Shown here: one piece after another, positions 1 through 64,000 of the stretch | How the letters are laid out: each line of letters begins with the position of its first letter | Position numbering within the stretch: position 1 is the stretch's first letter | Virus record (IMG/VR): IMGVR_UViG_3300042868_009074 | Span: 203,767-267,766 of that record | Direction: 5' to 3' (one strand) | Length of the DNA: 64,000 nt | Notes under the pieces: model-generated | Told to the model about the DNA's origin: nothing | Database searches by the model: none | What the model saw: the letters and a program-made list of their open reading frames with translations, nothing else | Program-made: the position numbers and the translations under genes

Positions 1-101
1 CAAGGACTGTCCGGGCACACAAGGATTGCATCTCTGACGAGAGATGTAGTCTTGTATCTATATAGATCTTTAAATGTCATAGTGTCCTTAGGAGGTACAC
101 T

Positions 102-254
102 ATGTCCGCTATTTGCGCACGTTGTCGCTTGGAAAGCAACAACATCACACCACAGTCCATCGACCACATCCGTGGTCATTACGCAGCATTCCATGCTGCT
201 TCGTCGAAGCCTCGCAAGGCTCGTGCGAAGAAGGCCCCAGCGAAAGCTGGGTGA
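102..254 (+). CDS. small basic protein, 50 aa (CxxC...H...H, Lys/Ala-rich tail); not in ORF track
   Basis: AGGAGG at 90-95, ATG 102, TGA 252-254; reads MSAICARCRLESNNITPQSIDHIRGHYAAFHAASSKPRKARAKKAPAKAG. Confidence 0.6.
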   Translation: MSAICARCRLESNNITPQSIDHIRGHYAAFHAASSKPRKARAKKAPAKAG

Positions 255-566
255 CCTTCAACCGTTTATATGTCTTTAGTTTATATCTATAGTCTCACGT
301 TTCAGGGATTGGAAACCAGTGAACTAAGTGAATAGTATGAGGAGTCCGCGAACGATTGTCCTACTGAACGCTGTAATAGTATCTTATATATGTTTATATA
401 TATGTTGGAGCAATGTCTTAGACTTGATCAGGCATAGTTATTTTGCCGGCAAACAATTACGTCTATATTATTAATAGACATATATCTTAAGTTTTAATAT
501 TATATTATTCTAAATTTTCAAATAGGGACCCAATCCGTGGGTTTCTTGTAGTAGTTTGGAGAAACT

Positions 567-992
567 ATGAAAGTCCGTATCAACGCTCTTGCTTCTGGCA
601 AGGGCTCAACTCAGCAAGCACCAATCCAAAAGCGTTCCGCTGATGGTCAACGCTTCGCTTTCTTGGTTAGCATTATGGATGCTACCAACACTGTACCAGT
701 CGACCTTCGTTTCGACTCGGTTGCCTCTGATGGCGTCAAGTACCAGAACTTCTCTGGTGCGTATGAACTCTGGTTTTCAGCAGAAGAGAACTCTGAGATT
801 GTTTCTCGGTTCAACACAGCAAAGGCTTCTGGCCAAGTTGTGTACTATGAGTTCACTTGCTTGACCGCTGACAAGTCTGTCCCCTATCTCTCTGAGAAGG
901 GTGTCACTTATCAGACCATCATCCTGAATGCTGACCGCTTTGCGGAACGCATTTGCGGTTTGGCACCAGTGCCCGCCATCAAGTTCGTTTGA
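567..992 (+). CDS. hypothetical protein
   Basis: 141-aa ORF with GGAG upstream and biased codon usage. Confidence 0.75.
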   Translation: MKVRINALASGKGSTQQAPIQKRSADGQRFAFLVSIMDATNTVPVDLRFDSVASDGVKYQNFSGAYELWFSAEENSEIVSRFNTAKASGQVVYYEFTCLTADKSVPYLSEKGVTYQTIILNADRFAERICGLAPVPAIKFV

Positions 993-1464
993 TGAGATTT
1001 GCCACCAAGTTCTCTTGGTGAAGACACCAGTCTGGTCACTTCGGTGACTAGGCTGTGTGTAACCCCCTCTATATATCCTTAGGTTTGATTTCACCTAGCA
1101 CTGATCCGCTGAAACAATCCTTGTGTCCTACCTTGTGTAGTTGTGTACTGACGAGTACATTACTACATTAGGTAACACTCGTACCTACATAGATTCTAAA
1201 TCTATAATCGATCTCAAGTTCTCTGGGGTTGGGCCCCCAGTTAGATGATTGCAGGTATCATATCGATATCTTTAGCCCGTTGTCCCGCTTTAAGGCATTT
1301 CCATTTGGATTTGCCGGCCAGGCAACAAAAGCAAACATATGATAGTTTGGTAGATACCTACGGCTGATTGCCAAGAAACTACCCTTTTCGTTAGTATAAG
1401 TATACTTATCCCCTAATGTATCTATAGCAATATATATATTATTGTTGGACAAATGCTTATATTA

Positions 1465-2092
1465 ATATCTCTCAGGGGTATACCCATTATAAAACTATGC
1501 ATATGTAACCTGCCAAGGTGTTATGCATTTGGGTATACTAGACACGGCAAATGTAAGTATACCCAATATGGGAGATTATCTCCCCCTATATTAGGTGTCT
1601 CTATACTCTCTTATTCCTTTCTAGAGTATATGATATACCCCTGAGAATATTCGTGTTCGTTGGTTTTGCCGGCGAACCACAAGATTTCTTAAGAAGAGTC
1701 TGTATAGCGAGTCTGTAACTGATTAGACTAAAACCCGATTGAGTTACCCTTAAGTTTCCAATTGAGAAGTGCCTAATCAAGTGCCACTTTAGCCGAGACT
1801 ACAGAACTGTCTCTTTGAGACTATGGTTGATACGAAATCCCGTGATAACCTCTGCGAACGAATGCATTACCCTGGTTCAATTGTTGGATTGTACAATCCC
1901 AACCCAGCGTATGTTAGCCATCTAGTACCCATTGTTATCCTTGCAAAATAGGACCAATCTTCTTAAGATTAAAGTTTCCAACTGCACACTGCTTATTGTG
2001 TGTGCGTGTAGAAATATCGCACGGTTAGCGATAAAAACCCCTCACTGGTATATTGAGGCTCTTCTAACCGAATATACCACTTATGGTTTGTT
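1465..2092 (+). ncRNA. candidate large structured ncRNA (two closed multi-helix domains, several pseudoknots)
   Basis: Closing stems 1470-1482/1634-1646 (13 bp perfect) and 1671-1683/2080-2092; pseudoknots 1715-1720/1742-1747, 2022-2027/2065-2070, 2046-2053/2072-2079; no credible ORF; strand assumed from flanking genes. Confidence 0.55.
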
Positions 2093-2216
2093 ACTTACTT
2101 AATTTAAAAGTAACTCATGCTGAGTATCATGATGTAAAGTGCTTCCATTCTATAAGATATTTGCCTGCGGGCAATTGACCATACGCCCATACAAAACCAG
2201 AATAACAGGAGTTATT

Positions 2217-2441
2217 ATGAACACTACAAAAATTAAATCAACATTTAAGAAAACAGCTCAATATGGAGTTGTTGCGCCAGCCATTGGTGCAGGAACATTG
2301 CTTTATGGCACTGCTCTTGGTCTATGGCACATCACTAAATCTACTGGTTTTGCCCTAAAAACCATTGCTAATGATTCAGTCACAAATACTGTTGAGTATA
2401 TCAATGAAATCAAAAACCCACACGTTCGTAACGATTGGTAA
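2217..2441 (+). CDS. hypothetical membrane-associated protein
   Basis: AGGAG then ATG at 2217, a better start than the track GTG at 2139; hydrophobic stretch. Confidence 0.7.
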   Translation: MNTTKIKSTFKKTAQYGVVAPAIGAGTLLYGTALGLWHITKSTGFALKTIANDSVTNTVEYINEIKNPHVRNDW

Positions 2442-2506
2442 CAAAATGCATTTCCTATTTATAGGTTACCTGGATGGTAGTAAGCCAGGGTAAAATGCTA
2501 GCTAAC

Positions 2507-2549
2507 GGAGCCTGAGTATGCTCTGCACAAATATGCTCACCTTCGGGTG
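2507..2549 (+). ncRNA. H-type pseudoknot plus cUUCGg hairpin
   Basis: GGAGC/GCTCT stem with loop CTGAGTAT; TGAGTAT pairs with ATGCTCA 2533-2539; CACC-TTCG-GGTG 2538-2549. Confidence 0.45.
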
Positions 2550-2638
2550 CCTGGAAGGTAATGACCACCCTGAATATAGCCTTCCCCCGCTATATCAGCT
2601 GTGAGATACATAATTGGGTTCAAATCCCATTACACCCA
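2545..2638 (+). ncRNA. atypical tRNA-like element
   Basis: GGGTG/CACCC-A ends, T-loop GGG-TTCAAAT-CCC, central ATATAGC/GCTATAT arm with 8-nt loop CTTCCCCC. Confidence 0.4.
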
Positions 2639-2670
2639 CTAAAATCAAATCTATAGTTAGGAGAACTATA

Positions 2671-2850
2671 ATGAACAATAATAATCAAACTATCTATTAC
2701 GTAGTTGACCCTGCAGATGAATTCATCCTTTATCGTGGTAATCTTCAAGACTGTGAACAGGTCCTTGAACAACAATATGGAGGAGTTCTTATCTATCAAG
2801 AGTCACAACTGACTGAGGAAATGAAAACTTCAGTTTGGTATTATTTCTAA
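2671..2850 (+). CDS. hypothetical protein
   Basis: AGGAG RBS, ATG 2671. Confidence 0.7.
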   Translation: MNNNNQTIYYVVDPADEFILYRGNLQDCEQVLEQQYGGVLIYQESQLTEEMKTSVWYYF

Positions 2851-2868
2851 AGAAAGAGTAAATTTAAA

Positions 2869-3486
2869 ATGAATCAACCTAATGACAAAAAAGTAATATG
2901 GGATCCTGAAACAGAGTCTTACAAAGTTGTTTCAAATCCTGAATGGGATATTGAAGCTGAAGTTGGCATTTACTCATCGCTTGTTCAAAGCGGTGTTAAT
3001 GATACTTTAGCAACTGACATTCTATCTATGTTTAATACCACTAGACCTGTCTATTCGTGCTATTGTCACAGTGAACACACAGAAATTGGCTATGGATTTA
3101 ATCCATGCCCTTGTGCAGACTGTGAAGCAATTGCTCGTATTGAAGGTTATAATATCTCAGAACCTATAGACAACATTCAATTGCACAAAAATTCAGTTCA
3201 TGTTGTTGGCCATATGGTTCAACAACAGCTTTCTGCTATTAATAAAGTTATTGCTTCTGACAATATTTATATTTCTGAAGATGACTTTAAAACTTTTCAA
3301 TCTCTTTTAGAAGACTATGGCAAAACAGATTTGTCTTGGTCTGAAATCTTAGATTATATGGCCGTTGATCCTAGAAACTCATCTGAACCAGATCATTTTT
3401 ATGCTGTTGCTGCAGTTTTAGAATACTTCTGGATTGCATTTGTTCTCAAGAACCCAACAGTTACGGGTCATCGTCCAAAACAATAA
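2869..3486 (+). CDS. hypothetical protein with Cys/His cluster
   Basis: 205-aa ORF, CYCH...CPCADC. Confidence 0.75.
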   Translation: MNQPNDKKVIWDPETESYKVVSNPEWDIEAEVGIYSSLVQSGVNDTLATDILSMFNTTRPVYSCYCHSEHTEIGYGFNPCPCADCEAIARIEGYNISEPIDNIQLHKNSVHVVGHMVQQQLSAINKVIASDNIYISEDDFKTFQSLLEDYGKTDLSWSEILDYMAVDPRNSSEPDHFYAVAAVLEYFWIAFVLKNPTVTGHRPKQ

Positions 3487-3504
3487 AGAAAAAAATGAAA
3501 GAGT

Positions 3505-4026
3505 ATGCTTAATCATTCTCAAGAATTAGTGGATAAATATCCACTACTCAACTGTACAAACTGTGGGATACCCAATCCCACGACTCAACAACAGGGTATG
3601 TTTATTGACGACGGTATTTCTATCAATACCTTGTCACTTGGACACTATGGCGGATTCACTGACTGCATCCCCGATCAAACTCGGGGTGAAGTGTACTCAA
3701 TTTCTGAGTATGATTCTAATCCATACCTAGCACATTTGTGCCATGACTGCAGTGTGATACTTTTCAATGCACTACCTGGACTTGCAAAATTTGCAGGAGT
3801 TCATGGTGGTCATGGCAACATCACCGGAGGATGGTGTTTCTCAGGTGGCGAACTTAGCCACATTGAGAATGGAACACTTGTTCCACCTTGTTGTCCATAC
3901 GCTTGGACTTGGGATCAGACTGAAAAGTCTGGTCCATACAATCAATCCACTACTTACATAGCTACACCCGAATTAACTTGGGTAAAGCGACAATATTTGG
4001 ATGATGACTTAGAGGATTTCCTCTAG
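3505..4026 (+). CDS. hypothetical Cys-rich protein
   Basis: 173-aa ORF with CxxC pairs. Confidence 0.75.
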   Translation: MLNHSQELVDKYPLLNCTNCGIPNPTTQQQGMFIDDGISINTLSLGHYGGFTDCIPDQTRGEVYSISEYDSNPYLAHLCHDCSVILFNALPGLAKFAGVHGGHGNITGGWCFSGGELSHIENGTLVPPCCPYAWTWDQTEKSGPYNQSTTYIATPELTWVKRQYLDDDLEDFL

Positions 4027-4077
4027 GTCATTATCCTTAGCCCAAACAATAACCCACTAACATTAGGAGAAATTAAA

Positions 4078-4272
4078 ATGTGGTATTGGTATCTTTCAGG
4101 TATGATTTCAGCTTTCTTGCTGGTATCTGCCGTAATCAATGTAGGATTTGTGTTTGGTTTTATAACCTATACAAAATCTAAATCAAAATCATCCCAACTT
4201 ACAGGAGCTGATAAAGCCCTGTATGATTGGGCCAAACAAGACATCACTGGTGAAACCCAAAGGAGTAACTAA
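4078..4272 (+). CDS. small membrane protein
   Basis: AGGAG RBS, N-terminal hydrophobic helix. Confidence 0.7.
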   Translation: MWYWYLSGMISAFLLVSAVINVGFVFGFITYTKSKSKSSQLTGADKALYDWAKQDITGETQRSN

Positions 4273-4787
4273 TGTTATTATCTATGATGATTATCTTAGC
4301 AATTACATCGTGTGCTTTAGAGCTCATGATTGCTGCTAAGGTTCCAATCTGGCGTCAAATGTCAGCTAAATATCCATTGTTCAACCTACTAAACTCTCTT
4401 GTTATCTCATTCATAATGGGTATAGCATTTGGTGCAGCAGGTCTTGTAGCAATGGGTGCTGGTGTTATCTCAACTGTACTTTCAGTTCCAGGTTATCAGT
4501 TCCTTAAATGGAACTATGACACACCTCGTGCTCGTGCACACGGTGGAAGTGAATACAAATATCACCATGCTATCTTTAAGTCTAAACTAGAAAACTATAA
4601 AGTTACCCTCGCTAAATGGGGTGTAGCTTTGAATGATCTAGGTAAACTTATGTATAGCTTTATCCGATTCCTTACTTTCCCTATCTGGATGACCCGCGAC
4701 TTTATCGTATGGGTTCGTCCATATGTGGTTAAGTATAACAACTATGTAGCTAGAAAACGTCTGGCTAAGATAAGGACAACACCATGA
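4272..4787 (+). CDS. membrane protein
   Basis: Overlapping TAATG start; several hydrophobic helices. Confidence 0.75.
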   Translation: MLLSMMIILAITSCALELMIAAKVPIWRQMSAKYPLFNLLNSLVISFIMGIAFGAAGLVAMGAGVISTVLSVPGYQFLKWNYDTPRARAHGGSEYKYHHAIFKSKLENYKVTLAKWGVALNDLGKLMYSFIRFLTFPIWMTRDFIVWVRPYVVKYNNYVARKRLAKIRTTP

Positions 4788-4851
4788 AACGTGTAGCACA
4801 ATACATTGGGCTCACTATCACTTCCGTAGCGTTTGCTTTTGGGTGGTCAAA

Positions 4852-5055
4852 ATGACCATTTCCAATACAATAGGTGCATACCAAGCAAACCCTAGTAACG
4901 GTATATATAGACACAAATGTATAGAACCATCTTGCTCAGAATTCGTCTTGTACGATGACGAGCCTTGGTGTTTCGACCATTCCCCTGATGAAGGTTCATC
5001 CCTTCCAGGATATTCCGCTTATCAACTAGATCTCTTAAAGGAGACAGCACAATGA
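4852..5055 (+). CDS. small Cys/His zinc-finger-like protein
   Basis: CIEPSC...WCFDH. Confidence 0.6.
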   Translation: MTISNTIGAYQANPSNGIYRHKCIEPSCSEFVLYDDEPWCFDHSPDEGSSLPGYSAYQLDLLKETAQ

Positions 5056-5165
5056 GTATCATTAAAAATACTGTTGTTGCAATCAGTCAGCGTGTTCGCA
5101 TCTTTGGTGCGTTCATCACTGGCTTTGTAACAAAGAAATAAATAAATTCATTAAAATAAAAAACA

Positions 5166-5197
5166 ATGACCTAGGGATCACCCAATCCCTAGGTCAT
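5166..5197 (+). terminator. perfect 13-bp hairpin (terminator or processing site)
   Basis: ATGACCTAGGGAT-CACCCA-ATCCCTAGGTCAT. Confidence 0.5.
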
Positions 5198-5256
5198 AAA
5201 GCCCAATTAAAAACCCAAATATTATCCCTATTTATACAGAAAGAATTATTGACACT

Positions 5257-6318
5257 ATGTCTATTCTAAATACACTTGTTAAGTCCTTCGACCCAGAAGG
5301 TTCACTTGGAATTGCAGTAGATTCACCCGAAATACTGCAGTCCACACCAAAAACAGCTAACTTAATCCTTGGCCGTCGTGTTCCATTTCAGGCTTCCTTT
5401 AATGGCAACATGCTTCCTGGTTTCGTTACCTTAAAATCTGCAAATCTCCAGCGTCTTAGCGTTGAAGATCACACTTCTGCAAATGGCACAAAGCCATTAG
5501 TATCAGGTATCTTTAACAACGTTCAAATGGACGTAGAAGTAATGATTGGAACTGAAATTATTAGCCTTCAAGAACTTCTTCTTGCAATGTCTAATGCTTC
5601 AGCTCAAAACCAAGTTACATTGGAAGAATTCATGCCTACACTCGAAAGCCTTGGCTTCCGTTTCAACTCAGGTATGACCTTCTTCTGGCAACAGTTTGGC
5701 TCTAATATCGATAGCTACAACGAACTTCGTGACTCATTCAAGTCACTTGGTGCAGTAAGTGGTCTCGGTACTAAGAACTTGCCTGCTAAAGTTAAAGAAG
5801 TTTGGGAAATGCCAAAGAACCTTACTGGTCCTGCAATTGTAGGCTTTGAAGTTAGCCGTGCAAAGCGCGAAGAATCTAAGACAGGTCAAGGTTTCCTTGA
5901 TTTCGTAGATGCCATTACAGCTAACTACAAGCGTATTGTAGATCTTCGTAAGACTTCAGCAGCTATGAAGAACGATATCACTACAAACTCTGTTGTAGAA
6001 GCATGGTCTCCTGAGAAAATTAAAGCCGTTGAAGAGCATGCAAATGCTTTGATGCGCATTTCTCAGAACTGGTCAAGCGTTTGGTCTGGTTCTTCTCAAG
6101 GTAAAGTTATCGACGAGAAAGATCCTTCTGTTATTGAACTTCAAGACCAGTGGTATGCAACCAAAGCTAACTGCGGACGTTTCTCTGTTGTCGTTAACGA
6201 CAAAGTAATGCCAGTTGATCTTTGGACAAACTCATTGCAAGCTAATACCTCAGGTAATACGACTGCATCTGCACCAGCTTCGGCTGTTGCTGGTGAAGCT
6301 CCAATTTCCTGGGAATAA
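5257..6318 (+). CDS. hypothetical protein, probably highly expressed
   Basis: 353-aa ORF with strong CGT/GGT/ACT-type codon bias. Confidence 0.85.
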   Translation: MSILNTLVKSFDPEGSLGIAVDSPEILQSTPKTANLILGRRVPFQASFNGNMLPGFVTLKSANLQRLSVEDHTSANGTKPLVSGIFNNVQMDVEVMIGTEIISLQELLLAMSNASAQNQVTLEEFMPTLESLGFRFNSGMTFFWQQFGSNIDSYNELRDSFKSLGAVSGLGTKNLPAKVKEVWEMPKNLTGPAIVGFEVSRAKREESKTGQGFLDFVDAITANYKRIVDLRKTSAAMKNDITTNSVVEAWSPEKIKAVEEHANALMRISQNWSSVWSGSSQGKVIDEKDPSVIELQDQWYATKANCGRFSVVVNDKVMPVDLWTNSLQANTSGNTTASAPASAVAGEAPISWE

Positions 6319-6342
6319 GCAATCATCTAACTAAGCCCTACC

Positions 6343-6380
6343 GTAGGTGGGAGTATGCAGAAATGTATACTCCCACTTAC
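6343..6380 (+). terminator. 17-bp GNRA-capped hairpin between the 353-aa gene and the polymerase
   Basis: GTAGGTGGGAGTATGCA-GAAA-TGTATACTCCCACTTAC with G-U pairs. Confidence 0.5.
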
Positions 6381-6461
6381 ACCCCCCATCATACTTTTTT
6401 ATGTTTATGCAAAGACATACAAAAATATAATTATAATTACACAATCTCTTAAGGAGGGATT

Positions 6462-9005
6462 TTGGCCATTAACCCCAAAACAAGAACTATCTGCTATGCT
6501 GATGGACCTATTCGCTCTACAGGTGGATATCAAGTAGGTTTCTACGATATATCTCACCTTCGCCAGGCATTACAATATTCTGGCGAATCATTCTATCGGG
6601 TAGGCTCTTTGCCTATCCCACAAAACGAACATGAATTTACCCAAATTCAACAAATCATTAATGATCCTTCTATTCAGTATGCTCTAGTTGACAAGAACAA
6701 AATTGTTATCTGTCAAATTGGCAACAATACTGAATGGCTTAGTATCTTTACTGATATGGGTTATACTGTCCACGGTGGAGGCAAGACTGCTAAGCGGTTG
6801 AAGACTCTCCATCGACCTACTTTAATCAATGCTCACTTTGATCTTGATGAAATCAAAATACGCTATTGTGAAGCCGGCGACTTTAGTCGCTATTTCGATA
6901 GCGATGAAGAAGGCTATTGGCTTATAGATGCTGAAGACTATCAAGAATTTTATCAAAATCCTGAAGTTTGGGATCGACTCTTAGACGGTGGCTTTGCTAT
7001 CCATCCACGATTGATCCATAAAGGTATTGATAACCTACCTATCTTTGATCCCGCTGAAAACGAGGATCCAGGTGAGTACTATCTTAATCCTACTATGCGT
7101 ATGGATTGCATCCGTAATCTATATAATGCTAAAGTATTTAATATTAGACTTACTGGACCAATGGGTCAGCTTAAAGGCAACTGCTTTGTTACCGATAAAC
7201 TTCCTGAAGGTGTAGATGTATTGACTTGGCATGGAAATGTCAAGACAGAGATCTCATATTCTGAAGGCTATCAACTCATTGCTGAGCCTCAAGGACCTAA
7301 GTCCAAAGTCCGTACGGACGATCAAACTCTTATTAATATGCCACAACTCTTTACCAAGAGTGATATGGAATATTGGCTAGACGAGGAATATAAGAAACTC
7401 TTCAACGATGCCATCAACAATAAGCTTTTGATGAACTGGAAGAATGTATACCAACGTTCTTTCCGTGATGATACTAACCTTGAAGATGAAGAGTCTTATG
7501 CACGGTTTCAATATCAAGGTTATCGCTGGAAAGCAATGGGGATGAAGGTAACTGATTCCCCTTGGTTATTCCAGACCCTTGCTACTAGCCATGCTAAACC
7601 CCTTCAAGAACGTATCCCAATCCCTTGTTCTGTATCTGAACAGATTATTAGCGAGTCTATGGCTCGCTTATCTGGTTATGATGTAGAAGTCGAAGAAGGA
7701 ACTATTCAACGCATCAATGACCTTGGTGTACACGTAGTTAATGATCTCGATTGGATTGAGATGTATGAGAGCCATGGTGGCTGCGACGGTGACGACTTCT
7801 TTGGTTTATTCTATAGGACTCCAGTTGGTGGACAATATGATAAAGAAAAGGTTGTCTTTGCACGTCGATCTCCAAATGGTCTTGGTGAGTACTCTGTATT
7901 TAGATATGTAGAAGGACAATGGTCTCCAACTTGGTTGACCAGTGACGGTACTCAAGTTAAGTTTCCTGAGTGTTCTGGACGTGGTTGGCCTATGCGCCTA
8001 TCTACCGCCATTCACGCAGGGAAAGTTAGCTATGTAGGACTTCCTTCTTCTACTGCTCCTAAAGCTGAACGTACTGAAACCTATACTAGACAAGATGTCT
8101 TTAATGATATCCGATCTAGTATGACAGGTGGAGGCGTTGGCGGTTTCGTCAATGCTGTAATGCTACATACTTCTGTGTTCCATTCTCATCGTCCACTTCA
8201 ACTGTGTAGTTTGGAAGATGCAATCGACGGTTGCACTCAGACAAACGAACCAGCTGACCGTGAAGCGATTGAGCTTGAAGCTAAAGTATTGGTTGATGAA
8301 GTTATTAGTTCTGGACTTCCAGTAGACCGTTCATTATGGGATGCTAAGAAGTTTGACTACTATCTCAAGCCAGGCCAATTTGTAGAAAAGCACGAAGGTA
8401 AAATCACTCAGCTTAATATGATCACGAAAACTAAATATCGTGAGTATGTAAAGATGATTACCGAATGGGCTCAAAAGAACTGTCAACCTGATGAAGTTAT
8501 TCATAAGATTGGCTATCGCTTGAGCTTCAATGCTATTCCTATCTTAAAACAATTCCGTAAAGATATTTACAACTTGAATCAATCAGACATGAATGAATCT
8601 AGTGGTTATCTTGACAGCAGTAGCTGGGACTTCCTGTATCAATCAATCGTTGATAAGATTGAACTACATGACAATGAGTCTGATCGACACGATCTAGTAC
8701 TTGGTCTCTATTCTGCCAGCTTGAAGCACCCAACTTCAAATGGTAAAGTAAGTGACCAAATCGTATTCAATCGACATGTCTTTCCGTTCCTTGAACGAGC
8801 ACTCCAATATTATGGATTGGCTAACGTAGTTTCTTTCATTAGAAACAAAGATGGCACAGTCCGAGTAATGCAGAGCAAGACATCTGAATGGATTGGCATC
8901 GATGAAGATGGCAGTTATCATACCTTTGATGAAGCCATTGAATACCAAAGATTCCGTGGTAAGATTAGCCCTATTGTGTTTACCAACGCAAAGAAAACTG
9001 CTTAA
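6462..9005 (+). CDS. single-subunit two-barrel RNA polymerase-like protein (YonO/eukaryotic RdRP-like)
   Basis: Motifs LDGGFAI, FNIRLTGPMGQLKG and HGGCDGDD resemble the DG-G-I, IR-G-KG and DxDGD motifs of RdRP/YonO-type enzymes. Confidence 0.6.
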   Translation: MAINPKTRTICYADGPIRSTGGYQVGFYDISHLRQALQYSGESFYRVGSLPIPQNEHEFTQIQQIINDPSIQYALVDKNKIVICQIGNNTEWLSIFTDMGYTVHGGGKTAKRLKTLHRPTLINAHFDLDEIKIRYCEAGDFSRYFDSDEEGYWLIDAEDYQEFYQNPEVWDRLLDGGFAIHPRLIHKGIDNLPIFDPAENEDPGEYYLNPTMRMDCIRNLYNAKVFNIRLTGPMGQLKGNCFVTDKLPEGVDVLTWHGNVKTEISYSEGYQLIAEPQGPKSKVRTDDQTLINMPQLFTKSDMEYWLDEEYKKLFNDAINNKLLMNWKNVYQRSFRDDTNLEDEESYARFQYQGYRWKAMGMKVTDSPWLFQTLATSHAKPLQERIPIPCSVSEQIISESMARLSGYDVEVEEGTIQRINDLGVHVVNDLDWIEMYESHGGCDGDDFFGLFYRTPVGGQYDKEKVVFARRSPNGLGEYSVFRYVEGQWSPTWLTSDGTQVKFPECSGRGWPMRLSTAIHAGKVSYVGLPSSTAPKAERTETYTRQDVFNDIRSSMTGGGVGGFVNAVMLHTSVFHSHRPLQLCSLEDAIDGCTQTNEPADREAIELEAKVLVDEVISSGLPVDRSLWDAKKFDYYLKPGQFVEKHEGKITQLNMITKTKYREYVKMITEWAQKNCQPDEVIHKIGYRLSFNAIPILKQFRKDIYNLNQSDMNESSGYLDSSSWDFLYQSIVDKIELHDNESDRHDLVLGLYSASLKHPTSNGKVSDQIVFNRHVFPFLERALQYYGLANVVSFIRNKDGTVRVMQSKTSEWIGIDEDGSYHTFDEAIEYQRFRGKISPIVFTNAKKTA

Positions 9006-9014
9006 CAGTTTATG

Positions 9015-9062
9015 AACCCCCAGAGTATTAGCACGTTGCTAGTATTCTGGGGGTTTTTTTTC
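9015..9062 (+). terminator. intrinsic terminator
   Basis: CCCCAGAGTATTAGCA-CGT-TGCTAGTATTCTGGGG followed by a T tract. Confidence 0.85.
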
Positions 9063-9104
9063 TCACGCGGGCGAACGCGTACGAGGGTTAACACCAACTT
9101 ACAA

Positions 9105-9120
9105 TGTTCCACGTGAAACA
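9105..9120. promoter_or_regulatory. parS: parS centromere-like site
   Basis: TGTTCCACGTGAAACA matches the chromosomal parS consensus TGTTNCACGTGAAACA exactly; intergenic. Confidence 0.8.
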
Positions 9121-9144
9121 TCCGCTACCATAAAAAACAACGAA

Positions 9145-9271
9145 CTGTAGTCAGCTCTGCTGTCTCTAGGAAATAATCTTTGAGCACTTACCCTCCTTAG
9201 CTCAGATTAAAATCTCCCAGTGCCCCATCACCACTGTCCTAGAGATGGCAGAGTTGACTATGGTTTTTTTT
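9145..9271 (+). ncRNA. candidate sRNA: 27-bp closing stem, C-rich loops, T8 tail
   Basis: 9145-9171 pairs with 9237-9263 including several G-U pairs; inner hairpins TGAGC/GCTCA and CAGTG/CACTG. Confidence 0.55.
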
Positions 9272-9292
9272 AAACGAGAGGCACCAACTAAT

Positions 9293-9577
9293 ATGGCTGA
9301 TATTGATATCTCAAGTTATAACTTACAAGACCCTGCAGACATTGAGAAATTCTTCTTGGCTAACCACGCTGAGCTCATGTCTATGATGTCAGTGCTGTCT
9401 GAAAATGTTAGCACTATCCAAAATTATATTCTTGAATTAGATCTTTACACACTTCCAGAAGATACTGTTGTTAGTCTTTCTTCATTAATGGACGCTAACT
9501 TCAAAGTTCATGAAACCATCATAACTTTCTTTCAAGCTCTCATGCAAGTCTCTAAGATAGCTCCACGTCAAGATTAA
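9293..9577 (+). CDS. hypothetical protein
   Basis: GAGG RBS, ATG 9293; the track start at 9245 lies inside the RNA stem. Confidence 0.7.
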   Translation: MADIDISSYNLQDPADIEKFFLANHAELMSMMSVLSENVSTIQNYILELDLYTLPEDTVVSLSSLMDANFKVHETIITFFQALMQVSKIAPRQD

Positions 9578-9765
9578 TTTGTTAGACCATTGATTTTATA
9601 TACCTTCGAGGACATCATCACTATATATATTATATTATTTGTAATGATGTTCTTGATTTTATCAACTTTATTTGCTAAACTATTCCTATGTAACACAATT
9701 ATTTATATACCTTTATATGAATAAAAATCCATAAACAATCCCCGTTAACGGGAAAGGAAACCACA

Positions 9766-9990
9766 ATGCAAAAGAGAAATAAAACTCAACTCATAACACA
9801 ATACCTTGACCAGAACATTGGTAGTGAAGTTACTCCTCAGCAGATTGCTGATGCAGTAGAAACTACCATTCAAACAGTATACACTTTTATTCGTTCAAAT
9901 GCATCACGCTTTGAGTCAGTTAAGCGTGGTACTTTTAAAATTAATTCCTCACAAAACACCCTCTTTTTAAATAACGAGGGTACTATATAG
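9766..9990 (+). CDS. small helix-turn-helix DNA-binding protein
   Basis: VTPQQIADAVETTIQTVYTFIR HTH-like pattern; AAGGA RBS. Confidence 0.6.
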   Translation: MQKRNKTQLITQYLDQNIGSEVTPQQIADAVETTIQTVYTFIRSNASRFESVKRGTFKINSSQNTLFLNNEGTI

Positions 9991-9992
9991 AG

Positions 9993-10131
9993 GTTATCAA
10001 CAATTGATAACAGCGCAGTAATCTCGATAAATCGGCTTCATGCTAACCATTTGCTTTGTTAAGAGCGAATAAGTAAACTAAAAATCTACTTCTTTGTTTT
10101 AAAGTTATGGTTAGATATGAGGCCTTTTTTT
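9993..10131 (+). ncRNA. candidate cloverleaf-like sRNA with T tail
   Basis: GTTATCAA/TTGATAAC hairpin; GGCTTCAT/ATGAGGCC and CTAACCAT/ATGGTTAG stems enclose three hairpins; T7; TACTAT at 9981. Confidence 0.45.
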
Positions 10132-10177
10132 ATCTATTGCTTCCTGTTTTCAAAAGATTATTATTAAGGAATAGACT

Positions 10178-10336
10178 ATGGCTAAGAAAGATAGAACTCA
10201 ACAGCACCCTGTTGATGTAAATCTACTCACTAGGTCAATAGTCTTGGTTGCTCAAAAAATTGATCAACTTACCGAAGAAGTTCGTCTTCTTAGGCAAGAC
10301 CTTTCTAATAGTCCTAACAAGGAGGAATGTAGCTGA
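10178..10336 (+). CDS. small hypothetical protein (not in track)
   Basis: AAGGA RBS, 52-aa ORF. Confidence 0.5.
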   Translation: MAKKDRTQQHPVDVNLLTRSIVLVAQKIDQLTEEVRLLRQDLSNSPNKEECS

Positions 10337-10368
10337 ACACCAACTGGAACCACCCATATCCAATGTGT

Positions 10369-10570
10369 TATACTATATACATGCCCGTTGACAAGCGGGC
10401 AGGGAAACAATCCCTTACGTAACAGTTATACTGTGAAGTCGGAGAAGGCAAACCTGTCTTTTGTTGAACGGACAATTCGTTGTGTCCGGAACATTCGATT
10501 TCGCAACCTGCGCGATGCTAATGAAATCTGTTTTTAAGATTTCAAACCCAATCGAAAAGGAGCGAATAAA
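10369..10570 (+). promoter_or_regulatory. -10 box plus about 190-nt structured 5' leader of the Rpf gene
   Basis: TATACT 10369-10374; at least six hairpins before the AAGGAG RBS. Confidence 0.45.
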
Positions 10571-11446
10571 ATGCGCATACTACGAGTGATAATATTAATA
10601 TTAACAATGCTAGTAACATCTGTTGTTGTTAGCTCTGCTGCTGGTGCAGCAACTGGAGGCGTCTCGGAGCTTTCTTCCGAGCCCCGAAGTACCACCCTAC
10701 TCAGTACTCCTACTAAGTGGAAGTCCGTCGAATTTAAGATGGGACCTTCTATTAAGTACTGGACTAAAGTAGCCCAATGCGAGACTCGCCAGGACTGGCA
10801 AGACGGTGGCAACTGGGGTGGTGGACTTGGCATAGCTAAATCCACATGGCAAGGATATGGTGGCAAAGAGTTTGCATCTCATCCTTCCAAAGCGACTGTT
10901 CTTGAACAGATCGTAGTGGCTAACAGAATTGCAGTGTTTGGCTACCAAACAAAGAATGAGTTTATGACTGTCGAAGACAGAACTAATAACACACCATTCT
11001 TTAGACCAGCTGTTGGCTTTAATGGTTGGGGCTGTATTAAAAATAATACTTACCTCAAACCTAAAAAAGACACAGTTCTTAAAGTTAAACTTCCTGTAGG
11101 TAAAGAATTTTACTGTCCACAGTTTGAAGATACTTTTAAGAAGTATGCCCTGCCACACAAAGTGTTTTCTTATATCGCTTGGCGTGAATCTAGGTGTAAT
11201 CCTGGAGCCGTCAATGCTAAATGGGAAAACGGGCATATAGTCTGGACCCTCAACTCTAACGGTTCATACGACTCAGGTCTGCTCCAAATCAACTCTTCAT
11301 GGTTTAAAACATTAAGAGAACAATTTGGTTATGCCCCTGACGATCTAATGACACCAGCAGTCAATGCTTTATTCGCCAGTTGGATTCTCCACTTCTCTAG
11401 TGGCAGACTTAGAAACTGGAATGTTAAAGCTACTTCTGTACGCTAG
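10571..11446 (+). CDS. secreted Rpf-like plus SLT-like double lytic transglycosylase
   Basis: Signal peptide; Rpf domain YWTKVAQCE...GGLG...TW.GYGG..FA..PS.AT..EQI.VA; SLT domain IAWRESRC...DSGLLQIN. Confidence 0.85.
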   Translation: MRILRVIILILTMLVTSVVVSSAAGAATGGVSELSSEPRSTTLLSTPTKWKSVEFKMGPSIKYWTKVAQCETRQDWQDGGNWGGGLGIAKSTWQGYGGKEFASHPSKATVLEQIVVANRIAVFGYQTKNEFMTVEDRTNNTPFFRPAVGFNGWGCIKNNTYLKPKKDTVLKVKLPVGKEFYCPQFEDTFKKYALPHKVFSYIAWRESRCNPGAVNAKWENGHIVWTLNSNGSYDSGLLQINSSWFKTLREQFGYAPDDLMTPAVNALFASWILHFSSGRLRNWNVKATSVR

Positions 11447-11479
11447 TTTGCAGTAAAAGGGGAATACCCATTCCCCTTA

Positions 11480-11794
11480 ATGCAAAACACAAGAATCATT
11501 ACCCTTAATCATAAGGATATCCCTATGCCTAAAACTAACTACCTACCAGAAGAACTAGACTCTAAGTCTAAAATAAAAGAAATCATACTACAATACATTA
11601 TCGATGCCAATGTAGAAGAGTATGAATACGACGATGACGACGGCGACTGCTGTGACGATTGCTCGTATGAAGATGCTGACTGCAGCGACTGCTCATGTCA
11701 TTCTGATTTTCCTGGCTACGATGAACATCTTGCTGCCCTACTAGTAAGATTCATCTATAATAACTTTAAACTTCAAGAAACACCTAATGAATAA
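11480..11794 (+). CDS. hypothetical acidic Cys-rich protein
   Basis: DDDDGDCCDDC...CSDCSCH. Confidence 0.65.
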   Translation: MQNTRIITLNHKDIPMPKTNYLPEELDSKSKIKEIILQYIIDANVEEYEYDDDDGDCCDDCSYEDADCSDCSCHSDFPGYDEHLAALLVRFIYNNFKLQETPNE

Positions 11795-12542
11795 TCAAAT
11801 TAACTATGACCATGTTCACAATCAAGATCTAGCCCAATTAGATATTGAATCAGACACCCTTATGAGCGTAGATGTTGTGTCTATAATGTCACGCAAATTT
11901 AATTTTATTTCTCGTGGTTTTGATACTACAGAAATGGAAAACCTTGTATCTTTCTATTATGACATAGAAGACACACGGATCTCGTTGCTAGATCTCAATG
12001 ATTCTAAGAACTCATCTGTTTTTAAATCATATTCTCATTATCTAAGAGGATTAGAGAATTCTACTACTCCCATCTTTAGTGACTATAACCACTCCACTGT
12101 GACTGGTACCTGGGCTTTACAACAGCCTGGTATCGGACAAGCTGCCTCTGCTGCGTTGTTGTCTACGATAGATATTCACAAAGCTCCTAACTTTAATAAC
12201 TTATGGAGCTATTGTGGTCTTAATCCAAGTACTGCTCAACCAGGATCTTGGAACCCATTCTTAAAGAATCTTACTTGGAAGATCGGCAAATCTTTTGCTA
12301 CTGTTCCTGATTCCTTTTACGGTCAACTCTATACTAAAGAGCTTGACCGTAGAATCAAACAACGAGATGATTCAGGTGCTGACACAGAAGACTCCAGGCT
12401 AGAAGCTCAAGCTCGACGCTATGCAACTAAGATCTTCTTGTCTCACTGGCATCAGATCCGATACATAGAAGTTATTGGACAAGAGCCATCATCTTCATTC
12501 AAAAATTCTAGTTACATTGCCCCACCTAATAATCCTTATTGA
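11787..12542 (+). CDS. IS110 C-terminal/Nop-domain protein lacking RuvC (TasA-like)
   Basis: PGIGQ..SAALL..IDI..A.....LWSYCGLNP, WNP.LK.L.WKIG.SF and ARRYA.KIFLSH match the IS110/IS116 C-terminal fold; no DEDD domain. Confidence 0.65.
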   Translation: MNNQINYDHVHNQDLAQLDIESDTLMSVDVVSIMSRKFNFISRGFDTTEMENLVSFYYDIEDTRISLLDLNDSKNSSVFKSYSHYLRGLENSTTPIFSDYNHSTVTGTWALQQPGIGQAASAALLSTIDIHKAPNFNNLWSYCGLNPSTAQPGSWNPFLKNLTWKIGKSFATVPDSFYGQLYTKELDRRIKQRDDSGADTEDSRLEAQARRYATKIFLSHWHQIRYIEVIGQEPSSSFKNSSYIAPPNNPY

Positions 12543-12599
12543 ATAAAAAGCAATGAACAATTTCAGTTCCTATCACCACTATATAATAAGAGGTAAATC

Positions 12600-12944
12600 A
12601 TGCCTATGATAACAAGTACAGAGACTCAAGTACATCAGAACCCAGGGCGGTTCAAGATGGCTGAGCCAACCAAGCTGCTCACACCAATCCAAGGCGAGCC
12701 ACCAATCGGTGCAGGCAAAGGCCGTAAGCGTAATCCAGTGATTACCGCAATCTACAACGAGCTTGTAGGTAAGCGTAACCAGTGGTTCCACGTAAACATT
12801 CCCATCACCGACAAAAAGCAACTGAGCACCCTTCGTGCATCATTGTTTGCTCGCGCAGCAAAAGATAATCTCAGTATCTCTTCAGCGTCTGTTCTCAACG
12901 AACAAACAAAGATGATCGATCTTTGGGTAATGCTTACAGCCTAA
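12600..12944 (+). CDS. hypothetical basic protein
   Basis: GAGG RBS, 114 aa. Confidence 0.75.
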   Translation: MPMITSTETQVHQNPGRFKMAEPTKLLTPIQGEPPIGAGKGRKRNPVITAIYNELVGKRNQWFHVNIPITDKKQLSTLRASLFARAAKDNLSISSASVLNEQTKMIDLWVMLTA

Positions 12945-12949
12945 CCCAA

Positions 12950-13142
12950 TTAAGATTTCCTAGAGTACAAGTTCATTGAACTTATAATGCTTAGATGTAT
13001 TATGATTAAATGTGTGTGTTTATTGGGTACAAAGAAATAATCCTTTCTTGTGCTCTAGGATTAAAGTCTTAAGACCTGCTTAGTCATATGCAGGAGAATG
13101 ACCGACGCCAGCTCGGCTCACTAAATATGACAGCTGGCTTTT
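12950..13142 (+). ncRNA. candidate structured RNA with kissing hairpins
   Basis: 14-bp stem 12958-12971/13047-13060; loop GTCATAT (13083-13089) complementary to loop ATATGAC (13125-13131). Confidence 0.45.
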
Positions 13143-13166
13143 ACTCTATTTTTAAAAGGTACCATT

Positions 13167-13403
13167 ATGACCAATGTGATCTATTATAGACTCACTAAAG
13201 AAGTAGCTCCTTGTTTTGTTCAAAAGATATGCCTTCATTGTAATGATGAAGTATTCTTTTTAATGACACAAGATCAGTACGATCGATGGGTTAAAAATCT
13301 AGAGTATGCTCAAGATGTTTTTCCTGATACAGCTCCAGACATTCGTGAATGGATGATTTCAGGTACTCACCCGAAGTGTTGGGATGAAATGTTTTCTGAA
13401 TAA
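13167..13403 (+). CDS. hypothetical phage protein
   Basis: CLHC...REWMISGTHPKCWDEMF. Confidence 0.7.
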   Translation: MTNVIYYRLTKEVAPCFVQKICLHCNDEVFFLMTQDQYDRWVKNLEYAQDVFPDTAPDIREWMISGTHPKCWDEMFSE

Positions 13404-13577
13404 GATTTGAATTAATCATGTTTAGTTTATACAAAGAAAAAACTATTTAATATTCTCAAAAAAAAAAATAAACGGAGTTCTTCGGCACCGGATTATTAGT
13501 GGATCGTACAGCCATATACTTATCCTTTTAAGTATATACAAAACAAAAATATATTATCTTTACAGTAAGGAATAGTT

Positions 13578-13925
13578 ATGACTATTATTACACCAACCCC
13601 ATACGCATCGTTCTTCGATAGACTCAAGATGAACGATCTTGAAATCGCTTATCATGTACCACAGTACGTATCTCAAGATACGCTCTTTACTAAAAGTAAA
13701 AGGCTTACACGTATTAGTGCAACTAAAACAAAAGAGTTCTTTGCTAGACCAGAAGTTAAAGTTGGATCTTTGATTTCCTATTGGGCAACTGAGGCTTTAA
13801 TCTCTGCTCTTGGAGTCTACGCATTTATATCCATGGGCATGTTTGTTCCTGCAGGATTTACTCTTGCTATCTTTGCCTATCTTACCTACGCTACATTTGG
13901 CGTTATCAATGAGGTTCAACTATGA
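13578..13925 (+). CDS. membrane protein
   Basis: AAGGA RBS, C-terminal hydrophobic helices. Confidence 0.7.
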   Translation: MTIITPTPYASFFDRLKMNDLEIAYHVPQYVSQDTLFTKSKRLTRISATKTKEFFARPEVKVGSLISYWATEALISALGVYAFISMGMFVPAGFTLAIFAYLTYATFGVINEVQL

Positions 13926-14551
13926 GTTTTGATGTTGATCTTCTAAATGAATTTGGTATTCATCAGAATCCTGAAGTAGAAATCGCTAGTCTTCAAAAGA
14001 CCTTTGAAGCTTGCGTTAAAGAAAACGGACCTGACTCTTACAACCCAATGCTTGTAATTTACGACCATGATTCAAGTCCTATGTTTGCACTAGAAGCTCG
14101 TCCTTATACTTCTAAGAAAGACATGTACACCTGCTTTGCCGAAATGCTCTATTCCTATAGCGCATTAGAGGGTCATTCATTCATGATGTCTAGTGACGTT
14201 ACCTTAAGGTCTCATGAATCTACTGGTGAAGCTACTAAGAAAGAAGATTGTCTTACTCTTAGCTTTGCTTCTCGTAGTTCATCTTGTCTTGTAATCATGC
14301 CCTATCAAGTAGATTCTGATAACAATGTTATCTGGTTACATGATGAATTTAATATTGCTTCTATGCTTGATGATGAAGCTGCTGTATCTTTGGATGCAAG
14401 TGGTACTCTTACTGAGTTGTTTTATATCATGTCACACATTAAACAATCTCCATTTCCTTTTAATACTTTAATTAATTATTATTCTTTTAGGGATTTTCCC
14501 TACACACTTCCCCCATCAATGATCGGTGACAAGATACTTGTCAAGATCTAG
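13922..14551 (+). CDS. hypothetical protein
   Basis: 209-aa ORF with overlapping start. Confidence 0.75.
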   Translation: MSFDVDLLNEFGIHQNPEVEIASLQKTFEACVKENGPDSYNPMLVIYDHDSSPMFALEARPYTSKKDMYTCFAEMLYSYSALEGHSFMMSSDVTLRSHESTGEATKKEDCLTLSFASRSSSCLVIMPYQVDSDNNVIWLHDEFNIASMLDDEAAVSLDASGTLTELFYIMSHIKQSPFPFNTLINYYSFRDFPYTLPPSMIGDKILVKI

Positions 14552-14566
14552 AAATTATATAAATAT

Positions 14567-14776
14567 ATGTTAATAAAAAATATAACTAAACGTAGCTTAA
14601 GTAAAACTTATAATACAAAAAATTCAAAAGCTAAAGCTTCTATTTCTAATCAAGATAAATATCTTGTCACTAAAGAAGATTGTTACTTGGTTAATCAAGT
14701 TGTTTCTTTTGATAATCCATATGATAAAATGGATGAGTTCATGGTTGATGAAATCTTCTATGAACCTTTATTCTAA
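14567..14776 (+). CDS. hypothetical protein
   Basis: 69-aa ORF. Confidence 0.5.
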   Translation: MLIKNITKRSLSKTYNTKNSKAKASISNQDKYLVTKEDCYLVNQVVSFDNPYDKMDEFMVDEIFYEPLF

Positions 14777-14864
14777 TTATGATTATTCCAACTTGTTTGG
14801 TAATCTACTTTACAATTAGAATTATTGTCCATTATTCTAACAAATTCTTTTAAGGAATTTAAAC

Positions 14865-16544
14865 ATGACCGTTACCCTTAGACCCTACCAGCAAGAAGCT
14901 CTTGATGCTATCCTATTCCATGAAGGAAAAGGAATTAGTAAACAACTTGTAGTACTCCCTACTGGTGCCGGTAAAACAGTTTTGTTTTCTCATCTACCAG
15001 TTATTCGCAAGAACACTCTACCTATGCTCGTTCTTGCACATCGTGCAGAGCTATTAGAGCAGGCCCGCAATAAGATCATGGCATCTAACCCTACACTTAC
15101 TGTAGAGATAGAGCAAGCTGATCGTAAAGCTGGCCATGTAGACGTAGTGGTAGCTTCTGTAGCTACCTTAGGTCGTAGTGGCACACCCCGTATTGAAGGA
15201 TATCCTAATGACTATTTTAAGTCTATCGTTATTGACGAAGCCCACCATGCTGCTGCTCCTTCTTACAGAAGAATTGTTGATTACTTTAATCCTCCTTTTC
15301 TGTTGGGAGTTACGGCAACGCCGCAAAGGTCGGATTCGGTTAGACTCATTGATGTTTTCGATGAGATAGTTTACTATAAATCAATACAAGATCTCATTGA
15401 AGATGGCTGGCTTAGTCCCCTCATCGGATATAGAGTTAAAACAAATGTAGACATATCAGATGTCGAAATTAGAAACGGTGAATATGCTCAAGATCAACTC
15501 GAAGAAAAAGTGGATACTCCTGAGCGCAACGCTTTTGTTGTCGCTACCTATCGCAATTTGGCAATGGCTACGAAAGCCATTGTATTCGCATCCGGCGTTC
15601 GACACGCCGAAAACCTGGCCTTATCCTTTCGACAAGCGTCGGTAGAATGCGAAGTAATCGTGGGGACAACTCCTCACGAAGAACGTCAAAAGATCCTTCA
15701 GGATTTTTCTACGAATAAACTTAAAGTAATTGTCAATGTAGGTGTTCTCACCGAAGGTTTTGATGAACCCTCATTGGAAACAATTATCTTAGCTAAACCA
15801 ACCAGATCAACACTTCTGTATACTCAGATTGTTGGTCGAGGTACCCGTCTATTCGAAGGCAAAGAACATTGTACGATTATCGATATTGCAGACACCACGA
15901 GGGGGAAGAAGCCTATTGGCCTTCCTACTCTTTTGGGAATGCCACCAGAGTTCGATTTACAAGGACAGAGCCTAACAGACGTCGCTAAGAAGTATGAAGA
16001 GCTAGAAGACTATTGTCCTGGTGAAGCTATTCGTGTACTTAATCCAGATGATATTCAAGGTGCATACAAACGCATTAACTTGTTTATGCCACCACCACCA
16101 AACCCTGCTATCTTAGAATACTCTAAGTATGTATGGGCAGAGATCGGTGAAAACTCTTACCACCTAGGTCTTAATAATAATGAGTCCATGCATATAACAT
16201 TAGATGCTTTGGGTCGTTGGAATACTGAGCTTCATTATAAAGATAATGATAAAACTTCAGTTAAGATTATTGGTAGAGCTGATAATCTTAGATCAGTATT
16301 TTCCGGCACTGACAAATGGATTCAAGAGAATCGTGCAGCATCTTTAGTTCTAATCGATTCTTCTGCTCAATGGAGAACTGATGGACCTACTGATCCTCAA
16401 AAGAAAATGTTAAAGCGTTTAGGTATACCCCTTACTGCTGACATGACTAAAGGTATGGCTTCTCAAATCATATCTAAGTATTACGAAAACAATCCTAAGC
16501 CTAAATGGCTTCAAAATAAGATTGAATCTAAAAAACGTTGGTAG
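14865..16544 (+). CDS. superfamily 2 DExH helicase (Irc3/YejH-like)
   Basis: LRPYQ, PTGAGKT, DEAHH, TATPQR, VLTEGFD, QIVGRGTR. Confidence 0.92.
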   Translation: MTVTLRPYQQEALDAILFHEGKGISKQLVVLPTGAGKTVLFSHLPVIRKNTLPMLVLAHRAELLEQARNKIMASNPTLTVEIEQADRKAGHVDVVVASVATLGRSGTPRIEGYPNDYFKSIVIDEAHHAAAPSYRRIVDYFNPPFLLGVTATPQRSDSVRLIDVFDEIVYYKSIQDLIEDGWLSPLIGYRVKTNVDISDVEIRNGEYAQDQLEEKVDTPERNAFVVATYRNLAMATKAIVFASGVRHAENLALSFRQASVECEVIVGTTPHEERQKILQDFSTNKLKVIVNVGVLTEGFDEPSLETIILAKPTRSTLLYTQIVGRGTRLFEGKEHCTIIDIADTTRGKKPIGLPTLLGMPPEFDLQGQSLTDVAKKYEELEDYCPGEAIRVLNPDDIQGAYKRINLFMPPPPNPAILEYSKYVWAEIGENSYHLGLNNNESMHITLDALGRWNTELHYKDNDKTSVKIIGRADNLRSVFSGTDKWIQENRAASLVLIDSSAQWRTDGPTDPQKKMLKRLGIPLTADMTKGMASQIISKYYENNPKPKWLQNKIESKKRW

Positions 16545-16570
16545 TCAATACCACCTACGGAAACTATTCT

Positions 16571-18151
16571 ATGAACAATAAATTAACTAAATACATAACA
16601 GCATTAGTTATGTTAACTACGTTTACACTTACTAATGCTATTCCAGCCCAAGCTGCCCAAAACAAGGGCGGTTCAGAAATAACTAAACCCAATTCTAAAC
16701 CTAAGAAAAAGACTAACAAAAGAGTTAAGTCTCATTCTTATAAGAAAGTTGTAAAGACTAAGTCTAAAGTTGCTACTGCTAACTCTAAAGTTAAATTTAA
16801 ACTTTCTTTGTCCACAGCTATTCCTAAGATAGGTGCAGACTATTCTTATGATTCTGGTTATACTGGGCAAGGATCTTACGTTGTTGTCATTGATACCGGC
16901 GTAGAAAAAGCACATCCTTTCTTAGCCGATAAGATAGCTCTAGAAGCCTGCTTTGCTACTCGTTGCCCTAATGGTACCAATCAGATGATTGGACCAGGAG
17001 CAGCTGTCCCAGTGCATTATCACGGGACACACGTTGCTGGTATCATTGCTGGTAGCAACTCACAGTTTCATGGAATTGCCCCAGGTGCAAAGATCATAGC
17101 TATCAACATTTTTGACGTATATGGTGCAGCCTATGATGATGATATGGTTAAAGCTTTAAACTATGTCTACTCTTTAGCTGATACTTACAACATTACTTCA
17201 GTTAATATGTCACTTGGTGGTAACACTGTTTTTAGATCTACTTGCGATTCTTATCTTCCTGATGTTACTCAAGCTATTAACAATTTAAAGTCAAAGAATA
17301 TTGCTACAGTTATTGCTTCTGGAAACAATTATTCTGCTGGTATGTCAGCTCCTGCTTGTATCTCTACCGCCGTTAGCGTAGCTGCTACTTATACTTCTAC
17401 AGATAAAGTAACTACATTTTCTAACGTATCTCAGTTTACTACACTGTCGGCTCCTGGCTATGCCATTAACTCTTCTAAGTTGATGGGATCTTATGGTTCA
17501 GCTTCTGGTACCTCAATGGCAACTCCATTTGTTGCCGGAGCTTTAGCCGTGTACCGTTCCAAGTTTGGTGTCCAATCTGTAGATAAAGTTATTACTGACT
17601 TTCAATCTACTTCTTCGCCTGCTGTTGATGATTTCACTGGAATTATAACTAAGCGAATTAATATGAAGTCCTTGATTGATTCCACTACTACACCGGTTGT
17701 TCCTCCAGTAGTAACTACTACTACTATTCCAAATGCAACAACTACAACGTTACCTACTACAACAACTACTACTACTGTTCCGGTGACCACTACTACTGTC
17801 CCAGTAACTACAACCCTTCCTCCCGTTACTGGATATGCAGTAGGAAAACCATTGCTTGTTTCGTTAGACTCTATGTCGTCTGTCTATAACTCTTACCTCC
17901 ATGATGTATTCACGATTACATATCTTGATGTTTATTATGGCAAAGATGTTTTAACTCATTATCTATTGACTTGCGACAGTGGTCAAACGTTTACTATTCC
18001 AGTAGATTATACTGGCCGTTTAAACTATTATAGATTAAAGAATACAGATGGAACCTACGCTAAAGCTACAGGTATCATTAGGTGTTACCTGCAAGGTGCA
18101 GTAGGATCCTTTCTTGCTCCAAAATCTTGGTGGGAAGACGTCAATAGATGA
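16571..18151 (+). CDS. secreted subtilisin-like serine protease (S8) with Thr-rich linker
   Basis: Signal peptide; catalytic triad VIDTG, HGTHVAG, GTSMATP. Confidence 0.92.
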   Translation: MNNKLTKYITALVMLTTFTLTNAIPAQAAQNKGGSEITKPNSKPKKKTNKRVKSHSYKKVVKTKSKVATANSKVKFKLSLSTAIPKIGADYSYDSGYTGQGSYVVVIDTGVEKAHPFLADKIALEACFATRCPNGTNQMIGPGAAVPVHYHGTHVAGIIAGSNSQFHGIAPGAKIIAINIFDVYGAAYDDDMVKALNYVYSLADTYNITSVNMSLGGNTVFRSTCDSYLPDVTQAINNLKSKNIATVIASGNNYSAGMSAPACISTAVSVAATYTSTDKVTTFSNVSQFTTLSAPGYAINSSKLMGSYGSASGTSMATPFVAGALAVYRSKFGVQSVDKVITDFQSTSSPAVDDFTGIITKRINMKSLIDSTTTPVVPPVVTTTTIPNATTTTLPTTTTTTTVPVTTTTVPVTTTLPPVTGYAVGKPLLVSLDSMSSVYNSYLHDVFTITYLDVYYGKDVLTHYLLTCDSGQTFTIPVDYTGRLNYYRLKNTDGTYAKATGIIRCYLQGAVGSFLAPKSWWEDVNR

Positions 18152-18543
18152 AGACCTTGAAAGATGTTCATAAATCTTTTGATGATGATTTCTTTCAATC
18201 TATTCTAATACCTTTTGATTCTTATCCACAAGTTATTAAAGCTTCATTGAATGATGTTTTTAATTACGCTGGATTATCAGAAGAGAACTTATCTTTATTA
18301 ATATTAAAGAATAACCATTGTCTAATCTTTCATGAAGACCATGAAAGATCAATTAAAGAATCTAATATCCTAGCAACTTCTATATATAGAGACTACACTA
18401 ATACTTATTATATTAATGAAGTTATATATGGTAATGCTGTAATATTGGGTTACAACTCTATCTTAATACAAGACAACGAAAGATTTCATTCCATATCTAC
18501 TTTGTATATGAATGAAATTATTAACAGGTTTAATGTATTATGA
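18148..18543 (+). CDS. hypothetical protein
   Basis: 131-aa ORF with overlapping start. Confidence 0.65.
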   Translation: MKTLKDVHKSFDDDFFQSILIPFDSYPQVIKASLNDVFNYAGLSEENLSLLILKNNHCLIFHEDHERSIKESNILATSIYRDYTNTYYINEVIYGNAVILGYNSILIQDNERFHSISTLYMNEIINRFNVL

Positions 18544-18717
18544 AAAAAGATAGAAAATCTATTCACATTAAACAAATTAGATCTATACAAAACACATGTT
18601 CAGCATGTGGATTAAAATCCACTAAAGTTGAAAAGTCAATTAAGTTTAACAAATACTTTTGTATAGATTGTCTATTAGATTACATAAGAAATAATCTATA
18701 ATTAATAGGAGACATTT

Positions 18718-18960
18718 ATGTCAATTAACATTTTAGTCGGATCAGATCCCGACGATATCCCCCGCATCGTGGACACGATTGCAGCACTTGAATTCCTTCA
18801 TAATATCCTTCCACAACACCAATCTGTATTAGATTTAGAAGGTGGAGAATTTAATGGAGAAAAAGTAGAATATCTTATTGACTGGTATAAGTCAATGAAA
18901 GATGTTATACTTTATGCAGGAAACACCGAAGACGTAGTCTTAGAACCTAACCTCGTCTAA
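18718..18960 (+). CDS. hypothetical protein
   Basis: AGGAG RBS. Confidence 0.7.
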   Translation: MSINILVGSDPDDIPRIVDTIAALEFLHNILPQHQSVLDLEGGEFNGEKVEYLIDWYKSMKDVILYAGNTEDVVLEPNLV

Positions 18961-18965
18961 CATCT

Positions 18966-19049
18966 GCCCGAGTGGCGGAATAGGCAGACGCAGGGGGCTT
19001 AAACCCCCCGGAGGGCAACCTCTTACCGGTTCAAGTCCGGTCTCGGGTA
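18966..19049 (+). tRNA. tRNA-Leu(TAA)
   Basis: GCCCGAG/CTCGGGT acceptor, GGGGG-CTTAAAC-CCCCC anticodon arm, long variable arm, GGTTCAAGTCC. Confidence 0.95.
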
Positions 19050-19078
19050 CTATGCAATACACTATAATAAGGAAAAAA

Positions 19079-19552
19079 ATGAACGATATTTTACTAGACC
19101 CACCAACACCTCAAGCTCCTAAGCCAGGTGCAGGTATGAAACAAATGGGAATTATCATGGGACTAATTGCAGTTGTTGCATTACTCATTGGTATTCTTTT
19201 AGCATCTGGGAGTAAAACATCAGATTCTGTAGTTACCACACCGCCTGCCCCAGTGCAAACTTATGCTCCAGCTCCAGTTGTCAACAAGTATGAAGCTTAT
19301 CTTGACCATGTTTATAATAACTCTGGTCAAGCTAATACAATTACTAAAGCTTCTCTTATTGAATATGGAGATACTATTTGTTCTGCCTTAGATAATGGTA
19401 GAACAATTCCTTATATCGTAGGTTATCTTTCAAATAGTTCTTCTGGCGAAACCGATGCTGCTTTGTATGCTTCAGTAATCTTTGGAGCTATCACTTATAT
19501 TTGCGATGAATATAAAGGTGATCTTAACCTTTATCTTTCTAACTCCAATTAA
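19079..19552 (+). CDS. membrane-anchored DUF732-like protein
   Basis: TM helix, Pro-rich linker, YL...LI..G..IC.AL..G...AITYIC pattern typical of actinobacterial lipoproteins. Confidence 0.6.
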   Translation: MNDILLDPPTPQAPKPGAGMKQMGIIMGLIAVVALLIGILLASGSKTSDSVVTTPPAPVQTYAPAPVVNKYEAYLDHVYNNSGQANTITKASLIEYGDTICSALDNGRTIPYIVGYLSNSSSGETDAALYASVIFGAITYICDEYKGDLNLYLSNSN

Positions 19553-19570
19553 TATTTAAGGAAACATTTT

Positions 19571-20803
19571 ATGTCTATTCTAGTATCTGAACTAGATCTT
19601 CCTTATGTACCACCTAAACTTATTAAATCTGATTTAACAACTTATGATCAATTTAAAATTGGTTTAGAAGCTCATAAGCAAAACTGGATTGGCACAACAA
19701 AACTTTCTTATGTGATTTTAGACCACAAGCATTCTGCTGCTATGTTGAAAGACAAGAGATGGCACAATGGTTTGTATTTATTAAGCGAACTTAATCCTCA
19801 TTTTACTGAAGAGATTAAGATGAGTAGGAAAAAATTAATAATTAACTTAGAAGGCGAAGATCATTCAAGACTCAGAAAGATAATTGCTCCAGTTTTTTCA
19901 CCAAAGACAGCTGAGCTTCTTCGACCAGACATGCAAGATGCTATCAATCAAGTTCTTAATGATGTCATCGAAAGCGGTCAATGCGATTTGCAAAAAGATG
20001 TATTCAACAAGTATCCATCATACATTATCTCTAAGATAGTAGGAGTCCCCAATTCAGATTGGGAGAAGTTTAGTCAATGGGCTGATGATACCTTCAAAAC
20101 ATTTGGTGGAAACTTTGAACACCATAGCGAAGTTATATTAAATACTCAAAATGAATTAGATCAATATACTAATAATTTAATCATCAGCAAAAAAGAAAAC
20201 AAAGGCAATGACCTTGTTTCTATGTTAATTGACGCAGAATTTGATGGTCAAAAATTATCAGATCAAGAAATACAATCTCTTATCCAAGTAGTTCTGATGG
20301 CAGGCATGGATACGACTAGAGCACAGCTTGGTCTTATAGCAGTTATGCTATCTGAGAGACCAGATTTAATATCGATGTTAGCCAATGATTTAAATGTTGA
20401 AGATATAATAGAAGAGTCTACTCGCTTAGATTCTGTTTTTAAATATGTAATGAGAATTGCTTCAGAAGACATTGAATACAATGGAGTCTTATTCCCTAAG
20501 GGAACAATTATCTCCCCAGCATTGGGTGTTAATAATTACGATGACTTAGCTTTTGAAAACGCATCTGAATTTATTCTTGATCGTAAAGCAACAAAGGGCA
20601 TTACCCTGTCTTATGGTGGTGGAATTCATTACTGTCTCGGTGCTTCTTTAGCACGAGCTCAAATGCAGGAATGTATGAAAGTTGTTGCAAAAAGAATGCC
20701 AGATTATAAAATTACTGGAGAAGTTCTTTATAAAGAAGCTTACGAATCAGTAGTCGGTCCAAGATCTATCCCTGTGACTTTTACACCTAACATTAAGATT
20801 TGA
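19571..20803 (+). CDS. cytochrome P450
   Basis: H.RLRK, AGMDTT (I-helix), ESTR (ExxR), YGGGIHYCLG heme ligand. Confidence 0.95.
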   Translation: MSILVSELDLPYVPPKLIKSDLTTYDQFKIGLEAHKQNWIGTTKLSYVILDHKHSAAMLKDKRWHNGLYLLSELNPHFTEEIKMSRKKLIINLEGEDHSRLRKIIAPVFSPKTAELLRPDMQDAINQVLNDVIESGQCDLQKDVFNKYPSYIISKIVGVPNSDWEKFSQWADDTFKTFGGNFEHHSEVILNTQNELDQYTNNLIISKKENKGNDLVSMLIDAEFDGQKLSDQEIQSLIQVVLMAGMDTTRAQLGLIAVMLSERPDLISMLANDLNVEDIIEESTRLDSVFKYVMRIASEDIEYNGVLFPKGTIISPALGVNNYDDLAFENASEFILDRKATKGITLSYGGGIHYCLGASLARAQMQECMKVVAKRMPDYKITGEVLYKEAYESVVGPRSIPVTFTPNIKI

Positions 20804-20806
20804 TAT

Positions 20807-21019
20807 ATGGACAGTCAAATAATTAAAGCACAGATGTCTTCTCTTATTGGTAGAAGGATAGAACTTGTTGATTGCACTGATGAGTTCACCCCAATGACAC
20901 CTGGTACCAAAGGAACTATATCTTATATAGATGATATTGGTACAGTCTTTGTTGATTGGGATAACGGATCTGCATTAGGTCTTATCCCTGGAATAGATAA
21001 ATGGAAGTATATTAAATGA
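20807..21019 (+). CDS. DUF4314-like small beta protein
   Basis: GRRIELV...GTKGTI..IDD.G.V.V.WDNG..LGLIPG.D. Confidence 0.75.
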   Translation: MDSQIIKAQMSSLIGRRIELVDCTDEFTPMTPGTKGTISYIDDIGTVFVDWDNGSALGLIPGIDKWKYIK

Positions 21020-21312
21020 CTATTACATTTGGAACACGGTCACTCGAAGGAGTGACATTAGAACACAAAACATTAGAAGAATCATTAGAGGCTTTTATGG
21101 CTGCTGATGGTTATAGAATAGATTTCATGTTCCCAGATGGAAGATTTCTTTTTATTCATCGGGGAGAATATGGCGATGACATTCCTGAAGAAAAGTTAAA
21201 TCACCCTGCATGGAGGAACTACAAACAAGCTGTCTCTAAAGTTCTTGTTTATGATCCTCAAAATTTGCACAACAATAATGACAACGTAACTTACGTTGAT
21301 TTTTCTTCTTAA
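21016..21312 (+). CDS. hypothetical protein
   Basis: 98-aa ORF. Confidence 0.7.
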   Translation: MTITFGTRSLEGVTLEHKTLEESLEAFMAADGYRIDFMFPDGRFLFIHRGEYGDDIPEEKLNHPAWRNYKQAVSKVLVYDPQNLHNNNDNVTYVDFSS

Positions 21313-21315
21313 GAT

Positions 21316-21418
21316 TTTAGCTAGTAGCGTGTTCGATTTACTATTTGGAATTCGGAACGATATTAATAGTTACACACAGCACGTGGGCCTATATTCCCCG
21401 TAACTACTACTAGCTAGA
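21316..21418 (+). ncRNA. structured RNA unit 1 of a tandem pair
   Basis: TAGCTAGTAG/CTACTAGCTA closing stem stacked on TAGTTAC/GTAACTA. Confidence 0.55.
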
Positions 21419-21423
21419 TAAGT

Positions 21424-21539
21424 TTGATGGTAGCTGGTAAATTCCTACTAAGCGATTTTCGCAGAAATAAGCCGGTGTGAATTGCTAACTAAAAGTAACG
21501 ATACTAGTGGCCCCATATCGCCCCGTTACCTACCATCAA
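21424..21539 (+). ncRNA. structured RNA unit 2 of a tandem pair
   Basis: TTGATGGTAG/CTACCATCAA closing stem stacked on GTAAC/GTTAC; same loop motif as unit 1. Confidence 0.55.
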
Positions 21540-21791
21540 TTAATTTAAATTTAAAGGCAGTATTTTTTATGAACTTTTTTGCTATGACTATGTGCATATC
21601 AATTGTTGGTGGAACAATACTTTGCATTATATATGATGCTTATAAATATAAGGACTGAATATGATTCATTCTATTAAACAACTTATTATCCGTATTCGTT
21701 TTAAACGAACAGCTAGACAACGTCATAAATCATACAATAAAATGCATCAGACTCCTTATGGAGTTCCCACTAGAAATCAAGGATATTACGA

Positions 21792-21980
21792 ATGACTTAC
21801 ATTAAAATGCATGTTAAAGATAAGCTAGACATTATTGCTCATGTTTTAACTCGTAATGGCATTACTGTTTGGTATGGTATACCAGAACAGATAGTTGATG
21901 AACTTAAAGCTAATGGCTATAAGATAAAAAAGCGTAAGAATTTTAAAAACCTTACATCTAAGAATCAACCATACTTATAA
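21792..21980 (+). CDS. hypothetical protein
   Basis: 62-aa ORF in a chain of small genes. Confidence 0.55.
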   Translation: MTYIKMHVKDKLDIIAHVLTRNGITVWYGIPEQIVDELKANGYKIKKRKNFKNLTSKNQPYL

Positions 21981-22104
21981 TGATAGCTTATGTAATCATT
22001 GCTATTGGTTCTTTGTGGGGCATCTTAACTTTTATTGGGTTCCATGAAGAAGATAAAGAAATTAAAGAGATGATTGAATCTGCTCGCAAAGCAACTGAAA
22101 ACAA

Positions 22105-22177
22105 GCGCCTTTAGCTCAGTTGGTAGAGCAGTGGACTTTTAATCCATGTGTCCCGGGTTCGAACCCCGGAGGGCGCA
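22105..22177 (+). tRNA. tRNA-Lys(TTT)
   Basis: Canonical cloverleaf, GTGGA-CTTTTAA-TCCAT. Confidence 0.95.
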
Positions 22178-22445
22178 CTATTAAAGATGTGTCTGTACTA
22201 TATACAATACAAATCCAAAAGTTAGAGGGTAAACACAATGGAAGCAACTCCTAAACAACTAGCAACTAATCTCATAGATAAAGCTATTAAAGATATATCA
22301 GGTAGAGATCTTGTTTCCACCAATGAAATGACTGATCTTCTTCTTGATATTAGGCTTTATCTTCTGGCTCAAGAAGAGCCAGTCCCCCAGTAGATCTAAT
22401 CTATGCTATACTTAATAAATATTAGAAACAAATGAAAGATATATA

Positions 22446-22646
22446 ATGAACAAAGGTACAGTAAAATTCTTCAATGATGAAAAAGGCTTCGGCTTTATTT
22501 CACGTGAAAACGGTGACGATTTATTCGTTCACTTCTCAAACATCGAAGGTACAGGTCGCCGTTCTTTGGCTACCGGTCAAGAAGTAGAGTTTGAAGTTGG
22601 TCAAGGCCAAAAAGGCATGGAAGCTAAGAACGTCCGCCCACTCTAA
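22446..22646 (+). CDS. cspA: cold-shock protein
   Basis: [16 protein letters not shown]...DLFVHFS RNP motifs. Confidence 0.95.
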
Positions 22647-22656
22647 TAAGGTAGTT

Positions 22657-22857
22657 ATGAAAATTAAATTTACAGCTGAAATAACCATGGATATTCCTGG
22701 TGAATTTCAAGACGATGCAGATGCAGTTCAACTGATTACAGAAGAACTTCGGGATAGACTAGAGACAGAAGTTGAGTACGATAAGTACGATCAACCTTCT
22801 CTTATGTTTCTAACTGCAGAAGTTCGTAGTTATTTTGTAACTGCCGGAAGAGTTTAA
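22657..22857 (+). CDS. hypothetical protein
   Basis: AAGG RBS, ATG 22657. Confidence 0.6.
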   Translation: MKIKFTAEITMDIPGEFQDDADAVQLITEELRDRLETEVEYDKYDQPSLMFLTAEVRSYFVTAGRV

Positions 22858-22993
22858 TTGCTCTAGGCATTTTATTTCGGGAGCTTACAGTCCCCATTGT
22901 TACGGATCCCCACTCGTTTACGACTGGCCCGTCCACAAAGTGAATATACCAATCCACCTTTCTCCCCAGATAAGGTGGTCACAACTGTCCTAC

Positions 22994-23067
22994 GGGCCTT
23001 TAGCTCAGTTGGTTAGAGCAGGGTGCTCATAACGCCTTGGTCCTCGGTTCGAGTCCGGGAAGGCCCA
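22994..23067 (+). tRNA. tRNA(CAT), probably Ile2 (lysidine type) rather than Met
   Basis: Canonical cloverleaf, loop CTCATAA; body resembles Ile2 tRNAs. Confidence 0.85.
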
Positions 23068-23226
23068 CTATGATAAATCTTTTATTCACCTATATTTGGT
23101 TATTCTATATTGGATTAACCGAGTCTATAGTTATGCAGTTTGCAGCAATACTTATATTTTATGTTGCTTCTCGAATTGCATACGCCCCTACTGATAATTG
23201 GTATTATCCCAAACAGGAAGACTAAT

Positions 23227-23424
23227 ATGCCAAGATATAATTTAAACCGTGAAGATGTAGATCTTCTTGTCGACGCTTTACAGAACTACTTAGTTAATAA
23301 TGGTTTTGAAAAACATCCTACTAGAGTAGTTAGTCTTAAGAATAGACTCTTATTAAAAATCAAACCTGAAGATCTATCACTCGATGAGGTAGATGTTTGG
23401 TCCGCATTTCAAGAAGGTAACTAA
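23227..23424 (+). CDS. hypothetical protein
   Basis: AGGA RBS, ATG 23227. Confidence 0.6.
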
Positions 23425-23687
23425 TGCCATATATTGAACAATCTGATAGAAGCTTTTTTGATGAAAAGATTTCTTTTAAAAATAATGCAATACAAACTCC
23501 AGGTGAGTTAAACTATTTCATTACCAAGATAGTTGATCATTATATTTCAAGTCATGGTAAAAACTATTCTAGTATCAATGAAGCTATTGGCGTATTAGAA
23601 TGCGCAAAACTTGAACTTTATCGTAGAATTGCAGCACCTTATGAAGATGCAAAGATACAACAAAACGGTGATGTTTACACCGCCTAA
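23424..23687 (+). CDS. conserved phage protein (DUF6899-like)
   Basis: GELNY.IT...[28 protein letters not shown]. Confidence 0.65.
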
Positions 23688-23702
23688 TTAAGGAGAACCC
23701 AA

Positions 23703-24185
23703 ATGGGTATGGACGTCTATGGCAATAAGCCAAAGAACGAACTTGGTGAATACTTTCGTGCCAACGTATGGTACTGGCATCCTATGTGGGATTGTTTAGA
23801 CCAACTCCACCCTACTATTTGTTCTAAGTGCGAAAGCCCCCATGATAATTCTGGCGCAGGTTTAAGTGCTAAAGACTCTATAACTCTTGCTAAACTTTTA
23901 AAAAAAGATTTAGAAGATGGAACTATAAAAGCATATATTGAACAATACAAAGCCCACATGGATTCTCTTCCATTGGATGATTGCAAGTATTGTGAAGGCT
24001 TAGGTGTTCGTGTTTGGAAAGAAGCAGATGCTAATGGTCAAGAACAGAGTGTTACTAAACAATGTAACTCTTGCCAAGGTACTTTAAAAGTAGCTAACTT
24101 TGCTACTCATTACCATATGGATTATGATCTTCTCGTAGAGTTCCAACTATTCTTGCAAAATTGTGGCGGATTTAGGATTTGCTAA
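23703..24185 (+). CDS. phage protein with DnaJ-type CxxCxGxG zinc finger
   Basis: CKYCEGLG and CNSCQGT; AGGAG RBS. Confidence 0.75.
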   Translation: MGMDVYGNKPKNELGEYFRANVWYWHPMWDCLDQLHPTICSKCESPHDNSGAGLSAKDSITLAKLLKKDLEDGTIKAYIEQYKAHMDSLPLDDCKYCEGLGVRVWKEADANGQEQSVTKQCNSCQGTLKVANFATHYHMDYDLLVEFQLFLQNCGGFRIC

Positions 24186-24420
24186 TATGTCATTTCAAAA
24201 CAAGCAGAGCATTAAACATCCTCCTTTGAGTATGAGAATGAAAGTTCTTGAAGTATATTATAAAAAGCTCAGTGAGTCAGATCATATTGATGCACTTGTT
24301 CTTTATAAAAATACTATGGGTGGACTTTACCATAGGTTTAATCCATGGTTAAGACAACGATTCTATACCAGAAAATCTTTTATGCCTAAGGAAGAAGAAG
24401 AATACGATGACTATAATTAA
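24163..24420 (+). CDS. hypothetical protein
   Basis: ORF track. Confidence 0.55.
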   Translation: MADLGFANMSFQNKQSIKHPPLSMRMKVLEVYYKKLSESDHIDALVLYKNTMGGLYHRFNPWLRQRFYTRKSFMPKEEEEYDDYN

Positions 24421-24694
24421 TATCAAAAGAGATTCTAGCATTCATCTAGTATTAAAATATTTAAAGATGAAAAATTCTAGACCTTCAACTCAAAAAGATA
24501 TTTATACATTTAATCCTAATAAGTTTGATTCTTCTTATGATGTTCAGGATTTGCTTAACAATTTAATTGATCAGCAATTTGCTATTTGCAAAAACAAACA
24601 GTATACTATTACTCCACGAGGTAAAGAGGCTCTTTGTTTTATAACCGCACAACAACCATTACCGAGATACAATGACAAAGCATCTATCATTTAA
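24407..24694 (+). CDS. possible winged-helix protein
   Basis: LNNLI...YTITPRGKEAL wing-like ending. Confidence 0.55.
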   Translation: MTIINIKRDSSIHLVLKYLKMKNSRPSTQKDIYTFNPNKFDSSYDVQDLLNNLIDQQFAICKNKQYTITPRGKEALCFITAQQPLPRYNDKASII

Positions 24695-24737
24695 ATTAGA
24701 CTTTCGAATAACCACCGATACTACCCCAGCTTATCAA

Positions 24738-24814
24738 GCGGGTGTATCCCCTCACTCTTATAAAGTGTAGAAAGGGTAGTTGGTGGCACGCGGGTTCAAA
24801 TCCCGTCACCCGCA
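24738..24814 (+). ncRNA. D-armless tRNA-like RNA, anticodon TAT (Ile AUA)
   Basis: Perfect GCGGGTG/CACCCGC-A acceptor, GCGGG-TTCAAAT-CCCGT T arm, CACT-CTTATAA-AGTG arm only 5 nt after position 9. Confidence 0.6.
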
Positions 24815-24832
24815 CTTTACCGAAAGGTTCTT

Positions 24833-25117
24833 ATGGAATCCGAACAATTAGATGATATAATTAATTCAGTCATCAATGAACATGATGTTATACTGAATAA
24901 TTATAACGATATCTATTCTTTATTCAAAGAAATTATTTGGATGCCCAAACAAGTTCTCATAAATCTTTCTTCTGTTGTTGAGTATATGCAAAGTAAAGAT
25001 TCCAAATCAACATTGGATGCGCTACAAGAAACTAGTGCAATCCTTGAATCATTAAACAAAAAAATCAATCAATCAATTGAGTTAATCAAATCTGGAGAAG
25101 TTGTTGAAAAAAACTAG
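24833..25117 (+). CDS. hypothetical protein
   Basis: 94-aa ORF. Confidence 0.65.
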   Translation: MESEQLDDIINSVINEHDVILNNYNDIYSLFKEIIWMPKQVLINLSSVVEYMQSKDSKSTLDALQETSAILESLNKKINQSIELIKSGEVVEKN

Positions 25118-25508
25118 TAGAAAACCAAAAGGCTCTAAAAAGCTAGATGACTTTAATATTATTTCTGCTAATGAAAATGGTTGGAGACACAAAGCTTCTT
25201 GCTCTTCTAAGGAAGTCAATAGCAATTGGTTCTTTGCTCAACCTAAATCCCCTGAAGCCAATAGAGCTTTAAGCGTTTGCAAAAACTGTCCTGTTAAAGC
25301 TAATTGTCTTTACGATGCAATCATGTATCAATACCATGGTATATGGGGTGGCTATACTCAAGAAGCCCGTAATAAGATAATTGTTCATTACCTCAATAAT
25401 GATTTGACTTCTTTTACCCTTGAGCAAGCAAAACAAATCTATGATCATGTAGAACAATCTGGACAGCGTAAACCTGTCAATACAACTAACGTCCATATAA
25501 AACGTTAG
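25101..25508 (+). CDS. whiB: WhiB-family Fe-S transcription factor
   Basis: WRHKASC...WFF...C..CPV...CL.DA....HGIWGG. Confidence 0.9.
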   Translation: MLKKTSRKPKGSKKLDDFNIISANENGWRHKASCSSKEVNSNWFFAQPKSPEANRALSVCKNCPVKANCLYDAIMYQYHGIWGGYTQEARNKIIVHYLNNDLTSFTLEQAKQIYDHVEQSGQRKPVNTTNVHIKR

Positions 25509-25524
25509 GTACAACTATTCTGGA

Positions 25525-26289
25525 GTGTGTATGCACAACTATTCTTTTAACGATAACGATGATGACATCTTTGATGAAGAAAAAACTTTAACTAGTTCTA
25601 AACCTAAAGAACAAAAAAACTTTAAAGAAGATGTTAAAGATAAAGTTTCTGATTCAGACAAAGAGTTGAAAGACCTTATCGATTCTTTGTCATTAGACGA
25701 TGATGAACAGAAACCTTTTAGCTTTGTTGCTAGTCTTGCTCTTAACTTTTATGGAGCTTCTGTTAAATGGATACAATCTAATCATGATGATCAGTTTAAG
25801 AAAGCTCTTCATTCTTATTTAGAATCTCTTAATAAAGGTAACCAAAAATCTTTTCCTTTTTATGAGAAGTACTATACAGCTCAATCTGATTTAGCTATGC
25901 GGAGAGTCGTTAATTTATTCTTACAAGAAGTAGTTAATTCTCCAGAAAAAATAGAACAACTAGTTAATAAAATTGGTTCTTCAGTTGATCCTAATTTTGT
26001 GACTACTTACTTTGCATCTTACTTTAATATAAACCAGTTTACTATTTTAGAATGCTTCTCTCATTACAAAGCTCTAGCTCAGTACTTAGATCTTCCATTT
26101 GATGACTCAATAATGAAAGAGGTTAGTGGAGGAGCTCTTTCTCCAATTGACTATGAAACATTTTCTTCTAATCAATTCTCTCTTGCCATTATGGATAATC
26201 AAGAACTTAAGACTATCCTTACAGAAGTATTATCTGAATCAATAAAGACCTTTGTAAGAGTTAAGAACTTAGAAGATCTAGATATATAA
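25525..26289 (+). CDS. hypothetical protein
   Basis: 254-aa ORF. Confidence 0.75.
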   Translation: MCMHNYSFNDNDDDIFDEEKTLTSSKPKEQKNFKEDVKDKVSDSDKELKDLIDSLSLDDDEQKPFSFVASLALNFYGASVKWIQSNHDDQFKKALHSYLESLNKGNQKSFPFYEKYYTAQSDLAMRRVVNLFLQEVVNSPEKIEQLVNKIGSSVDPNFVTTYFASYFNINQFTILECFSHYKALAQYLDLPFDDSIMKEVSGGALSPIDYETFSSNQFSLAIMDNQELKTILTEVLSESIKTFVRVKNLEDLDI

Positions 26290-26305
26290 CAGAAAGTTTT
26301 AAAAT

Positions 26306-26614
26306 ATGTCAGAAGCCGTAATAATACCCGTTGAACAAAAAGAATATGTTTCAGTTCTTTTAACTCTTGAAGTTACTGATTGCTACCACATGGCTGAACT
26401 TCTTATGACAGTTGCTTCACAGGTAGCAAGAATAAAAAACAATAAAATTTCTTTAGTAGAATCCCAAATTGTGTTATTAGATTCCGAAACTGGTCAACCA
26501 AAATACCGAGATATTGAAGATGATGACGAAGGTTATGAATATCAGATGACTGAATCTGGGGTTATTAAAAATGATGAACATTTGATTGTATTTGATCCAA
26601 ATGAAGAAATATAG
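26306..26614 (+). CDS. hypothetical protein
   Basis: 102-aa ORF. Confidence 0.7.
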   Translation: MSEAVIIPVEQKEYVSVLLTLEVTDCYHMAELLMTVASQVARIKNNKISLVESQIVLLDSETGQPKYRDIEDDDEGYEYQMTESGVIKNDEHLIVFDPNEEI

Positions 26615-26616
26615 AT

Positions 26617-27060
26617 ATGTTTATAGGAAAAAAGTTTAAATCTTTTACAGTTAGCTTTTGTACTATTGGTGCTCTCGCTGCAATCAACTATACATTGATC
26701 CATAACCCTTTAGTGTTTGTCTTTACTATGATGTTACTGGTTCATGAACTAGGTCATTATCTTATTGCTAAACTAGCTAAAGCAGATGCATCTTATCCTT
26801 TCTTTATACCTCTTCCTTTTATAGGTATAGGTATAACCAGAGTTAAAAATCTCTTACCCAAGCACAGAGCTTCCGTTGCTATTGCCGGAGTTCTGTTTTC
26901 TGCATTGTTTATTTTAAACGTTATTTTTAATAACTTTATATATCATATGTTTACTTTTTCTTCTTTATTTGTTCTTTTGTTTCTGGAATTGTTCTTTAAC
27001 TATTTCGGATCAGACGGTAATAAATACCGTCAATCAAAACTTTCTTTGCTATCTTCCTAA
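26617..27060 (+). CDS. membrane zinc peptidase-like protein (M50/site-2 protease-like)
   Basis: VHELGH within a hydrophobic helix, PFFIP, IAG. Confidence 0.65.
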   Translation: MFIGKKFKSFTVSFCTIGALAAINYTLIHNPLVFVFTMMLLVHELGHYLIAKLAKADASYPFFIPLPFIGIGITRVKNLLPKHRASVAIAGVLFSALFILNVIFNNFIYHMFTFSSLFVLLFLELFFNYFGSDGNKYRQSKLSLLSS

Positions 27061-27084
27061 ACCAAAACAAAACATAAATCATCA

Positions 27085-27327
27085 TTGAACAGGAAAACCA
27101 TGAATCAAAGCAACAAGGCCAAAGCTAATATGTTAGAAAACAAAATCAATAATTTCTTTGAAGAATCTTATTTTGATGTTCAAGGAATGACTACTAAGAT
27201 TTCTTTTAATGAGACTCAACTTGTTCGTCTTATGACTAAGATTAGTGTTGGTCTTGTGACTGTTTGGTGGTCATCGTTAGAACTCAAAACTCTGCTAAAA
27301 ACTTATCAATTATCTAAGGGGCTTTAA
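27085..27327 (+). CDS. hypothetical protein
   Basis: ORF track; likely start at the ATG near 27100. Confidence 0.55.
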   Translation: MNRKTMNQSNKAKANMLENKINNFFEESYFDVQGMTTKISFNETQLVRLMTKISVGLVTVWWSSLELKTLLKTYQLSKGL

Positions 27328-27719
27328 TGTCTGAATATCCTGAACAAATTCCAAAGGAACAAAAGCCTTTGGATAAGTTTACCTTTTCTCTTAATCTTTC
27401 CAACAAAGTTAAAGAAGATCTAGAGTCTGAACTTTCTACAATAGAAGAGAGAATAAATTCTATTGTTAATAAGGTTACTGTTGACGGGATGCCTATACTA
27501 AAAGCTATTCTTCAAACCAGCCACGATAAAAAAGAACTTAAGCGTTTAGCTAAAGGTCTAGATAGAGTTGCTGATTTGATTGAAGGATCTGATCATATTA
27601 AAACTCGGTTAAATATAATTGATACCGCACATAAAGATCCTGATTGGTTCGCTTGGACCTTTGGTGATTTCTCTGAAGAAATCGACAAGCACATTGAATC
27701 TATTCTAGACGAAAGCTGA
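27327..27719 (+). CDS. hypothetical protein
   Basis: 130-aa ORF, translationally coupled. Confidence 0.7.
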   Translation: MSEYPEQIPKEQKPLDKFTFSLNLSNKVKEDLESELSTIEERINSIVNKVTVDGMPILKAILQTSHDKKELKRLAKGLDRVADLIEGSDHIKTRLNIIDTAHKDPDWFAWTFGDFSEEIDKHIESILDES

Positions 27720-27721
27720 TT

Positions 27722-29644
27722 ATGTCTAAAAATATAACCTATTCTATTGAGCAAACAGAGTCAACTATTGTAGCTCGCTCTACTGTAAAATCTTTTAACT
27801 TAGATCATGTGACAGATAAAGATATTACTTCTTATTATCGTCAGATTTCTAACCAGGCTTTATTTGACACCGGTCTTTTGCCCCTTAATGGAACTGGAAT
27901 TCTTTCTATCCGTTCTGCAGGACGGCATACTCAGATAGCTTTCCAGCATGCTCCAGCATTGGCTTACATTAACTGGGGTGCTAACGAAGGAGACCGAAAC
28001 GCTAAAGCCTATTTGCTTGCTCAGCCTTATCGTATTTGGGTAGCAGATCTTTTAGACGGCAATCTATACGGTGCTAGAATGTTCTATAGCCCTTATCCAA
28101 TCAGCCATCCTGATCAGCCTCTTTATCATATCAACCTTCCTAACACTAACTGCAAGGGTTATCGTGGTAATGGTGTAGGTTGGCAATGCTTGTATCACAA
28201 TGAAGACTGGACTAACATTTCTTTTAACGATAAAGTTAATAAGTTGATTCAACGTTGTTCAGGCATTGAAGCATACAACGATGCTAACATGTCAGAGACT
28301 GATGGTCCTAGGTTTTATCGTGAAAACAATAAACCAGAATACCTTTGGAACCCATCTGCTTGGCAAGAAAAATCTCAAGAAGAAGGATTAGACTGGACTC
28401 TTGATGAAGATATGTGGATTCCTATTCTTGTTAAAGATATGGATAACCAAGACAAGCACTACGATGATGGTCAACCATTAACATTTGCAATGGCTTTGTT
28501 AGGTAACTATAATTCTTACTACAATGATAACTATCACCCTAAGCTTATCAACGCTTTTGCTCGTACTGATATTGATATTCCTACAGACCAAGTATTTAAT
28601 GTCTTTGTACAAGCTCACAACTCTGCTAAAACTGAACCTCAAAAGCTAGATCAGTTTAATGCTGCTGCTTTAAGCAAGGTAAAGATTGCAGAAACTTTTG
28701 TACAACCTTCGCTATTCAATTCACCAGACGATGATAATGATAACACGTTTACTTGCCCAGGATGTGAAGAATCTTATTCTGAAGATAATGAAGAGTTCTT
28801 TGCTGATCCTAAAGGATCTAACTGGTGTCAAAGTTGCTTCCAAGAAAATTGGGTTTATTGTGAAAACGTAGATACTTATCTTCATGCAGAAGATGATGAT
28901 GCTGTTTACATGGAAGCTTATTCTTATTATGTAGATGCCAAGAAAGCAACTATAAAAGAATGTAACCATTGCGACATGTCTTATTGGATCACTAAAGATT
29001 CTACTGAATCATTTCCGTTCTATCAGTTTCAATCGCAAAAAGAAGACGTTGATTTAGTTGATTGTTGTCCATCATGTTTTAACGAACAAGCAGCTGAACA
29101 TCTTCCTGATCTTCTTCCTTCTGGATTAAACCCTTACAGTAAAAAGCCTGTTTACACTAAGAACCATGCTGTATGTTCTGGTTGTAATGTTGGTATATTT
29201 GTGGATGTTCCTGAGCTTGCTCACACTTATGTAAGCGTTCCTTCTTTGTTTCATCATAACGCTAACTTTTGGGAAGACATTGAAATTGATATTTCTACGT
29301 TTACTTTAGCCAGTCAAAAGTTTTGTTTACAATGTGCAAAGAAACAACACTATTGTCCTTCTGGACATTGGACTGACAAGAGTAATATTTCGATAATGCC
29401 TTTTGTCTCTACTCCTTTTGTTAATTCTAAAGGCGATGAAATAATTCTTAAAATAAAAGAAGTTTGTCAAGGATGTTTAAACTCTAAATATGATTTAGAT
29501 GATCCTGTTAAATCTTTGTTTACTCATACTCATTATTATTACAGAGCTTTGAGTTCAGTTTACTACGACCTTCATCCACAATATTCTACTACATTTGAAT
29601 TGTTCAATACTGACGGTTCAGATTACAGTCCAGAACCTTTTTAA
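27722..29644 (+). CDS. prokaryotic E2-like protein (family D/PRTRC-B-like) with Cys-rich C-terminus
   Basis: AQPYRIWV...RMFY......DQPLYHINLPN...GWQCLY; many CxxC pairs downstream; adjacent to JAB/E1/Ubl. Confidence 0.6.
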   Translation: MSKNITYSIEQTESTIVARSTVKSFNLDHVTDKDITSYYRQISNQALFDTGLLPLNGTGILSIRSAGRHTQIAFQHAPALAYINWGANEGDRNAKAYLLAQPYRIWVADLLDGNLYGARMFYSPYPISHPDQPLYHINLPNTNCKGYRGNGVGWQCLYHNEDWTNISFNDKVNKLIQRCSGIEAYNDANMSETDGPRFYRENNKPEYLWNPSAWQEKSQEEGLDWTLDEDMWIPILVKDMDNQDKHYDDGQPLTFAMALLGNYNSYYNDNYHPKLINAFARTDIDIPTDQVFNVFVQAHNSAKTEPQKLDQFNAAALSKVKIAETFVQPSLFNSPDDDNDNTFTCPGCEESYSEDNEEFFADPKGSNWCQSCFQENWVYCENVDTYLHAEDDDAVYMEAYSYYVDAKKATIKECNHCDMSYWITKDSTESFPFYQFQSQKEDVDLVDCCPSCFNEQAAEHLPDLLPSGLNPYSKKPVYTKNHAVCSGCNVGIFVDVPELAHTYVSVPSLFHHNANFWEDIEIDISTFTLASQKFCLQCAKKQHYCPSGHWTDKSNISIMPFVSTPFVNSKGDEIILKIKEVCQGCLNSKYDLDDPVKSLFTHTHYYYRALSSVYYDLHPQYSTTFELFNTDGSDYSPEPF

Positions 29645-29684
29645 AATTTAAAACTACAACTACAAATATACTATTGGAGAAATT

Positions 29685-31385
29685 ATGTCTAATAAAATTA
29701 AAGAACCAGTTACTCTAGATGATCTAGACTACTTCTGGATGACTAACGGAGCACCATGTTTTATGGCTGACCGTGAAGACATCTGTGAAGTAGTTGAGTC
29801 TCTAGGTTTTCAGATCTATTACTTAATCGCTGATCTTGCAATTAATAAAGAAGTTAAAGGCAAAGATAAACAATTTAAAGAAATTACGTGGATTGAGACT
29901 ACTCATAAAGCCCGAGTTCTTAAAGTTGTTAATAACATTATTGGTCGTTCTGTTTCAGAAACAGATGATGAATTTGGACAAGACATTCTTTCTTCAGTAG
30001 AAGAATCTGCAACATACAACATGCCAAAGATTCCTAAAGTTATTGTTAAAAAGTTAGACGAGTTCTTTAGATTAGTGCACGCTCAGCACGGCACCGAGTC
30101 TATAGTCATCTTAACTTTTGATCCTAATGTAAACACATCTGATGGTTGGGGTGTCTTGGTTCCTGAACAGACTAATACTCCAGCACACTGCAAGTATGAC
30201 GCTGAGTCCATTGTTGATCTTAAACCTGACCATGTAATCATTGTTGGCTCAGTCCACAGTCATCCTGAGATGGCAGCATACGCCTCTGGGACCGATCATG
30301 AGGACCAAGCAGACTTCGATGGGGTCCACATCACCTACGGCTGGATGAAGACCAAGAACGGTGGAGCTACTGAGTATCATGCAGAGATGCAAATGAACGG
30401 TACTGCTTATCTTTTGAATATTGAAGATGTCTTTGAAGACACTACTGAAATTAAAGATCCAGATCCTCAAGTTGTTGAATGGTCCGGCAAAGTAAAAAAA
30501 GTATCCCCCCCGCCGTACAAAGCGGGGGTTACACCACAGGCTACCCAAGCCCTGCCAACTGGTCAGGCTCAGGGTCTAGTGTCGGGACATACGGGCACTA
30601 CTGGGATTAACTATTACGGTGGACGTTCTGTTCCATCTCGTAAGCAAACAATCCCTTTTCAAATGGATGAATACGATGGTCAACTCGTTGCCGAGATTGA
30701 CACTTCTTCAAATGTTTCAATGACCTGTCCTTCTTGTGAACTATATCTATTTAAAGCAGACGTTGAAGGACATGGCTTTTGTCCAGCTTGTGACATCCCA
30801 TTAGCTCCTAAAAATGCTTCTCTTAAATCTATTGAATTTGCAGTTAATTATCATCTTGTCAATCGTTCTAAAGAAACAGGATGTGCCTATTACCTTTGGT
30901 GTAAAGACGATAAGAATGAAAACTTTCTTATTCAAATTAAACCAGATGAATTAGATAGTCGTGACATTTCAATCGGTTCTAGAATAGATGAATTCGAAGA
31001 GTATGGTGATGCTGATCAAGCTGGCTTATCTCTTCTTAAAGAATCAGATGGCTTGTTCTTTTATGCAGAAGACGTAACATTATGTTGTGCGTGTCCTGCT
31101 GACAGAGCATGGACTGAATGCAAGTGTGCACCTACGGTTTACTGGGAAGACATTGAAAGATTTGAAATAGCAGCAAACAATACAGAAAAATATGTTGCTG
31201 ATTCAATTTGTCAAACATGTGCTTTCTATTGTCTTCCTGAATGTGATTCTTATAGAAACAACATTATTGAATTTATTTCTACACAACAGTTGCCATCCAA
31301 AGCAATAGATGGCTGTGATTCTTGGGTTGATTTTTCCAAGGTTGCTAACGATATAGATAGCGGTATTTATGACACATACAGATAA
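29685..31385 (+). CDS. JAB/MPN+ metalloprotease (deubiquitinase-like) with Cys-rich extension
   Basis: HGTES...VGSVHSHP...AYASGTD = E...HxH...S..D JAMM motif. Confidence 0.85.
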   Translation: MSNKIKEPVTLDDLDYFWMTNGAPCFMADREDICEVVESLGFQIYYLIADLAINKEVKGKDKQFKEITWIETTHKARVLKVVNNIIGRSVSETDDEFGQDILSSVEESATYNMPKIPKVIVKKLDEFFRLVHAQHGTESIVILTFDPNVNTSDGWGVLVPEQTNTPAHCKYDAESIVDLKPDHVIIVGSVHSHPEMAAYASGTDHEDQADFDGVHITYGWMKTKNGGATEYHAEMQMNGTAYLLNIEDVFEDTTEIKDPDPQVVEWSGKVKKVSPPPYKAGVTPQATQALPTGQAQGLVSGHTGTTGINYYGGRSVPSRKQTIPFQMDEYDGQLVAEIDTSSNVSMTCPSCELYLFKADVEGHGFCPACDIPLAPKNASLKSIEFAVNYHLVNRSKETGCAYYLWCKDDKNENFLIQIKPDELDSRDISIGSRIDEFEEYGDADQAGLSLLKESDGLFFYAEDVTLCCACPADRAWTECKCAPTVYWEDIERFEIAANNTEKYVADSICQTCAFYCLPECDSYRNNIIEFISTQQLPSKAIDGCDSWVDFSKVANDIDSGIYDTYR

Positions 31386-32133
31386 TTCTCCTAGAAGAGT
31401 AGTTCTTGTTGGTGCCGGTGGCATTGGCACTTGGCTTGCTGAAGGCGTAGCTCGAATGCTAGAGTGGAAATTTCCTGGCTCTGCATTGATTCTTGTTGAC
31501 GGTGATAACTATGAACAAAAGAATTTAGAACGTCAGAACTTTAAACAGATGGGCAACAAGGCTTCAGTTAAAGCTTTGGAACTTACTCCTTCATTTCCAA
31601 ACACAATGTTTATTCCAGTCCCTAAATGGGTTGTTGATGATAACTTTGCTGGAGTAACAGATGAAGAATCTCCAAAGATTAAAGCTTCTGAGCTAATCAC
31701 TGAAGGAGATATTGTTCTTGCAGTAGTAGATAACTTTGCTGCACGCAAAATCTTGTTCGATGCGGCATCTAAACTTGATAATGTTGACGTCTTTACTGGT
31801 GGCAATGATGATGACCTTTTTGGTTCTATCTATCATTATCAACGCAGAGATGCTAAAGATGTTACTGAGCATCCAGTAACCTTTCATCCAGAGTATGAGA
31901 GTCCACCAGATAAAAACCCCGGTGAGATGTCTTGTCAAGAACGAGCAGAAGTAAATGGTGGAACCCAGTTACTTGCAACTAACATGGCAGTTGCAGCTTT
32001 TATTCTTGGTCGTATTCACAAAACAATTGTGAACAACCAAAACCCCGAAGAGTCTGAGATTTACTTTGATCTCGGCGTCGGTAAATCAGAACCATATAAC
32101 CGTATGGTTCAATTAGTACCACTACCAGTATAA
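31369..32133 (+). CDS. ThiF/E1-like activating enzyme
   Basis: VGAGGIG, DGD.YE.KNL.RQ, VDN..AR, GGN, candidate catalytic Cys in MSCQE. Confidence 0.9.
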   Translation: MTHTDNSPRRVVLVGAGGIGTWLAEGVARMLEWKFPGSALILVDGDNYEQKNLERQNFKQMGNKASVKALELTPSFPNTMFIPVPKWVVDDNFAGVTDEESPKIKASELITEGDIVLAVVDNFAARKILFDAASKLDNVDVFTGGNDDDLFGSIYHYQRRDAKDVTEHPVTFHPEYESPPDKNPGEMSCQERAEVNGGTQLLATNMAVAAFILGRIHKTIVNNQNPEESEIYFDLGVGKSEPYNRMVQLVPLPV

Positions 32134-32150
32134 TAGGAGAATCTATTACT

Positions 32151-32402
32151 ATGAATAATCAATCATCATCAGCTTCGGCTGCGTCTTCTTCTGGCGTAGC
32201 TAACGTCAGATTTGGCGTTTACAGTCAGCCAACACCAGTTGCTGGCAAAAGCGTTAAAGAAGTTCGCGAGCAATTCAGCAAGTTGTGGGGAATCCCCAAC
32301 GACGCAATTGCTTACAAGGGCAAGGATAAGCTTGACGAAGACTATGTCGTTCAGCCAAGTGACAACCTTGAGTTCCATCGCCGTGCCGGCGAAAAGGGCT
32401 AA
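32151..32402 (+). CDS. ubiquitin-like (beta-grasp) protein
   Basis: 83 aa, beta-grasp-like pattern, C-terminus LEFHRRAGEKG, directly after E1. Confidence 0.75.
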   Translation: MNNQSSSASAASSSGVANVRFGVYSQPTPVAGKSVKEVREQFSKLWGIPNDAIAYKGKDKLDEDYVVQPSDNLEFHRRAGEKG

Positions 32403-32518
32403 CTAACCCTTGCAAAGATCGTGGGGGAGGATGTACTAAACTTCTTACTTGATGTAGTACAGCTTCCCCCACTCTTACATTTTTTACAAAGGCCCCCACT
32501 TATTTTAAAGGTATCCTA

Positions 32519-34141
32519 ATGCTATTCTCCCAAATTAAACTTGGAGTTCCTTCTATTTGGCTTAAGACTACTGATTATGCTAGAACCACAGAGTCTCTTA
32601 TCAAGTTTAATCAACGCTCTTTCTACACTATAGATCCCCTTAAAGGTTATGCTAAGTTCATAGACAATGAATGGAAGAGCATACTAGTCCAAATGCCTGA
32701 TCCTCAAAACCCAGAGGAACTTCGTGAGACTACAACTTTTGATTTTACTGTAGCTTACACTCATCTTCTTGACCAGTTAAACACTAACAAAGAATCTGCT
32801 ACATTTTTATATTCTGTTTACACTAAACCAGAAGCAATGATGGAAATGTTTTCTGGATTGATCTCCATGAACAACACTCAATATCGTTCTGCTTTTTGGT
32901 CTGATGATCTTGAACAAATGCCTCTTCAGTTGGTGTTTATGTCTTGGTTTGATTGTCCAGAAGATTTTAAAAACATGTTTTATCTTTCTGATTTTGAAGA
33001 ACCAAACCTTGAAGAACTCGCAACTATTATTAATCACATAGATGATTCTTCTGGTAACACTCTTGTTGATCAGGGATCTCTTCCTGCAATTGCTAAAGCC
33101 GCAATTGGTTTGACAGAATCTGATTTCATTAATGTTTGTCTTAATTCTGTTCTTGAAAATGGAAAGATTGATCCAGATTATATTTATAATTTTAAGATGG
33201 CCGACATTAAAAAGAATGGCATTCTTGAAATCATTCGTCCTAAGACTACCTTTGATAATATTGGTGGTCTTGATAACATTAAAGAACTTATTACTCGCAA
33301 CGCTGTTCTTTGGCATAATCCAGAAAAAGCTGCTGAGTTTGGGATTAGTCCTATCCGTCGTATTCTTATGGTTGGCGTTCCCGGTACTGGTAAATCAGCT
33401 ATTTGTGAAGCAACTGCTAATGCACTAGGGCTTGATCTTGCTCGTACTGGTGTTAGCCAAGTTATGAATTCTTACATTGGTCAATCAGAGCAAAACATGC
33501 GTACTGTCTTTAAACAGATTAGTGTTATGGCTCCGTTGTGCGTTTGGATTGATGAGTTTGGTCGAGACATGTCTGGTGGTCAAAGCTCTGGACAAGTCGA
33601 CGGCGGTACTACTGACCGTGTTCATGGTGAGTTCCTTACTGGTTTACAAGAGCTTCCTGATAACGTCTTCTTGATGTGTGCTGCCAATCAGCTTGATCAT
33701 CTTAAACCAGAAATGCTACGAGCTGATCGTTTTGACAAGATCATGTTTGTTGGTCTTCCTTCTTTTAATGAGCGTATGTCCATCCTTGATATTTATCTTC
33801 AAGGAATTAAAACAGATCACGTTTTTGATCTTGAAGAGCTAGCTCATGCTACTCAATACTTTACTGGTGCAGAGATGAAGTCTTTGATTAAAGAAGTTAA
33901 GTTTAACGTTTCTTCTGCCGAACTTCGTCCAATCAATACCCGTGATATTCTGGCTTATGCTCCGAAGCAGAGAAATATTCTTTGGAATAAGAGTCGTCAA
34001 ATGATTCAAGATCTCTACGTCACTGCTATAGAGCAATGGGACTGGGCCTCGACAGATCAATTTAATGATGCTAAACTAATAGTTAGCGGTGAATCTAAAA
34101 CAACAAATGCACCTGCAAAAGCCAGTGGCTTTAAATGGTAA
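32519..34141 (+). CDS. AAA+ ATPase (Ycf46/Cdc48-like)
   Basis: GVPGTGKS, VWIDE, AAN...L.PE.LR..RFD. Confidence 0.92.
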   Translation: MLFSQIKLGVPSIWLKTTDYARTTESLIKFNQRSFYTIDPLKGYAKFIDNEWKSILVQMPDPQNPEELRETTTFDFTVAYTHLLDQLNTNKESATFLYSVYTKPEAMMEMFSGLISMNNTQYRSAFWSDDLEQMPLQLVFMSWFDCPEDFKNMFYLSDFEEPNLEELATIINHIDDSSGNTLVDQGSLPAIAKAAIGLTESDFINVCLNSVLENGKIDPDYIYNFKMADIKKNGILEIIRPKTTFDNIGGLDNIKELITRNAVLWHNPEKAAEFGISPIRRILMVGVPGTGKSAICEATANALGLDLARTGVSQVMNSYIGQSEQNMRTVFKQISVMAPLCVWIDEFGRDMSGGQSSGQVDGGTTDRVHGEFLTGLQELPDNVFLMCAANQLDHLKPEMLRADRFDKIMFVGLPSFNERMSILDIYLQGIKTDHVFDLEELAHATQYFTGAEMKSLIKEVKFNVSSAELRPINTRDILAYAPKQRNILWNKSRQMIQDLYVTAIEQWDWASTDQFNDAKLIVSGESKTTNAPAKASGFKW

Positions 34142-34161
34142 CAACAATATAAAGGATAAAT

Positions 34162-34788
34162 ATGTCTGAAGAATTTTCTTATCACGATGATTCATACAAC
34201 CCTGAAGCTGCAATTGATGCATCTACTGGTGAAGTTCAAAAAACTTATGATAAAGATCTATACAAGAAATGGTTTCGTTCTAAAACTCAGAGTGGATTTC
34301 TTTCAATCCGTCCTTGGTTTCAGGGTCTAAAGCTTCGTATTGATATTGGTAAGACTTCTTCAGACGGCAAGCTTATGAGCAGCACTAATGTGTTTGTTGA
34401 TGTAGTAGACTTTGGTGCCTATCTCAAGGCTATTACTACAGGCACTGCAGCTCTTGGCTATCCAGCCAATGAAAGAACTGGTGTACCTAGTGCTGAAGGA
34501 TTTGTTTCTTATGGTGGTGCTAAAATAAATGGCAAACCAGTAAGTAGAATATTTAAATCTCATTATTGGCAAAATGGAGATGTCTTTGATTCTAACAACT
34601 TTGTATTTAAGACTGGTCACTTTGAAGCTCGTATGGCTGAGTCCGGAGCTTTCATTCCAGATATGAAGAATATTATTTCTTTTGATTCAATTAAAGTAAC
34701 TCGTCAAGATATCCACTCTATTTCTTATATGGTTGATCTGGCTATGGCTTCTCATGTAGCTAATAAATCAGATTGGTATGAGGTCTGA
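34162..34788 (+). CDS. hypothetical protein
   Basis: AAGGA RBS, 208 aa. Confidence 0.8.
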   Translation: MSEEFSYHDDSYNPEAAIDASTGEVQKTYDKDLYKKWFRSKTQSGFLSIRPWFQGLKLRIDIGKTSSDGKLMSSTNVFVDVVDFGAYLKAITTGTAALGYPANERTGVPSAEGFVSYGGAKINGKPVSRIFKSHYWQNGDVFDSNNFVFKTGHFEARMAESGAFIPDMKNIISFDSIKVTRQDIHSISYMVDLAMASHVANKSDWYEV

Positions 34789-35188
34789 TATGGAAAATAT
34801 AGAAGAAGAATTTCTTGAACTTCCTCCTTTGACTGAGATAGAAGAACTTAAAAGACTTCTTAACGAATTAGTTATAGGACTTGCTGCTAAGTTTGATGAG
34901 AAAATAAATCAGATTGAAAAGACCATGGAAGATTATGAGAAGCAGTCTGCTACTCTTATAGTTGGTTTTGGTGAACAAGCAGTATTCCTTGAGGCCTTAA
35001 TGGGTCAACTCCAGTTTGCTACATCTGAAGCACAAAAAGATTTTCACGATACTCTTAACAACAGTAGAAAACAAATGTTGAACATTATGAAAGATGGTGC
35101 TCGTGATCTCGTGGCCGATGAAAATGAAGGACTTGCCTCAGCCATTGAAGACGTGGTTGACTCAAAGTCAACTGACACCCCCAATTAA
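34778..35188 (+). CDS. hypothetical coiled-coil protein
   Basis: Heptad-rich ORF. Confidence 0.7.
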   Translation: MRSDMENIEEEFLELPPLTEIEELKRLLNELVIGLAAKFDEKINQIEKTMEDYEKQSATLIVGFGEQAVFLEALMGQLQFATSEAQKDFHDTLNNSRKQMLNIMKDGARDLVADENEGLASAIEDVVDSKSTDTPN

Positions 35189-35381
35189 TTCTGCTTGTGT
35201 TCTGTTGGTAGATAAAGAATCTTATCCATTCATTAATACACTACCATCTTTAAATAAGATTTATCCTTTTGTTAAATCTTTGCATCCTGACATGCTTTCC
35301 CTGCATGTTATATCTTCGTCCGTTTCTTTCTTCATTAAAAATAATGTCTTAGAACTACACACAGTAGAGGTAATAAAATGA
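35094..35381 (+). CDS. hypothetical protein (true start probably downstream)
   Basis: ORF track; fills the gap in the operon. Confidence 0.5.
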   Translation: MVLVISWPMKMKDLPQPLKTWLTQSQLTPPINSACVLLVDKESYPFINTLPSLNKIYPFVKSLHPDMLSLHVISSSVSFFIKNNVLELHTVEVIK

Positions 35382-35998
35382 TTACAGTCATTGATACTTT
35401 AGAACAGTTTAATGATCGTTTTATTAATTTTAACGATTCTCAAAGAACTGATTTCTTTCTTCCTTTAGACTCAATGGTTAATGATGCCCTTGTCAATAAC
35501 CGGATTGAAGAACTTAGAATAATATTAGAAGATAATGATAATTCTTATTCTTATTATGAGGATTTGTATAACTTAAATTACAGTCCTTTAACAGAACACC
35601 AGTACATATCTAATTATTCTTTACTCTATCCTTATTCTAAAAATAATTTTATTAAACAGTTCTTTAATGATATGCTTCCTAGCTTATCTAATCATGTTTT
35701 ATCTTACATGAAAACAACTTCTAGAATTGTCCAGATTGGTGCTGGAAAAGGCAAAGGCCTTATGCTTAATCCTGTTTCTTTCACCGAAGACGATCTTCAG
35801 TTTTTAAAACCATTACAATATCAGCATGTTATTGAAGCTATGGTTAACGTCACAGCTTTAGTTAATAACCAACAAGCAGATATTAAATTCCTTCTTGACC
35901 AAAATCAAGAACTACAAACTACTAATACTATTTTATCCCTTGAACACCAAGCAATGAATAACGCTCGAGTTCAGGATTATCTAACTACTTGGAGATAA
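35378..35998 (+). CDS. hypothetical protein
   Basis: 206-aa ORF. Confidence 0.75.
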   Translation: MITVIDTLEQFNDRFINFNDSQRTDFFLPLDSMVNDALVNNRIEELRIILEDNDNSYSYYEDLYNLNYSPLTEHQYISNYSLLYPYSKNNFIKQFFNDMLPSLSNHVLSYMKTTSRIVQIGAGKGKGLMLNPVSFTEDDLQFLKPLQYQHVIEAMVNVTALVNNQQADIKFLLDQNQELQTTNTILSLEHQAMNNARVQDYLTTWR

Positions 35999-36903
35999 CT
36001 ACTATGTCTAATTTCATTGTTCAAGATGAAAAAACTATTCTCTATCCTACTCAACCTTGGGATGGCTCAATAGAAAACTGCATTATTCTTATTGAAGACA
36101 AAGATATGATTCCTGGCACTGTGCGCTGGGATACTACAGCTACTGGGTTTATGTTTTATAATCTTCCAGAATATTCTACAATTTCTTCTATTAGCGATAG
36201 CCTTCTTCAAGTATACAATAAGTTTGTAATTCCTGGAAAATTTGCCAATGTCCCTTCTCCCAATGACAGCATTCCTAACTGGGCAACTTTTAACCCTGAA
36301 GACAAATCTTTCTATTTAAGATTTGATTTAGTTTTTAATATTAGAACAGACTATTCTTCTGTTTCTACTTGTAAGTTTTACACTAACCCTCATAGCAGCT
36401 TTTCTTCAGATGAATACCAGTATGCTAATAAATCAAAAGGCGACATTTGCTCTGAGCCAGTACTAAATGCCAAGTCTAGCGGCGTTGCTTATTGCCCTTA
36501 TTACCAAAACTTGTTCGCTGATATGCCAGCACATTCTTGCCAAGGTTACTCTGCTGACAGTAAGATTCTTTCTTTGACAAATCTTTCTTCTAGGCATTCT
36601 GAAAATAAAATTAATATTACTGTTACTCAATCCAGAATGGATGCAGGTAAAACGGTCAATATTTTATTTAAAGATCAAATAAATAACACTGTATTTCATG
36701 ACATTAAATTTAGTTCTTTAGATAAAGACCAATTAGATTCCATACCTACTATGGTTCAATCTATCCTTGATGAAATATTAGAATCATATAAAAACGATTT
36801 TAATATTGATACACAAGATGTTATTTCGCAAGTAGTTAAAATAGAAAGAAAAAGTTTCATATCTTCTCTTATAGAAAGAGAGAATCAAGATGTCTACATT
36901 TAA
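35989..36903 (+). CDS. hypothetical protein with Cys cluster
   Basis: 304-aa ORF. Confidence 0.75.
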   Translation: MEITTMSNFIVQDEKTILYPTQPWDGSIENCIILIEDKDMIPGTVRWDTTATGFMFYNLPEYSTISSISDSLLQVYNKFVIPGKFANVPSPNDSIPNWATFNPEDKSFYLRFDLVFNIRTDYSSVSTCKFYTNPHSSFSSDEYQYANKSKGDICSEPVLNAKSSGVAYCPYYQNLFADMPAHSCQGYSADSKILSLTNLSSRHSENKINITVTQSRMDAGKTVNILFKDQINNTVFHDIKFSSLDKDQLDSIPTMVQSILDEILESYKNDFNIDTQDVISQVVKIERKSFISSLIERENQDVYI

Positions 36904-38044
36904 TATCTATAAACAATATGATGATAACCTTTATTATCTATCTTTGATTTCTGATCGTTTTCAAAGACAAAATTCTGAATACTACAGATTCTCATCTCAT
37001 CTTGGAATTATTTCTTTAGATCAAGTTCAAGAAAATATTAATTCGTTTCCAAAGAACCGGTTAATAGATTCTCTTAGCGGTCCTTATCCAATAGCTGTTC
37101 GTTATATGGATAAAGGAGTATTCCTTGTTGAAAGGCCTCCTTTCCAAATGAAGATTGACTACTCACCTACTAAGAGCAATCGTGTTCGCCGTCCAATTAA
37201 ACCAGTTACAGTCTGGGTCCCCTGGACTGTTTCTGTTTATAATTTATCTGCAGATGTAAACACAATGATCAACTCTTACAAGATATATTTTAACGACTCT
37301 TCTATATCTTCATTAGAAGATCGTTTAGTTACTAACTATTTTTGTAATGTTTATGGTGATGGCAAAATTTGTTTAGGCCGTTCTGCTCAAGGTATCCAAG
37401 ATAAATTACAAAATAATCAGATTACAGACTTTGCTACTTTACATTCTTATATGTTTAATGAATACTTTTCTGGTGGATGGAATACTGACTTAGGTTCTAA
37501 TTTGTATTCTTTAATGAGAAGTATAGATTCTTCTTACATGATCAAAGATTACATTAATCTTTCTGATTCCTCAATCGATGCAAGAGCTAAAAAATTAAAG
37601 TTGAAGTTCTTTAAATCTCATCATCCTGCTTATGAGATAGCTAACTCTTTTTATAATCTTTCTCTTTTATCTCTTGAAGAAACTTTGAACATGGTTACTG
37701 AAGTAAAACAAAAGCATTTTCATCAAGTTAAACCAATTAGTTCTATTGCAGCTACTGACGTAGATAGTTCTGTAGATCATTATGTTGATCCAATAAATTT
37801 TACAGATAATTATTCTAACAATTATTGTGTTGTAAAACTTGTTTTAGATAACAGTCTTAACGCTACTAATCTTAATAGCCGTGATATCCCTTCTGAAATA
37901 TTGCAGTTCTTTAAAGAAAACTCCTACGATATTATGGATCAAGTTTACGAAAGCTATAATTCTAGAAACTCAATGTCTATTGAATTAAATTATCAAATTC
38001 CTCTTATTTCTCCTTCTACAATTGAGGAGCAGGTGAATGTATAA
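36890..38044 (+). CDS. second prokaryotic E2-like protein
   Basis: VERPP...VPWTV...KIYF...NYFCNVYGDGKICLG. Confidence 0.6.
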   Translation: MSTFNIYKQYDDNLYYLSLISDRFQRQNSEYYRFSSHLGIISLDQVQENINSFPKNRLIDSLSGPYPIAVRYMDKGVFLVERPPFQMKIDYSPTKSNRVRRPIKPVTVWVPWTVSVYNLSADVNTMINSYKIYFNDSSISSLEDRLVTNYFCNVYGDGKICLGRSAQGIQDKLQNNQITDFATLHSYMFNEYFSGGWNTDLGSNLYSLMRSIDSSYMIKDYINLSDSSIDARAKKLKLKFFKSHHPAYEIANSFYNLSLLSLEETLNMVTEVKQKHFHQVKPISSIAATDVDSSVDHYVDPINFTDNYSNNYCVVKLVLDNSLNATNLNSRDIPSEILQFFKENSYDIMDQVYESYNSRNSMSIELNYQIPLISPSTIEEQVNV

Positions 38045-39107
38045 CTTAACAAACTTTAAAAGTACTTCTTCAAATTACGAAACAACCAATGCAGGAATTG
38101 TTCATTCTCTTACCGCATTTGATTCCTCTGGCATAAGCCATGTTATAGAAGACCAAAACGAATTTGAATTTACCTACTACAATGAGTGGATGAAAGATAA
38201 TATCTTTATTTCTCTTTATCGAGATTCAAAAGATACTTACAATTACAATTCTAATTCCATTATTCCACCAGGTCTTATCCATATTGATAAAAACTTTTTA
38301 GTTTTTGAGAAGCCTCCTACTCATAAGCTAATTAATATTTATAACCAGTATCTTCATGACATAAATGATGATACAAGATTATACTCTTACTACCTACCTA
38401 TTCCTTGGCAAGTTTATATTGTAGAATTTGATCCTAATAATAATAGGACTTGTTTAGTTAAAATGTTCTTTTCCAAATCAAGCTTAGTTAATTTTGATCA
38501 ACAGCTTTTTCTTCCTCCTATCCCTAACTTTTATGTTAACGGATTATTGTGTCGCCCGTTCTTTAATTCCATGGATGATATAGAAAGATATTCTGCTGAT
38601 GTTCCTGGAATCATGGAATCAGCTTACGATTGGGTTTGGGCTAGTAACTTTAACTTAGATCTTTCAGAAACTATTTCTTCTGTTTATGTTCAAAAGAATC
38701 CTATTCAGTTATCTCGTGGCATAACTGACAGTTCTCACCTTAGTTATAAGCTTGGCATGAGTGTCATAAACCAGCTTTACACACATTGGGAATCATTACC
38801 GTTATCTGAAGTTACTTCTTTTAATTGGCCAAATCCAGCTTTTGCAATGACTTTTCAAGAAGATCTTGCTACTGTAGATGTCCATGATTTATTTGATCAA
38901 TGGTGTGAGAATAACAGTATATCCATAGATTCAGACGAAGAGCATGATGAATACTACCAATCTGATAGTTTCAGATCATCTCTTCCTAATCCTAAAACTA
39001 TCTCTAAGACATTTAAGGATATTATGAATTATTGCATTAGCCATACTTCTTTCCCTGTTTCTAAGAAAAAACTCAAAAATATTCTTGTTTCTCGAGCATC
39101 AGAATAA
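38037..39107 (+). CDS. third prokaryotic E2-like protein
   Basis: FEKPP...LPIPWQVYIV...KMFF...LFLPPIPNFYVNGLLCRP. Confidence 0.6.
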   Translation: MYNLTNFKSTSSNYETTNAGIVHSLTAFDSSGISHVIEDQNEFEFTYYNEWMKDNIFISLYRDSKDTYNYNSNSIIPPGLIHIDKNFLVFEKPPTHKLINIYNQYLHDINDDTRLYSYYLPIPWQVYIVEFDPNNNRTCLVKMFFSKSSLVNFDQQLFLPPIPNFYVNGLLCRPFFNSMDDIERYSADVPGIMESAYDWVWASNFNLDLSETISSVYVQKNPIQLSRGITDSSHLSYKLGMSVINQLYTHWESLPLSEVTSFNWPNPAFAMTFQEDLATVDVHDLFDQWCENNSISIDSDEEHDEYYQSDSFRSSLPNPKTISKTFKDIMNYCISHTSFPVSKKKLKNILVSRASE

Positions 39108-39113
39108 AACGAC

Positions 39114-39142
39114 TTGACAAATCTATTATGCTATTATATACT
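39114..39142 (+). promoter_or_regulatory. sigma70/SigA-type promoter
   Basis: TTGACA-N17-TATACT. Confidence 0.8.
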
Positions 39143-39170
39143 TATATAAACTTTAAAAAAGGTATTAAAA

Positions 39171-39479
39171 ATGGCAAAACAAAAGATGACAGAACCAGTA
39201 TTCACTAGATCTGAAATAGCAGAAATACTTAATGTATCCACCCTCACCATAGCCAATAGGGAAAAGAACAAAAAATACCCTGAGCCAAAAAGAGATATGA
39301 ATAACTATAGAATATATAGTTTGAATGATGTTTTCAATCTTCAACTTATTACCTATAACCATATCAACCCAAAGCCTGTGATATCTATTCTTTTTGATAA
39401 AGGGTATAAAGACAGTAAGCATCTAGGTGAAATGATAGACAATGTTCTATCTCGTAGGAGCAACGCAAATGCAAAATGA
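39171..39479 (+). CDS. MerR-type HTH regulator
   Basis: FTRSEIAEILNVSTLTIANRE...P.PKRD.NNYRIYS..DV. Confidence 0.8.
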   Translation: MAKQKMTEPVFTRSEIAEILNVSTLTIANREKNKKYPEPKRDMNNYRIYSLNDVFNLQLITYNHINPKPVISILFDKGYKDSKHLGEMIDNVLSRRSNANAK

Positions 39480-39699
39480 TAAAGAAGAAAAGTTTTCACT
39501 AGTAGACGATGTAGATGATAATGTATCTACTGATAATATTACAGAATTAAAATCTGGAATATTTAATCTATTTGTTAACTTGTACGACCATTTGTCCATA
39601 GACGTTGGTCCTCGTGATGCTATAATCGAATCAACTAATTATCTACTTTATATTGTAGATACATTCAAACAAGCTCTTGAAAATGAAAATCAAGAATAA
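39442..39699 (+). CDS. hypothetical protein (likely ATG 39469)
   Basis: ORF track. Confidence 0.6.
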   Translation: MFYLVGATQMQNDKEEKFSLVDDVDDNVSTDNITELKSGIFNLFVNLYDHLSIDVGPRDAIIESTNYLLYIVDTFKQALENENQE

Positions 39700-39729
39700 T
39701 AAATCAAACTAAATATTGGAGTAAACAAC

Positions 39730-40173
39730 ATGTTAGACGCAAAGAATGTAGTAACCATCTCAGGTGGTATAGTTTCAGAGCCAGAAATAATCAATGATAA
39801 AATAGCTAAGTTTAGAGTAGCTATTGATTACGCTGGTTCAGAAAAAGGCGGAGATAATAACTCAGGTTATTTCGACGTAGTATACTATCTCAAAGAAGGT
39901 ACAAACTTCGCTTCAAAGAATGCACAGTTCTTGCATTCTCAAATCACAGGTGGAAAACTCAAGAAGGGTTCACCACTTCAAATCCTCGGACGCTTAGTGC
40001 AAGAGCGTTGGCAACAAGATGGAGCTAACCGCTCTAAGGTTGTTATCGTAGCTGAATCAGTGTCCTACGCTGCATCTAACTACTCAAAGACTAATGAGTC
40101 AGGTGAAGCACCAAAGACTGCAGAAGCCGGATCCCCAGCATCTTCTTACTCTTCAGTACCTAACCAGTTTTAA
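39730..40173 (+). CDS. ssb: single-stranded DNA-binding protein
   Basis: FRVA...YFDVV...KKGSP..ILGRL.QERW...G.NRSKV.IVAE; C-terminal Phe. Confidence 0.85.
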   Translation: MLDAKNVVTISGGIVSEPEIINDKIAKFRVAIDYAGSEKGGDNNSGYFDVVYYLKEGTNFASKNAQFLHSQITGGKLKKGSPLQILGRLVQERWQQDGANRSKVVIVAESVSYAASNYSKTNESGEAPKTAEAGSPASSYSSVPNQF

Positions 40174-40910
40174 TGGAGTCTGAGTTTAATCAGGATGATT
40201 TAGATTCTCTGATTAAAGAAGCTCTATCTGTTCCGGTAAACCCGCTGCATCCTAAATCTGGGATGCATGTGGGTTTTATGGAGACTGATATGTTGGAGCT
40301 GTTAAGCGGTCATCTTTCTAATAAGATTCCGCTTTCAGCTATATCAGAGATCTATCAAGATTTGCGATTAGATCTTTTATCTAGAAAATCTAATCATCAA
40401 ATAAAAGACTTGCATACAGTTATACTTAATTGTCGCAAATGTGAGATGCAACAAACTACTCCGGAACTTCCTAAGTGGAATGTAAAAAACCCAGATGTTT
40501 TATTCATTACTGATAATCCTTCTTTAGATTCTGATTCAGTTTCTTTCTTTCTTTCTGCTTTGAAAGAAGCCGGTTTTGAATCATCTAATGTTTGTTTAAC
40601 TTACGTTAACCGTTGCCCAGTCAAAAGAAAATATACCAATCAAGAAGTTTTTAATTGTTCTCCTTATCTTCATAATGAGATTCAACTATTAAACCCTAAA
40701 TTGATTGTAACGTTAGGTTCAGTGCCTCTAATCTCATTACTTGGATTAGATGTAAAACTTAAAGAGTATAGGGGTAATTTAACTTGGTTAGGATACTGGC
40801 CAATCATTCCCACATATTCACCAATATACGCTGTAAGAAATGGTCAGAATTTTCAAGACCAATTTTTATCAGACATTAAATCAGCACATAACTTTTCAAC
40901 CAAGGATTAA
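40173..40910 (+). CDS. uracil-DNA glycosylase family 4-like protein with divergent motifs
   Basis: CRKC, TYVNRCP, CSPYL..EI.LL.PKLIVTLG; motif A TDNPS, motif B TYSP. Confidence 0.75.
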   Translation: MESEFNQDDLDSLIKEALSVPVNPLHPKSGMHVGFMETDMLELLSGHLSNKIPLSAISEIYQDLRLDLLSRKSNHQIKDLHTVILNCRKCEMQQTTPELPKWNVKNPDVLFITDNPSLDSDSVSFFLSALKEAGFESSNVCLTYVNRCPVKRKYTNQEVFNCSPYLHNEIQLLNPKLIVTLGSVPLISLLGLDVKLKEYRGNLTWLGYWPIIPTYSPIYAVRNGQNFQDQFLSDIKSAHNFSTKD

Positions 40911-40918
40911 CACAAATC

Positions 40919-41299
40919 ATGACTACAGACATATGGTCTGATCTTCCTATAGAAGATCTTACAGAATCACAACTTAACTCTTTTAATGATCTTGTCTTAA
41001 AGGACATTAAAAACGAAGGTTCCTCAGAGGATAAAACAATCCTTTCTAACAATTTAGATCTTTGGCTTTTTCAATTGCGCGTTATTCGCCGCGATGTTGA
41101 GTTTCAATTATCTTCTCAAAAGTCTAAAGATAAAATTAAGTTTATTGAATTAGCAGAAGTTAATGATGAAAATGAAATTAATGACTATAAAGTAAAGCAA
41201 AATAAGTGGAGAATGGGCGCAGTAAGATTTCTTACCGCCATCGAACACAAGATGCTTTATGTTAAGTTAATCTTATCTGATTCAGAAGAATACGCTTAG
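40919..41299 (+). CDS. hypothetical protein
   Basis: 126-aa ORF. Confidence 0.7.
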   Translation: MTTDIWSDLPIEDLTESQLNSFNDLVLKDIKNEGSSEDKTILSNNLDLWLFQLRVIRRDVEFQLSSQKSKDKIKFIELAEVNDENEINDYKVKQNKWRMGAVRFLTAIEHKMLYVKLILSDSEEYA

Positions 41300-41311
41300 G
41301 TCTAGTTTGAT

Positions 41312-41770
41312 ATGCAGCTGATAAATACTTTAGAATATATATCTACAAAAGAATCTACTTTTGATGAGCAAGATTCTTATTATTTTCTTCAGGATTATCA
41401 GTTGCATACCGACTGGTATTCTTACTCTTCTAAAGATTTTTCATTAGATTCCGTTAAGAAACTTGCCAATACCTTTTGCTATTCCCATGGAATGGTTCCA
41501 CTTAAGTCTAGTAAAGACCAACAAACGACTGAAGATAATTTATTTTGGTCTTCTGTTCCTCTTGGTTTATTTAGATATAAGATGTTAGAAGATGGCTTTT
41601 GGTGTTCTACTTCTGTTCTTAAAAAACAAAAAGGATTTATAGTAGAAGGCATTTATTGGATAAACGGCTTCGCTTATCTTGTAAGAAACAATGATTTTAT
41701 CTTAGAAGCAAATTTATTTATTGATCAGAAAACAAAATTAAGATACAGTTATCCTGATACAATAAGCTAA
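41312..41770 (+). CDS. hypothetical protein
   Basis: 152-aa ORF. Confidence 0.7.
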   Translation: MQLINTLEYISTKESTFDEQDSYYFLQDYQLHTDWYSYSSKDFSLDSVKKLANTFCYSHGMVPLKSSKDQQTTEDNLFWSSVPLGLFRYKMLEDGFWCSTSVLKKQKGFIVEGIYWINGFAYLVRNNDFILEANLFIDQKTKLRYSYPDTIS

Positions 41771-41778
41771 TAAACTTT

Positions 41779-41853
41779 GCCTCTATAGTTAAAGGGATAT
41801 AACAAGGGACTTCTAATCCCTCGTTCTAGGTTCGAGTCCTAGTGGAGGCGCCA
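41779..41853 (+). tRNA. tRNA-Arg(TCT), CCA encoded
   Basis: GCCTCTA/TGGAGGC-G-CCA, AGGGA-CTTCTAA-TCCCT. Confidence 0.95.
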
Positions 41854-42134
41854 TGTCAGTCAGCGAACACTATTTTATAGACAGTTCTTTTATTCAACAC
41901 ATTCATTGGTATGAAGATACCAGTAACATGATTATTACTTTTGCTACTAATTCTGTTTGGGTATATTACGATGTGCCTAAAGAAGTTTTTATTAACATGA
42001 CTAAATCTAAATCAGTTGGTTCTGTATTTAACAAAGAAGTTAGAAACAAATTTCGAGCAGAAGTTTTATTTAAATTAGGTAAAACTTCAAATATCATTTA
42101 TTCTAAAGGCGAAGAAATTGTCCAAGAAACGTAG
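41853..42134 (+). CDS. KTSC-domain protein
   Basis: DSSFIQHI.W......I.F.....WVYYDVP.EVF......KSVGS.FNK.VR. Confidence 0.8.
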   Translation: MSVSEHYFIDSSFIQHIHWYEDTSNMIITFATNSVWVYYDVPKEVFINMTKSKSVGSVFNKEVRNKFRAEVLFKLGKTSNIIYSKGEEIVQET

Positions 42135-42271
42135 AAACAAAAACAAATATGCGTACAAAGACAACAGGTTTTACGGAAATGATGTAGTTTCTCATTACGC
42201 ACGTCCAAAGAGTACTGCTTCACCTGAACAAATAAAGTCTTTAGCTTTACAGGTTTTTGGCTCTTTGTACG

Positions 42272-42300
42272 TTGATTCAACTTCTTTTTAATGTTATAAT
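42272..42300 (+). promoter_or_regulatory. sigma70-type promoter with extended -10
   Basis: TTGATT-N17-TATAAT with TG upstream. Confidence 0.65.
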
Positions 42301-42306
42301 TATTCT

Positions 42307-42610
42307 ATGTCTATTTTTGATTATTTTAAATATAATACAAAGAACAAAATTACTGATCATAAACTTATTTATATTAAGTGGTTAGATTCTTATACTCTAG
42401 AAGATACTTGGACTTCTCCAGATCAAATAGAAAACTCCACATATGAAGTAGAAACATTTCGGATTTCTTATCTCATCTAACCCAATTGATTCTTATTATT
42501 CTGTAGCTTTATCCGTCGGCACTAAGACCGGTTCTAACCAAATATCTTATTCAAGTATTATTAATATACCTATATCTTCTATCATAACTTTAATAGAAAA
42601 AGATTTTTAA
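42307..42610 (+). CDS. 100-aa phage protein split by a +1 shift at TTT-C-GGA (42457-42463)
   Basis: The 0 frame stops at 42478; the +1 frame continues GFLISS...INIPISSII to TAA 42608; IKWLDS...W...GFL...IP pattern. Confidence 0.65.
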
Positions 42611-42615
42611 TATAC

Positions 42616-42644
42616 TTGCGTTTTCTTTCAGTAAGCGCTATACT
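42616..42644 (+). promoter_or_regulatory. sigma70-type promoter
   Basis: TTGCGT-N17-TATACT. Confidence 0.6.
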
Positions 42645-42677
42645 TTTATCAAGATATTATAGAAGTTAGGAGCTCAC

Positions 42678-42893
42678 TTGCCAAGACAGCATCAATCTAA
42701 ATCGATGAAGAAAGTCTTAGCTGAATTAGAACGGTTAGGTTTCTCCGTAGTTAGGAATAAATCTGGTACATATAAGATTGTCCCCCCTCCGACAACATGC
42801 GGACCGATCTACACTACACACGGGACGGAATCAGCCCTCCATCCCATGCGGAGAGATTTTAAACGGCTCTATAATGTAGAACTCACTTTATAA
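42678..42893 (+). CDS. HicA-like small protein
   Basis: L..LE..GF.V.R.K.G.YKI..P...IY..H; AGGAG RBS, TTG start. Confidence 0.45.
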   Translation: MPRQHQSKSMKKVLAELERLGFSVVRNKSGTYKIVPPPTTCGPIYTTHGTESALHPMRRDFKRLYNVELTL

Positions 42894-42902
42894 TACTTAA
42901 TT

Positions 42903-42947
42903 AAAACCCTGGATCTCTTTGGTGGTAAGAGCTCCAGGGTTTTTTTT
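42903..42947 (+). terminator. intrinsic terminator
   Basis: AAAACCCTGGA...TCCAGGG followed by T8. Confidence 0.8.
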
Positions 42948-42961
42948 ATCTCACAGAAGGA

Positions 42962-43348
42962 TTGACCAATATGATATATGCAGATAATTGGAATCTCCCA
43001 TCGCCTCAGATTAATAAACGAGTTGAAAAACCAATTTCCCAAGACTCAGAAACATATTCTTCTAAGTTTCAAACTTTATTAAATGATTCTAAAAGTAATC
43101 AAAAATTAGGAATTCTATTTAAAGATATTGATACATCACAAATGATGGATGCTTTAAATGCTTTAGATAAAGTAATAGCTAATAAAAAGCTAGGTGGTTT
43201 TGATTTAGATGATGTTCAAATAAATACTGCCGGTCTTTTAGATAAATTTCATAATAAAATTAACTATGATCCAAAAGGTAAAATTCCTTTTCCTAAAGAA
43301 CAACCAATTGTATTTATAGATGGCCTTGCCAATGATGATCCGTTTTGA
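42962..43348 (+). CDS. hypothetical protein
   Basis: ORF track. Confidence 0.65.
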   Translation: MTNMIYADNWNLPSPQINKRVEKPISQDSETYSSKFQTLLNDSKSNQKLGILFKDIDTSQMMDALNALDKVIANKKLGGFDLDDVQINTAGLLDKFHNKINYDPKGKIPFPKEQPIVFIDGLANDDPF

Positions 43349-43359
43349 TATAATCGATC

Positions 43360-43620
43360 ATGGATAATATTAAATCAGGTGCAACCATAAAAGTCGACAA
43401 AGACTGGAACATTGAATTTTCTGATGGTCCTGATGCTGAATATATAATTAATGGTCAAGTAATCACAACTTTAATAGAACATATTAAATATTTAGAAGTT
43501 GTTATTTTAGATTGTCCTGGCAATGAAAAAGTTCTAACAGAACGTGATCAGCTAAAAGTAAGAGTACAACATTTATCTTCTGAAGTAGAAAGACTTTCTA
43601 AGGAGTTGGGTCATGGTTAA
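43360..43620 (+). CDS. hypothetical protein
   Basis: ORF track. Confidence 0.65.
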   Translation: MDNIKSGATIKVDKDWNIEFSDGPDAEYIINGQVITTLIEHIKYLEVVILDCPGNEKVLTERDQLKVRVQHLSSEVERLSKELGHG

Positions 43621-43849
43621 TTCATTCGATGATTGGATTAAAATTGGTTTAGACAAAGGCTGGTGTGGTCCTGCTGTGTGTTATACTCATGATAGCTTTC
43701 CTATAAGCTTAGAAGAAGATAATGAGTTTGAAGAAGGCAATGATCCTTGTATGCACATGATAAGGTTGTACGAAGATCCTGAACATAAACAATCTATAGA
43801 AGAATCTCATTCTCCTTCAATTTGGAGAAAACCGTATGAATCAGAATGA
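43613..43849 (+). CDS. small Cys/His phage protein
   Basis: GWCGPAVCYTHD...DPCMH.IRLY. Confidence 0.7.
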   Translation: MVNSFDDWIKIGLDKGWCGPAVCYTHDSFPISLEEDNEFEEGNDPCMHMIRLYEDPEHKQSIEESHSPSIWRKPYESE

Positions 43850-44039
43850 TAGGAACATTAAACTTATAAAAGAGTTTTACCCTTATGTACTAGCCGAAGC
43901 TGAACAGGCTATAAAGCTAGGTGCTCTTCCTGATGATCATCCTTATGATCCTCAATGTGAAGATTGTCAGTGGTACAATTGGGGTATATCTTTTATGTTA
44001 AGAGTACAAAAAGGAGAATTTAATGAATTCAATAGTTAG
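43836..44039 (+). CDS. hypothetical protein
   Basis: ORF track, CxxC. Confidence 0.6.
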   Translation: MNQNDRNIKLIKEFYPYVLAEAEQAIKLGALPDDHPYDPQCEDCQWYNWGISFMLRVQKGEFNEFNS

Positions 44040-44496
44040 AGCATTAAACAACATAGCTGTATCTCTTGGTAAAATAGCTGACGCTTTAAATAATAAAGCA
44101 GTTACCAAGACTCATACTTCGATTCCAACTACTTCTACTTCAGTAGATAACAAAGTTGCAATAACAAGTTACAAAGTTGCTAACACCACTAATCCTTATC
44201 AAGATGTTTGGAAACAAAAAAAATCTCAAGACCAGTTTCAAAAACACAAGCATGATTATATTTCTCAAAAAATAGAAGAGCTATCCTCTAAAGATAACAG
44301 AGATATTCTTATTTTAAGATTGCGCAATATTGTCTTTAACGATAACGCATCAGACTCTTTACAGTCTTATTATATTGGTTCTGTAAATCCTAAACTTCAT
44401 CAAAAAATTATAGATCAGCACAGACGAGAATGGCCTTCTCTTTGGCTTGTAATAGATGAGTTAATTAAAGATTCAAAACAGACTGGATTAAAATGA
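44023..44496 (+). CDS. hypothetical protein
   Basis: AGGAG RBS. Confidence 0.7.
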   Translation: MNSIVRALNNIAVSLGKIADALNNKAVTKTHTSIPTTSTSVDNKVAITSYKVANTTNPYQDVWKQKKSQDQFQKHKHDYISQKIEELSSKDNRDILILRLRNIVFNDNASDSLQSYYIGSVNPKLHQKIIDQHRREWPSLWLVIDELIKDSKQTGLK

Positions 44497-44783
44497 GCGT
44501 TCTATACTCTTTAATGATAGAAGGTCCTGATGGCTGGGATACTGAATATGATGTTGATCAGCATATTTACGTAATAATGAGATCTTATGACAACGGATTA
44601 ACTTGGCATAAGCTTGCAACTATGAATGACTCAGATCGAGACGATGCTTTAGATCTAATAAATACTTTAAATTTAAATAGCCAAAAAGTTAATAATTCCA
44701 TTAGTACTAAAAGCGTTTCTACTGCATCTTCCTTAGATGCAATACGTAAACAACTAAGTGAATGGGATATCCACGATGATTAG
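44493..44783 (+). CDS. hypothetical protein
   Basis: Coupled start. Confidence 0.65.
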   Translation: MSVLYSLMIEGPDGWDTEYDVDQHIYVIMRSYDNGLTWHKLATMNDSDRDDALDLINTLNLNSQKVNNSISTKSVSTASSLDAIRKQLSEWDIHDD

Positions 44784-44788
44784 TTGTA

Positions 44789-44995
44789 ATGATATTTTTA
44801 CCCTCTAAAGAAGTAAGAGATAGACTATCTTCTTATTGGGGAACCGAAGTTATACTTCGTTGTTGCACAGATTGGCCAAGTCATTCTATGTTCCATCAAA
44901 GAGGAAACGGTAAATGTGGATCTTGCCACAACACGCCTAAGATGCTACCTATAACCTGGGAAGAGTACAATGACTCAAATGATTATAAGAGCTGA
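44789..44995 (+). CDS. hypothetical Cys/His protein
   Basis: ORF track. Confidence 0.55.
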   Translation: MIFLPSKEVRDRLSSYWGTEVILRCCTDWPSHSMFHQRGNGKCGSCHNTPKMLPITWEEYNDSNDYKS

Positions 44996-45173
44996 ACACG
45001 ATCATCCTTCAATTACCGGACACTCTAGTCCTGGTTTTGCTCAACTATATGATGGATCACAAGTTCATTTTACTTCCCTTTGGGTTGAGGGTGATGAGTT
45101 TGTAGTAGATACTTTATTAAATGGGTTGATAACCTTTCCTATTGAAGAAACGTTGGTAATAGATTATGAGTGA
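44970..45173 (+). CDS. hypothetical protein
   Basis: ORF track. Confidence 0.55.
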   Translation: MTQMIIRAEHDHPSITGHSSPGFAQLYDGSQVHFTSLWVEGDEFVVDTLLNGLITFPIEETLVIDYE

Positions 45174-45369
45174 TTTTGAAGAAATGAGAAAAGCAATGAC
45201 ACGTGCCTTAGATGAGATACATAATGATTTTTGTAACAATTGTAAAAATTCATTTGATGAAAATCAAGGTGGATACACAGATCTTGTAACTGCTAGTAAA
45301 ATGTATAAACTTTGGTACTGTGATGATTGTTTTGAAGTTGTTGAAAATGAAGATGAATATTTTAGTTAA
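45166..45369 (+). CDS. hypothetical zinc-ribbon protein
   Basis: CNNC...CDDC. Confidence 0.6.
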   Translation: MSDFEEMRKAMTRALDEIHNDFCNNCKNSFDENQGGYTDLVTASKMYKLWYCDDCFEVVENEDEYFS

Positions 45370-45547
45370 TATTAAAAATCGTAGAAAACATAAAGTTATT
45401 TTTAGACTTCAGTCAAACAATAAAAAGATTTGCACTGTTAAATTTAATGACAGAGAATTTTTAAAGATAAAGCTTGCAGCTATATCTGCAGATATTACTC
45501 TTGAAGAGTTCTTTATTCGTATAATAAAAGATTTAGGAAAAAAATGA
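45320..45547 (+). CDS. hypothetical protein
   Basis: ORF track. Confidence 0.5.
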   Translation: MMIVLKLLKMKMNILVNIKNRRKHKVIFRLQSNNKKICTVKFNDREFLKIKLAAISADITLEEFFIRIIKDLGKK

Positions 45548-45774
45548 CACATCATAATCCAATTACAGAAGTAATTAAAAAACTAAAGCGTCATCCCAAC
45601 AACACTGATCAACCTGATCTTACTGAGTCTGAATTAATAGCTAATCAACGTCAATTAATTAAATTTTGGGTTGATCGTTCTACTTTATTGGAAAAAGAAA
45701 ACGACCAACTTAAGCTTCAAATAAACACTTTACGTGAAGAATACAATTGTACAGAAGATCCTGATCTGATATAA
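45544..45774 (+). CDS. hypothetical coiled-coil protein
   Basis: ORF track. Confidence 0.6.
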   Translation: MTHHNPITEVIKKLKRHPNNTDQPDLTESELIANQRQLIKFWVDRSTLLEKENDQLKLQINTLREEYNCTEDPDLI

Positions 45775-45781
45775 TTTACTT

Positions 45782-46186
45782 ATGGGATTATACGACACTA
45801 TATTCATAGAATATCCCTTGCCTATACCGGAATATATTCCCTCTAAAATTAGATCCTTCATCCATTCAACAATTTCTCAAGATGGATTTCAAACAAAAGA
45901 TTTAGATCAATGTTTAGATGATTATTTTATTTCAAATGATGGAAGATTTCACATTTGTAATTATCTTAATTTTGATTCTCCTGAAATATCCAATTATGAG
46001 CCTATGTACATGCATGGTCATATTGAAGTTCATACGATAGTTCGACTTGATGAAGAGTCTATGTATATGACTCCTACTAACAGTTTTAGGCTTGAGTATG
46101 ATTTAAAATTTACTGACAGCCTATTGGTCTCAGCTACTCTGTTATCACCTACTATTGAGGATATACAAAAATATGAACAAGATTAA
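45782..46186 (+). CDS. conserved-looking phage protein
   Basis: MGLYDTI..E.PLP...FQTKDLD..LD.Y.I. Confidence 0.7.
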   Translation: MGLYDTIFIEYPLPIPEYIPSKIRSFIHSTISQDGFQTKDLDQCLDDYFISNDGRFHICNYLNFDSPEISNYEPMYMHGHIEVHTIVRLDEESMYMTPTNSFRLEYDLKFTDSLLVSATLLSPTIEDIQKYEQD

Positions 46187-46436
46187 ACAATGGATTTACA
46201 TTGCAAAAGTGTTTTTAACTGGTTTTGATTATGGAGTAAAACATTTTCAAACTATTGAAGATAAACATTTCTTTACTTATCATGGTGACACAGATGGTTC
46301 TAAATTATCTGCTAGTTCTAAGATATATAGAAACGGCATAAGATATGCTCGTAAGTATATGCAGTATAGAAATGAAATACTACTTTTAGTTTTTGTACTT
46401 TCATCAGCATTTATCTTTGCTCGCTGTGGTTGGTAA
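46155..46436 (+). CDS. hypothetical membrane-anchored protein
   Basis: C-terminal hydrophobic helix. Confidence 0.6.
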   Translation: MRIYKNMNKIKQWIYIAKVFLTGFDYGVKHFQTIEDKHFFTYHGDTDGSKLSASSKIYRNGIRYARKYMQYRNEILLLVFVLSSAFIFARCGW

Positions 46437-46442
46437 CTACTT

Positions 46443-46515
46443 TCCCAGATAGCTCAGTTGGCAGAGCTACGGACTGTTAATCCGTTGGTCGTAGGTTCGA
46501 GCCCTACTCTGGGAG
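46443..46515 (+). tRNA. tRNA-Asn(GTT)
   Basis: TCCCAGA/TCTGGGA, ACGGA-CTGTTAA-TCCGT. Confidence 0.95.
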
Positions 46516-46734
46516 CTAAATAAAATAGAAAGATTGATTATGTTTGATGATGTTGTTTTAGTCTATATGCCAAGAGAGCTTGCTGAATGGTGGGCTGGTT
46601 ACGACCTTGAAGACGTAAGTCCAGATAGACTTATGCTACATACACGTAACGCTTGTCGTGAATCTTTGCCTGACGCACCAATACGTCCTCGTGGTTCGAA
46701 ACCTAACCGCTAGATGTGATATACTTATACCTTC

Positions 46735-46805
<71 letters not shown>

Positions 46806-46818
46806 CTAGAAGGGAAAT

Positions 46819-47028
46819 ATGAATTACACAGAAATTTACAATAAAGTTTATGCAGAGCTACAAGCAGAACATCTTCCACATGAGGCTGTTCATAAGTCTG
46901 CTATATCTATTTGCGAAGCCATAGCCAACCTTTGGTCTCTTACCAATGAACATTATCCAAGTGTCTTAAATACAATCACAGAGATAATGGAAGATCTTTA
47001 TAAAAAAGATTTAAATATTCAGAGTTGA
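46819..47028 (+). CDS. hypothetical protein
   Basis: AAGGGA RBS. Confidence 0.65.
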   Translation: MNYTEIYNKVYAELQAEHLPHEAVHKSAISICEAIANLWSLTNEHYPSVLNTITEIMEDLYKKDLNIQS

Positions 47029-47080
47029 TTTCTACTATAAGAACTTGTAGTATATTACTGTTCCTTAGCGAAAGAAAGTC

Positions 47081-47440
47081 ATGAAAGAAACACTTAATTG
47101 CAATCATTGCTCCAAGAATTGGAGAAGAGATAAGATAAGAGGCAGAAAGCCTCATTACTGTCCTAAATGCATTAAGGTTCTTTCTTTAGATAATGCTCCT
47201 ATCTTTATTAAAAAGATTTCTACTTCTAAGCCATTGCAAAAAGTTTTAGTTGAATCCGCAAAACCTAAAACAGCTTCAGACAAGACCTGGATAGAAGCTC
47301 CATCTCATTGGCAGTGTTCGACTTGTTTAGTCTATATTGGTGTCGAGATCAGAATAAATGAACCTCCTATGCATCGTTGTCAAAAGAGAGCTATGAGGGC
47401 TTACGCTCTTGAACAAATAAAGAAGAAACCATCTAAATAG
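47081..47440 (+). CDS. zinc-ribbon protein
   Basis: CNHC...CPKC...CSTC...HRC. Confidence 0.7.
   Translation: MKETLNCNHCSKNWRRDKIRGRKPHYCPKCIKVLSLDNAPIFIKKISTSKPLQKVLVESAKPKTASDKTWIEAPSHWQCSTCLVYIGVEIRINEPPMHRCQKRAMRAYALEQIKKKPSK

Positions 47441-64000: not shown

What the first reader, a model, noticed from the sequence alone, without database searches (positions are those of the whole stretch)
1671..2092. About 420-nt ornate RNA domain with a double pseudoknot
A 13-bp G-U-rich closing stem (1671-1683/2080-2092) encloses many hairpins. At the 3' end, hairpin TATCGC/GCGATA (loop ACGGTTA) and hairpin CCTCA/TGAGG (loop CTGGTATAT) have loops that pair with adjacent segments TAACCG (2065-2070) and ATATACCA (2072-2079). 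A further pseudoknot sits at 1715-1720/1742-1747. AAAACCC follows a hairpin twice, AAGTTTCCAA occurs twice (1752, 1972), and palindromes TTCTTAAGAA (1686), GGATTGTACAATCC (1886) and TCTTAAGA (1961) could mediate multimerisation. Size and ornateness recall the phage-associated ROOL and GOLLD RNAs; it may belong to one of those classes or be new.
Basis: partly seen in the sequence, partly recalled or inferred. Interest (0 to 1): 0.82.

Follow-up and report, generated by a model that had tools for sequence, protein, structure and literature searches.

The report
New phage RNA with double pseudoknot
A giant freshwater phage encodes a long non-coding RNA, in no described family, whose best-conserved piece is a small doubly knotted module that in related phages sits just before a tRNA-like RNA and may cap RNA ends.

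Summary
The two hairpins at 2016-2058 and their loop pairings to 2065-2079 form a real interleaved double pseudoknot. Across 14 distinct copies, 97.6% of cells pair, 12 of 24 pairs show compensatory changes, and no shuffle out of 500 does as well.

The 422-nt "closed domain" does not hold. The 13-bp closing stem is good only in this genome. The pseudoknot at 1715/1742 is contradicted. The palindromes are ordinary helix strands. The middle ~290 nt (1680-1971) is an optional RNA domain, absent from 4 of 10 related lineages.

The region is the 3' part of a + strand non-coding RNA of roughly 920 nt (about 1213-2135). This RNA is conserved between a 141-aa gene and a 74-aa gene in a clade of uncultured jumbo phages, next to an array of early-promoter-like repeats.

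It matches no Rfam family, so it is neither ROOL nor GOLLD.

The 65-nt knot is an autonomous module. In four related lineages it lies, once or twice in tandem, 3-5 nt before a tRNA-like RNA, and in another phage it stands alone.

My inferred mechanism is a nuclease-resistant cap for processed RNA ends. This is untested.

The parts
1186..1208 (+). Promoter-like element (diverged copy of the early-array motif; contains a 7-bp inverted repeat). This is the inferred start region of the long RNA.
   Evidence: Nearly invariant in 10 of 11 relatives. L174 has a different early-motif-like sequence at the same place. It resembles the 20-copy motif of the upstream array. Transcription was not shown.
1223..1240 (+). 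Invariant GC-rich hairpin (CTGGGG/CCCCAG) inside a 33-nt block that is identical in all relatives
   Evidence: It never varies, so there is no covariation evidence.
1313..1318 (+). Invariant palindrome GCCGGC (site 2)
   Evidence: Present in every relative. Predicted to pair with site 3; unproven.
1470..1646 (+). Domain closed by a 13-bp helix (1470-1482/1634-1646). It encloses a variable region and conserved hairpins, for example 1601-1608/1622-1629.
   Evidence: Perfect inverted repeat in the window. The helix pairs in 99.3% of cells, with 3 compensated pairs and G.U intermediates.
1655..1677 (+). Local hairpin GTTCG/CGAAC with GCCGGC (site 3, 1668-1673) in or next to its loop.
   Evidence: L174 has TATCG/CGATA at the same place, which is two compensatory changes read directly from the alignment.
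1680..1971 (+). Optional ~290-nt multi-helix RNA domain, closed by a 10-bp stem (1687-1696/1959-1968). Inner helices include 1697-1701/1818-1822, 1712-1717/1800-1805, 1718-1723/1776-1782, 1825-1834/1841-1850, 1868-1875/1904-1911, 1883-1890/1895-1903 and 1938-1941/1950-1953.
   Evidence: Present in 6 lineages and absent in 4, with at least two different junctions. 65 pairs, 98.8% paired, 6 compensated pairs, including a C-G to G-C swap in the closing stem. Single copy, with no other copies found.
1984..2005 (+). Hairpin H0 (1984-1989/2000-2005)
   Evidence: 3 of 6 pairs compensated.
2016..2079 (+). Interleaved double H-type pseudoknot module: H1 2016-2020/2028-2032; PK1 2022-2027/2065-2070; H2 2040-2044/2054-2058; PK2 2046-2053/2072-2079
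   Evidence: Covariance model R1 finds only this one copy in the 64-kb window (92 bits).
2090..2132 (+). Hairpins H3 (2090-2096/2108-2114) and H4 (2115-2119/2128-2132; conserved loop CTGAGTAT)
   Evidence: H3 pairs in 100% of cells, with G.U one-sided changes only. H4 has 2 compensated pairs.
2217..2441 (+). Context: conserved 74-aa ORF downstream of the RNA
   Evidence: Kept open and conserved at the protein level in 7 relatives.
2507..2539 (+). Context: hairpin (loop CTGAGTAT) whose loop pairs with 2533-2539. This is a single-pseudoknot relative of the module, ending 5 nt before the tRNA-like RNA.
   Evidence: Read. Its changes in L158 are compensatory. It was not counted formally.
2545..2638 (+). 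Context: tRNA-like RNA (5-bp acceptor + 7-bp T arm + TTCAAAT loop)
   Evidence: 3 covarying T-arm pairs. Not called by ARAGORN or Rfam.

Best explanation
WHAT IT IS (largely shown). The coordinates cover the 3' third of a long, + strand, non-coding RNA (about 1213-2135, roughly 920 nt here and at least about 600 nt in the shortest relatives). It lies between a 141-aa gene and a 74-aa gene in a clade of uncultured jumbo phages, directly after an array of early-promoter-like cassettes.

The RNA is modular.
- Its most conserved piece is a 65-nt module (2016-2079) built from two classical H-type pseudoknots that interleave. Each hairpin has a one-nucleotide first loop. Each hairpin loop pairs with one half of a continuous 15-nt 3' strand.
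- The ~290 nt at 1680-1971 are a self-contained, stem-closed peripheral domain that several lineages have lost.

HOW IT WORKS (inferred). The knot is an autonomous module. In related phages it occurs once or twice in tandem, 3-5 nt upstream of a tRNA-like RNA that looks like an RNase P substrate. In another phage it is a stand-alone unit just before the next promoter-like repeat.

I propose it is a compact, nuclease-resistant cap. After processing or termination it sits at the 3' end of the upstream RNA with too short a tail for 3' exonucleases to engage, and so stabilises abundant early phage RNA. In the window it would cap the long non-coding RNA.

The function of the long RNA as a whole remains unknown.
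For: Non-coding: all six frames are closed.

Conserved synteny: every relative of the 141-aa protein (41-90% identity) is followed by a 748-1224-nt gap and then the 74-aa gene.

Structure: the 3' module has 42 pairs, 15 of them compensated. The knot in 14 distinct copies pairs in 97.6% of cells, with 12 of 24 pairs compensated and no shuffle out of 500 as good. The optional domain has 6 compensated pairs. The 5' part has 10 compensated pairs.

Strand: G.U cells outnumber A.C cells 29 to 0 in the 3' module plus optional domain, and 83 to 10 in the 5' part. All neighbouring genes and the promoter-like motifs are on the + strand.

Modularity: paralogous knot copies sit in front of the tRNA-like RNA in L155, L165, L180 and L005/L185 (two in tandem in L185). 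L181 and L182 (two contigs with an identical copy) hold a stand-alone copy.

tRNA-like RNA: a 12-bp acceptor/T stack with covariation.

Spacing: 3-5 nt between the knot and the tRNA-like RNA.

From established knowledge: one-nucleotide first loops spanning 6-8 bp are classical H-type geometry. RNase II, RNase R and PNPase need a single-stranded 3' tail of about 7-10 nt to start.
Against: No transcript, RNA end or nuclease assay is available, so the promoter and the RNA's ends are inferred.

At the finding's own copy no tRNA-like RNA follows. Hairpins H3 and H4 follow instead.

The stand-alone copy in L181 fits a trans-acting role at least as well as a cap.

Simple hairpins usually suffice as 3' stabilisers, so the elaborate knot with strongly conserved helix sequences hints at specific recognition by some partner.

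The compensatory changes come from a handful of lineages that recombine, so the number of independent events is smaller than the number of cells.

Thermodynamic z-scores do not favour the + strand (-4.4 on + against -7.1 on -, 20 shuffles).
Confidence: 0.6

Rival explanations
1. The knot, alone or with the tRNA-like RNA, is a trans-acting decoy or inhibitor. It would be an abundant early RNA that binds and titrates a host protein, for example a tRNA-directed defence nuclease, an RNase or RNase P, by mimicking the two coaxial stacks of a tRNA.
For: It stands alone as its own small unit in L181/L182. It is duplicated in tandem in L185. The helix sequences themselves are strongly conserved, not only the pairing. 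It is associated with a tRNA-like RNA. It lies beside an early-promoter-like array.
Against: No partner protein is identified. The neighbouring proteins match no family, and the fold search on the 141-aa protein is inconclusive. Very few unpaired nucleotides are conserved.
Confidence: 0.15
2. The ~920-nt RNA is a new self-assembling ornate RNA. It would behave like ROOL or GOLLD, forming a homo-oligomeric cage or scaffold, without being related to them. The invariant GCCGGC palindromes would act as symmetric kissing contacts.
For: The size, phage origin, multi-domain ornate fold, optional peripheral domains and a nearby tRNA-like RNA all recall the description of ROOL and GOLLD in PMC12286853. 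GCCGGC is invariant at 1313 and 1668 in all relatives. One copy lies in or beside a hairpin loop. In the solved cages, symmetric kissing loops are conserved palindromes.
Against: There is no covariation for any intermolecular contact. RNAalifold can pair the two GCCGGC sites within one molecule. The RNA tolerates loss of about a third of its length.
Confidence: 0.12
3. It is a cis-regulatory leader, such as a riboswitch or antiterminator, of the 74-aa gene. The knot would be the sensor and H3/H4 the expression platform.
For: The knot ends 138 nt upstream of the start codon. Two conserved hairpins lie between them. The gene is always downstream.
Against: Paralogous knots sit after genes and before a tRNA-like RNA, or stand alone. 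Almost no unpaired nucleotides are conserved to form a ligand pocket. A promoter-like conserved block lies between H4 and the gene. A 900-nt leader for a 74-aa gene would be unusual.
Confidence: 0.07
4. It is a DNA-level element of the phage genome, such as a replication origin, packaging site or injection-stop region at the border of the early region, and not an RNA.
For: It is a long non-coding stretch at a compositional border (GC about 0.40-0.44 in 1-2000 against mostly 0.30-0.41 in the kilobase windows that follow), next to an early-promoter-like array. It carries repeated GCCGGC sites and a conserved inverted repeat at 1189-1205.
Against: Compensatory changes preserve pseudoknots, which have no meaning in duplex DNA. 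The G.U versus A.C asymmetry (29 to 0) points to a single-stranded + sense molecule. The knot recurs in other genomic contexts.
Confidence: 0.04
5. It is a member of the ROOL or GOLLD families.
For: Only the general resemblance in size, ornateness and phage origin.
Against: Neither model, nor any other Rfam family, matched at gathering score in the window, at E<=10 in 1-3000, at gathering score in 12 related loci, or at E<=10 in the L165 region.
Confidence: 0.01

Closest known systems
ROOL and GOLLD RNAs (Rfam; cryo-EM structures in PMC12286853)
   Same: Large (about 600-900 nt), ornate, pseudoknotted non-coding RNAs of phages and prophages with unknown function. They lie near tRNA or tRNA-like genes and combine a conserved part with a variable part.
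   Different: There is no covariance-model match at any threshold tried. The helices and pseudoknot topology differ. The known distribution is narrow (one group of freshwater jumbo phages). No evidence of multimerisation was found.
Upstream pseudoknot domain plus tRNA-like structure at the 3' end of tobamovirus and tymovirus RNAs (from my own knowledge)
   Same: One to several consecutive H-type pseudoknots lie directly 5' of a tRNA-like structure. The pseudoknots are modular and can be duplicated.
   Different: Those are 3' ends of eukaryotic RNA-virus genomes. Their pseudoknots are simple and consecutive rather than interleaved through a shared 3' strand. Here the tRNA-like RNA lies inside a DNA phage transcript and is probably cut off by RNase P.
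MALAT1 / MEN-beta 3' end: triple helix followed by the tRNA-like mascRNA (from my own knowledge; the triple helix is also discussed in PMC10159000)
   Same: A compact protective structure lies immediately upstream of a tRNA-like RNase P substrate, so RNase P cleavage would create a structured, exonuclease-resistant 3' end.
   Different: The protective element here is a double pseudoknot, not a U-A.U triple helix. The system is bacterial or phage. Cleavage and protection are untested.
Flavivirus exoribonuclease-resistant RNAs (xrRNA) and dumbbell elements (from my own knowledge)
   Same: Hairpin or junction loops pair with downstream strands to form compact knots. The elements are often duplicated in tandem and act as nuclease barriers.
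   Different: xrRNAs are three-way junctions that form a ring against the 5'-to-3' exonuclease Xrn1. There is no sequence or topology match here, and the relevant bacterial nucleases differ.

Membership tests
ROOL (Rfam) | Match to the family covariance model at or near its gathering score | tested here: not met
   No hit in the window at gathering score, in 1-3000 at E<=10, or in 12 related loci.
GOLLD (Rfam) | Match to the family covariance model, especially the universally conserved 3' half | tested here: not met
   No hit.
ROOL/GOLLD-type behaviour | Homo-oligomeric assembly through conserved intermolecular contacts (kissing loops, A-minor) | not testable with these tools
The only lead is the invariant GCCGGC palindromes.
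ROOL/GOLLD-type behaviour | Phage or prophage location near tRNA genes | tested here: met
   The sequence is a jumbo-phage contig. A tRNA-like RNA lies 460 nt downstream. Six tRNA genes lie 17-45 kb downstream.
Classical H-type pseudoknot | Hairpin loop pairs with a downstream single strand, supported by covariation | tested here: met
   Pseudoknot 1 pairs in 100% of cells with 4 of 6 pairs compensated. Pseudoknot 2 pairs in 97.3% with 3 of 8 compensated.
Classical H-type pseudoknot | Short first loop and no nucleotide between the stems, allowing coaxial stacking | tested here: met
   Read from the sequence: one nucleotide (A2021, C2045) before each loop strand, and none between each loop strand and the 3' stem strand.
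Known self-cleaving ribozymes with double pseudoknots (twister, pistol, hatchet, HDV-like) | Match to Rfam models, and a set of conserved unpaired catalytic nucleotides | tested here: not met
   No Rfam match. The strand order differs. Only about two unpaired positions plus an A-rich linker are conserved.
RNase P-made, structure-capped 3' end (MALAT1/mascRNA type) | A tRNA-like RNase P substrate immediately 3' of the protective structure | tested here: inconclusive
   Met for the paralogous copies in L155, L165, L180 and L005/L185, with a 3-5 nt spacer. Not met for the copy at 2016-2079, which is followed by H3/H4.
RNase P-made, structure-capped 3' end (MALAT1/mascRNA type) | RNase P cleavage and exonuclease resistance of the product | not testable with these tools
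   Needs in-vitro cleavage and decay assays.
tRNA (for the neighbouring element 2545-2638) | Cloverleaf with a 5-bp anticodon stem and 7-nt loop, recognised by tRNA finders | tested here: not met
   ARAGORN and the Rfam tRNA model do not call it. Only the acceptor/T minihelix and a D-like GG are kept. The third arm is a variable long hairpin.

The most novel reading that the evidence does not exclude
Phages of this group make RNA 3' ends the way human MALAT1 does. A tRNA-like RNA recruits RNase P, and the cut leaves an interleaved double pseudoknot, a fold not described before, as an exonuclease-proof cap on the upstream RNA. The same knot caps a ~920-nt ornate early RNA that may itself assemble through invariant GCCGGC kissing contacts.
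Probability: 0.22. Interest if true: 0.85.

Novelty: new variant of a known kind. Interest (0 to 1): 0.7.

Why it matters
Large ornate phage RNAs such as ROOL and GOLLD are among the least understood products of microbial genomes, and each new class gives an independent handle on what they are for.

This one comes with three useful things.
- A small (65-nt), strongly supported and apparently undescribed double-pseudoknot fold that is easy to test in vitro.
- A natural deletion series showing which domains are dispensable.
- A recurring knot/tRNA-like arrangement that suggests a concrete hypothesis about RNA end formation and stability in phage-infected bacteria. That hypothesis can be tested with RNase P and 3' exonucleases.

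If the cap idea is right, the module would also be a compact RNA-stabilising part for synthetic biology.

Tried and rejected
- Coding potential: all six frames of 993-2216 are closed, so this is not a gene or an obvious pseudogene.
- Rfam: nothing, even at permissive thresholds.
- BLAST against deposited phage genomes: no match for the region or for the first 20 kb.
- Scan of viral contigs with the repeated motif around GCCGGC: only chance hits, a wasted scan.
- Scan with the early-promoter motif: arrays are found only in the window's own two contigs.
- Scans with an invariant 21-23-mer: one truncated metagenome contig, plus self.
- Relatives found through the downstream 205-aa gene (L005/L006) lack the region at the syntenic place. 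They later proved to carry knot plus tRNA-like RNA about 6 kb upstream.
- Mobile-element reading of the ~290-nt insert (terminal inverted repeat plus flanking direct repeat): rejected. It is single-copy. Its "inverted repeat" is an RNA stem with a compensated pair. It is present in the most distant relative, and its losses have different junctions.
- Extra knot copies in the 64-kb window: none.
- Genome-collection hit L184: judged to be chance, because the helices do not form.
- Function of the flanking proteins: no Pfam or PHROG family and no language-model lead. The AlphaFold model is mediocre (pLDDT 65), and its single-strand-binding-protein-like hits have E 0.1-1.
- Thermodynamic z-scores: they cannot tell the strands apart.
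- Literature searches: no description of this RNA.

Full report
**Where the window comes from**

The first 4 kb are identical to two IMG/VR contigs of 268 kb and 104 kb. Genes run almost all on the + strand, with six scattered tRNA genes. A helicase, a subtilase, a cytochrome P450, a JAB domain protein and an AAA+ ATPase are recognisable. No deposited phage genome resembles it. This is an uncultured jumbo phage.

Upstream of the window, and reaching into it (last copy at 58-82), lies an array of 20 copies of a roughly 25-nt promoter-like motif. Each copy has a strong ribosome-binding site, a tiny ORF and a GC-rich hairpin. The window's first kilobase has the highest GC (0.44). GC then declines to mostly 0.30-0.41 in the kilobases that follow. 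The finding lies at the downstream edge of this presumed early region.

**The observation**

The stretch 993-2216 has stops in every frame. The 422 nt fold better than shuffles on both strands (z -4.13 and -3.12). Local 150-nt windows inside it are unremarkable. Energy alone therefore says little.

**Finding relatives**

DNA scans of public collections found almost nothing. The 141-aa protein encoded just upstream (567-992) has 17 relatives at 41-90% identity. The contigs that encode them all show the same order: the 141-aa gene, a non-coding gap of 748-1224 nt, then a 74-aa gene.

The gaps align from about 1186 to 2216. They differ by three optional blocks:
- 1080-1185;
- a variable stretch around 1494-1570;
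- about 1680-1971.

It is present in six lineages, including the most distant one, whose contig ends just inside it. It is absent from four lineages, with at least two different junctions. So the 422-nt domain consists of conserved flanks around a dispensable insert.

**The double pseudoknot is real**

On ten sequences of the 3' module (1972-2140), seven helices with 42 pairs form standard pairs in 96.4% of cells. Fifteen pairs show changes on both sides. No shuffle out of 500 reaches this, and sliding the partners by 1-3 columns gives 0-3 such pairs.

A degenerate pattern of the module found further copies:
- after the 74-aa gene in L155 and L165;
- in a more distant relative, L180;
- twice in tandem in the contig of L005/L185;
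- as a stand-alone unit between promoter-like repeats in another phage, sampled as two contigs (L181/L182).

With 14 distinct copies, the four helices of the knot pair in 97.6% of cells. Twelve of 24 pairs are compensated, across 45 cells. The first pseudoknot pairs in every cell, using five different sequence pairs.

Each half has one nucleotide before the loop strand and none after it. That is classical H-type geometry, which allows each hairpin to stack on its pseudoknot helix. The two 3' strands are separated by one invariant A.

**Which strand**

Within the supported helices there are 29 G.U cells and no A.C cell in the 3' module and the insert. In the 5' part the counts are 83 against 10. 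Together with gene orientation and the promoter-like motifs, this points to a + strand RNA. The shuffle z-score of the whole RNA is, if anything, better on the - strand, so this point rests on the substitution pattern rather than on energy.

**What does not hold up**

*The closing stem.* The 13-bp stem has 12 pairs in the window. In most relatives it shows A.C at two positions, a deleted partner, and no compensating change. Its 5' strand overlaps a local hairpin (1655-1659/1673-1677) that is compensated in the most distant relative. Its 3' strand overlaps hairpin H3, which always pairs.

*The inner pseudoknot.* For 1715-1720/1742-1747, a C-to-G change is left unpaired. The same change is compensated in a different helix, 1718-1723/1776-1782, which has three compensated pairs.

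*The palindromes.* Those at 1686 and 1961 are the two strands of the 10-bp stem that closes the insert. In five of the seven long-form sequences a C-G to G-C swap keeps the stem and destroys both palindromes. The palindrome at 1886 is a hairpin with a variable centre.

**The insert**

The insert is a well-formed RNA domain: 65 predicted pairs, 98.8% paired, six compensated. It is single-copy. I therefore read it as a peripheral domain lost several times, and not as a mobile element.

**The rest of the RNA**

The 5' part (1186-1680) has 104 predicted pairs, ten of them compensated. These include the 13-bp helix 1470-1482/1634-1646, which passes through G.U intermediates. A 33-nt block around 1218-1250 is identical in all relatives.

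The palindrome GCCGGC is invariant at 445, 1313 and 1668 in every relative and is rare elsewhere in the window. Whether sites two and three pair with each other, kiss between molecules or bind a protein is open.

A conserved promoter-like element at 1186-1208 suggests the RNA starts near 1213. Conserved hairpins H3 and H4, followed by another conserved promoter-like block, suggest it ends near 2135. Both ends are inferences.

**Context that bears on function**

After the 74-aa gene, which is a real conserved ORF, lies a tRNA-like RNA at 2545-2638. It has a 5-bp acceptor stacked on a 7-bp T arm with three covarying pairs, a TTCRAAT loop, a GG in a D-like loop, and a long variable third arm. tRNA finders do not call it.

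In four lineages the knot ends 3-5 nt before this RNA's first G. In the window that place is taken by a single-pseudoknot relative (2507-2539).

By established knowledge, such a minihelix is what RNase P recognises, and the main bacterial 3' exonucleases need a longer single-stranded tail than 3-5 nt. From this I propose that the knot is a cap left on the 3' end of the upstream RNA. The logic is that of the MALAT1 triple helix and mascRNA, and the tandem copies recall duplicated nuclease barriers of RNA viruses.

The proposal is inferred and untested. At the finding's own copy no tRNA-like RNA follows. The stand-alone copy in L181 fits a trans-acting decoy equally well.

**Comparison and verdict**

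No Rfam family matches at any threshold tried, in the window or in relatives. Membership of ROOL or GOLLD is therefore rejected. The general resemblance remains: a large ornate phage RNA near tRNA-like genes, part conserved and part variable, as those classes are described in PMC12286853. Literature searches found no description of this RNA or of the knot.

I file it as a new class within the known kind "large ornate phage RNAs of unknown function". Its core fold is small, apparently undescribed and well supported.

**Limits**

- The family is known from about ten lineages that recombine.
- No expression data exist.

Noticed in passing
L001:1-5434 and window 58-82: Array of 20 copies of a ~25-nt promoter-like motif (TATATATCTTTAAAT, 0-3 nt, TATAGTG). 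Each copy has a strong Shine-Dalgarno sequence, a tiny ORF and a GC-rich hairpin without a U tract. Several cassettes have no ORF at all. It looks like a host-takeover early region read by a dedicated polymerase.
   Followed up: partly
window 2545-2638: tRNA-like RNA missed by ARAGORN and Rfam. It has a 5-bp acceptor plus a 7-bp T arm (covarying), a TTCAAAT loop, and a long variable third arm with a C-rich loop. In IMG/VR it is found only in this phage group.
   Followed up: partly
L185:1577-1716 (minus strand): Two tandem copies of the double-pseudoknot module directly upstream of the tRNA-like RNA, after the end of a protein gene.
   Followed up: yes
window 2507-2539 and 2115-2132: Two hairpins with different stems share the loop CTGAGTAT. 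The loop of the first pairs with 2533-2539, with compensatory changes in L158. A weaker partner for the second lies near 2139-2144.
   Followed up: partly
window 445, 1313, 1668: The palindrome GCCGGC is invariant at three sites in every relative. Two of the sites sit in the context TTGG-N-TTYGCCGGC. Only six GCCGGC occur in the 64 kb.
   Followed up: partly
window 1080-1185: Optional ~106-nt cassette with its own promoter-like start. It is present in some relatives, absent in others, and replaced by an unrelated ~230 nt in L171. Its pattern does not follow that of the 1680-1971 domain, which suggests recombination.
   Followed up: partly
window 567-992: The 141-aa protein always encoded upstream of the RNA has no family match. 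A mediocre AlphaFold model gives repeated but non-significant hits to single-strand-binding-protein (OB) folds.
   Followed up: partly
L180:4890-5180, L005:235-420, L168:2556-2790: Another conserved non-coding block (starting GGGCTGCACGTGTCC) follows the tRNA-like RNA in several relatives but is absent from the window. These phages seem to carry an island of RNA modules.
   Followed up: no
window 19571-20803: Phage-encoded cytochrome P450 (Pfam E 9e-25), an unusual auxiliary gene.
   Followed up: no
window 1-300: Very stable predicted structure (z about -5 on both strands) over the small ORF 102-254. A 58-nt stretch (228-285) is repeated upstream of the window.
   Followed up: no
window 18966-19050 and 24738-24814: The tRNA finders disagree. 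ARAGORN alone calls a tRNA-Leu at 18966. Rfam alone gives a weak tRNA hit (35 bits) at 24738.
   Followed up: no

What the first reader, a model, noticed from the sequence alone, without database searches (positions are those of the whole stretch)
9105..9120. Host-type parS site in a phage genome
TGTTCCACGTGAAACA is an exact match to the chromosomal parS consensus and lies in an intergenic gap right after the polymerase terminator. No parA or parB gene is in this window. Inference: the phage loads host ParB (and so SMC) to position or segregate its DNA, persist as a plasmid-like element, or titrate ParB from the host chromosome.
Basis: partly seen in the sequence, partly recalled or inferred. 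Interest (0 to 1): 0.72.

Follow-up and report, generated by a model that had tools for sequence, protein, structure and literature searches.

The report
Orphan host-type parS in jumbo actinophage
A giant freshwater phage that probably infects actinobacteria keeps one perfect copy of the DNA site bound by the bacterial chromosome-partition protein ParB, has no ParB gene of its own, and shares the site with distant relatives, so it most likely recruits the host's chromosome-handling machinery onto its own DNA.

Summary
TGTTCCACGTGAAACA lies at window 9105-9120, in the gap after a terminator, and occurs once in the 267.8-kb virus record (6e-4 expected by chance).

It is also conserved. Twenty-two non-duplicate contigs from four clades of freshwater relatives (neighbour gene 53-91% identical), and two records of a fifth clade (46%), carry one such site in the same gene cassette. 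Flanking non-coding DNA is not conserved. Variation is almost entirely at positions 1, 5 and 12, the positions where parS is degenerate.

The site sits in different intergenic gaps of the cassette in different clades, so it is not tied to one promoter.

The record has no ParB, ParA, tubulin, integrase or resolvase. Three WhiB genes and an Rpf domain point to an actinobacterial host, whose ParB recognises this consensus.

Best reading: an orphan host-type parS that nucleates host ParB on phage DNA. The purpose (positioning or segregation, SMC loading, ParB titration, local regulation) is unresolved. The main rival binder is a conserved phage winged-helix protein 0.2-2 kb away. One lineage has lost the site.

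Unrelated large viral records without ParB carry 3-24 such sites. I found no paper describing this. Binding is untested.

The parts
9105..9120 (.). Single host-type parS site, TGTTCCACGTGAAACA. In most relatives it is flanked by A and T, giving an 18-bp near-palindrome.
   Evidence: Searches show an exact, unique match that chance does not explain. Searches show it is conserved in five clades, with variation at positions 1, 5 and 12.
9014..9062 (+). Intrinsic-terminator-like hairpin plus T-run that ends the upstream polymerase gene. It marks the 5' edge of the gap holding parS.
   Evidence: 20-pair stem, T-run. An equivalent hairpin is present in relatives.
6462..9005 (+). Syntenic anchor gene p847, a QDE-1/YonO-like two-barrel RNA polymerase homologue with an invariant H-G-G-x-D-x-D-D motif.
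   Evidence: Fold search: QDE-1 E 1e-6, RDR2, phage P74 gp62, P32 gp64 and P23-45 gp96. Atlas lead to PF05183. Invariant columns. About 50 homologues.
9142..9275 (+). Structured small RNA candidate directly downstream of parS. It has a long closing stem, hairpins with C-rich loops (ACCCUCC, CCCC) and a T-run.
   Evidence: -59.1 kcal/mol, z = -9.5; in the 62% clade, 53 pairs, 19 of them with compensatory changes. Homologues in the 53-57% and 46% clades. No Rfam match.
9293..9577 (+). p94, a small conserved ORF of the cassette, function unknown. In the 53-57% clades parS lies after this gene instead of before it.
   Evidence: tblastn synteny; no family.
9766..9990 (+). p74, a 74-aa winged-helix DNA-binding protein. 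It is conserved at 38-97% identity and always lies 0.2-2 kb downstream of the parS site. It is the rival candidate binder.
   Evidence: invariant recognition-helix residues; model pLDDT 79; generic winged helix, not ParB-like; linkage to the site; transcribed in lake metatranscriptomes.

Best explanation
The site is a genuine parS under selection, kept by a clade of roughly 200-270-kb freshwater actinophages that encode no ParB or ParA. The most likely mechanism is this. After injection, the host's chromosomal ParB dimer recognises the 16-bp site, binds CTP, closes into a clamp and slides out over several kilobases, building a partition complex on each phage genome. That complex links the phage DNA to whatever the host ParB normally engages: ParA and the polar DivIVA tether in actinobacteria, and the SMC/ScpAB loader. 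The phage chromosome would then be positioned or segregated, compacted, or both, during a long or carrier-type infection of a slow-growing host. What is shown: sequence identity with parS; single copy; selective conservation with a parS-like pattern of tolerated changes; no tie to one promoter; absence of phage parAB; actinobacterial host markers. What is inferred: that host ParB is the binder, that it spreads, and what benefit the phage gains.
For: 1. The site matches the consensus exactly and is unique in the record; 6.4e-4 matches are expected by chance.
2. It is conserved in 22 non-duplicate loci of the 91%, 62%, 54-57% and 53% clades, and in two records of the 46% clade. Adjacent intergenic DNA is unalignable between clades.
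3. The variants are TGTTCCACGTGAAACA, TGTTCCACGTGGAACA, TGTTTCACGTGAAACA and GGTT[T/C]CACGTG[A/G]AACA. Changes fall at outer position 1 and at positions 5 and 12, the degenerate N of the consensus and its mirror position. They are not compensatory: the window has C5 opposite A12. Selection is therefore on half-site sequence, not on a hairpin.
4. The site sits before the sRNA in the 100%, 91% and 62% clades, between p94 and p74 in the 53-57% clades, and about 2 kb upstream of p74 in the 46% clade. This suits a position-tolerant loading site rather than an operator.
5. The record has no ParB_N, HTH_ParB, TIGR00180 or AAA_31 ParA.
6. Three WhiB genes and an Rpf domain point to an actinobacterial host. 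Actinobacterial ParB uses this consensus (PMC7022226).
7. In C. glutamicum one parS is enough for ParB spreading over about 32 kb, for segregation and for SMC-dependent arm alignment (PMC7083940).
8. A parS engineered into a lytic phage recruits ParB foci in infected cells (PMC11946911).
9. Unrelated ParB-less viral records carry clusters of 3, 12 and 24 sites with the same set of variants.
Against: There is no binding or localisation data, and the host species is unknown. One lineage (G005/L130) has lost the canonical site: its half-sites are split by 11 bp, next to an inserted HNH gene, so the site is dispensable there. Three loci in two clades carry a G-to-A change in the CACGTG core (L150 and L151: CACATG; L158: CACGTA), which probably weakens ParB binding. 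A conserved phage winged-helix gene is always nearby and could be the real binder. Nothing in the genome independently indicates a plasmid-like or carrier state. No replication origin could be placed relative to the site. The 49% clade record G002 has no clean site in 60.9 kb.
Confidence: 0.55

Rival explanations
1. The palindrome is the operator of a phage-encoded DNA-binding protein, most plausibly the 74-aa winged-helix protein p74 (window 9766-9990), which regulates the sRNA-p94-p74 cassette. Its identity with parS would be convergence, or deliberate mimicry if the phage protein also occupies host parS sites and displaces ParB.
For: p74 is present in every clade and always lies 0.2-2 kb downstream of the site. 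Its predicted recognition helix has invariant residues (T34, Q36, Y39, R43, N45, R48), which fits a conserved DNA target. Its fold is a DNA-binding winged helix. In the 62% clade the site abuts the -35 element of the best promoter-like match, TTGACT-17-TACAAT.
Against: A match to a foreign 14-16-bp consensus at every specificity position, with changes only where parS itself is degenerate, is very unlikely for an unrelated winged helix (expected 6.4e-4 per genome). The distance to p74 and the intervening elements change between clades (200 nt to 2 kb, with a terminator, an sRNA and ORFs in between), which does not suit an autoregulatory operator. p74 has its own conserved upstream block (TTTGTAA[T/C]G plus TGCTATAAT) that could serve as its operator. 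G005 keeps p74 after losing the site. p74 is not ParB-like in fold. Promoter adjacency is absent in the window and in the 54-57% clade.
Confidence: 0.17
2. Host ParB does bind, but the benefit to the phage acts in trans or locally rather than on phage DNA handling. Either replicating phage genomes soak up ParB and so disturb host chromosome segregation or division, or ParB bound beside or on a promoter acts as a copy-number-sensitive repressor of the adjacent sRNA/p94/p74 genes.
For: ParB represses promoters next to high-affinity parS sites in P. aeruginosa (title and abstract of PMC5521831). In the 62% clade parS ends 1 nt before a strong -35/-10 match that would drive the sRNA. In the window the spacer is shortened, so a promoter would have to overlap the site. 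In the unrelated record G028, 24 sites lie just 5' of many gene starts, which looks regulatory. Phage replication would multiply the site to well above the host's few copies.
Against: The site is not held at a fixed distance from any promoter across clades. A sponge would be expected to use many sites per genome, as G028 and G013 do, not one. Nothing is known about the timing of transcription; the metatranscriptome contigs do not cover 8438-9509.
Confidence: 0.2
3. The match has no function: a chance palindrome, a hairpin or terminator element, or a relic of captured host DNA.
For: The scan tool flags the palindrome as a weak minus-strand terminator-like hairpin in two relatives. At least 119 IMG/VR stretches contain the exact 16-mer, and some of those must be chance.
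Against: It is conserved across clades whose neighbour protein is only 46-62% identical, while flanks diverge. The stem is not preserved by compensation (C5 opposite A12 in the window). There is no T-run in the window. All neighbouring genes are on the + strand. No host-like genes flank it.
Confidence: 0.03

Closest known systems
Chromosomal ParABS centromere parS (B. subtilis Spo0J/ParB site; C. glutamicum, Mycobacterium, Streptomyces parS)
   Same: The 16-bp sequence is identical (consensus TGTTNCACGTGAAACA, PMC7022226). The same positions are degenerate. A single site is known to be enough for ParB spreading and SMC loading in an actinobacterium (PMC7083940).
   Different: It is carried by a virus, not a chromosome. 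There is no parAB operon on the same replicon. It is a single copy. Its position relative to a replication origin is unknown.
Self-encoded partition cassettes of plasmid prophages (P1 parABS, N15 sopABC, extrachromosomal mycobacteriophage prophages, PMC7157519)
   Same: A phage genome carries a centromere-like site that would let it be handled like a low-copy replicon.
   Different: Those elements encode their own ParA and ParB and use element-specific, usually repeated, sites (background knowledge; only the title and abstract of PMC7157519 were seen). Here no partition proteins are encoded, and the site is the host chromosome's own consensus, so the element would depend on host proteins.
KorB-OB operators of plasmid RK2 (a ParB-family CTP clamp used as a transcription regulator)
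   Same: A ParB-family palindromic site placed immediately upstream of a -35 element, as in the 62% clade, could repress transcription.
   Different: KorB is plasmid-encoded, and its OB sites are many and differ in sequence (background knowledge). Here promoter adjacency is specific to one clade.
Engineered parS tags in phage genomes for ParB-fluorescent-protein imaging (e.g. Bas54::parS, PMC11946911)
   Same: They show experimentally that a parS insert in a lytic phage genome nucleates ParB foci on phage DNA inside infected cells.
   Different: They are artificial, use the P1 parS with its cognate ParB supplied in trans, and confer no benefit on the phage.

Membership tests
Chromosomal-type parS (ParB/Spo0J binding site) | Match to the 16-bp consensus TGTTNCACGTGAAACA | tested here: met
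   16 of 16 at window 9105-9120. Consensus as given in PMC7022226.
Chromosomal-type parS (ParB/Spo0J binding site) | Conserved under selection, with changes only at positions that ParB tolerates | tested here: met
   Present in five clades. Variants differ at positions 1, 5 and 12. Three loci in two clades have a core G-to-A change, and one lineage has lost the site.
Chromosomal-type parS (ParB/Spo0J binding site) | Bound by ParB, which nucleates a CTP-dependent sliding clamp and spreads | not testable with these tools
Chromosomal-type parS (ParB/Spo0J binding site) | A cognate ParB is available in the same cell | tested here: inconclusive
   None is phage-encoded. The host is inferred to be actinobacterial from three WhiB genes and an Rpf domain, a phylum whose model species have ParB. 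The host species itself was not identified; the genome-contig scan gave only one mis-binned hit.
Chromosomal-type parS (ParB/Spo0J binding site) | Origin-proximal location | tested here: inconclusive
   GC skew gives no origin signal. The site lies about 13-18 kb inside the + strand gene block that starts at a divergent strand switch around 195-199 kb of the record.
Self-contained type Ia partition cassette (parA-parB-parS of plasmids and plasmid prophages) | parA and parB genes on the same element, next to the site | tested here: not met
   No ParB_N, HTH_ParB, TIGR00180 or AAA_31 anywhere in the 267.8 kb. No tubulin-type segregation NTPase either.
Self-contained type Ia partition cassette (parA-parB-parS of plasmids and plasmid prophages) | Clustered or iterated centromere repeats | tested here: not met
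   One copy per record in G000, G001, G003 and G006.
Promoter operator of a ParB-family regulator (KorB-OB type) | Fixed position relative to a promoter | tested here: not met
   The site abuts a strong -35/-10 match only in the 62% clade. There is none in the window or in L146. The site changes intergenic gap between clades.
Intrinsic terminator or structural hairpin | Stem kept by compensatory changes, followed by a T-run | tested here: not met
   Positions 5 and 12 vary independently (C5 opposite A12 in the window). There is no T-run on either strand in the window.

The most novel reading that the evidence does not exclude
Carrying 'orphan' copies of the host chromosome's parS is a general and so far undescribed phage strategy for recruiting the host ParB-CTP clamp, and through it ParA, DivIVA or SMC. 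This clade of jumbo actinophages uses one site. Unrelated large viral genomes without ParB use clusters of 3-24 sites (G009, G013, G028), some placed at gene starts, as centromeres, ParB sponges or ParB-dependent switches.
Probability: 0.35. Interest if true: 0.85.

Novelty: new variant of a known kind. Interest (0 to 1): 0.72.

Why it matters
ParB-parS-SMC is the core chromosome-organising system of most bacteria. Phages are known to bring their own partition systems, but I found no description of phages depending on the host's system through a bare parS.

If host ParB loads on these genomes, that gives a new class of host-factor dependency for large phages. It would offer a natural system to ask what ParB and SMC do to a foreign 200-kb DNA molecule. 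It could explain how non-integrating giant phages persist in slow-growing freshwater actinobacteria. It would also supply a simple sequence marker (orphan parS) for host prediction and for finding carrier-state phages in metagenomes.

It can be tested directly with three oligonucleotides, one purified ParB and CTP.

Tried and rejected
- **Megablast against isolated phages:** window 8000-10500 gave no match.
- **Rfam:** the gap and five relatives' loci gave nothing above noise, and no 6C RNA.
- **Sequence annotation of p847:** Pfam, PHROGs, NCBIfam and PDB sequence searches gave nothing. Only the fold search resolved it.
- **Host identification:** a genome-contig scan with the phage WhiB alignment returned a single 3-kb contig in a 'Bacteroidales' MAG, probably a mis-binned phage fragment. 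'Relatives' are not available for a virus record. Host parS variants could therefore not be compared.
- **Complex prediction:** the job with a p74 dimer plus the 28-bp site was not folded, so it is no evidence either way.
- **Shared exact k-mers between clades:** uninformative, because the variants differ at the N positions.
- **GC skew:** no origin signal.
- **Metatranscriptome contigs:** they cover p847 and p74 but not the parS/sRNA stretch.
- **TIGR array near the Tas-like gene:** tandem and direct repeat searches found none.
- **WhiB in 50 other parS-bearing viral records:** none found, so orphan parS is not an actinophage-specific marker.
- **Rejected idea, promoter of the phage's own RNA polymerase:** the site is single-copy.
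- **Rejected idea, tubR/tubC-type system:** no tubulin gene is present.

Full report
**1. The observation**

TGTTCCACGTGAAACA is at window 9105-9120. It matches the chromosomal parS consensus TGTTNCACGTGAAACA exactly; that consensus is listed for Bacillus subtilis and Corynebacterium glutamicum in the review PMC7022226.

The window is the last 64 kb of a 267,766-bp IMG/VR virus record (G000, GC about 37%, CheckV 100%). The site occurs once in the whole record, and the next-best matches have 2-3 mismatches. From the record's base composition, 6.4e-4 exact matches are expected.

The site lies in a 287-nt non-coding gap. The upstream 847-codon ORF stops at 9005, a 20-pair hairpin with a T-run follows at 9014-9062, and the next ORF most plausibly starts at 9293.

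**2. The neighbourhood**

The upstream gene (p847) has no Pfam, PHROG, NCBIfam or PDB sequence match. An AlphaFold model built on 15 homologues (pLDDT 64.5) matches these structures:
- QDE-1, E 1e-6, probability 1.0
- plant RDR2
- the single-subunit two-barrel RNA polymerases of phages P74, P32, P23-45 and crAss-like phi14:2

This agrees with an Atlas lead to PF05183. An H-G-G-x-D-x-D-D motif is invariant.

Downstream of parS lie, in order:
- a strongly structured small RNA candidate (9142-9275; -59 kcal/mol, z = -9.5; 19 of 53 pairs covary in the 62% clade)
- p94 (9293-9577)
- a 74-aa winged-helix protein, p74 (9766-9990)
- an Rpf+SLT transglycosylase (10571-11446)
- a TIGR-Tas-like protein (11787-12542)

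**3. Conservation**

Searches with p847 found about 50 homologous loci in viral and freshwater-lake metagenome contigs, at 100, 91, 61-63, 53-57 and 45-49% amino-acid identity. Every locus of the 53-100% clades with enough downstream sequence carries one parS-like site, except one contig. That makes 22 non-duplicate loci.

| Variant | Loci | Clades |
|---|---|---|
| TGTTCCACGTGAAACA | 3 | 100%, 91%, one 61% |
| TGTTCCACGTGGAACA | 10 | 62%, 55-56% |
| TGTTTCACGTGAAACA (perfect canonical palindrome) | 2 | 62% |
| GGTT[T/C]CACGTG[A/G]AACA | 4 | 53% |
| TGTTCCACATGGAACA | 2 | 54-57% |
| GGTTCCACGTAGAACA | 1 | 53% |

In the 46% clade, two viral records (81 and 57 kb) each hold exactly one TGTTCCACGTGAAACA. 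It is again intergenic, about 4.8 kb upstream of p847.

Flanking non-coding DNA is not alignable between clades. The core pattern GTTNCACGTGNAAC is expected 3.8e-4 times per 10 kb.

Changes fall almost entirely at outer position 1 and at positions 5 and 12, the degenerate N of the consensus and its mirror position. They are not compensatory: the window pairs C5 with A12. What is kept is the half-site sequence GTT[C/T]CAC, as expected for a protein site and not for a hairpin.

**4. Position**

Synteny mapping gives three arrangements:
- 100%, 91% and 62% clades: RNAP - terminator - parS - sRNA - p94 - p74
- 53-57% clades: RNAP - sRNA - (ORFs) - p94 - parS - p74
- 46% clade: HicA-like - parS - ORFs - sRNA - p94-like - p74 - Rpf - ... 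- RNAP

The site stays inside one cassette but sits in different gaps. In the 62% clade it ends 1 nt before a strong TTGACT-17-TACAAT match that would drive the sRNA. In the window and the 54-57% clade there is no such promoter. This argues for a position-tolerant cis site rather than an operator fixed to one promoter.

**5. What could bind it**

Six-frame HMM searches of the whole record found none of the following, while control genomes scored:
- ParB_N, HTH_ParB, TIGR00180
- AAA_31 (ParA)
- tubulin
- tyrosine integrase, serine resolvase

The record has three WhiB genes and an Rpf domain, both hallmarks of actinobacteria and their phages. The relatives come from lake metagenomes, and whiB-encoding freshwater actinophages, including huge ones, are described in PMC10914622.

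Actinobacterial ParB uses this consensus. In C. glutamicum a single parS supports ParB spreading over about 32 kb, normal segregation and SMC-dependent arm alignment (PMC7083940). A P1 parS engineered into a lytic coliphage recruits ParB foci on phage DNA in infected cells (PMC11946911). Host ParB is therefore the most economical binder.

**6. The rival binder**

The only serious rival is p74. It is present in all clades, always 0.2-2 kb downstream of the site, and has invariant recognition-helix residues.

Four points count against it:
- its fold is a generic winged helix, not ParB-like
- its distance from the site and the intervening elements vary
- it has its own conserved upstream block
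- it is retained in the one lineage that lost the site

The complex-prediction tool did not fold the protein-DNA job, so there is no evidence from that source.

**7. Natural loss**

Contig G005 (= L130/L144, 62% clade) has an HNH-endonuclease-like ORF inserted on the minus strand. At the expected place it reads GGTTCCAC-tatgttctata-TGGAACC, that is, half-sites split by 11 bp with no CACGTG core. The site is therefore dispensable in at least one lineage. Three loci in two clades have a G-to-A change in the core (L150, L151, L158). The 49% clade record G002 shows only a doubtful one-mismatch hit.

**8. Function**

I commit to ParB nucleation on phage DNA, with probability about 0.75 that host ParB binds at all. 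The favoured use is in cis: positioning or segregation through ParA/DivIVA, and/or SMC loading to compact and resolve a genome of more than 200 kb. I give this 0.55.

Alternatives that also depend on ParB are titration of ParB from the host chromosome and copy-number-dependent control of the adjacent sRNA/p94/p74 genes (0.2). ParB is known to repress promoters beside parS in P. aeruginosa (title and abstract of PMC5521831). The data do not separate these uses. A single site fits nucleation better than a sponge.

**9. Wider pattern**

The exact 16-mer occurs in at least 119 IMG/VR stretches; some of these will be chance. Of 50 such records, only 2 encode ParB_N and none encodes WhiB. Three ParB-less, near-complete records carry clusters that cannot be chance:
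- G028 (116.7 kb, locus GC 65%): 24 sites, many just 5' of gene starts
- G013 (169 kb): 12 sites at the record ends, including the TGTTCCACGTGGAACA variant alongside canonical ones
- G009 (77 kb): 3 sites

This supports the double-C variant as a bona fide parS and suggests that orphan host-type parS is recurrent. Seven literature searches found no paper describing natural host-type parS in phages lacking parB. The library lacks most subscription journals.

**10. Caveat on the record**

G000:1-51 kb is a colinear, diverged paralogue (25-94% aa identity, 41 gene pairs) of G000:208-267.6 kb, including a second two-barrel RNAP. In relatives the order is module, then minus-strand block, then module. 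The true genome is therefore probably about 207-217 kb and circularly permuted, and the record may be a join of two related phages. The copy at the left end starts just past the place where its own parS would be, so 'one site per genome' rests on G001, G003 and G006 as well as on G000.

**11. Verdict**

This is a new variant of a known kind, a chromosomal-type parS used as an orphan by a virus. Interest is 0.72.

Noticed in passing
window 9142-9275 (homologues: L132 5846-6040, L146 about 5850-6010, G001 about 8280-8440): A conserved, terminator-ended small RNA candidate. It has a long closing stem and two or three hairpins whose loops are C-rich (ACCCUCC, UACCCCCCGA), resembling anti-Shine-Dalgarno sequence or actinobacterial 6C RNA. 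MFE z-score is -9.5, and 19 of 53 pairs covary. It has no Rfam family.
   Followed up: partly
window 11787-12542: A 251-aa protein matches NCBIfam NF052498, 'TIGR-Tas system RNA-guided endonuclease' (E 5e-26, 92 bits, cut-off 100), and Pfam Transposase_20. It is conserved in the 62% clade. No tandem guide array was found within a few kb.
   Followed up: partly
G000:1-51,000 versus G000:208,000-267,641 (the window is G000:203,767-267,766): The two ends of the 267.8-kb record are colinear diverged copies of one roughly 50-60-kb module (41 protein pairs, 25-94% identity). The record is probably more than one genome length, or a chimera of two related phages. The true genome is probably about 207-217 kb.
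   Followed up: partly
window 6462-9005; paralogue at G000:1543-4074: p847 is a QDE-1/YonO-like two-barrel RNA polymerase that sequence-family libraries do not detect (fold hits E 1e-6; invariant HGGxDxDD motif). The record holds two diverged copies.
   Followed up: yes
IMG/VR records G028 (L058), G013 (L023), G009 (L014): Unrelated, near-complete viral records without ParB_N or WhiB carry 24, 12 and 3 host-type parS sites. In G028 (locus GC 65%) many sites are preceded by 'tcga' and lie just upstream of minus-strand gene starts.
   Followed up: partly
L040, L061, L072, L048, L026, L011, L080, L062 (IMG/VR contigs of about 7-12 kb): Small elements carry one or two exact parS copies near the contig ends. 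In most of them paired copies are 42 bp apart, and in several they sit at both ends in inverted orientation; two of the records are classed as having inverted terminal repeats.
   Followed up: no
L199 15881-16340 (= G005 35881-36340): An HNH-endonuclease-like ORF (133 aa, minus strand) is inserted exactly where relatives have parS. The site is replaced by GGTTCCAC-tatgttctata-TGGAACC.
   Followed up: partly
L132 about 5570-5690, L146 about 5590-5680, L152 about 5630-5720; shortened in window 9063-9095: A second conserved non-coding block lies between the RNAP terminator and the parS/sRNA in the 53-62% clades (…GCCTTAGGGAnTGAAGCAGAAAA…GAGATnACGAACGAGnGTCCTGCnGAACG…). It may be another RNA or a regulatory element.
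   Followed up: no
window 12958-13060: An inverted repeat TCCTAGAGTACAAG / CTTGTGCTCTAGGA, 75 nt apart, reuses the CTCTAGGA/TCCTAGAG closing-stem motif of the sRNA. It may be a second member of the same RNA type.
   Followed up: no
window 14865-34141 and 25101-25508: The gene content includes a ResIII/DEAD helicase, a subtilase, a cytochrome P450, a JAB + ThiF (E1-like) + AAA ATPase trio suggesting a ubiquitin- or Pup-like system, a WhiB gene and six tRNAs.
   Followed up: no
window 9622-10180: Lake metatranscriptome contigs at 99% or higher identity (run X18) start at about 9622 and cover p74 and the following spacer. p74 is therefore expressed in situ, probably from its own promoter.
   Followed up: partly

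Follow-up and report, generated by a model that had tools for sequence, protein, structure and literature searches.

The gap at positions 21313-21568 of the analysed DNA, which contains no credible open reading frame (ORF), carries two non-coding RNA genes that belong to one previously undescribed family. The window, by which we mean the whole stretch of DNA analysed, is the final 64 kb of a 267,766-bp IMG/VR record with 37% G+C. The fold and the sequence of the two RNAs are new; their genomic niche and layout are of a known and unexplained kind, that of the small stable RNAs in phage tRNA clusters. Our preferred reading is that the genes encode processed, stable, trans-acting small RNAs. We give this reading a probability of roughly 0.5, since transcription, processing, stability, and trans action are all inferred and there are no data on the RNA ends, their stability, or a partner.

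The gap lies between an ORF ending at 21312 and an ORF starting at 21569, and both units within it are read on the + strand, as are the tRNA genes and ORFs nearby. The tRNA genes of the window on this strand are located at 18966 (Leu), 22105 (Lys), and 22994 (Met), with an aberrant one at 24738. Pfam and PHROG gave no informative family among the neighbouring ORFs. The features of the locus, in which P1 to P4 denote helices, are as follows.

21016..21312, + strand: upstream ORF, 98 aa, no family
21310-21312, + strand: TAA stop codon of the upstream ORF, 3 nt 5' of the first helix of the array
21316..21418, + strand: unit 1, S-type RNA module, 103 nt
21316..21327, + strand: unit 1, 5' strand of P1, partner 21407-21418
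21328..21333, + strand: unit 1, 5' strand of the pseudoknot, CGUGUU, partner AGCACG at 21378-21383
21331..21358, + strand: unit 1, variable hairpin P2 (GUUCGA/UCGGAAC), minimum free energy (MFE) prediction only
21367..21373, + strand: unit 1, 5' strand of P3, TAGTTAC, partner GTAACTA at 21400-21406
21378..21399, + strand: unit 1, conserved core (3' strand of the pseudoknot at 21378-21383, invariant U21384, P4, loop, and C21399)
21407..21418, + strand: unit 1, 3' strand of P1, partner 21316-21327
21419..21423, + strand: inter-module linker UAAGU, which reads GAUAAG with a 10-bp P1
21424..21539, + strand: unit 2, L-type RNA module, 116 nt
21424..21433, + strand: unit 2, 5' strand of P1, TTGATGGTAG, partner 21530-21539
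21434..21439, + strand: unit 2, 5' strand of the pseudoknot, CUGGUA, partner UACUAG at 21502-21507
21440..21487, + strand: unit 2, P2 domain (AAAUUC.../...GAAUUGCUA, with inner stems)
21488..21494, + strand: unit 2, A-rich junction J2/3, ACUAAAA
21495..21500, + strand: unit 2, 5' strand of P3, GUAACG, partner CGUUAC at 21524-21529
21501..21523, + strand: unit 2, conserved core (A21501, 3' strand of the pseudoknot at 21502-21507, invariant U21508, P4, loop, and C21523)
21530..21539, + strand: unit 2, 3' strand of P1, CTACCATCAA, followed by an A/U-rich tail
21569..21658, + strand: downstream small ORF, 29 aa, hydrophobic

Homologues were sought with exact and degenerate DNA patterns, with two covariance models (R1, built from 7 L units, and R2, built from 10 S and X units), and by synteny via a flanking 160-aa protein, the synteny search covering viral and metagenome contigs. 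In total, 27 distinct units of three types (S, X, and L) were identified. They come from approximately 15 contigs of one lake-water phage clade (~206-211 kb), and one further 3.1-kb contig with a unit had been binned into a 'Bacteroidales' MAG. The S type, which includes unit 1 of the window, is 79-125 nt long, and the L type, which includes unit 2, is 112-126 nt long; the X type is an S-like paralog of approximately 102 nt with a different apical loop. Some arrays additionally contain a hairpin, M, of 44-80 nt with its own covarying stem. Unit 1 has orthologues in L010, L141, L158, and L156, and unit 2 has them at 11 further loci. A relaxed gapped pattern scan returned 111 loci, among which L136 was the sole new true one; most of the remainder fell in coding sequence, often in collagen-like genes with Gly-Pro repeats. 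No unit was found near the gene of the flanking 160-aa protein in relatives with less than ~43% identity in that protein. The window DNA is present in approximately 20 lake-water or freshwater metagenome runs, and BLASTN and TBLASTN searches against 50,697 cultured-phage records gave no match for the region or for its P450 neighbour. The closest cultured-phage helicase was only 36% identical.

The arrays contain one to three modules and lie in the tRNA region, on the tRNA strand. The family is restricted to this single clade of uncultured phages, with one locus per genome. They were arranged as S-L (the window, L020, L141, and L156), S-M-L (L004, L010, L018, L136, and L159), S-X-L (L164, L165, and L163), L only (the other phage in the same record, and L014), or S only (L011 and L025). 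A complete relative of 205.9 kb with terminal repeats has exactly one S+M+L locus, which is placed among 7 tRNA genes on the same strand, and the unit of L011 begins 1 nt 3' of tRNA-Thr. As for the record itself, its gene order is doubled: the genes of 1-51 kb recur in the same order in 208-267.7 kb, where the proteins are 30-95% and the DNA 68-74% identical, and the record has two tRNA sets. The complete relatives with terminal repeats measure 205.9 and 210.8 kb. Based on the doubled gene order, the two tRNA sets, and these lengths, the record probably joins two related phages. The 'third copy' at 13.3 kb is therefore regarded as an orthologue in the other phage and not as a within-genome paralog.

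The shared fold begins with P1, a terminal helix of 9-12 bp formed from the two ends of the unit; S and L units all have G-C as its innermost pair, whereas X units have a G.A mismatch there. P2 is a replaceable domain that differs between the types. Most L units conserve it as a helix of 9-10 bp, UAGUAAAUUCA/UGAAUUGCUA, that encloses inner stems, and unrelated sequence is found in its place in L020, L164, and L159; an insertion is present in the S-unit P2 of L156, a near-identical phage. P3 has 6-7 bp, and its 3' strand is continuous with the 3' strand of P1, with zero unpaired bases between them. Inside P3 lies an asymmetric internal loop with A and several further nucleotides on its 5' side and 0-2 nt on its 3' side, followed by an invariant G-U and then by P4, a 3-4 bp hairpin preceded by one invariant U. 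P4 occurs as GGG/CCC, GGA/UCC, GGC/GCC, GGUC/GACC, GAA/UUC, AGGA/UCCU, or GGAC/GUCU. S and L units share the apical loop CCYAUAUY, and X units have AAUU(U/C)C instead. Since the X paralog retains P1, the pseudoknot, the GU, and P4 with a different loop, CCYAUAUY cannot be the sole functional site.

The fifth helix is a pseudoknot formed between a segment of 3-7 nt that directly follows the 5' strand of P1 and the 3'-terminal nucleotides of the internal loop. Its 5' strand starts at an invariant C and its 3' strand ends at an invariant G. The pseudoknot was found in 27/27 units with 12 different strand combinations, including CGUGU/GCACG, CCCUG/UAGGG, CUAACAU/AUGUUAG, CUGAC/GUCAG, and CUAGCU/AGCUAG, and its mean length was 5.3 bp, compared with 1.8 bp when strands were cross-paired between units. 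For the 5' strand, pairing at the base of P2 is an alternative; in unit 1, the P2 base overlaps this strand. It is possible that the helices form in turn and not together, which would fit a switch or a ribozyme better. The variants gave no support for a tertiary pairing between the apical loop and either the internal loop or J2/3, nor for a kissing contact through the self-complementary AUAU.

An initial annotation of this stretch, made from sequence alone, had described two adjacent structured modules, and most of that description held. The 10-bp closing stems with GTAG/CTAC ends were confirmed in both units by reading the sequence. In unit 1, the stem in its 10-bp form is TAGCTAGTAG (21318-21327) paired with CTACTAGCTA (21407-21416), and it lengthens to 12 bp (21316-21327 with 21407-21418), including one U.G pair. 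The swap of the stacked stem from GTTAC/GTAAC to GTAAC/GTTAC also held; the stem of unit 1 is really 7 bp, TAGTTAC/GTAACTA, and its 3' strand at 21400-21406 abuts the 3' strand of P1 without a gap. Likewise confirmed was the change of the 3-bp stem, now P4, from GGG (21385-21387)/CCC (21396-21398) in unit 1 to GGC (21509-21511)/GCC (21520-21522) in unit 2, around the loops CCTATATT / CCUAUAUU at 21388-21395 and CCCATATC / CCCAUAUC at 21512-21519. The claim that 'GAATT' in the variable arm is a shared feature failed, as AAUUC and GAAUU in unit 2 are the two strands of P2. The sequence common to the two window units is a 13-nt core only. The description was moreover incomplete, having missed the pseudoknot in both units. 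Its central claim, that the modules are paralogs selected for structure, was upheld, since the covariation between the two paralogs recurs across the 27 orthologous and paralogous units. The check that it had proposed, construction of a covariance model and a homologue search, was carried out and homologues were found; its refuting condition, absence of homologues with shuffled sequences folding equally well, was not met.

The evidence for a structured RNA was both thermodynamic and comparative. Compared with dinucleotide shuffles, the MFE z-score was -2.3 for unit 1, with 5/200 shuffles folding as well, and -3.6 for unit 2, with 0/200. Such single-sequence evidence is modest by itself, and the case rests on the comparative data. 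MAFFT alignments that were not fitted to the structure were used for the L types (A5) and for the S and X types (A7). Because a joint MAFFT alignment misregistered the 3' helices, S and L were aligned separately and the helices were parsed by script. In A5, including the pseudoknot, 93.4% of the cells were paired, against 22-49% when the 3' partners were slid by 1-3 columns, and 11 pairs had changed on both sides, a number reached by 0/500 shuffles. The corresponding values for A7 were 89.1% against 30-52%, and 18/28 pairs had changed on both sides, again reached by 0/500 shuffles; by helix, these amounted to 9/12 in P1, 5/7 in P3, 2/3 in P4, and 2/6 in the pseudoknot. In the L types, both sides had changed in 4/10 pairs of P1 and in 3/6 pairs of P3, which was 100% paired. 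The pseudoknot cells of the L-type MAFFT alignment were also 100% paired, with two pairs changed on both sides. When 16 units were parsed by hand, five pair types were observed at position 7 of P1, and the P3 strands showed 100% pairing with their own partner, compared with 49% when cross-paired. Every helix was preserved by compensatory changes in orthologues from other phages.

The S and L unit types are related. The R1 model, built from L units, recovered S units at E values of 1e-6 to 2e-2 (unit 1 of the window, 24 bits, E ~1e-3; with R2 this unit scored 113.5 bits), and the R2 model, built from S and X units, recovered L units at 22-28 bits (unit 2 of the window, E ~0.1). The model scores were 94-148 bits on the + strand and 9-12 bits on the - strand; unit 2 scored 116.7 bits with R1 on the + strand versus 9 bits on the - strand. 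Furthermore, P1 contains several U.G pairs, which would become A.C if the opposite strand were read. From the U.G pairs and the strand-asymmetric scores, the functional strand is + and the molecule is an RNA.

Around the arrays, the genomic context is variable. The arrays always start 3-4 nt 3' of a stop codon, and the placement of the array relative to orthologous genes varies in close relatives. The junction 'UAAGAU' was seen in relatives after differing upstream ORFs, and the linkers between modules in relatives are UUAAG, CUAAG, or UUCAG. The arrays end 20-35 nt 5' of a Shine-Dalgarno sequence and ATG. The downstream genes are unrelated among relatives and include the 29-aa hydrophobic ORF, a winged-helix protein, an ACP-like ORF, and a lipoprotein; since the flanking protein genes vary, there is no linked protein partner. 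L020 has a truncated relic, L018 has a degenerate L unit, and L156 has a mismatch in P1. Promoter-like sites (sigma-70 hexamers) numbered 25 versus 26.8 expected, and terminator-like sites (a GC-rich hairpin and a U-run) numbered 5 versus 3.5 expected. As both were at chance level and none lay on the units, an intrinsic terminator or promoter element was rejected as an identity of the units.

Comparison with known RNAs identified no match. A search with the 4227 models of Rfam 15 at the gathering threshold found only tRNAs in the window. At E<=10, nothing credible was found in 21200-21650, and at E<=5, nothing lay over the units in five homologous loci, so that the initial statement of no known family stands. 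The closest layout is that of RNAC and RNAD (species 1 and 2 stable RNAs) of phage T4, which are transcribed from its tRNA region and whose function is still not known (PMC3014915, PMC9697503). Since these two were described, phage tRNA clusters have been known to encode small stable RNAs. In both cases, two tandem small RNAs (119 and 139 nt in T4; 103 and 116 nt in the window) lie head to tail in a tRNA region on the tRNA strand. The order in T4 is tRNA-Arg, 1 nt, rnaD, 6 nt, and rnaC, compared with spacers of 5-6 nt in the present family, and the single nucleotide between the tRNA and rnaD recurs before the L011 unit. The layout of a tandem in a tRNA cluster, on the same strand and with spacers of a few nucleotides, is thus met. 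Homology was nevertheless rejected, as R1 and R2 with filters off reached no more than 14 bits on the T4 region without spanning rnaC or rnaD. RNAC has a canonical tRNA T-arm, CCGGGUUCGAAUCCCGG, that the window family lacks, and the pseudoknot and the CCYAUAUY loop of the family were not seen in T4.

The units also resemble tRNAs in several respects: the 5' and 3' ends form a terminal helix, a second helix stacks on it via an unbroken 3' strand as the acceptor stem does on the T stem, and the units lie among tRNA genes, with one directly adjoining a tRNA. However, neither unit was called by ARAGORN or by Rfam RF00005 at E<=10, and a tRNA or tRNA-like identity was rejected. The family has no T-loop, D-arm, free 3' end, or CCA, and its stacked helices comprise 16-19 bp compared with 12 bp in tRNA. 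The pistol ribozyme resembles the family in topology only: in both, a segment lying upstream pairs, as a pseudoknot, with the 5' side of an internal loop in a hairpin farther downstream, next to an invariant G-U. The present family differs in its length (80-126 nt versus ~50 nt), in its G-U being on the other strand of the internal loop, in its possession of a closing helix P1 and a P2 domain, and in the absence of an Rfam match. Known self-cleaving ribozymes (hammerhead, twister, pistol, hatchet, and HDV-like) were rejected by the lack of an Rfam match; catalysis itself was not tested. The C4 antisense RNA of phages P1 and P7, like other phage small RNAs processed by RNase P, has a terminal stem and is cut from a longer transcript. 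The family has no Rfam C4 match and no complementary target in the record, and its architecture differs. A CRISPR or guide array was likewise rejected, as there are no near-identical direct repeats, no effector domains in the neighbouring ORFs, and no antisense match of at least 13 nt in the record.

For transcription, the evidence is weak. In one public metatranscriptome, a 201-nt contig matches 21322-21412 with a single mismatch, C>T at 21377, an allele that the L010 and L141 units also carry. The match ends exactly where P1 of the L010 and L141 units diverges from the window. Beyond the part matching unit 1, the contig continues for 75 nt on the upstream side and for 35 nt on the downstream side. 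The neighbouring ORFs had no specific coverage in the same metatranscriptome run. The contig may represent a transcript of the S unit of a relative that was more abundant than its surroundings, a suggestion that rests on a single low-depth contig. It could also be a precursor, a read-through product, or contaminating DNA.

Under the preferred reading, the array would be co-transcribed with the surrounding tRNA and ORF transcript. Host endonucleases, of the tRNA-processing or the RNase E kind, would then cut the short conserved A/U-rich flank and linkers, putatively in UAAGAU at the 5' flank and in UUAAGU and GAUAAG at the linkers. A processing signal in the linkers may exist and remains a conjecture, given that these are A/U-rich linkers within an A/U-rich genome. 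The freed RNAs of 80-126 nt would be stable through P1, which seals both ends. They are predicted to act in trans by showing a rigid pseudoknot core and the conserved apical hairpin to a protein or RNA partner, and the swappable P2 would not be the business end. As P2 is naturally swapped, it is considered dispensable for the shared function.

Five alternatives were weighed against this reading. The first, which we consider unlikely, is that the units are cis-acting, riboswitch-like aptamers or attenuators, in which the strand after P1 switches between the pseudoknot and the P2 base and thereby controls the next gene. In its favour are the position of the arrays 20-35 nt ahead of a Shine-Dalgarno sequence and ATG, the compact pseudoknotted fold with invariant junction nucleotides, and the presence of one strand with two mutually exclusive pairings; tandem aptamers have a precedent in glycine riboswitches. 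However, the downstream genes are unrelated across relatives, the first module of an array precedes another module and not a gene, and one unit adjoins a tRNA directly. In addition, no expression platform is apparent, with terminators at chance level and the Shine-Dalgarno sequence not sequestered, and no Rfam riboswitch matched.

Likewise improbable is a new class of self-cleaving ribozyme, which would process the array by cutting at the invariant G-U near the pseudoknot or at the module boundary. The tandem modules with short conserved linkers would fit this view, as would the clustering of invariant nucleotides (G/C, G-U, and GG) where P1, the pseudoknot, and P4 meet and the resemblance in topology to the pistol ribozyme, which is a lead only. 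Against it, no known ribozyme family matches, and a helix of 10-12 bp separates the core from the linkers, from which we infer that boundary cleavage by this core is geometrically unlikely. Moreover, the RNA-library contig is unbroken through the G-U and both boundaries, and in S and L conservation is highest in an apical loop. Of the functions that had been guessed at before, ribozyme and protein decoy are neither shown nor excluded, and a guide-RNA array is disfavoured.

That guide view holds that the variable arm pairs with phage or host targets, in the manner of the C4 RNA of P1 and P7 or of a guide array. The high variability of P2 on a constant scaffold is as expected for a guide segment. 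However, when the variable arms were compared with the 268-kb record, as had been suggested, there was no antisense match of 13 nt or longer; the matches found were at most 12 nt with E>=1, and host targets were outside this test. P2 is itself a folded helix with covariation, repeat-spacer units are absent, and so are genes for Cas, TnpB, or a reverse transcriptase (RT). We hold this explanation to be very unlikely.

Equally remote is the possibility that the units have no RNA function and are DNA-level recombination or insertion cassettes, or else decaying relics of tRNA origin that shift their place within the tRNA region. The shifting position of the arrays relative to orthologous genes and their start 3-4 nt 3' of the stop codon would agree with this, as would the L020 relic, the degenerate L unit of L018, and the P1 mismatch of L156. 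On the other hand, the G.U wobbles and the strand-asymmetric model scores fit an RNA and not duplex DNA, four to five helices including the pseudoknot are held by compensatory change in 27 units, and tRNA models do not match.

Finally, an RNA component of a known ribonucleoprotein is very unlikely and largely refuted, although there are resemblances to each: a retron msr-msd (retrons have a1/a2 repeats and a branching G, like an end-paired closing stem followed by an invariant G/C) is opposed by the absence of the reverse transcriptase PF00078 from the 268-kb record in a search whose controls matched, a bacterial Y RNA (YrlA/YrlB) with Ro60 (Y RNAs occur in tandem near tRNA-like modules) by the absence of TROVE/Ro60 PF05731 from the record and of an Rfam YrlA match, and a phi29-type packaging RNA (pRNA is a three-way junction of ~120 nt with closed ends) by the absence of an Rfam pRNA match and by a phage of ~206 kb rather than a phi29-like 20 kb.

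A bolder reading is speculative, and we regard it as unlikely. In it, the modules would found a new class of phage RNA whose rigid pseudoknot core displays an anticodon-loop-like hairpin. The RNA would then mimic the anticodon arm of a tRNA, or act as a decoy, towards a host factor directed at such arms, for example a tRNA-modifying enzyme or a defence-system anticodon nuclease. The loop, CC-YAU-AUY, includes CAU or UAU, both of which are anticodons reading the isoleucine codon AUA, and the arrays are always found near a phage tRNA-Ile(UAU) gene. It is on account of this loop and this proximity that an anticodon-arm mimic is conceivable. It likewise remains possible that the core represents a new RNA with catalytic or ligand-binding activity.

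The window thus contains an unrelated family in a layout like that of T4 RNAC and RNAD. Its fold is far better defined through comparison, which draws on 27 natural variants, three paralogous types of module, and one naturally swapped domain and which gives five helices, the pseudoknot among them. Interest in the family is tempered by its narrow distribution and unidentified function, yet we rate it as moderately high, the comparison having resolved the fold in enough detail to allow direct experiments. Should the conserved hairpin turn out to act as a decoy, ribozyme core, or aptamer, the family would be directly relevant to the conflict between phage and host over the tRNA pool. The family adds to phage genomes a class of RNA with a complex fold that is absent from Rfam, and the tRNA regions of uncultured jumbo phages hold more than tRNAs.

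Some relatives carry a third element in their RNA arrays, hairpin M, which separates the S module from the L module. The lower stem of this hairpin covaries, and its inner part (GGCGCUU..UGGGAC..AGCGAC) is conserved. No copy of hairpin M is present in the window. The X modules, which are likewise placed between S and L, are S-like paralogs in which P1, the pseudoknot, the G-U, and P4 are retained and the apical loop is AAUU(U/C)C in place of CCYAUAUY. The linkers on either side of them are UUAAG, CUAAG, or UUCAG.

Additional elements in or near the arrays of related phages and contigs
L004:1963-2003, hairpin M
L010:690-747, minus strand, hairpin M
L018:775-820, hairpin M
L136:10150-10197, hairpin M
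L159:~3545-3625, hairpin M
L164:6083-6189, X module
L165:6083-6189, X module
L163:1100-1204, X module
L020:1015-1091, truncated L-like copy

The truncated L-like copy, which directly follows the stop codon of an ORF for a 160-aa Cys-rich protein, has lost its 5' half, with P3, P4, the loop, and the 3' strand of P1 intact. A complete S-L array is found 1.1 kb downstream of it. This copy suggests that the arrays undergo turnover or relocation. In a near-identical phage (L156:2720-2860), P2 of the S unit carries a replacement or insertion of ~30 nt, and P1 has an A.A mismatch (GTAG to GAAG). This natural variant shows that insertions are tolerated in P2.

The first module begins 3-4 nt past the stop codon of the upstream ORF, mostly as UAAGAU followed by UU at the module start, as seen in the window (21310-21315) and in the equivalent flanks of L004, L010, L025, L136, L158, L159, and L164. 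This junction is kept despite the upstream ORFs being unrelated. It remains unexplained; it could serve as a signal for processing, mark the boundary of a cassette, or simply reflect compaction. In the window, the upstream ORF contains, at its 3' end, a terminator-like hairpin that lies 18 nt upstream of unit 1; this hairpin is missing from the orthologous L018 locus. A short way upstream of the RNA locus are genes encoding a subtilase (E-value, 7e-34) and a cytochrome P450 (Pfam E-value, 9e-25).

Features around the RNA locus in the window
16538-18151, plus strand, subtilase gene
19571-20803, plus strand, cytochrome P450 gene
21282-21298, terminator-like hairpin CAACGTAACTTACGTTG followed by a T-run
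24738-24814, plus strand, aberrant tRNA-Ile(UAU)-like gene

The virus record (G000) is likely to be a join of two related phages. Gene order is duplicated within its 268 kb (G000:1-51000 versus G000:208000-267700), the two copies sharing 30-95% identity in protein and 68-74% in DNA. The record also has two tRNA sets, and relatives that are complete measure 206-211 kb and bear terminal repeats. The window (G000:203767-267766) belongs to the second phage of this presumed join, which is nearly identical to IMGVR_UViG_3300034283_001919. Outside the window, at the left record end (G000:149-971), tandem repeats of ~150 nt with ~67-74% identity were observed.

A 3157-bp contig (L141, CAZRFL010000175.1) carrying an S-L array and then tRNA-Ile(UAU) was binned into an 'uncultured Bacteroidales' MAG; either it is a piece of phage DNA binned in error, or it hints weakly at the host.

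The aberrant tRNA-Ile(UAU)-like gene reaches 35 bits with the Rfam tRNA model, is not called by ARAGORN, and is kept downstream of the arrays in several relatives (L004, ~2440-2520; L020, ~2510-2600; L025, ~4680-4760). Its D-arm is replaced by only 4 nt, and an extra arm of ~18 nt contains the D-loop-like GGGUAGUUGG. Five of the 14 tRNA genes in G000 end in ...AC followed directly by TATG (e.g., window 19050 and 23068; G000:9896, 10647, and 11639), and an ORF start codon therefore lies 2 nt past the tRNA 3' end. The tRNAs and ORFs of G000 are packed as a single transcript-like unit.

Follow-up and report, generated by a model that had tools for sequence, protein, structure and literature searches.

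A clade of large freshwater phages carries a predicted ubiquitin-like protein tagging cassette probably related to the PRTRC system

A clade of large freshwater phages carries its own genes for an E1, an E2-like protein, a JAMM peptidase and a ubiquitin-like protein (Ubl) as a conserved core operon, so that here the virus, and not the bacterium, owns a predicted ubiquitin-type tagging machine of unknown targets and biological role, whose conjugation chemistry is inferred. The cassette was found in a window of 64,000 nucleotides (positions 203,767 to 267,766 of IMG/VR record IMGVR_UViG_3300042868_009074), where a preliminary description had recognized five contiguous genes, E2-like, JAB, ThiF/E1, Ubl and AAA+. 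What it observed is confirmed, since all five open reading frames lie exactly where it placed them, on the plus strand, and their motifs are present and conserved in relatives. Its interpretation is only partly supported, and the claim that the five genes form a complete tagging cycle is not supported as stated. Four of the proteins are what it had said, it was right that the carrier is a phage, and the PRTRC cassette, which it named among others, is indeed the closest known system, but the membership of the AAA+ gene is unproven, and a conserved upstream gene, a second E2-like paralogue and a proteasome-like peptidase had been missed. The elements considered here are the following.

27327-27719 (+), p130, a helical-looking protein of 130 aa of unknown function, a conserved fifth core gene ending 2 nt before the E2-like gene starts.
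27722-29644 (+), E2L, 640 aa, with an N-terminal (~1-290) divergent Prok-E2_D/UBC-like domain followed by a variable array of CxxC zinc-ribbon-like repeats and a conserved C-terminal ...PF.
29685-31385 (+), JAB, a JAMM/MPN+ metallopeptidase of 566 aa (domain ~105-260) with a C-terminal Cys-rich extension, a predicted Ubl-processing and/or deconjugating enzyme.
31369-32133 (+), a minimal ThiF/MoeB-type E1 adenylating enzyme of 254 aa, overlapping the JAB gene by 17 nt.
32151-32402 (+), Ubl, 83 aa, with a disordered N-tail (~1-13), a predicted beta-grasp core (17-76) and a flexible tail ending in Gly83.
32421-32485 (+), a GC-rich stem-loop (32421-32472) followed 7 nt later by a T-run, a terminator-like or attenuator element closing the Ubl operon.
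32519-34141 (+), a classic-clade AAA+ ATPase (unfoldase type) of 540 aa with a ~230-aa N-domain of unknown function, a linked neighbour.
34162-35188 (+), d208 and d136, two unknown proteins that always travel with the AAA+ gene; d208 has a conserved C-terminal ...DWY[ED]x.
38037-39107 (+), d356, a second E2_D-like paralogue, 4 kb downstream of the AAA+ gene.
47676-48293 (+), a proteasome/HslV/BPH-like Ntn peptidase of 205 aa with Thr2 as nucleophile.

The order p130-E2L-JAB-ThiF-Ubl is kept in about 50 independent viral contigs, far beyond chance, and the synteny also holds in three very divergent loci. The p130 gene is found directly upstream of the E2-like gene in all related loci, including the most divergent ones, named L063-L065 (HMM E 1e-21 to 1e-32; hhalign 97.5-99.6%). 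ThiF and Ubl are among the best-conserved genes of the region. In the JAB protein the catalytic motif E138...H191-S-H193-x7-S201-x2-D204 is complete, and these five residues are invariant in 44 sequences. Pfam Prok-JAB matches it with E 1e-5 (25.7 bits against a cut-off of 25), a weak PDB hit to AMSH-LP aligns the catalytic motifs, and hhalign to gp215 of Bacillus jumbo phage vB_BceM_WH1 gives 95.8%. The E1 matches Pfam ThiF with E 3.6e-13 (49.6 bits against a cut-off of 28.1), is 70-90% identical across the clade, and its profile matches E1-like proteins in the PDB, including UBA5, Uba4, ATG7 and SAE2. G15/G17/G18/G20 of the GAGGIG motif, D46, N52, R55, Q56, K64, D121 and C189 are invariant, thus comprising the Rossmann GxGxxG, the Arg of the NLxRQ motif, a Lys and the Mg-binding Asp expected in adenylating enzymes of this class. 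Cys189, in MSCQE, is the single invariant Cys and lies about 68 residues after D121; the PDB alignments cover only the N-terminal half of the protein, so that its equivalence to the catalytic Cys of the crossover loop in thioester-forming E1-like enzymes is inferred.

The Ubl gave no Pfam hit, and hhalign to PRTRC-C, the family of Pfam Prok_Ub (PF14454), gave P 0.007 with a probability of 5%. However, its AF2 model (pLDDT 80) shows the order beta-beta-alpha-beta-beta-beta, and a Foldseek search against the PDB returned ubiquitin variants, SUMO1 and NEDD8 (probability 1.00, TM 0.6-0.7, E from 2e-4). The protein ends in EFHRRAGEKG, and EFHRxxGEKG is invariant in the alignment, in which 33 of 37 sequences end at Gly and 4 carry two further residues (SL, LA, NI). 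Outside that alignment, the divergent locus L063 ends in QKG and L065 in EKG followed by three residues, SLR. The preliminary description had left open whether the Ubl is used with its KG end or is trimmed to RRAG; the extra residues that relatives carry after the Gly settle the question in favour of KG as the mature end. An alternative, considered unlikely, is that the Ubl is a ThiS/MoaD-like sulfur carrier, adenylated by the E1 and converted to a thiocarboxylate for thiolation of a tRNA, of DNA or of a small molecule, with JAB only maturing the carrier and the 640-aa protein not being an E2. The minimal ThiF/MoeB-type E1, whose profile also hits Uba4, MoeB and ThiF, the ThiS-like '...GD.vEF' ending before a Gly tail, the six tRNAs of the phage, including tRNA-Lys(UUU), and the existence of JAB plus E1 plus Ubl sulfur-transfer operons (PMC1779556) are in favour of it. 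Against it, no rhodanese, cysteine desulfurase or PP-loop sulfurtransferase was found among the ORFs scanned with Pfam, two E2_D-like proteins with invariant Cys are tightly linked, the tail ends in KG and not in the usual GG, and Foldseek ranks ubiquitin, SUMO and NEDD8 first.

The assignment of the 640-aa protein as an E2, including the choice of the Cys in GWQCLY as the catalytic one, holds up only through transitive profile homology. Direct searches with Pfam, PADLOC, PHROGs and NCBIfam gave no hit, the model (pLDDT 81.6) has no fold match in the PDB by Foldseek (best E 0.22), and the direct profile comparison with PRTRC-B is not significant (hhalign P 0.03). The intermediate is the family of WH1 gp214: hhalign of this family against the E2L N-domain gives 95.5% (E 1.4e-8) and against PRTRC-B gives 83.7% (E 8e-6), the E2L N-domain against the merged profile gives 94.7%, and gp214 homologues pass the cut-off of Pfam Prok-E2_D (PF14460), the E2 of the plasmid PRTRC cassette. 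In addition, a structural hit in BFVD matches a 241-aa viral protein at E 1e-9. The E2L family comprises at least 441 metagenome homologues and 215 clusters at 50% identity, and the N-domain is 54-87% identical where the whole protein is 40-63%. N141 and C156 are invariant, C156 in the G-x-h-C context of the family, and it aligns with the Cys of PRTRC-B and gp214. The order of secondary-structure elements in the model (helix 35-44, six strands within 59-123, a loop, then helix 168-178) is compatible with a UBC fold, although Cys144, Cys156, Cys179 and His136 are all invariant and could instead form a metal site. The paralogue d356 is present in nearly all related loci and has the invariant motif P-N164-F-x-x-N-G-x-L-C172-R-P; hhalign against the E2L N-domain gives 97.7% (E 1.8e-12), or 75.5% (E 2.4e-5) with a shallower alignment, and the HMM hit in the window has E 1.2e-8.

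The hairpin pointed out in the preliminary description is real and conserved. Its free energy is -33 kcal/mol (z = -3.4), no shuffled sequence folded as well, and it is unique in the window. A perfect GC-rich stem of at least 8 bp follows the Ubl stop in 34 of 39 unique relatives, against 0-1 of about 40 after seven other genes; the stem sequence changes in divergent loci, and a T-run follows in about half. The AAA+ gene therefore looks like a separate unit. Its product conserves Walker A (GVPGTGKS), Walker B (WIDEFG), the Y-I-G pore loop and the Arg fingers of the second region of homology (RADRFD) in 40 sequences, and matches Pfam AAA (E 3.4e-24, 86 bits), phrog_8638 (E 9e-72) and PADLOC IetA (E 7.5e-25), while the NCBIfam CDC48/PAN/FtsH models (E 1e-29 to 1e-34) all remain below their equivalog and subfamily cut-offs. 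AAA-d208-d136 stay contiguous in all loci, including those with 2.2 kb of other genes inserted after the Ubl gene (loci L054-L060); d208 and d136 have no family hits and no homology to the genes after the AAA+ in other phages. The peptidase scores 31.7 bits with Pfam Proteasome against a cut-off of 22.4, its best PDB hit is BPH 5ovs (E 1.6e-4), then HslV, and all 44 unique homologues start with MTT[IV][IV]; a functional relationship with the cassette is possible but only circumstantial.

A stronger reading would be a phage-encoded ubiquitin-proteasome-like system, in which the AAA+ unfolds tagged proteins, the peptidase degrades them and JAB recycles the tag. In its favour, the AAA+ has the pore loop and second region of homology, its best hits are Cdc48 and PAN, it lies downstream of the Ubl gene in every locus of the clade where sequence is available, including L063, and it sits between two E2-like genes. 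Moreover, the proteasome homologue, with an intact Thr nucleophile, lies on at least 8 cassette-bearing contigs (the window's two, five more, and the one with locus L152), 3-9 kb beyond d356 where the position was read. This reading is nonetheless unlikely. The terminator-like hairpin and, in L054-L060, the insertion separate the Ubl and AAA+ genes; no AAA+ lies within 7 kb of ThiF in WH1, Vibrio phage D69, faecal phage MT835919 or PRTRC; and the AAA+ family occurs alone in many phages, being found without E1/E2/JAB in phages JP1, L338C and SM1. The proteasome homologue occurs on many ~97-kb viral contigs with no E2L hit and never within 3 kb of an AAA+, and no HbYX-type docking motif was found. 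All loci linking these genes belong to one phage lineage, so the synteny is not independent evidence.

The explanation preferred, with moderate confidence, is a phage-borne, strongly diverged relative of the PRTRC or '6d' type prokaryotic ubiquitin-like system, forming a core operon in a clade of roughly 170-220 kb phages from metagenomes, probably actinophages. The analysis itself establishes the identities of the components (that of the E2 only transitively), their catalytic residues, the conserved synteny and the terminal Gly, whereas the chemistry is deduced from them. In this view, the E1 would adenylate Gly83 of the Ubl, possibly forming a thioester on Cys189, the Ubl would pass to Cys156 of the E2L N-domain, or perhaps to Cys172 of d356, and would then be transferred to lysines of unknown phage or host targets. 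The fast-evolving zinc-ribbon C-terminal halves of the E2-like and JAB proteins would be the likely target- or partner-binding parts, and the JAMM peptidase would trim precursors extending past the Gly, as seen in relatives, and/or remove the tag. The hairpin would end or attenuate the transcript, the AAA+ module being a separately controlled neighbour and not a demonstrated fifth component. To our knowledge, no PRTRC-type system has been shown biochemically to conjugate anything.

The PRTRC cassette (NCBIfam TIGR03735-03742; Pfam Prok-E2_D, Prok_Ub, DUF2016+Prok-JAB and alpha-hel2) matches the 'type 6d' operon described by Iyer, Burroughs and Aravind in 2006 (PMC1779556). It shares with the phage cassette separate genes for an E2_D-type E2, a JAB peptidase, a small ThiF-type E1 and a small beta-grasp Ubl with a C-terminal Gly, the same E2-JAB-E1 order, and location on a mobile element. 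PRTRC_ThiF and PRTRC_A are the best NCBIfam hits of the E1 and JAB proteins, but with 30 bits against 144.75 and 20.2 against 101.8, and Ubl, JAB and ThiF all score far below the equivalog cut-offs. Furthermore, in the phage the E2 domain is recognisable only through an intermediate family, E2 and JAB carry long zinc-ribbon extensions, the Ubl gene follows the E1 gene instead of preceding the E2 gene, p130 and a second E2 paralogue are added, and the carrier is a lytic-type large phage, not a plasmid or integrative conjugative element. No ParB, PRTRC-E or alpha-helical PRTRC-F was found among the neighbours scanned with Pfam, and p130, d208 and d136 show no similarity to PRTRC proteins E or F. 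The same E2_D-JAB-ThiF order occurs in the gp214-gp215-gp216 trio of WH1, and similar trios in the same order are found in D69, MT835919 and B. cereus plasmid pBFI_1. In WH1, gp214 is a bare 241-aa domain, no Ubl homologue was found nearby, the neighbours are NADAR and SPFH genes with no AAA+, and only ThiF is named in the record, the other two being annotated as hypothetical.

The antiphage systems Bil (BilABCD) and type II CBASS Cap2/Cap3 share the logic of E1, E2 and JAB (plus Ubl), with a C-terminal Gly activated by adenylation, but are host-encoded defences. The single 254-aa ThiF domain of the phage E1 does not fit the Bil architecture described in PMC11601596. CBASS fuses E1 and E2 next to a CD-NTase and tags a cyclase, whereas here E1 and E2L are separate genes, no cyclase hit was found among the ORFs scanned, and the only PADLOC hits are weak ones (E 1.8e-5 or worse) to the E1 part of the E1-E2 models. 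The roles proposed in the preliminary description (tagging host proteins, reversing host defences, aiding assembly) all remain speculative. A counter-defence or host-takeover tool would have the same chemistry but would serve to mimic, saturate or reverse host Ubl-type immunity (Cap2/Cap3, Bil, Bub) or to tag a host factor, and would not act on phage proteins. Bacterial E1/E2/JAB systems do act in antiphage defence (PMC10097602, PMC11601596), the C-terminal halves of E2L and JAB evolve fast, as expected for an arms-race interface, and the genes lie among early-type genes such as WhiB and a helicase. This purpose is nevertheless improbable on present evidence, since the enzymes have no specific similarity to Cap2/Cap3 or Bil, nothing in the analysis identifies a target, and the system is a conserved core block of the clade and not a variable accessory gene, which fits an intrinsic phage function at least as well. 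The previously known phage Ubl and JAB pair, the tail-assembly proteins I (Ubl) and K (JAB+NlpC) of Lambda/T1 (PMC1779556), likewise places a phage-encoded beta-grasp protein with a conserved Gly next to a JAB peptidase, but that module has no E1 and no E2, so it performs processing only, and it lies in the tail gene cluster.

The five ORFs of the preliminary description, read there as a phage-encoded ubiquitin-like conjugation operon, were found exactly at the positions assigned to them, all on the + strand and tightly packed, so the observation itself held. Pfam recognises Prok-JAB in the 566-aa protein (residues 124-219, E 1e-5), ThiF in the 254-aa protein (E 3.6e-13), and AAA plus its lid domain in the 540-aa protein (E 3.4e-24), whereas the 640-aa protein (E2L, for E2-like) and the 83-aa protein (Ubl) have no hit in Pfam, PHROGs, PADLOC or NCBIfam. 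The best NCBIfam hits of the JAB and ThiF proteins are PRTRC_A and PRTRC_ThiF, but both fall far below the curated cut-offs. The interpretation, that the five genes form a complete tagging cycle, was supported only in part, since membership of the ATPase is possible but not shown and the E2 assignment rests on indirect profile evidence. The features of the window on which this analysis centres are the following.

27722-29644, + strand: E2L, the 640-aa E2-like protein.
32421-32472: stem-loop after the Ubl gene.
34162-34788: d208, a protein encoded downstream of the AAA+ gene.
38037-39107, + strand: d356, a second E2_D-like paralogue of 356 aa, 4 kb downstream of the AAA+ gene.
47676-48293, + strand: a 205-aa proteasome/HslV/BPH-like Ntn peptidase starting MTTIIG.

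The DNA belongs to a phage. The window carries six scattered tRNA genes, its PHROG hits cover a helicase, a protease, a virion protein and tail fibres, and it is identical to two IMG/VR viral contigs. It also encodes WhiB, which the literature uses as a marker of actinophages (PMC10914622), and the nearest cultured relatives of its helicase are Tunturiibacter phages and actinophages. An actinobacterial host is therefore likely, although inferred. IMG/VR contig 3300042868_009074, of 267 kb, holds two different copies of the whole cassette (locus L010 at 221-242 kb and locus L043 at 6-27 kb) that are only about 57% identical in the E2L N-domain, and it is probably a chimeric join of two related phages and not one genome.

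E2L has more than 441 metagenomic homologues. A profile of its N-terminal 300 residues finds a closed family of 215 clusters at 50% identity, of which 184 score below 1e-30, and nothing beyond the family. Megablast of the region, and tblastn of E2L and JAB, against 50,697 phage records found nothing. In 53 IMG/VR loci and several long ENA/NCBI contigs (170-220 kb) the order is always p130-E2L-JAB-ThiF-Ubl-AAA-d208-d136, where p130 is a 130-aa protein and d136 follows d208. ThiF (70-90% identity) and the Ubl (58-93%) are among the best-conserved genes, while E2L (40-63% overall, 54-87% in the N-domain) and JAB (38-75%) have fast-evolving C-terminal halves rich in CxxC pairs. Three very divergent loci still have [p130 homologue]-E2L-JAB-(split JAB C-terminus)-ThiF-Ubl. 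In the most divergent relatives the Cys-rich C-terminal part of the JAB protein is a separate small ORF between the JAB and ThiF genes (11731-12144 in locus L063 and 7733-8254 in locus L065). Hence p130 is a fifth core gene, which the preliminary description did not list. Neither p130 nor d208 and d136 showed similarity to PRTRC proteins E or F, so they were rejected as their counterparts, and the proteins d206, d304, d384, p80 and up244 showed no similarity to any cassette protein.

Thirty-seven distinct Ubl homologues share an invariant ...EFHRxxGEKG end. Thirty-three of them stop at the Gly and four add two residues (SL, LA, NI), while two more divergent relatives end QKG and EKG-SLR. This is the classical signature of a modifier whose reactive end is that Gly and which sometimes needs trimming, and it answers in favour of KG the alternative left in the preliminary description, use of the protein as is or trimming to RRAG. 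The AlphaFold model (pLDDT 80) has a disordered N-tail, a beta-beta-alpha-beta-beta-beta core and a floppy tail, and Foldseek against PDB returns ubiquitin variants, SUMO1 and NEDD8 first, with probability 1.00 and TM 0.6-0.7. The absence of a beta-grasp, which had been set beforehand as grounds for rejecting the proposal, was therefore not observed in the predicted structure.

In the JAB protein E138, H191-x-H193, S201 and D204 are invariant and align with AMSH-LP. The E1 keeps the glycine-rich loop, the NLxRQ Arg, Lys64, Asp121 and one invariant Cys189, and its profile hits UBA5, Uba4, ATG7, SAE2, MccB and TcdA in the PDB. That Cys189 would be the thioester site is an inference. A sulfur-carrier role for these proteins was considered as a rival, but no sulfur-transfer enzyme was seen among the ORFs scanned, and the presence of two E2-like proteins argues against it.

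Assignment of E2L to the E2 enzymes is less direct. Its model is fairly confident (pLDDT 81.6) but has no PDB neighbour by Foldseek (best E 0.22), which leaves the UBC fold unproven and does not disprove it. Sequence searches of E2L, of its N-domain profile and of the d356 profile against PDB also found nothing. In BFVD the model matches a family member and, at E 1e-9, a 241-aa viral protein. The link came from tblastn of the ThiF protein, which found Bacillus jumbo phage vB_BceM_WH1, where gp214 (241 aa), gp215 (weak JAB) and gp216 (ThiF) lie in the same order. Five homologues of gp214 pass the Pfam gathering threshold for Prok-E2_D, the E2 family of PRTRC protein B. Profile-profile comparison gave 95.5%, E 1.4e-8 for the gp214 family against the E2L N-domain, 83.7%, E 8e-6 for the gp214 family against the PRTRC-B family, and 94.7% for the E2L N-domain against the merged profile. 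Direct hhalign of the E2L N-domain against one PRTRC-B sequence, or against a PRTRC-B family profile, was not significant, and only the gp214 family gave significant links. The direct E2L to PRTRC-B comparison (P 0.03) nevertheless aligns end to end and puts Cys156 (GWQCLY) on the conserved G-x-I-C of PRTRC-B, and N141 on its conserved Asn. Hence we infer that E2L is a highly diverged E2_D-type protein and that the cysteine chosen in the preliminary description is the right one, although a metal site formed by Cys144, Cys156, Cys179 and His136 is not excluded. The most conserved E2L segment (residues ~178-199) contains the lowest-confidence stretch of the N-domain model (residues 182-189, pLDDT below 50).

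The E2L N-domain HMM also hits d356 (E 1.2e-8), and hhalign gives 97.7%, E 1.8e-12, or 75.5% with a shallower alignment. The invariant motif of d356, P-N-F-x-x-N-G-x-L-C-R-P, has the canonical spacing of Asn to Cys. In one relative (locus L007) d356 ends ...EPF, like the 640-aa protein; a conserved ...[ED]PF stands at the very end of nearly all E2L proteins.

Comparable trios occur in cultured and uncultured phages outside this clade. The Prok-E2_D HMM finds the gene two positions upstream of ThiF in Vibrio phage D69, and genes in the loci of faecal phage MT835919 and of three plasmids, and the JAB HMM finds the gene in between in D69 and WH1. The trios lie at 4716-7810 in WH1 (locus L004, LC597490) and at 5173-7942 in D69 (locus L005), with MT835919 as locus L006, and apart from ThiF their genes are annotated as hypothetical in the records. 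In WH1, which is a cultured phage, a NADAR gene and an SPFH gene follow. No Ubl homologue was found near the WH1, D69 or MT835919 cassettes. On a PRTRC plasmid the order is ParB-E-C(Prok_Ub)-F-B(E2_D)-A(JAB)-ThiF, which matches the '6d' operon of Iyer et al. 2006 (PMC1779556). The phage cassette is inferred to work like, and to descend from the same stock as, PRTRC/6d, but it fails every PRTRC equivalog threshold and lacks ParB, E and F, so we do not file it as PRTRC. It is not Bil, because the E1 architecture is different, and not CBASS, because there is no E1-E2 fusion and no cyclase among the ORFs scanned. The only previously described phage Ubl-JAB pair of which we are aware, lambda tail-assembly I/K, lacks E1 and E2 (PMC1779556). 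Literature searches found no description of a phage-encoded E1/E2/JAB/Ubl set, although their coverage was incomplete and absence is not proof.

The stem-loop at 32421-32472 is strong (-33 kcal/mol, z -3.4) and unique in the window. A perfect GC-rich stem of at least 8 bp follows the Ubl stop in 34 of 39 distinct relatives, against 0-1 of about 40 after seven other genes; a metric that allowed bulges did not discriminate. The stem sequence is different in divergent loci, and a T-run follows in about half. The T-run/AAAGGC motif after the hairpin is not enriched in the window, so it is not a repeated promoter motif. The hairpin is therefore a conserved terminator-like or attenuator element, which fits the earlier proposal that Ubl mRNA exceeds ATPase mRNA and also marks an operon boundary.

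The AAA+ protein is a genuine classic-clade unfoldase-type ATPase, with Walker motifs, a YIG pore loop and Arg fingers. Its gene stays with d208 and d136 when 2.2 kb is inserted after the Ubl gene in loci L054-L060, and it is still one gene downstream of the Ubl gene in divergent L063. However, no AAA+ accompanies the homologous trios in WH1, D69, MT835919 or PRTRC, and the same AAA+ family (phrog_8638) stands alone in Agrobacterium, Rhizobium, Pseudomonas and mycobacterial phages. All the loci that link it to the cassette belong to one phage lineage, so its membership is possible but not shown. That AAA+ and d208 form an independent two-gene module shared with phages JP1, L338C and SM1 was rejected, because d208 is not homologous to the downstream genes of those phages. 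An HbYX-type docking motif was looked for on the AAA+ and none was found; the conserved C-termini found instead are the ...PF of E2L and a ...DWY[ED]x at the end of d208.

The 205-aa protein at 47676-48293 passes the Pfam Proteasome threshold, resembles BPH and HslV most and starts MTT..., as do all 44 distinct viral homologues, which keep the N-terminal Thr. It lies on at least eight contigs that also carry the cassette, namely the window's two, five more and L152, where it sits about 3 kb beyond d356. It is also on many ~97-kb viral contigs that gave no E2L hit, and it never lies within 3 kb of an AAA+ or E1. Phage-borne proteasome homologues are already described, and the survey that described them found no AAA+ partners and none of its AAH group in Actinobacteria-specific phages (PMC8665760). 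The co-presence of Ubl, E1, two E2-like proteins, JAMM, an unfoldase and a proteasome homologue is striking but circumstantial. It would be compatible with a self-contained ubiquitin-proteasome-like pathway, all within about 21 kb, in which one Ubl, one E1, two E2-like enzymes, a JAMM deconjugase, a Cdc48/PAN-like AAA+ unfoldase and a BPH/HslV-like peptidase would together select, unfold and destroy host or phage proteins during infection. We consider this extended degradation pathway unlikely, though not excluded. If true, it would be the first viral, and the first bacterial-world, system to join Ubl tagging to a proteasome homologue, and it would supply the missing AAA+ partner for the orphan proteasome homologues.

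What the sequences establish is the list of parts, their catalytic residues, the synteny and the Gly end of the Ubl, whereas adenylation of Gly83, transfer to the E2 Cys, conjugation to targets and JAB trimming or deconjugation are inferred, and a counter-defence role remains a rival as to purpose. Bacterial E1/E2/JAB/Ubl systems have recently been shown to be antiphage weapons (CBASS, Bil), and the plasmid-borne PRTRC type is not known to have been tested experimentally. Here a whole clade of large environmental phages keeps a complete set of such predicted enzymes as some of its best-conserved genes, which implies that the virus itself needs protein tagging. The locus offers an E2-like family so diverged that current libraries miss it, a natural series of Ubl precursors bearing on JAB processing, and a possible link to an unfoldase and a proteasome homologue for which no partners are known. 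If conjugation does occur, the identity of its targets would show whether phages use ubiquitin-like tags for assembly, for host takeover or for counter-defence.

Other genes of the window include unusual auxiliary functions and neighbours of the cassette. Upstream of the cassette lie the first three features listed.

25101-25508: WhiB (E 2e-14).
26617-27060: a small membrane protein with a weak M50-peptidase-like HExxH region, conserved in synteny.
16538-18151: an S8 subtilisin-like protease.
19571-20803, + strand: a cytochrome P450 (Pfam E 9e-25), an unusual auxiliary gene.
55354-55956, + strand: a 2OG-Fe(II) oxygenase (E 2e-13), likewise unusual.
56134-58518, - strand: a 794-aa protein made of 13 DUF5122 beta-propeller repeats with an AbrB-like segment, next to tail-fibre-like genes.
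40173-40910, + strand: a UDG-superfamily protein.
11787-12542, + strand: a weak IS110-type transposase-like hit.
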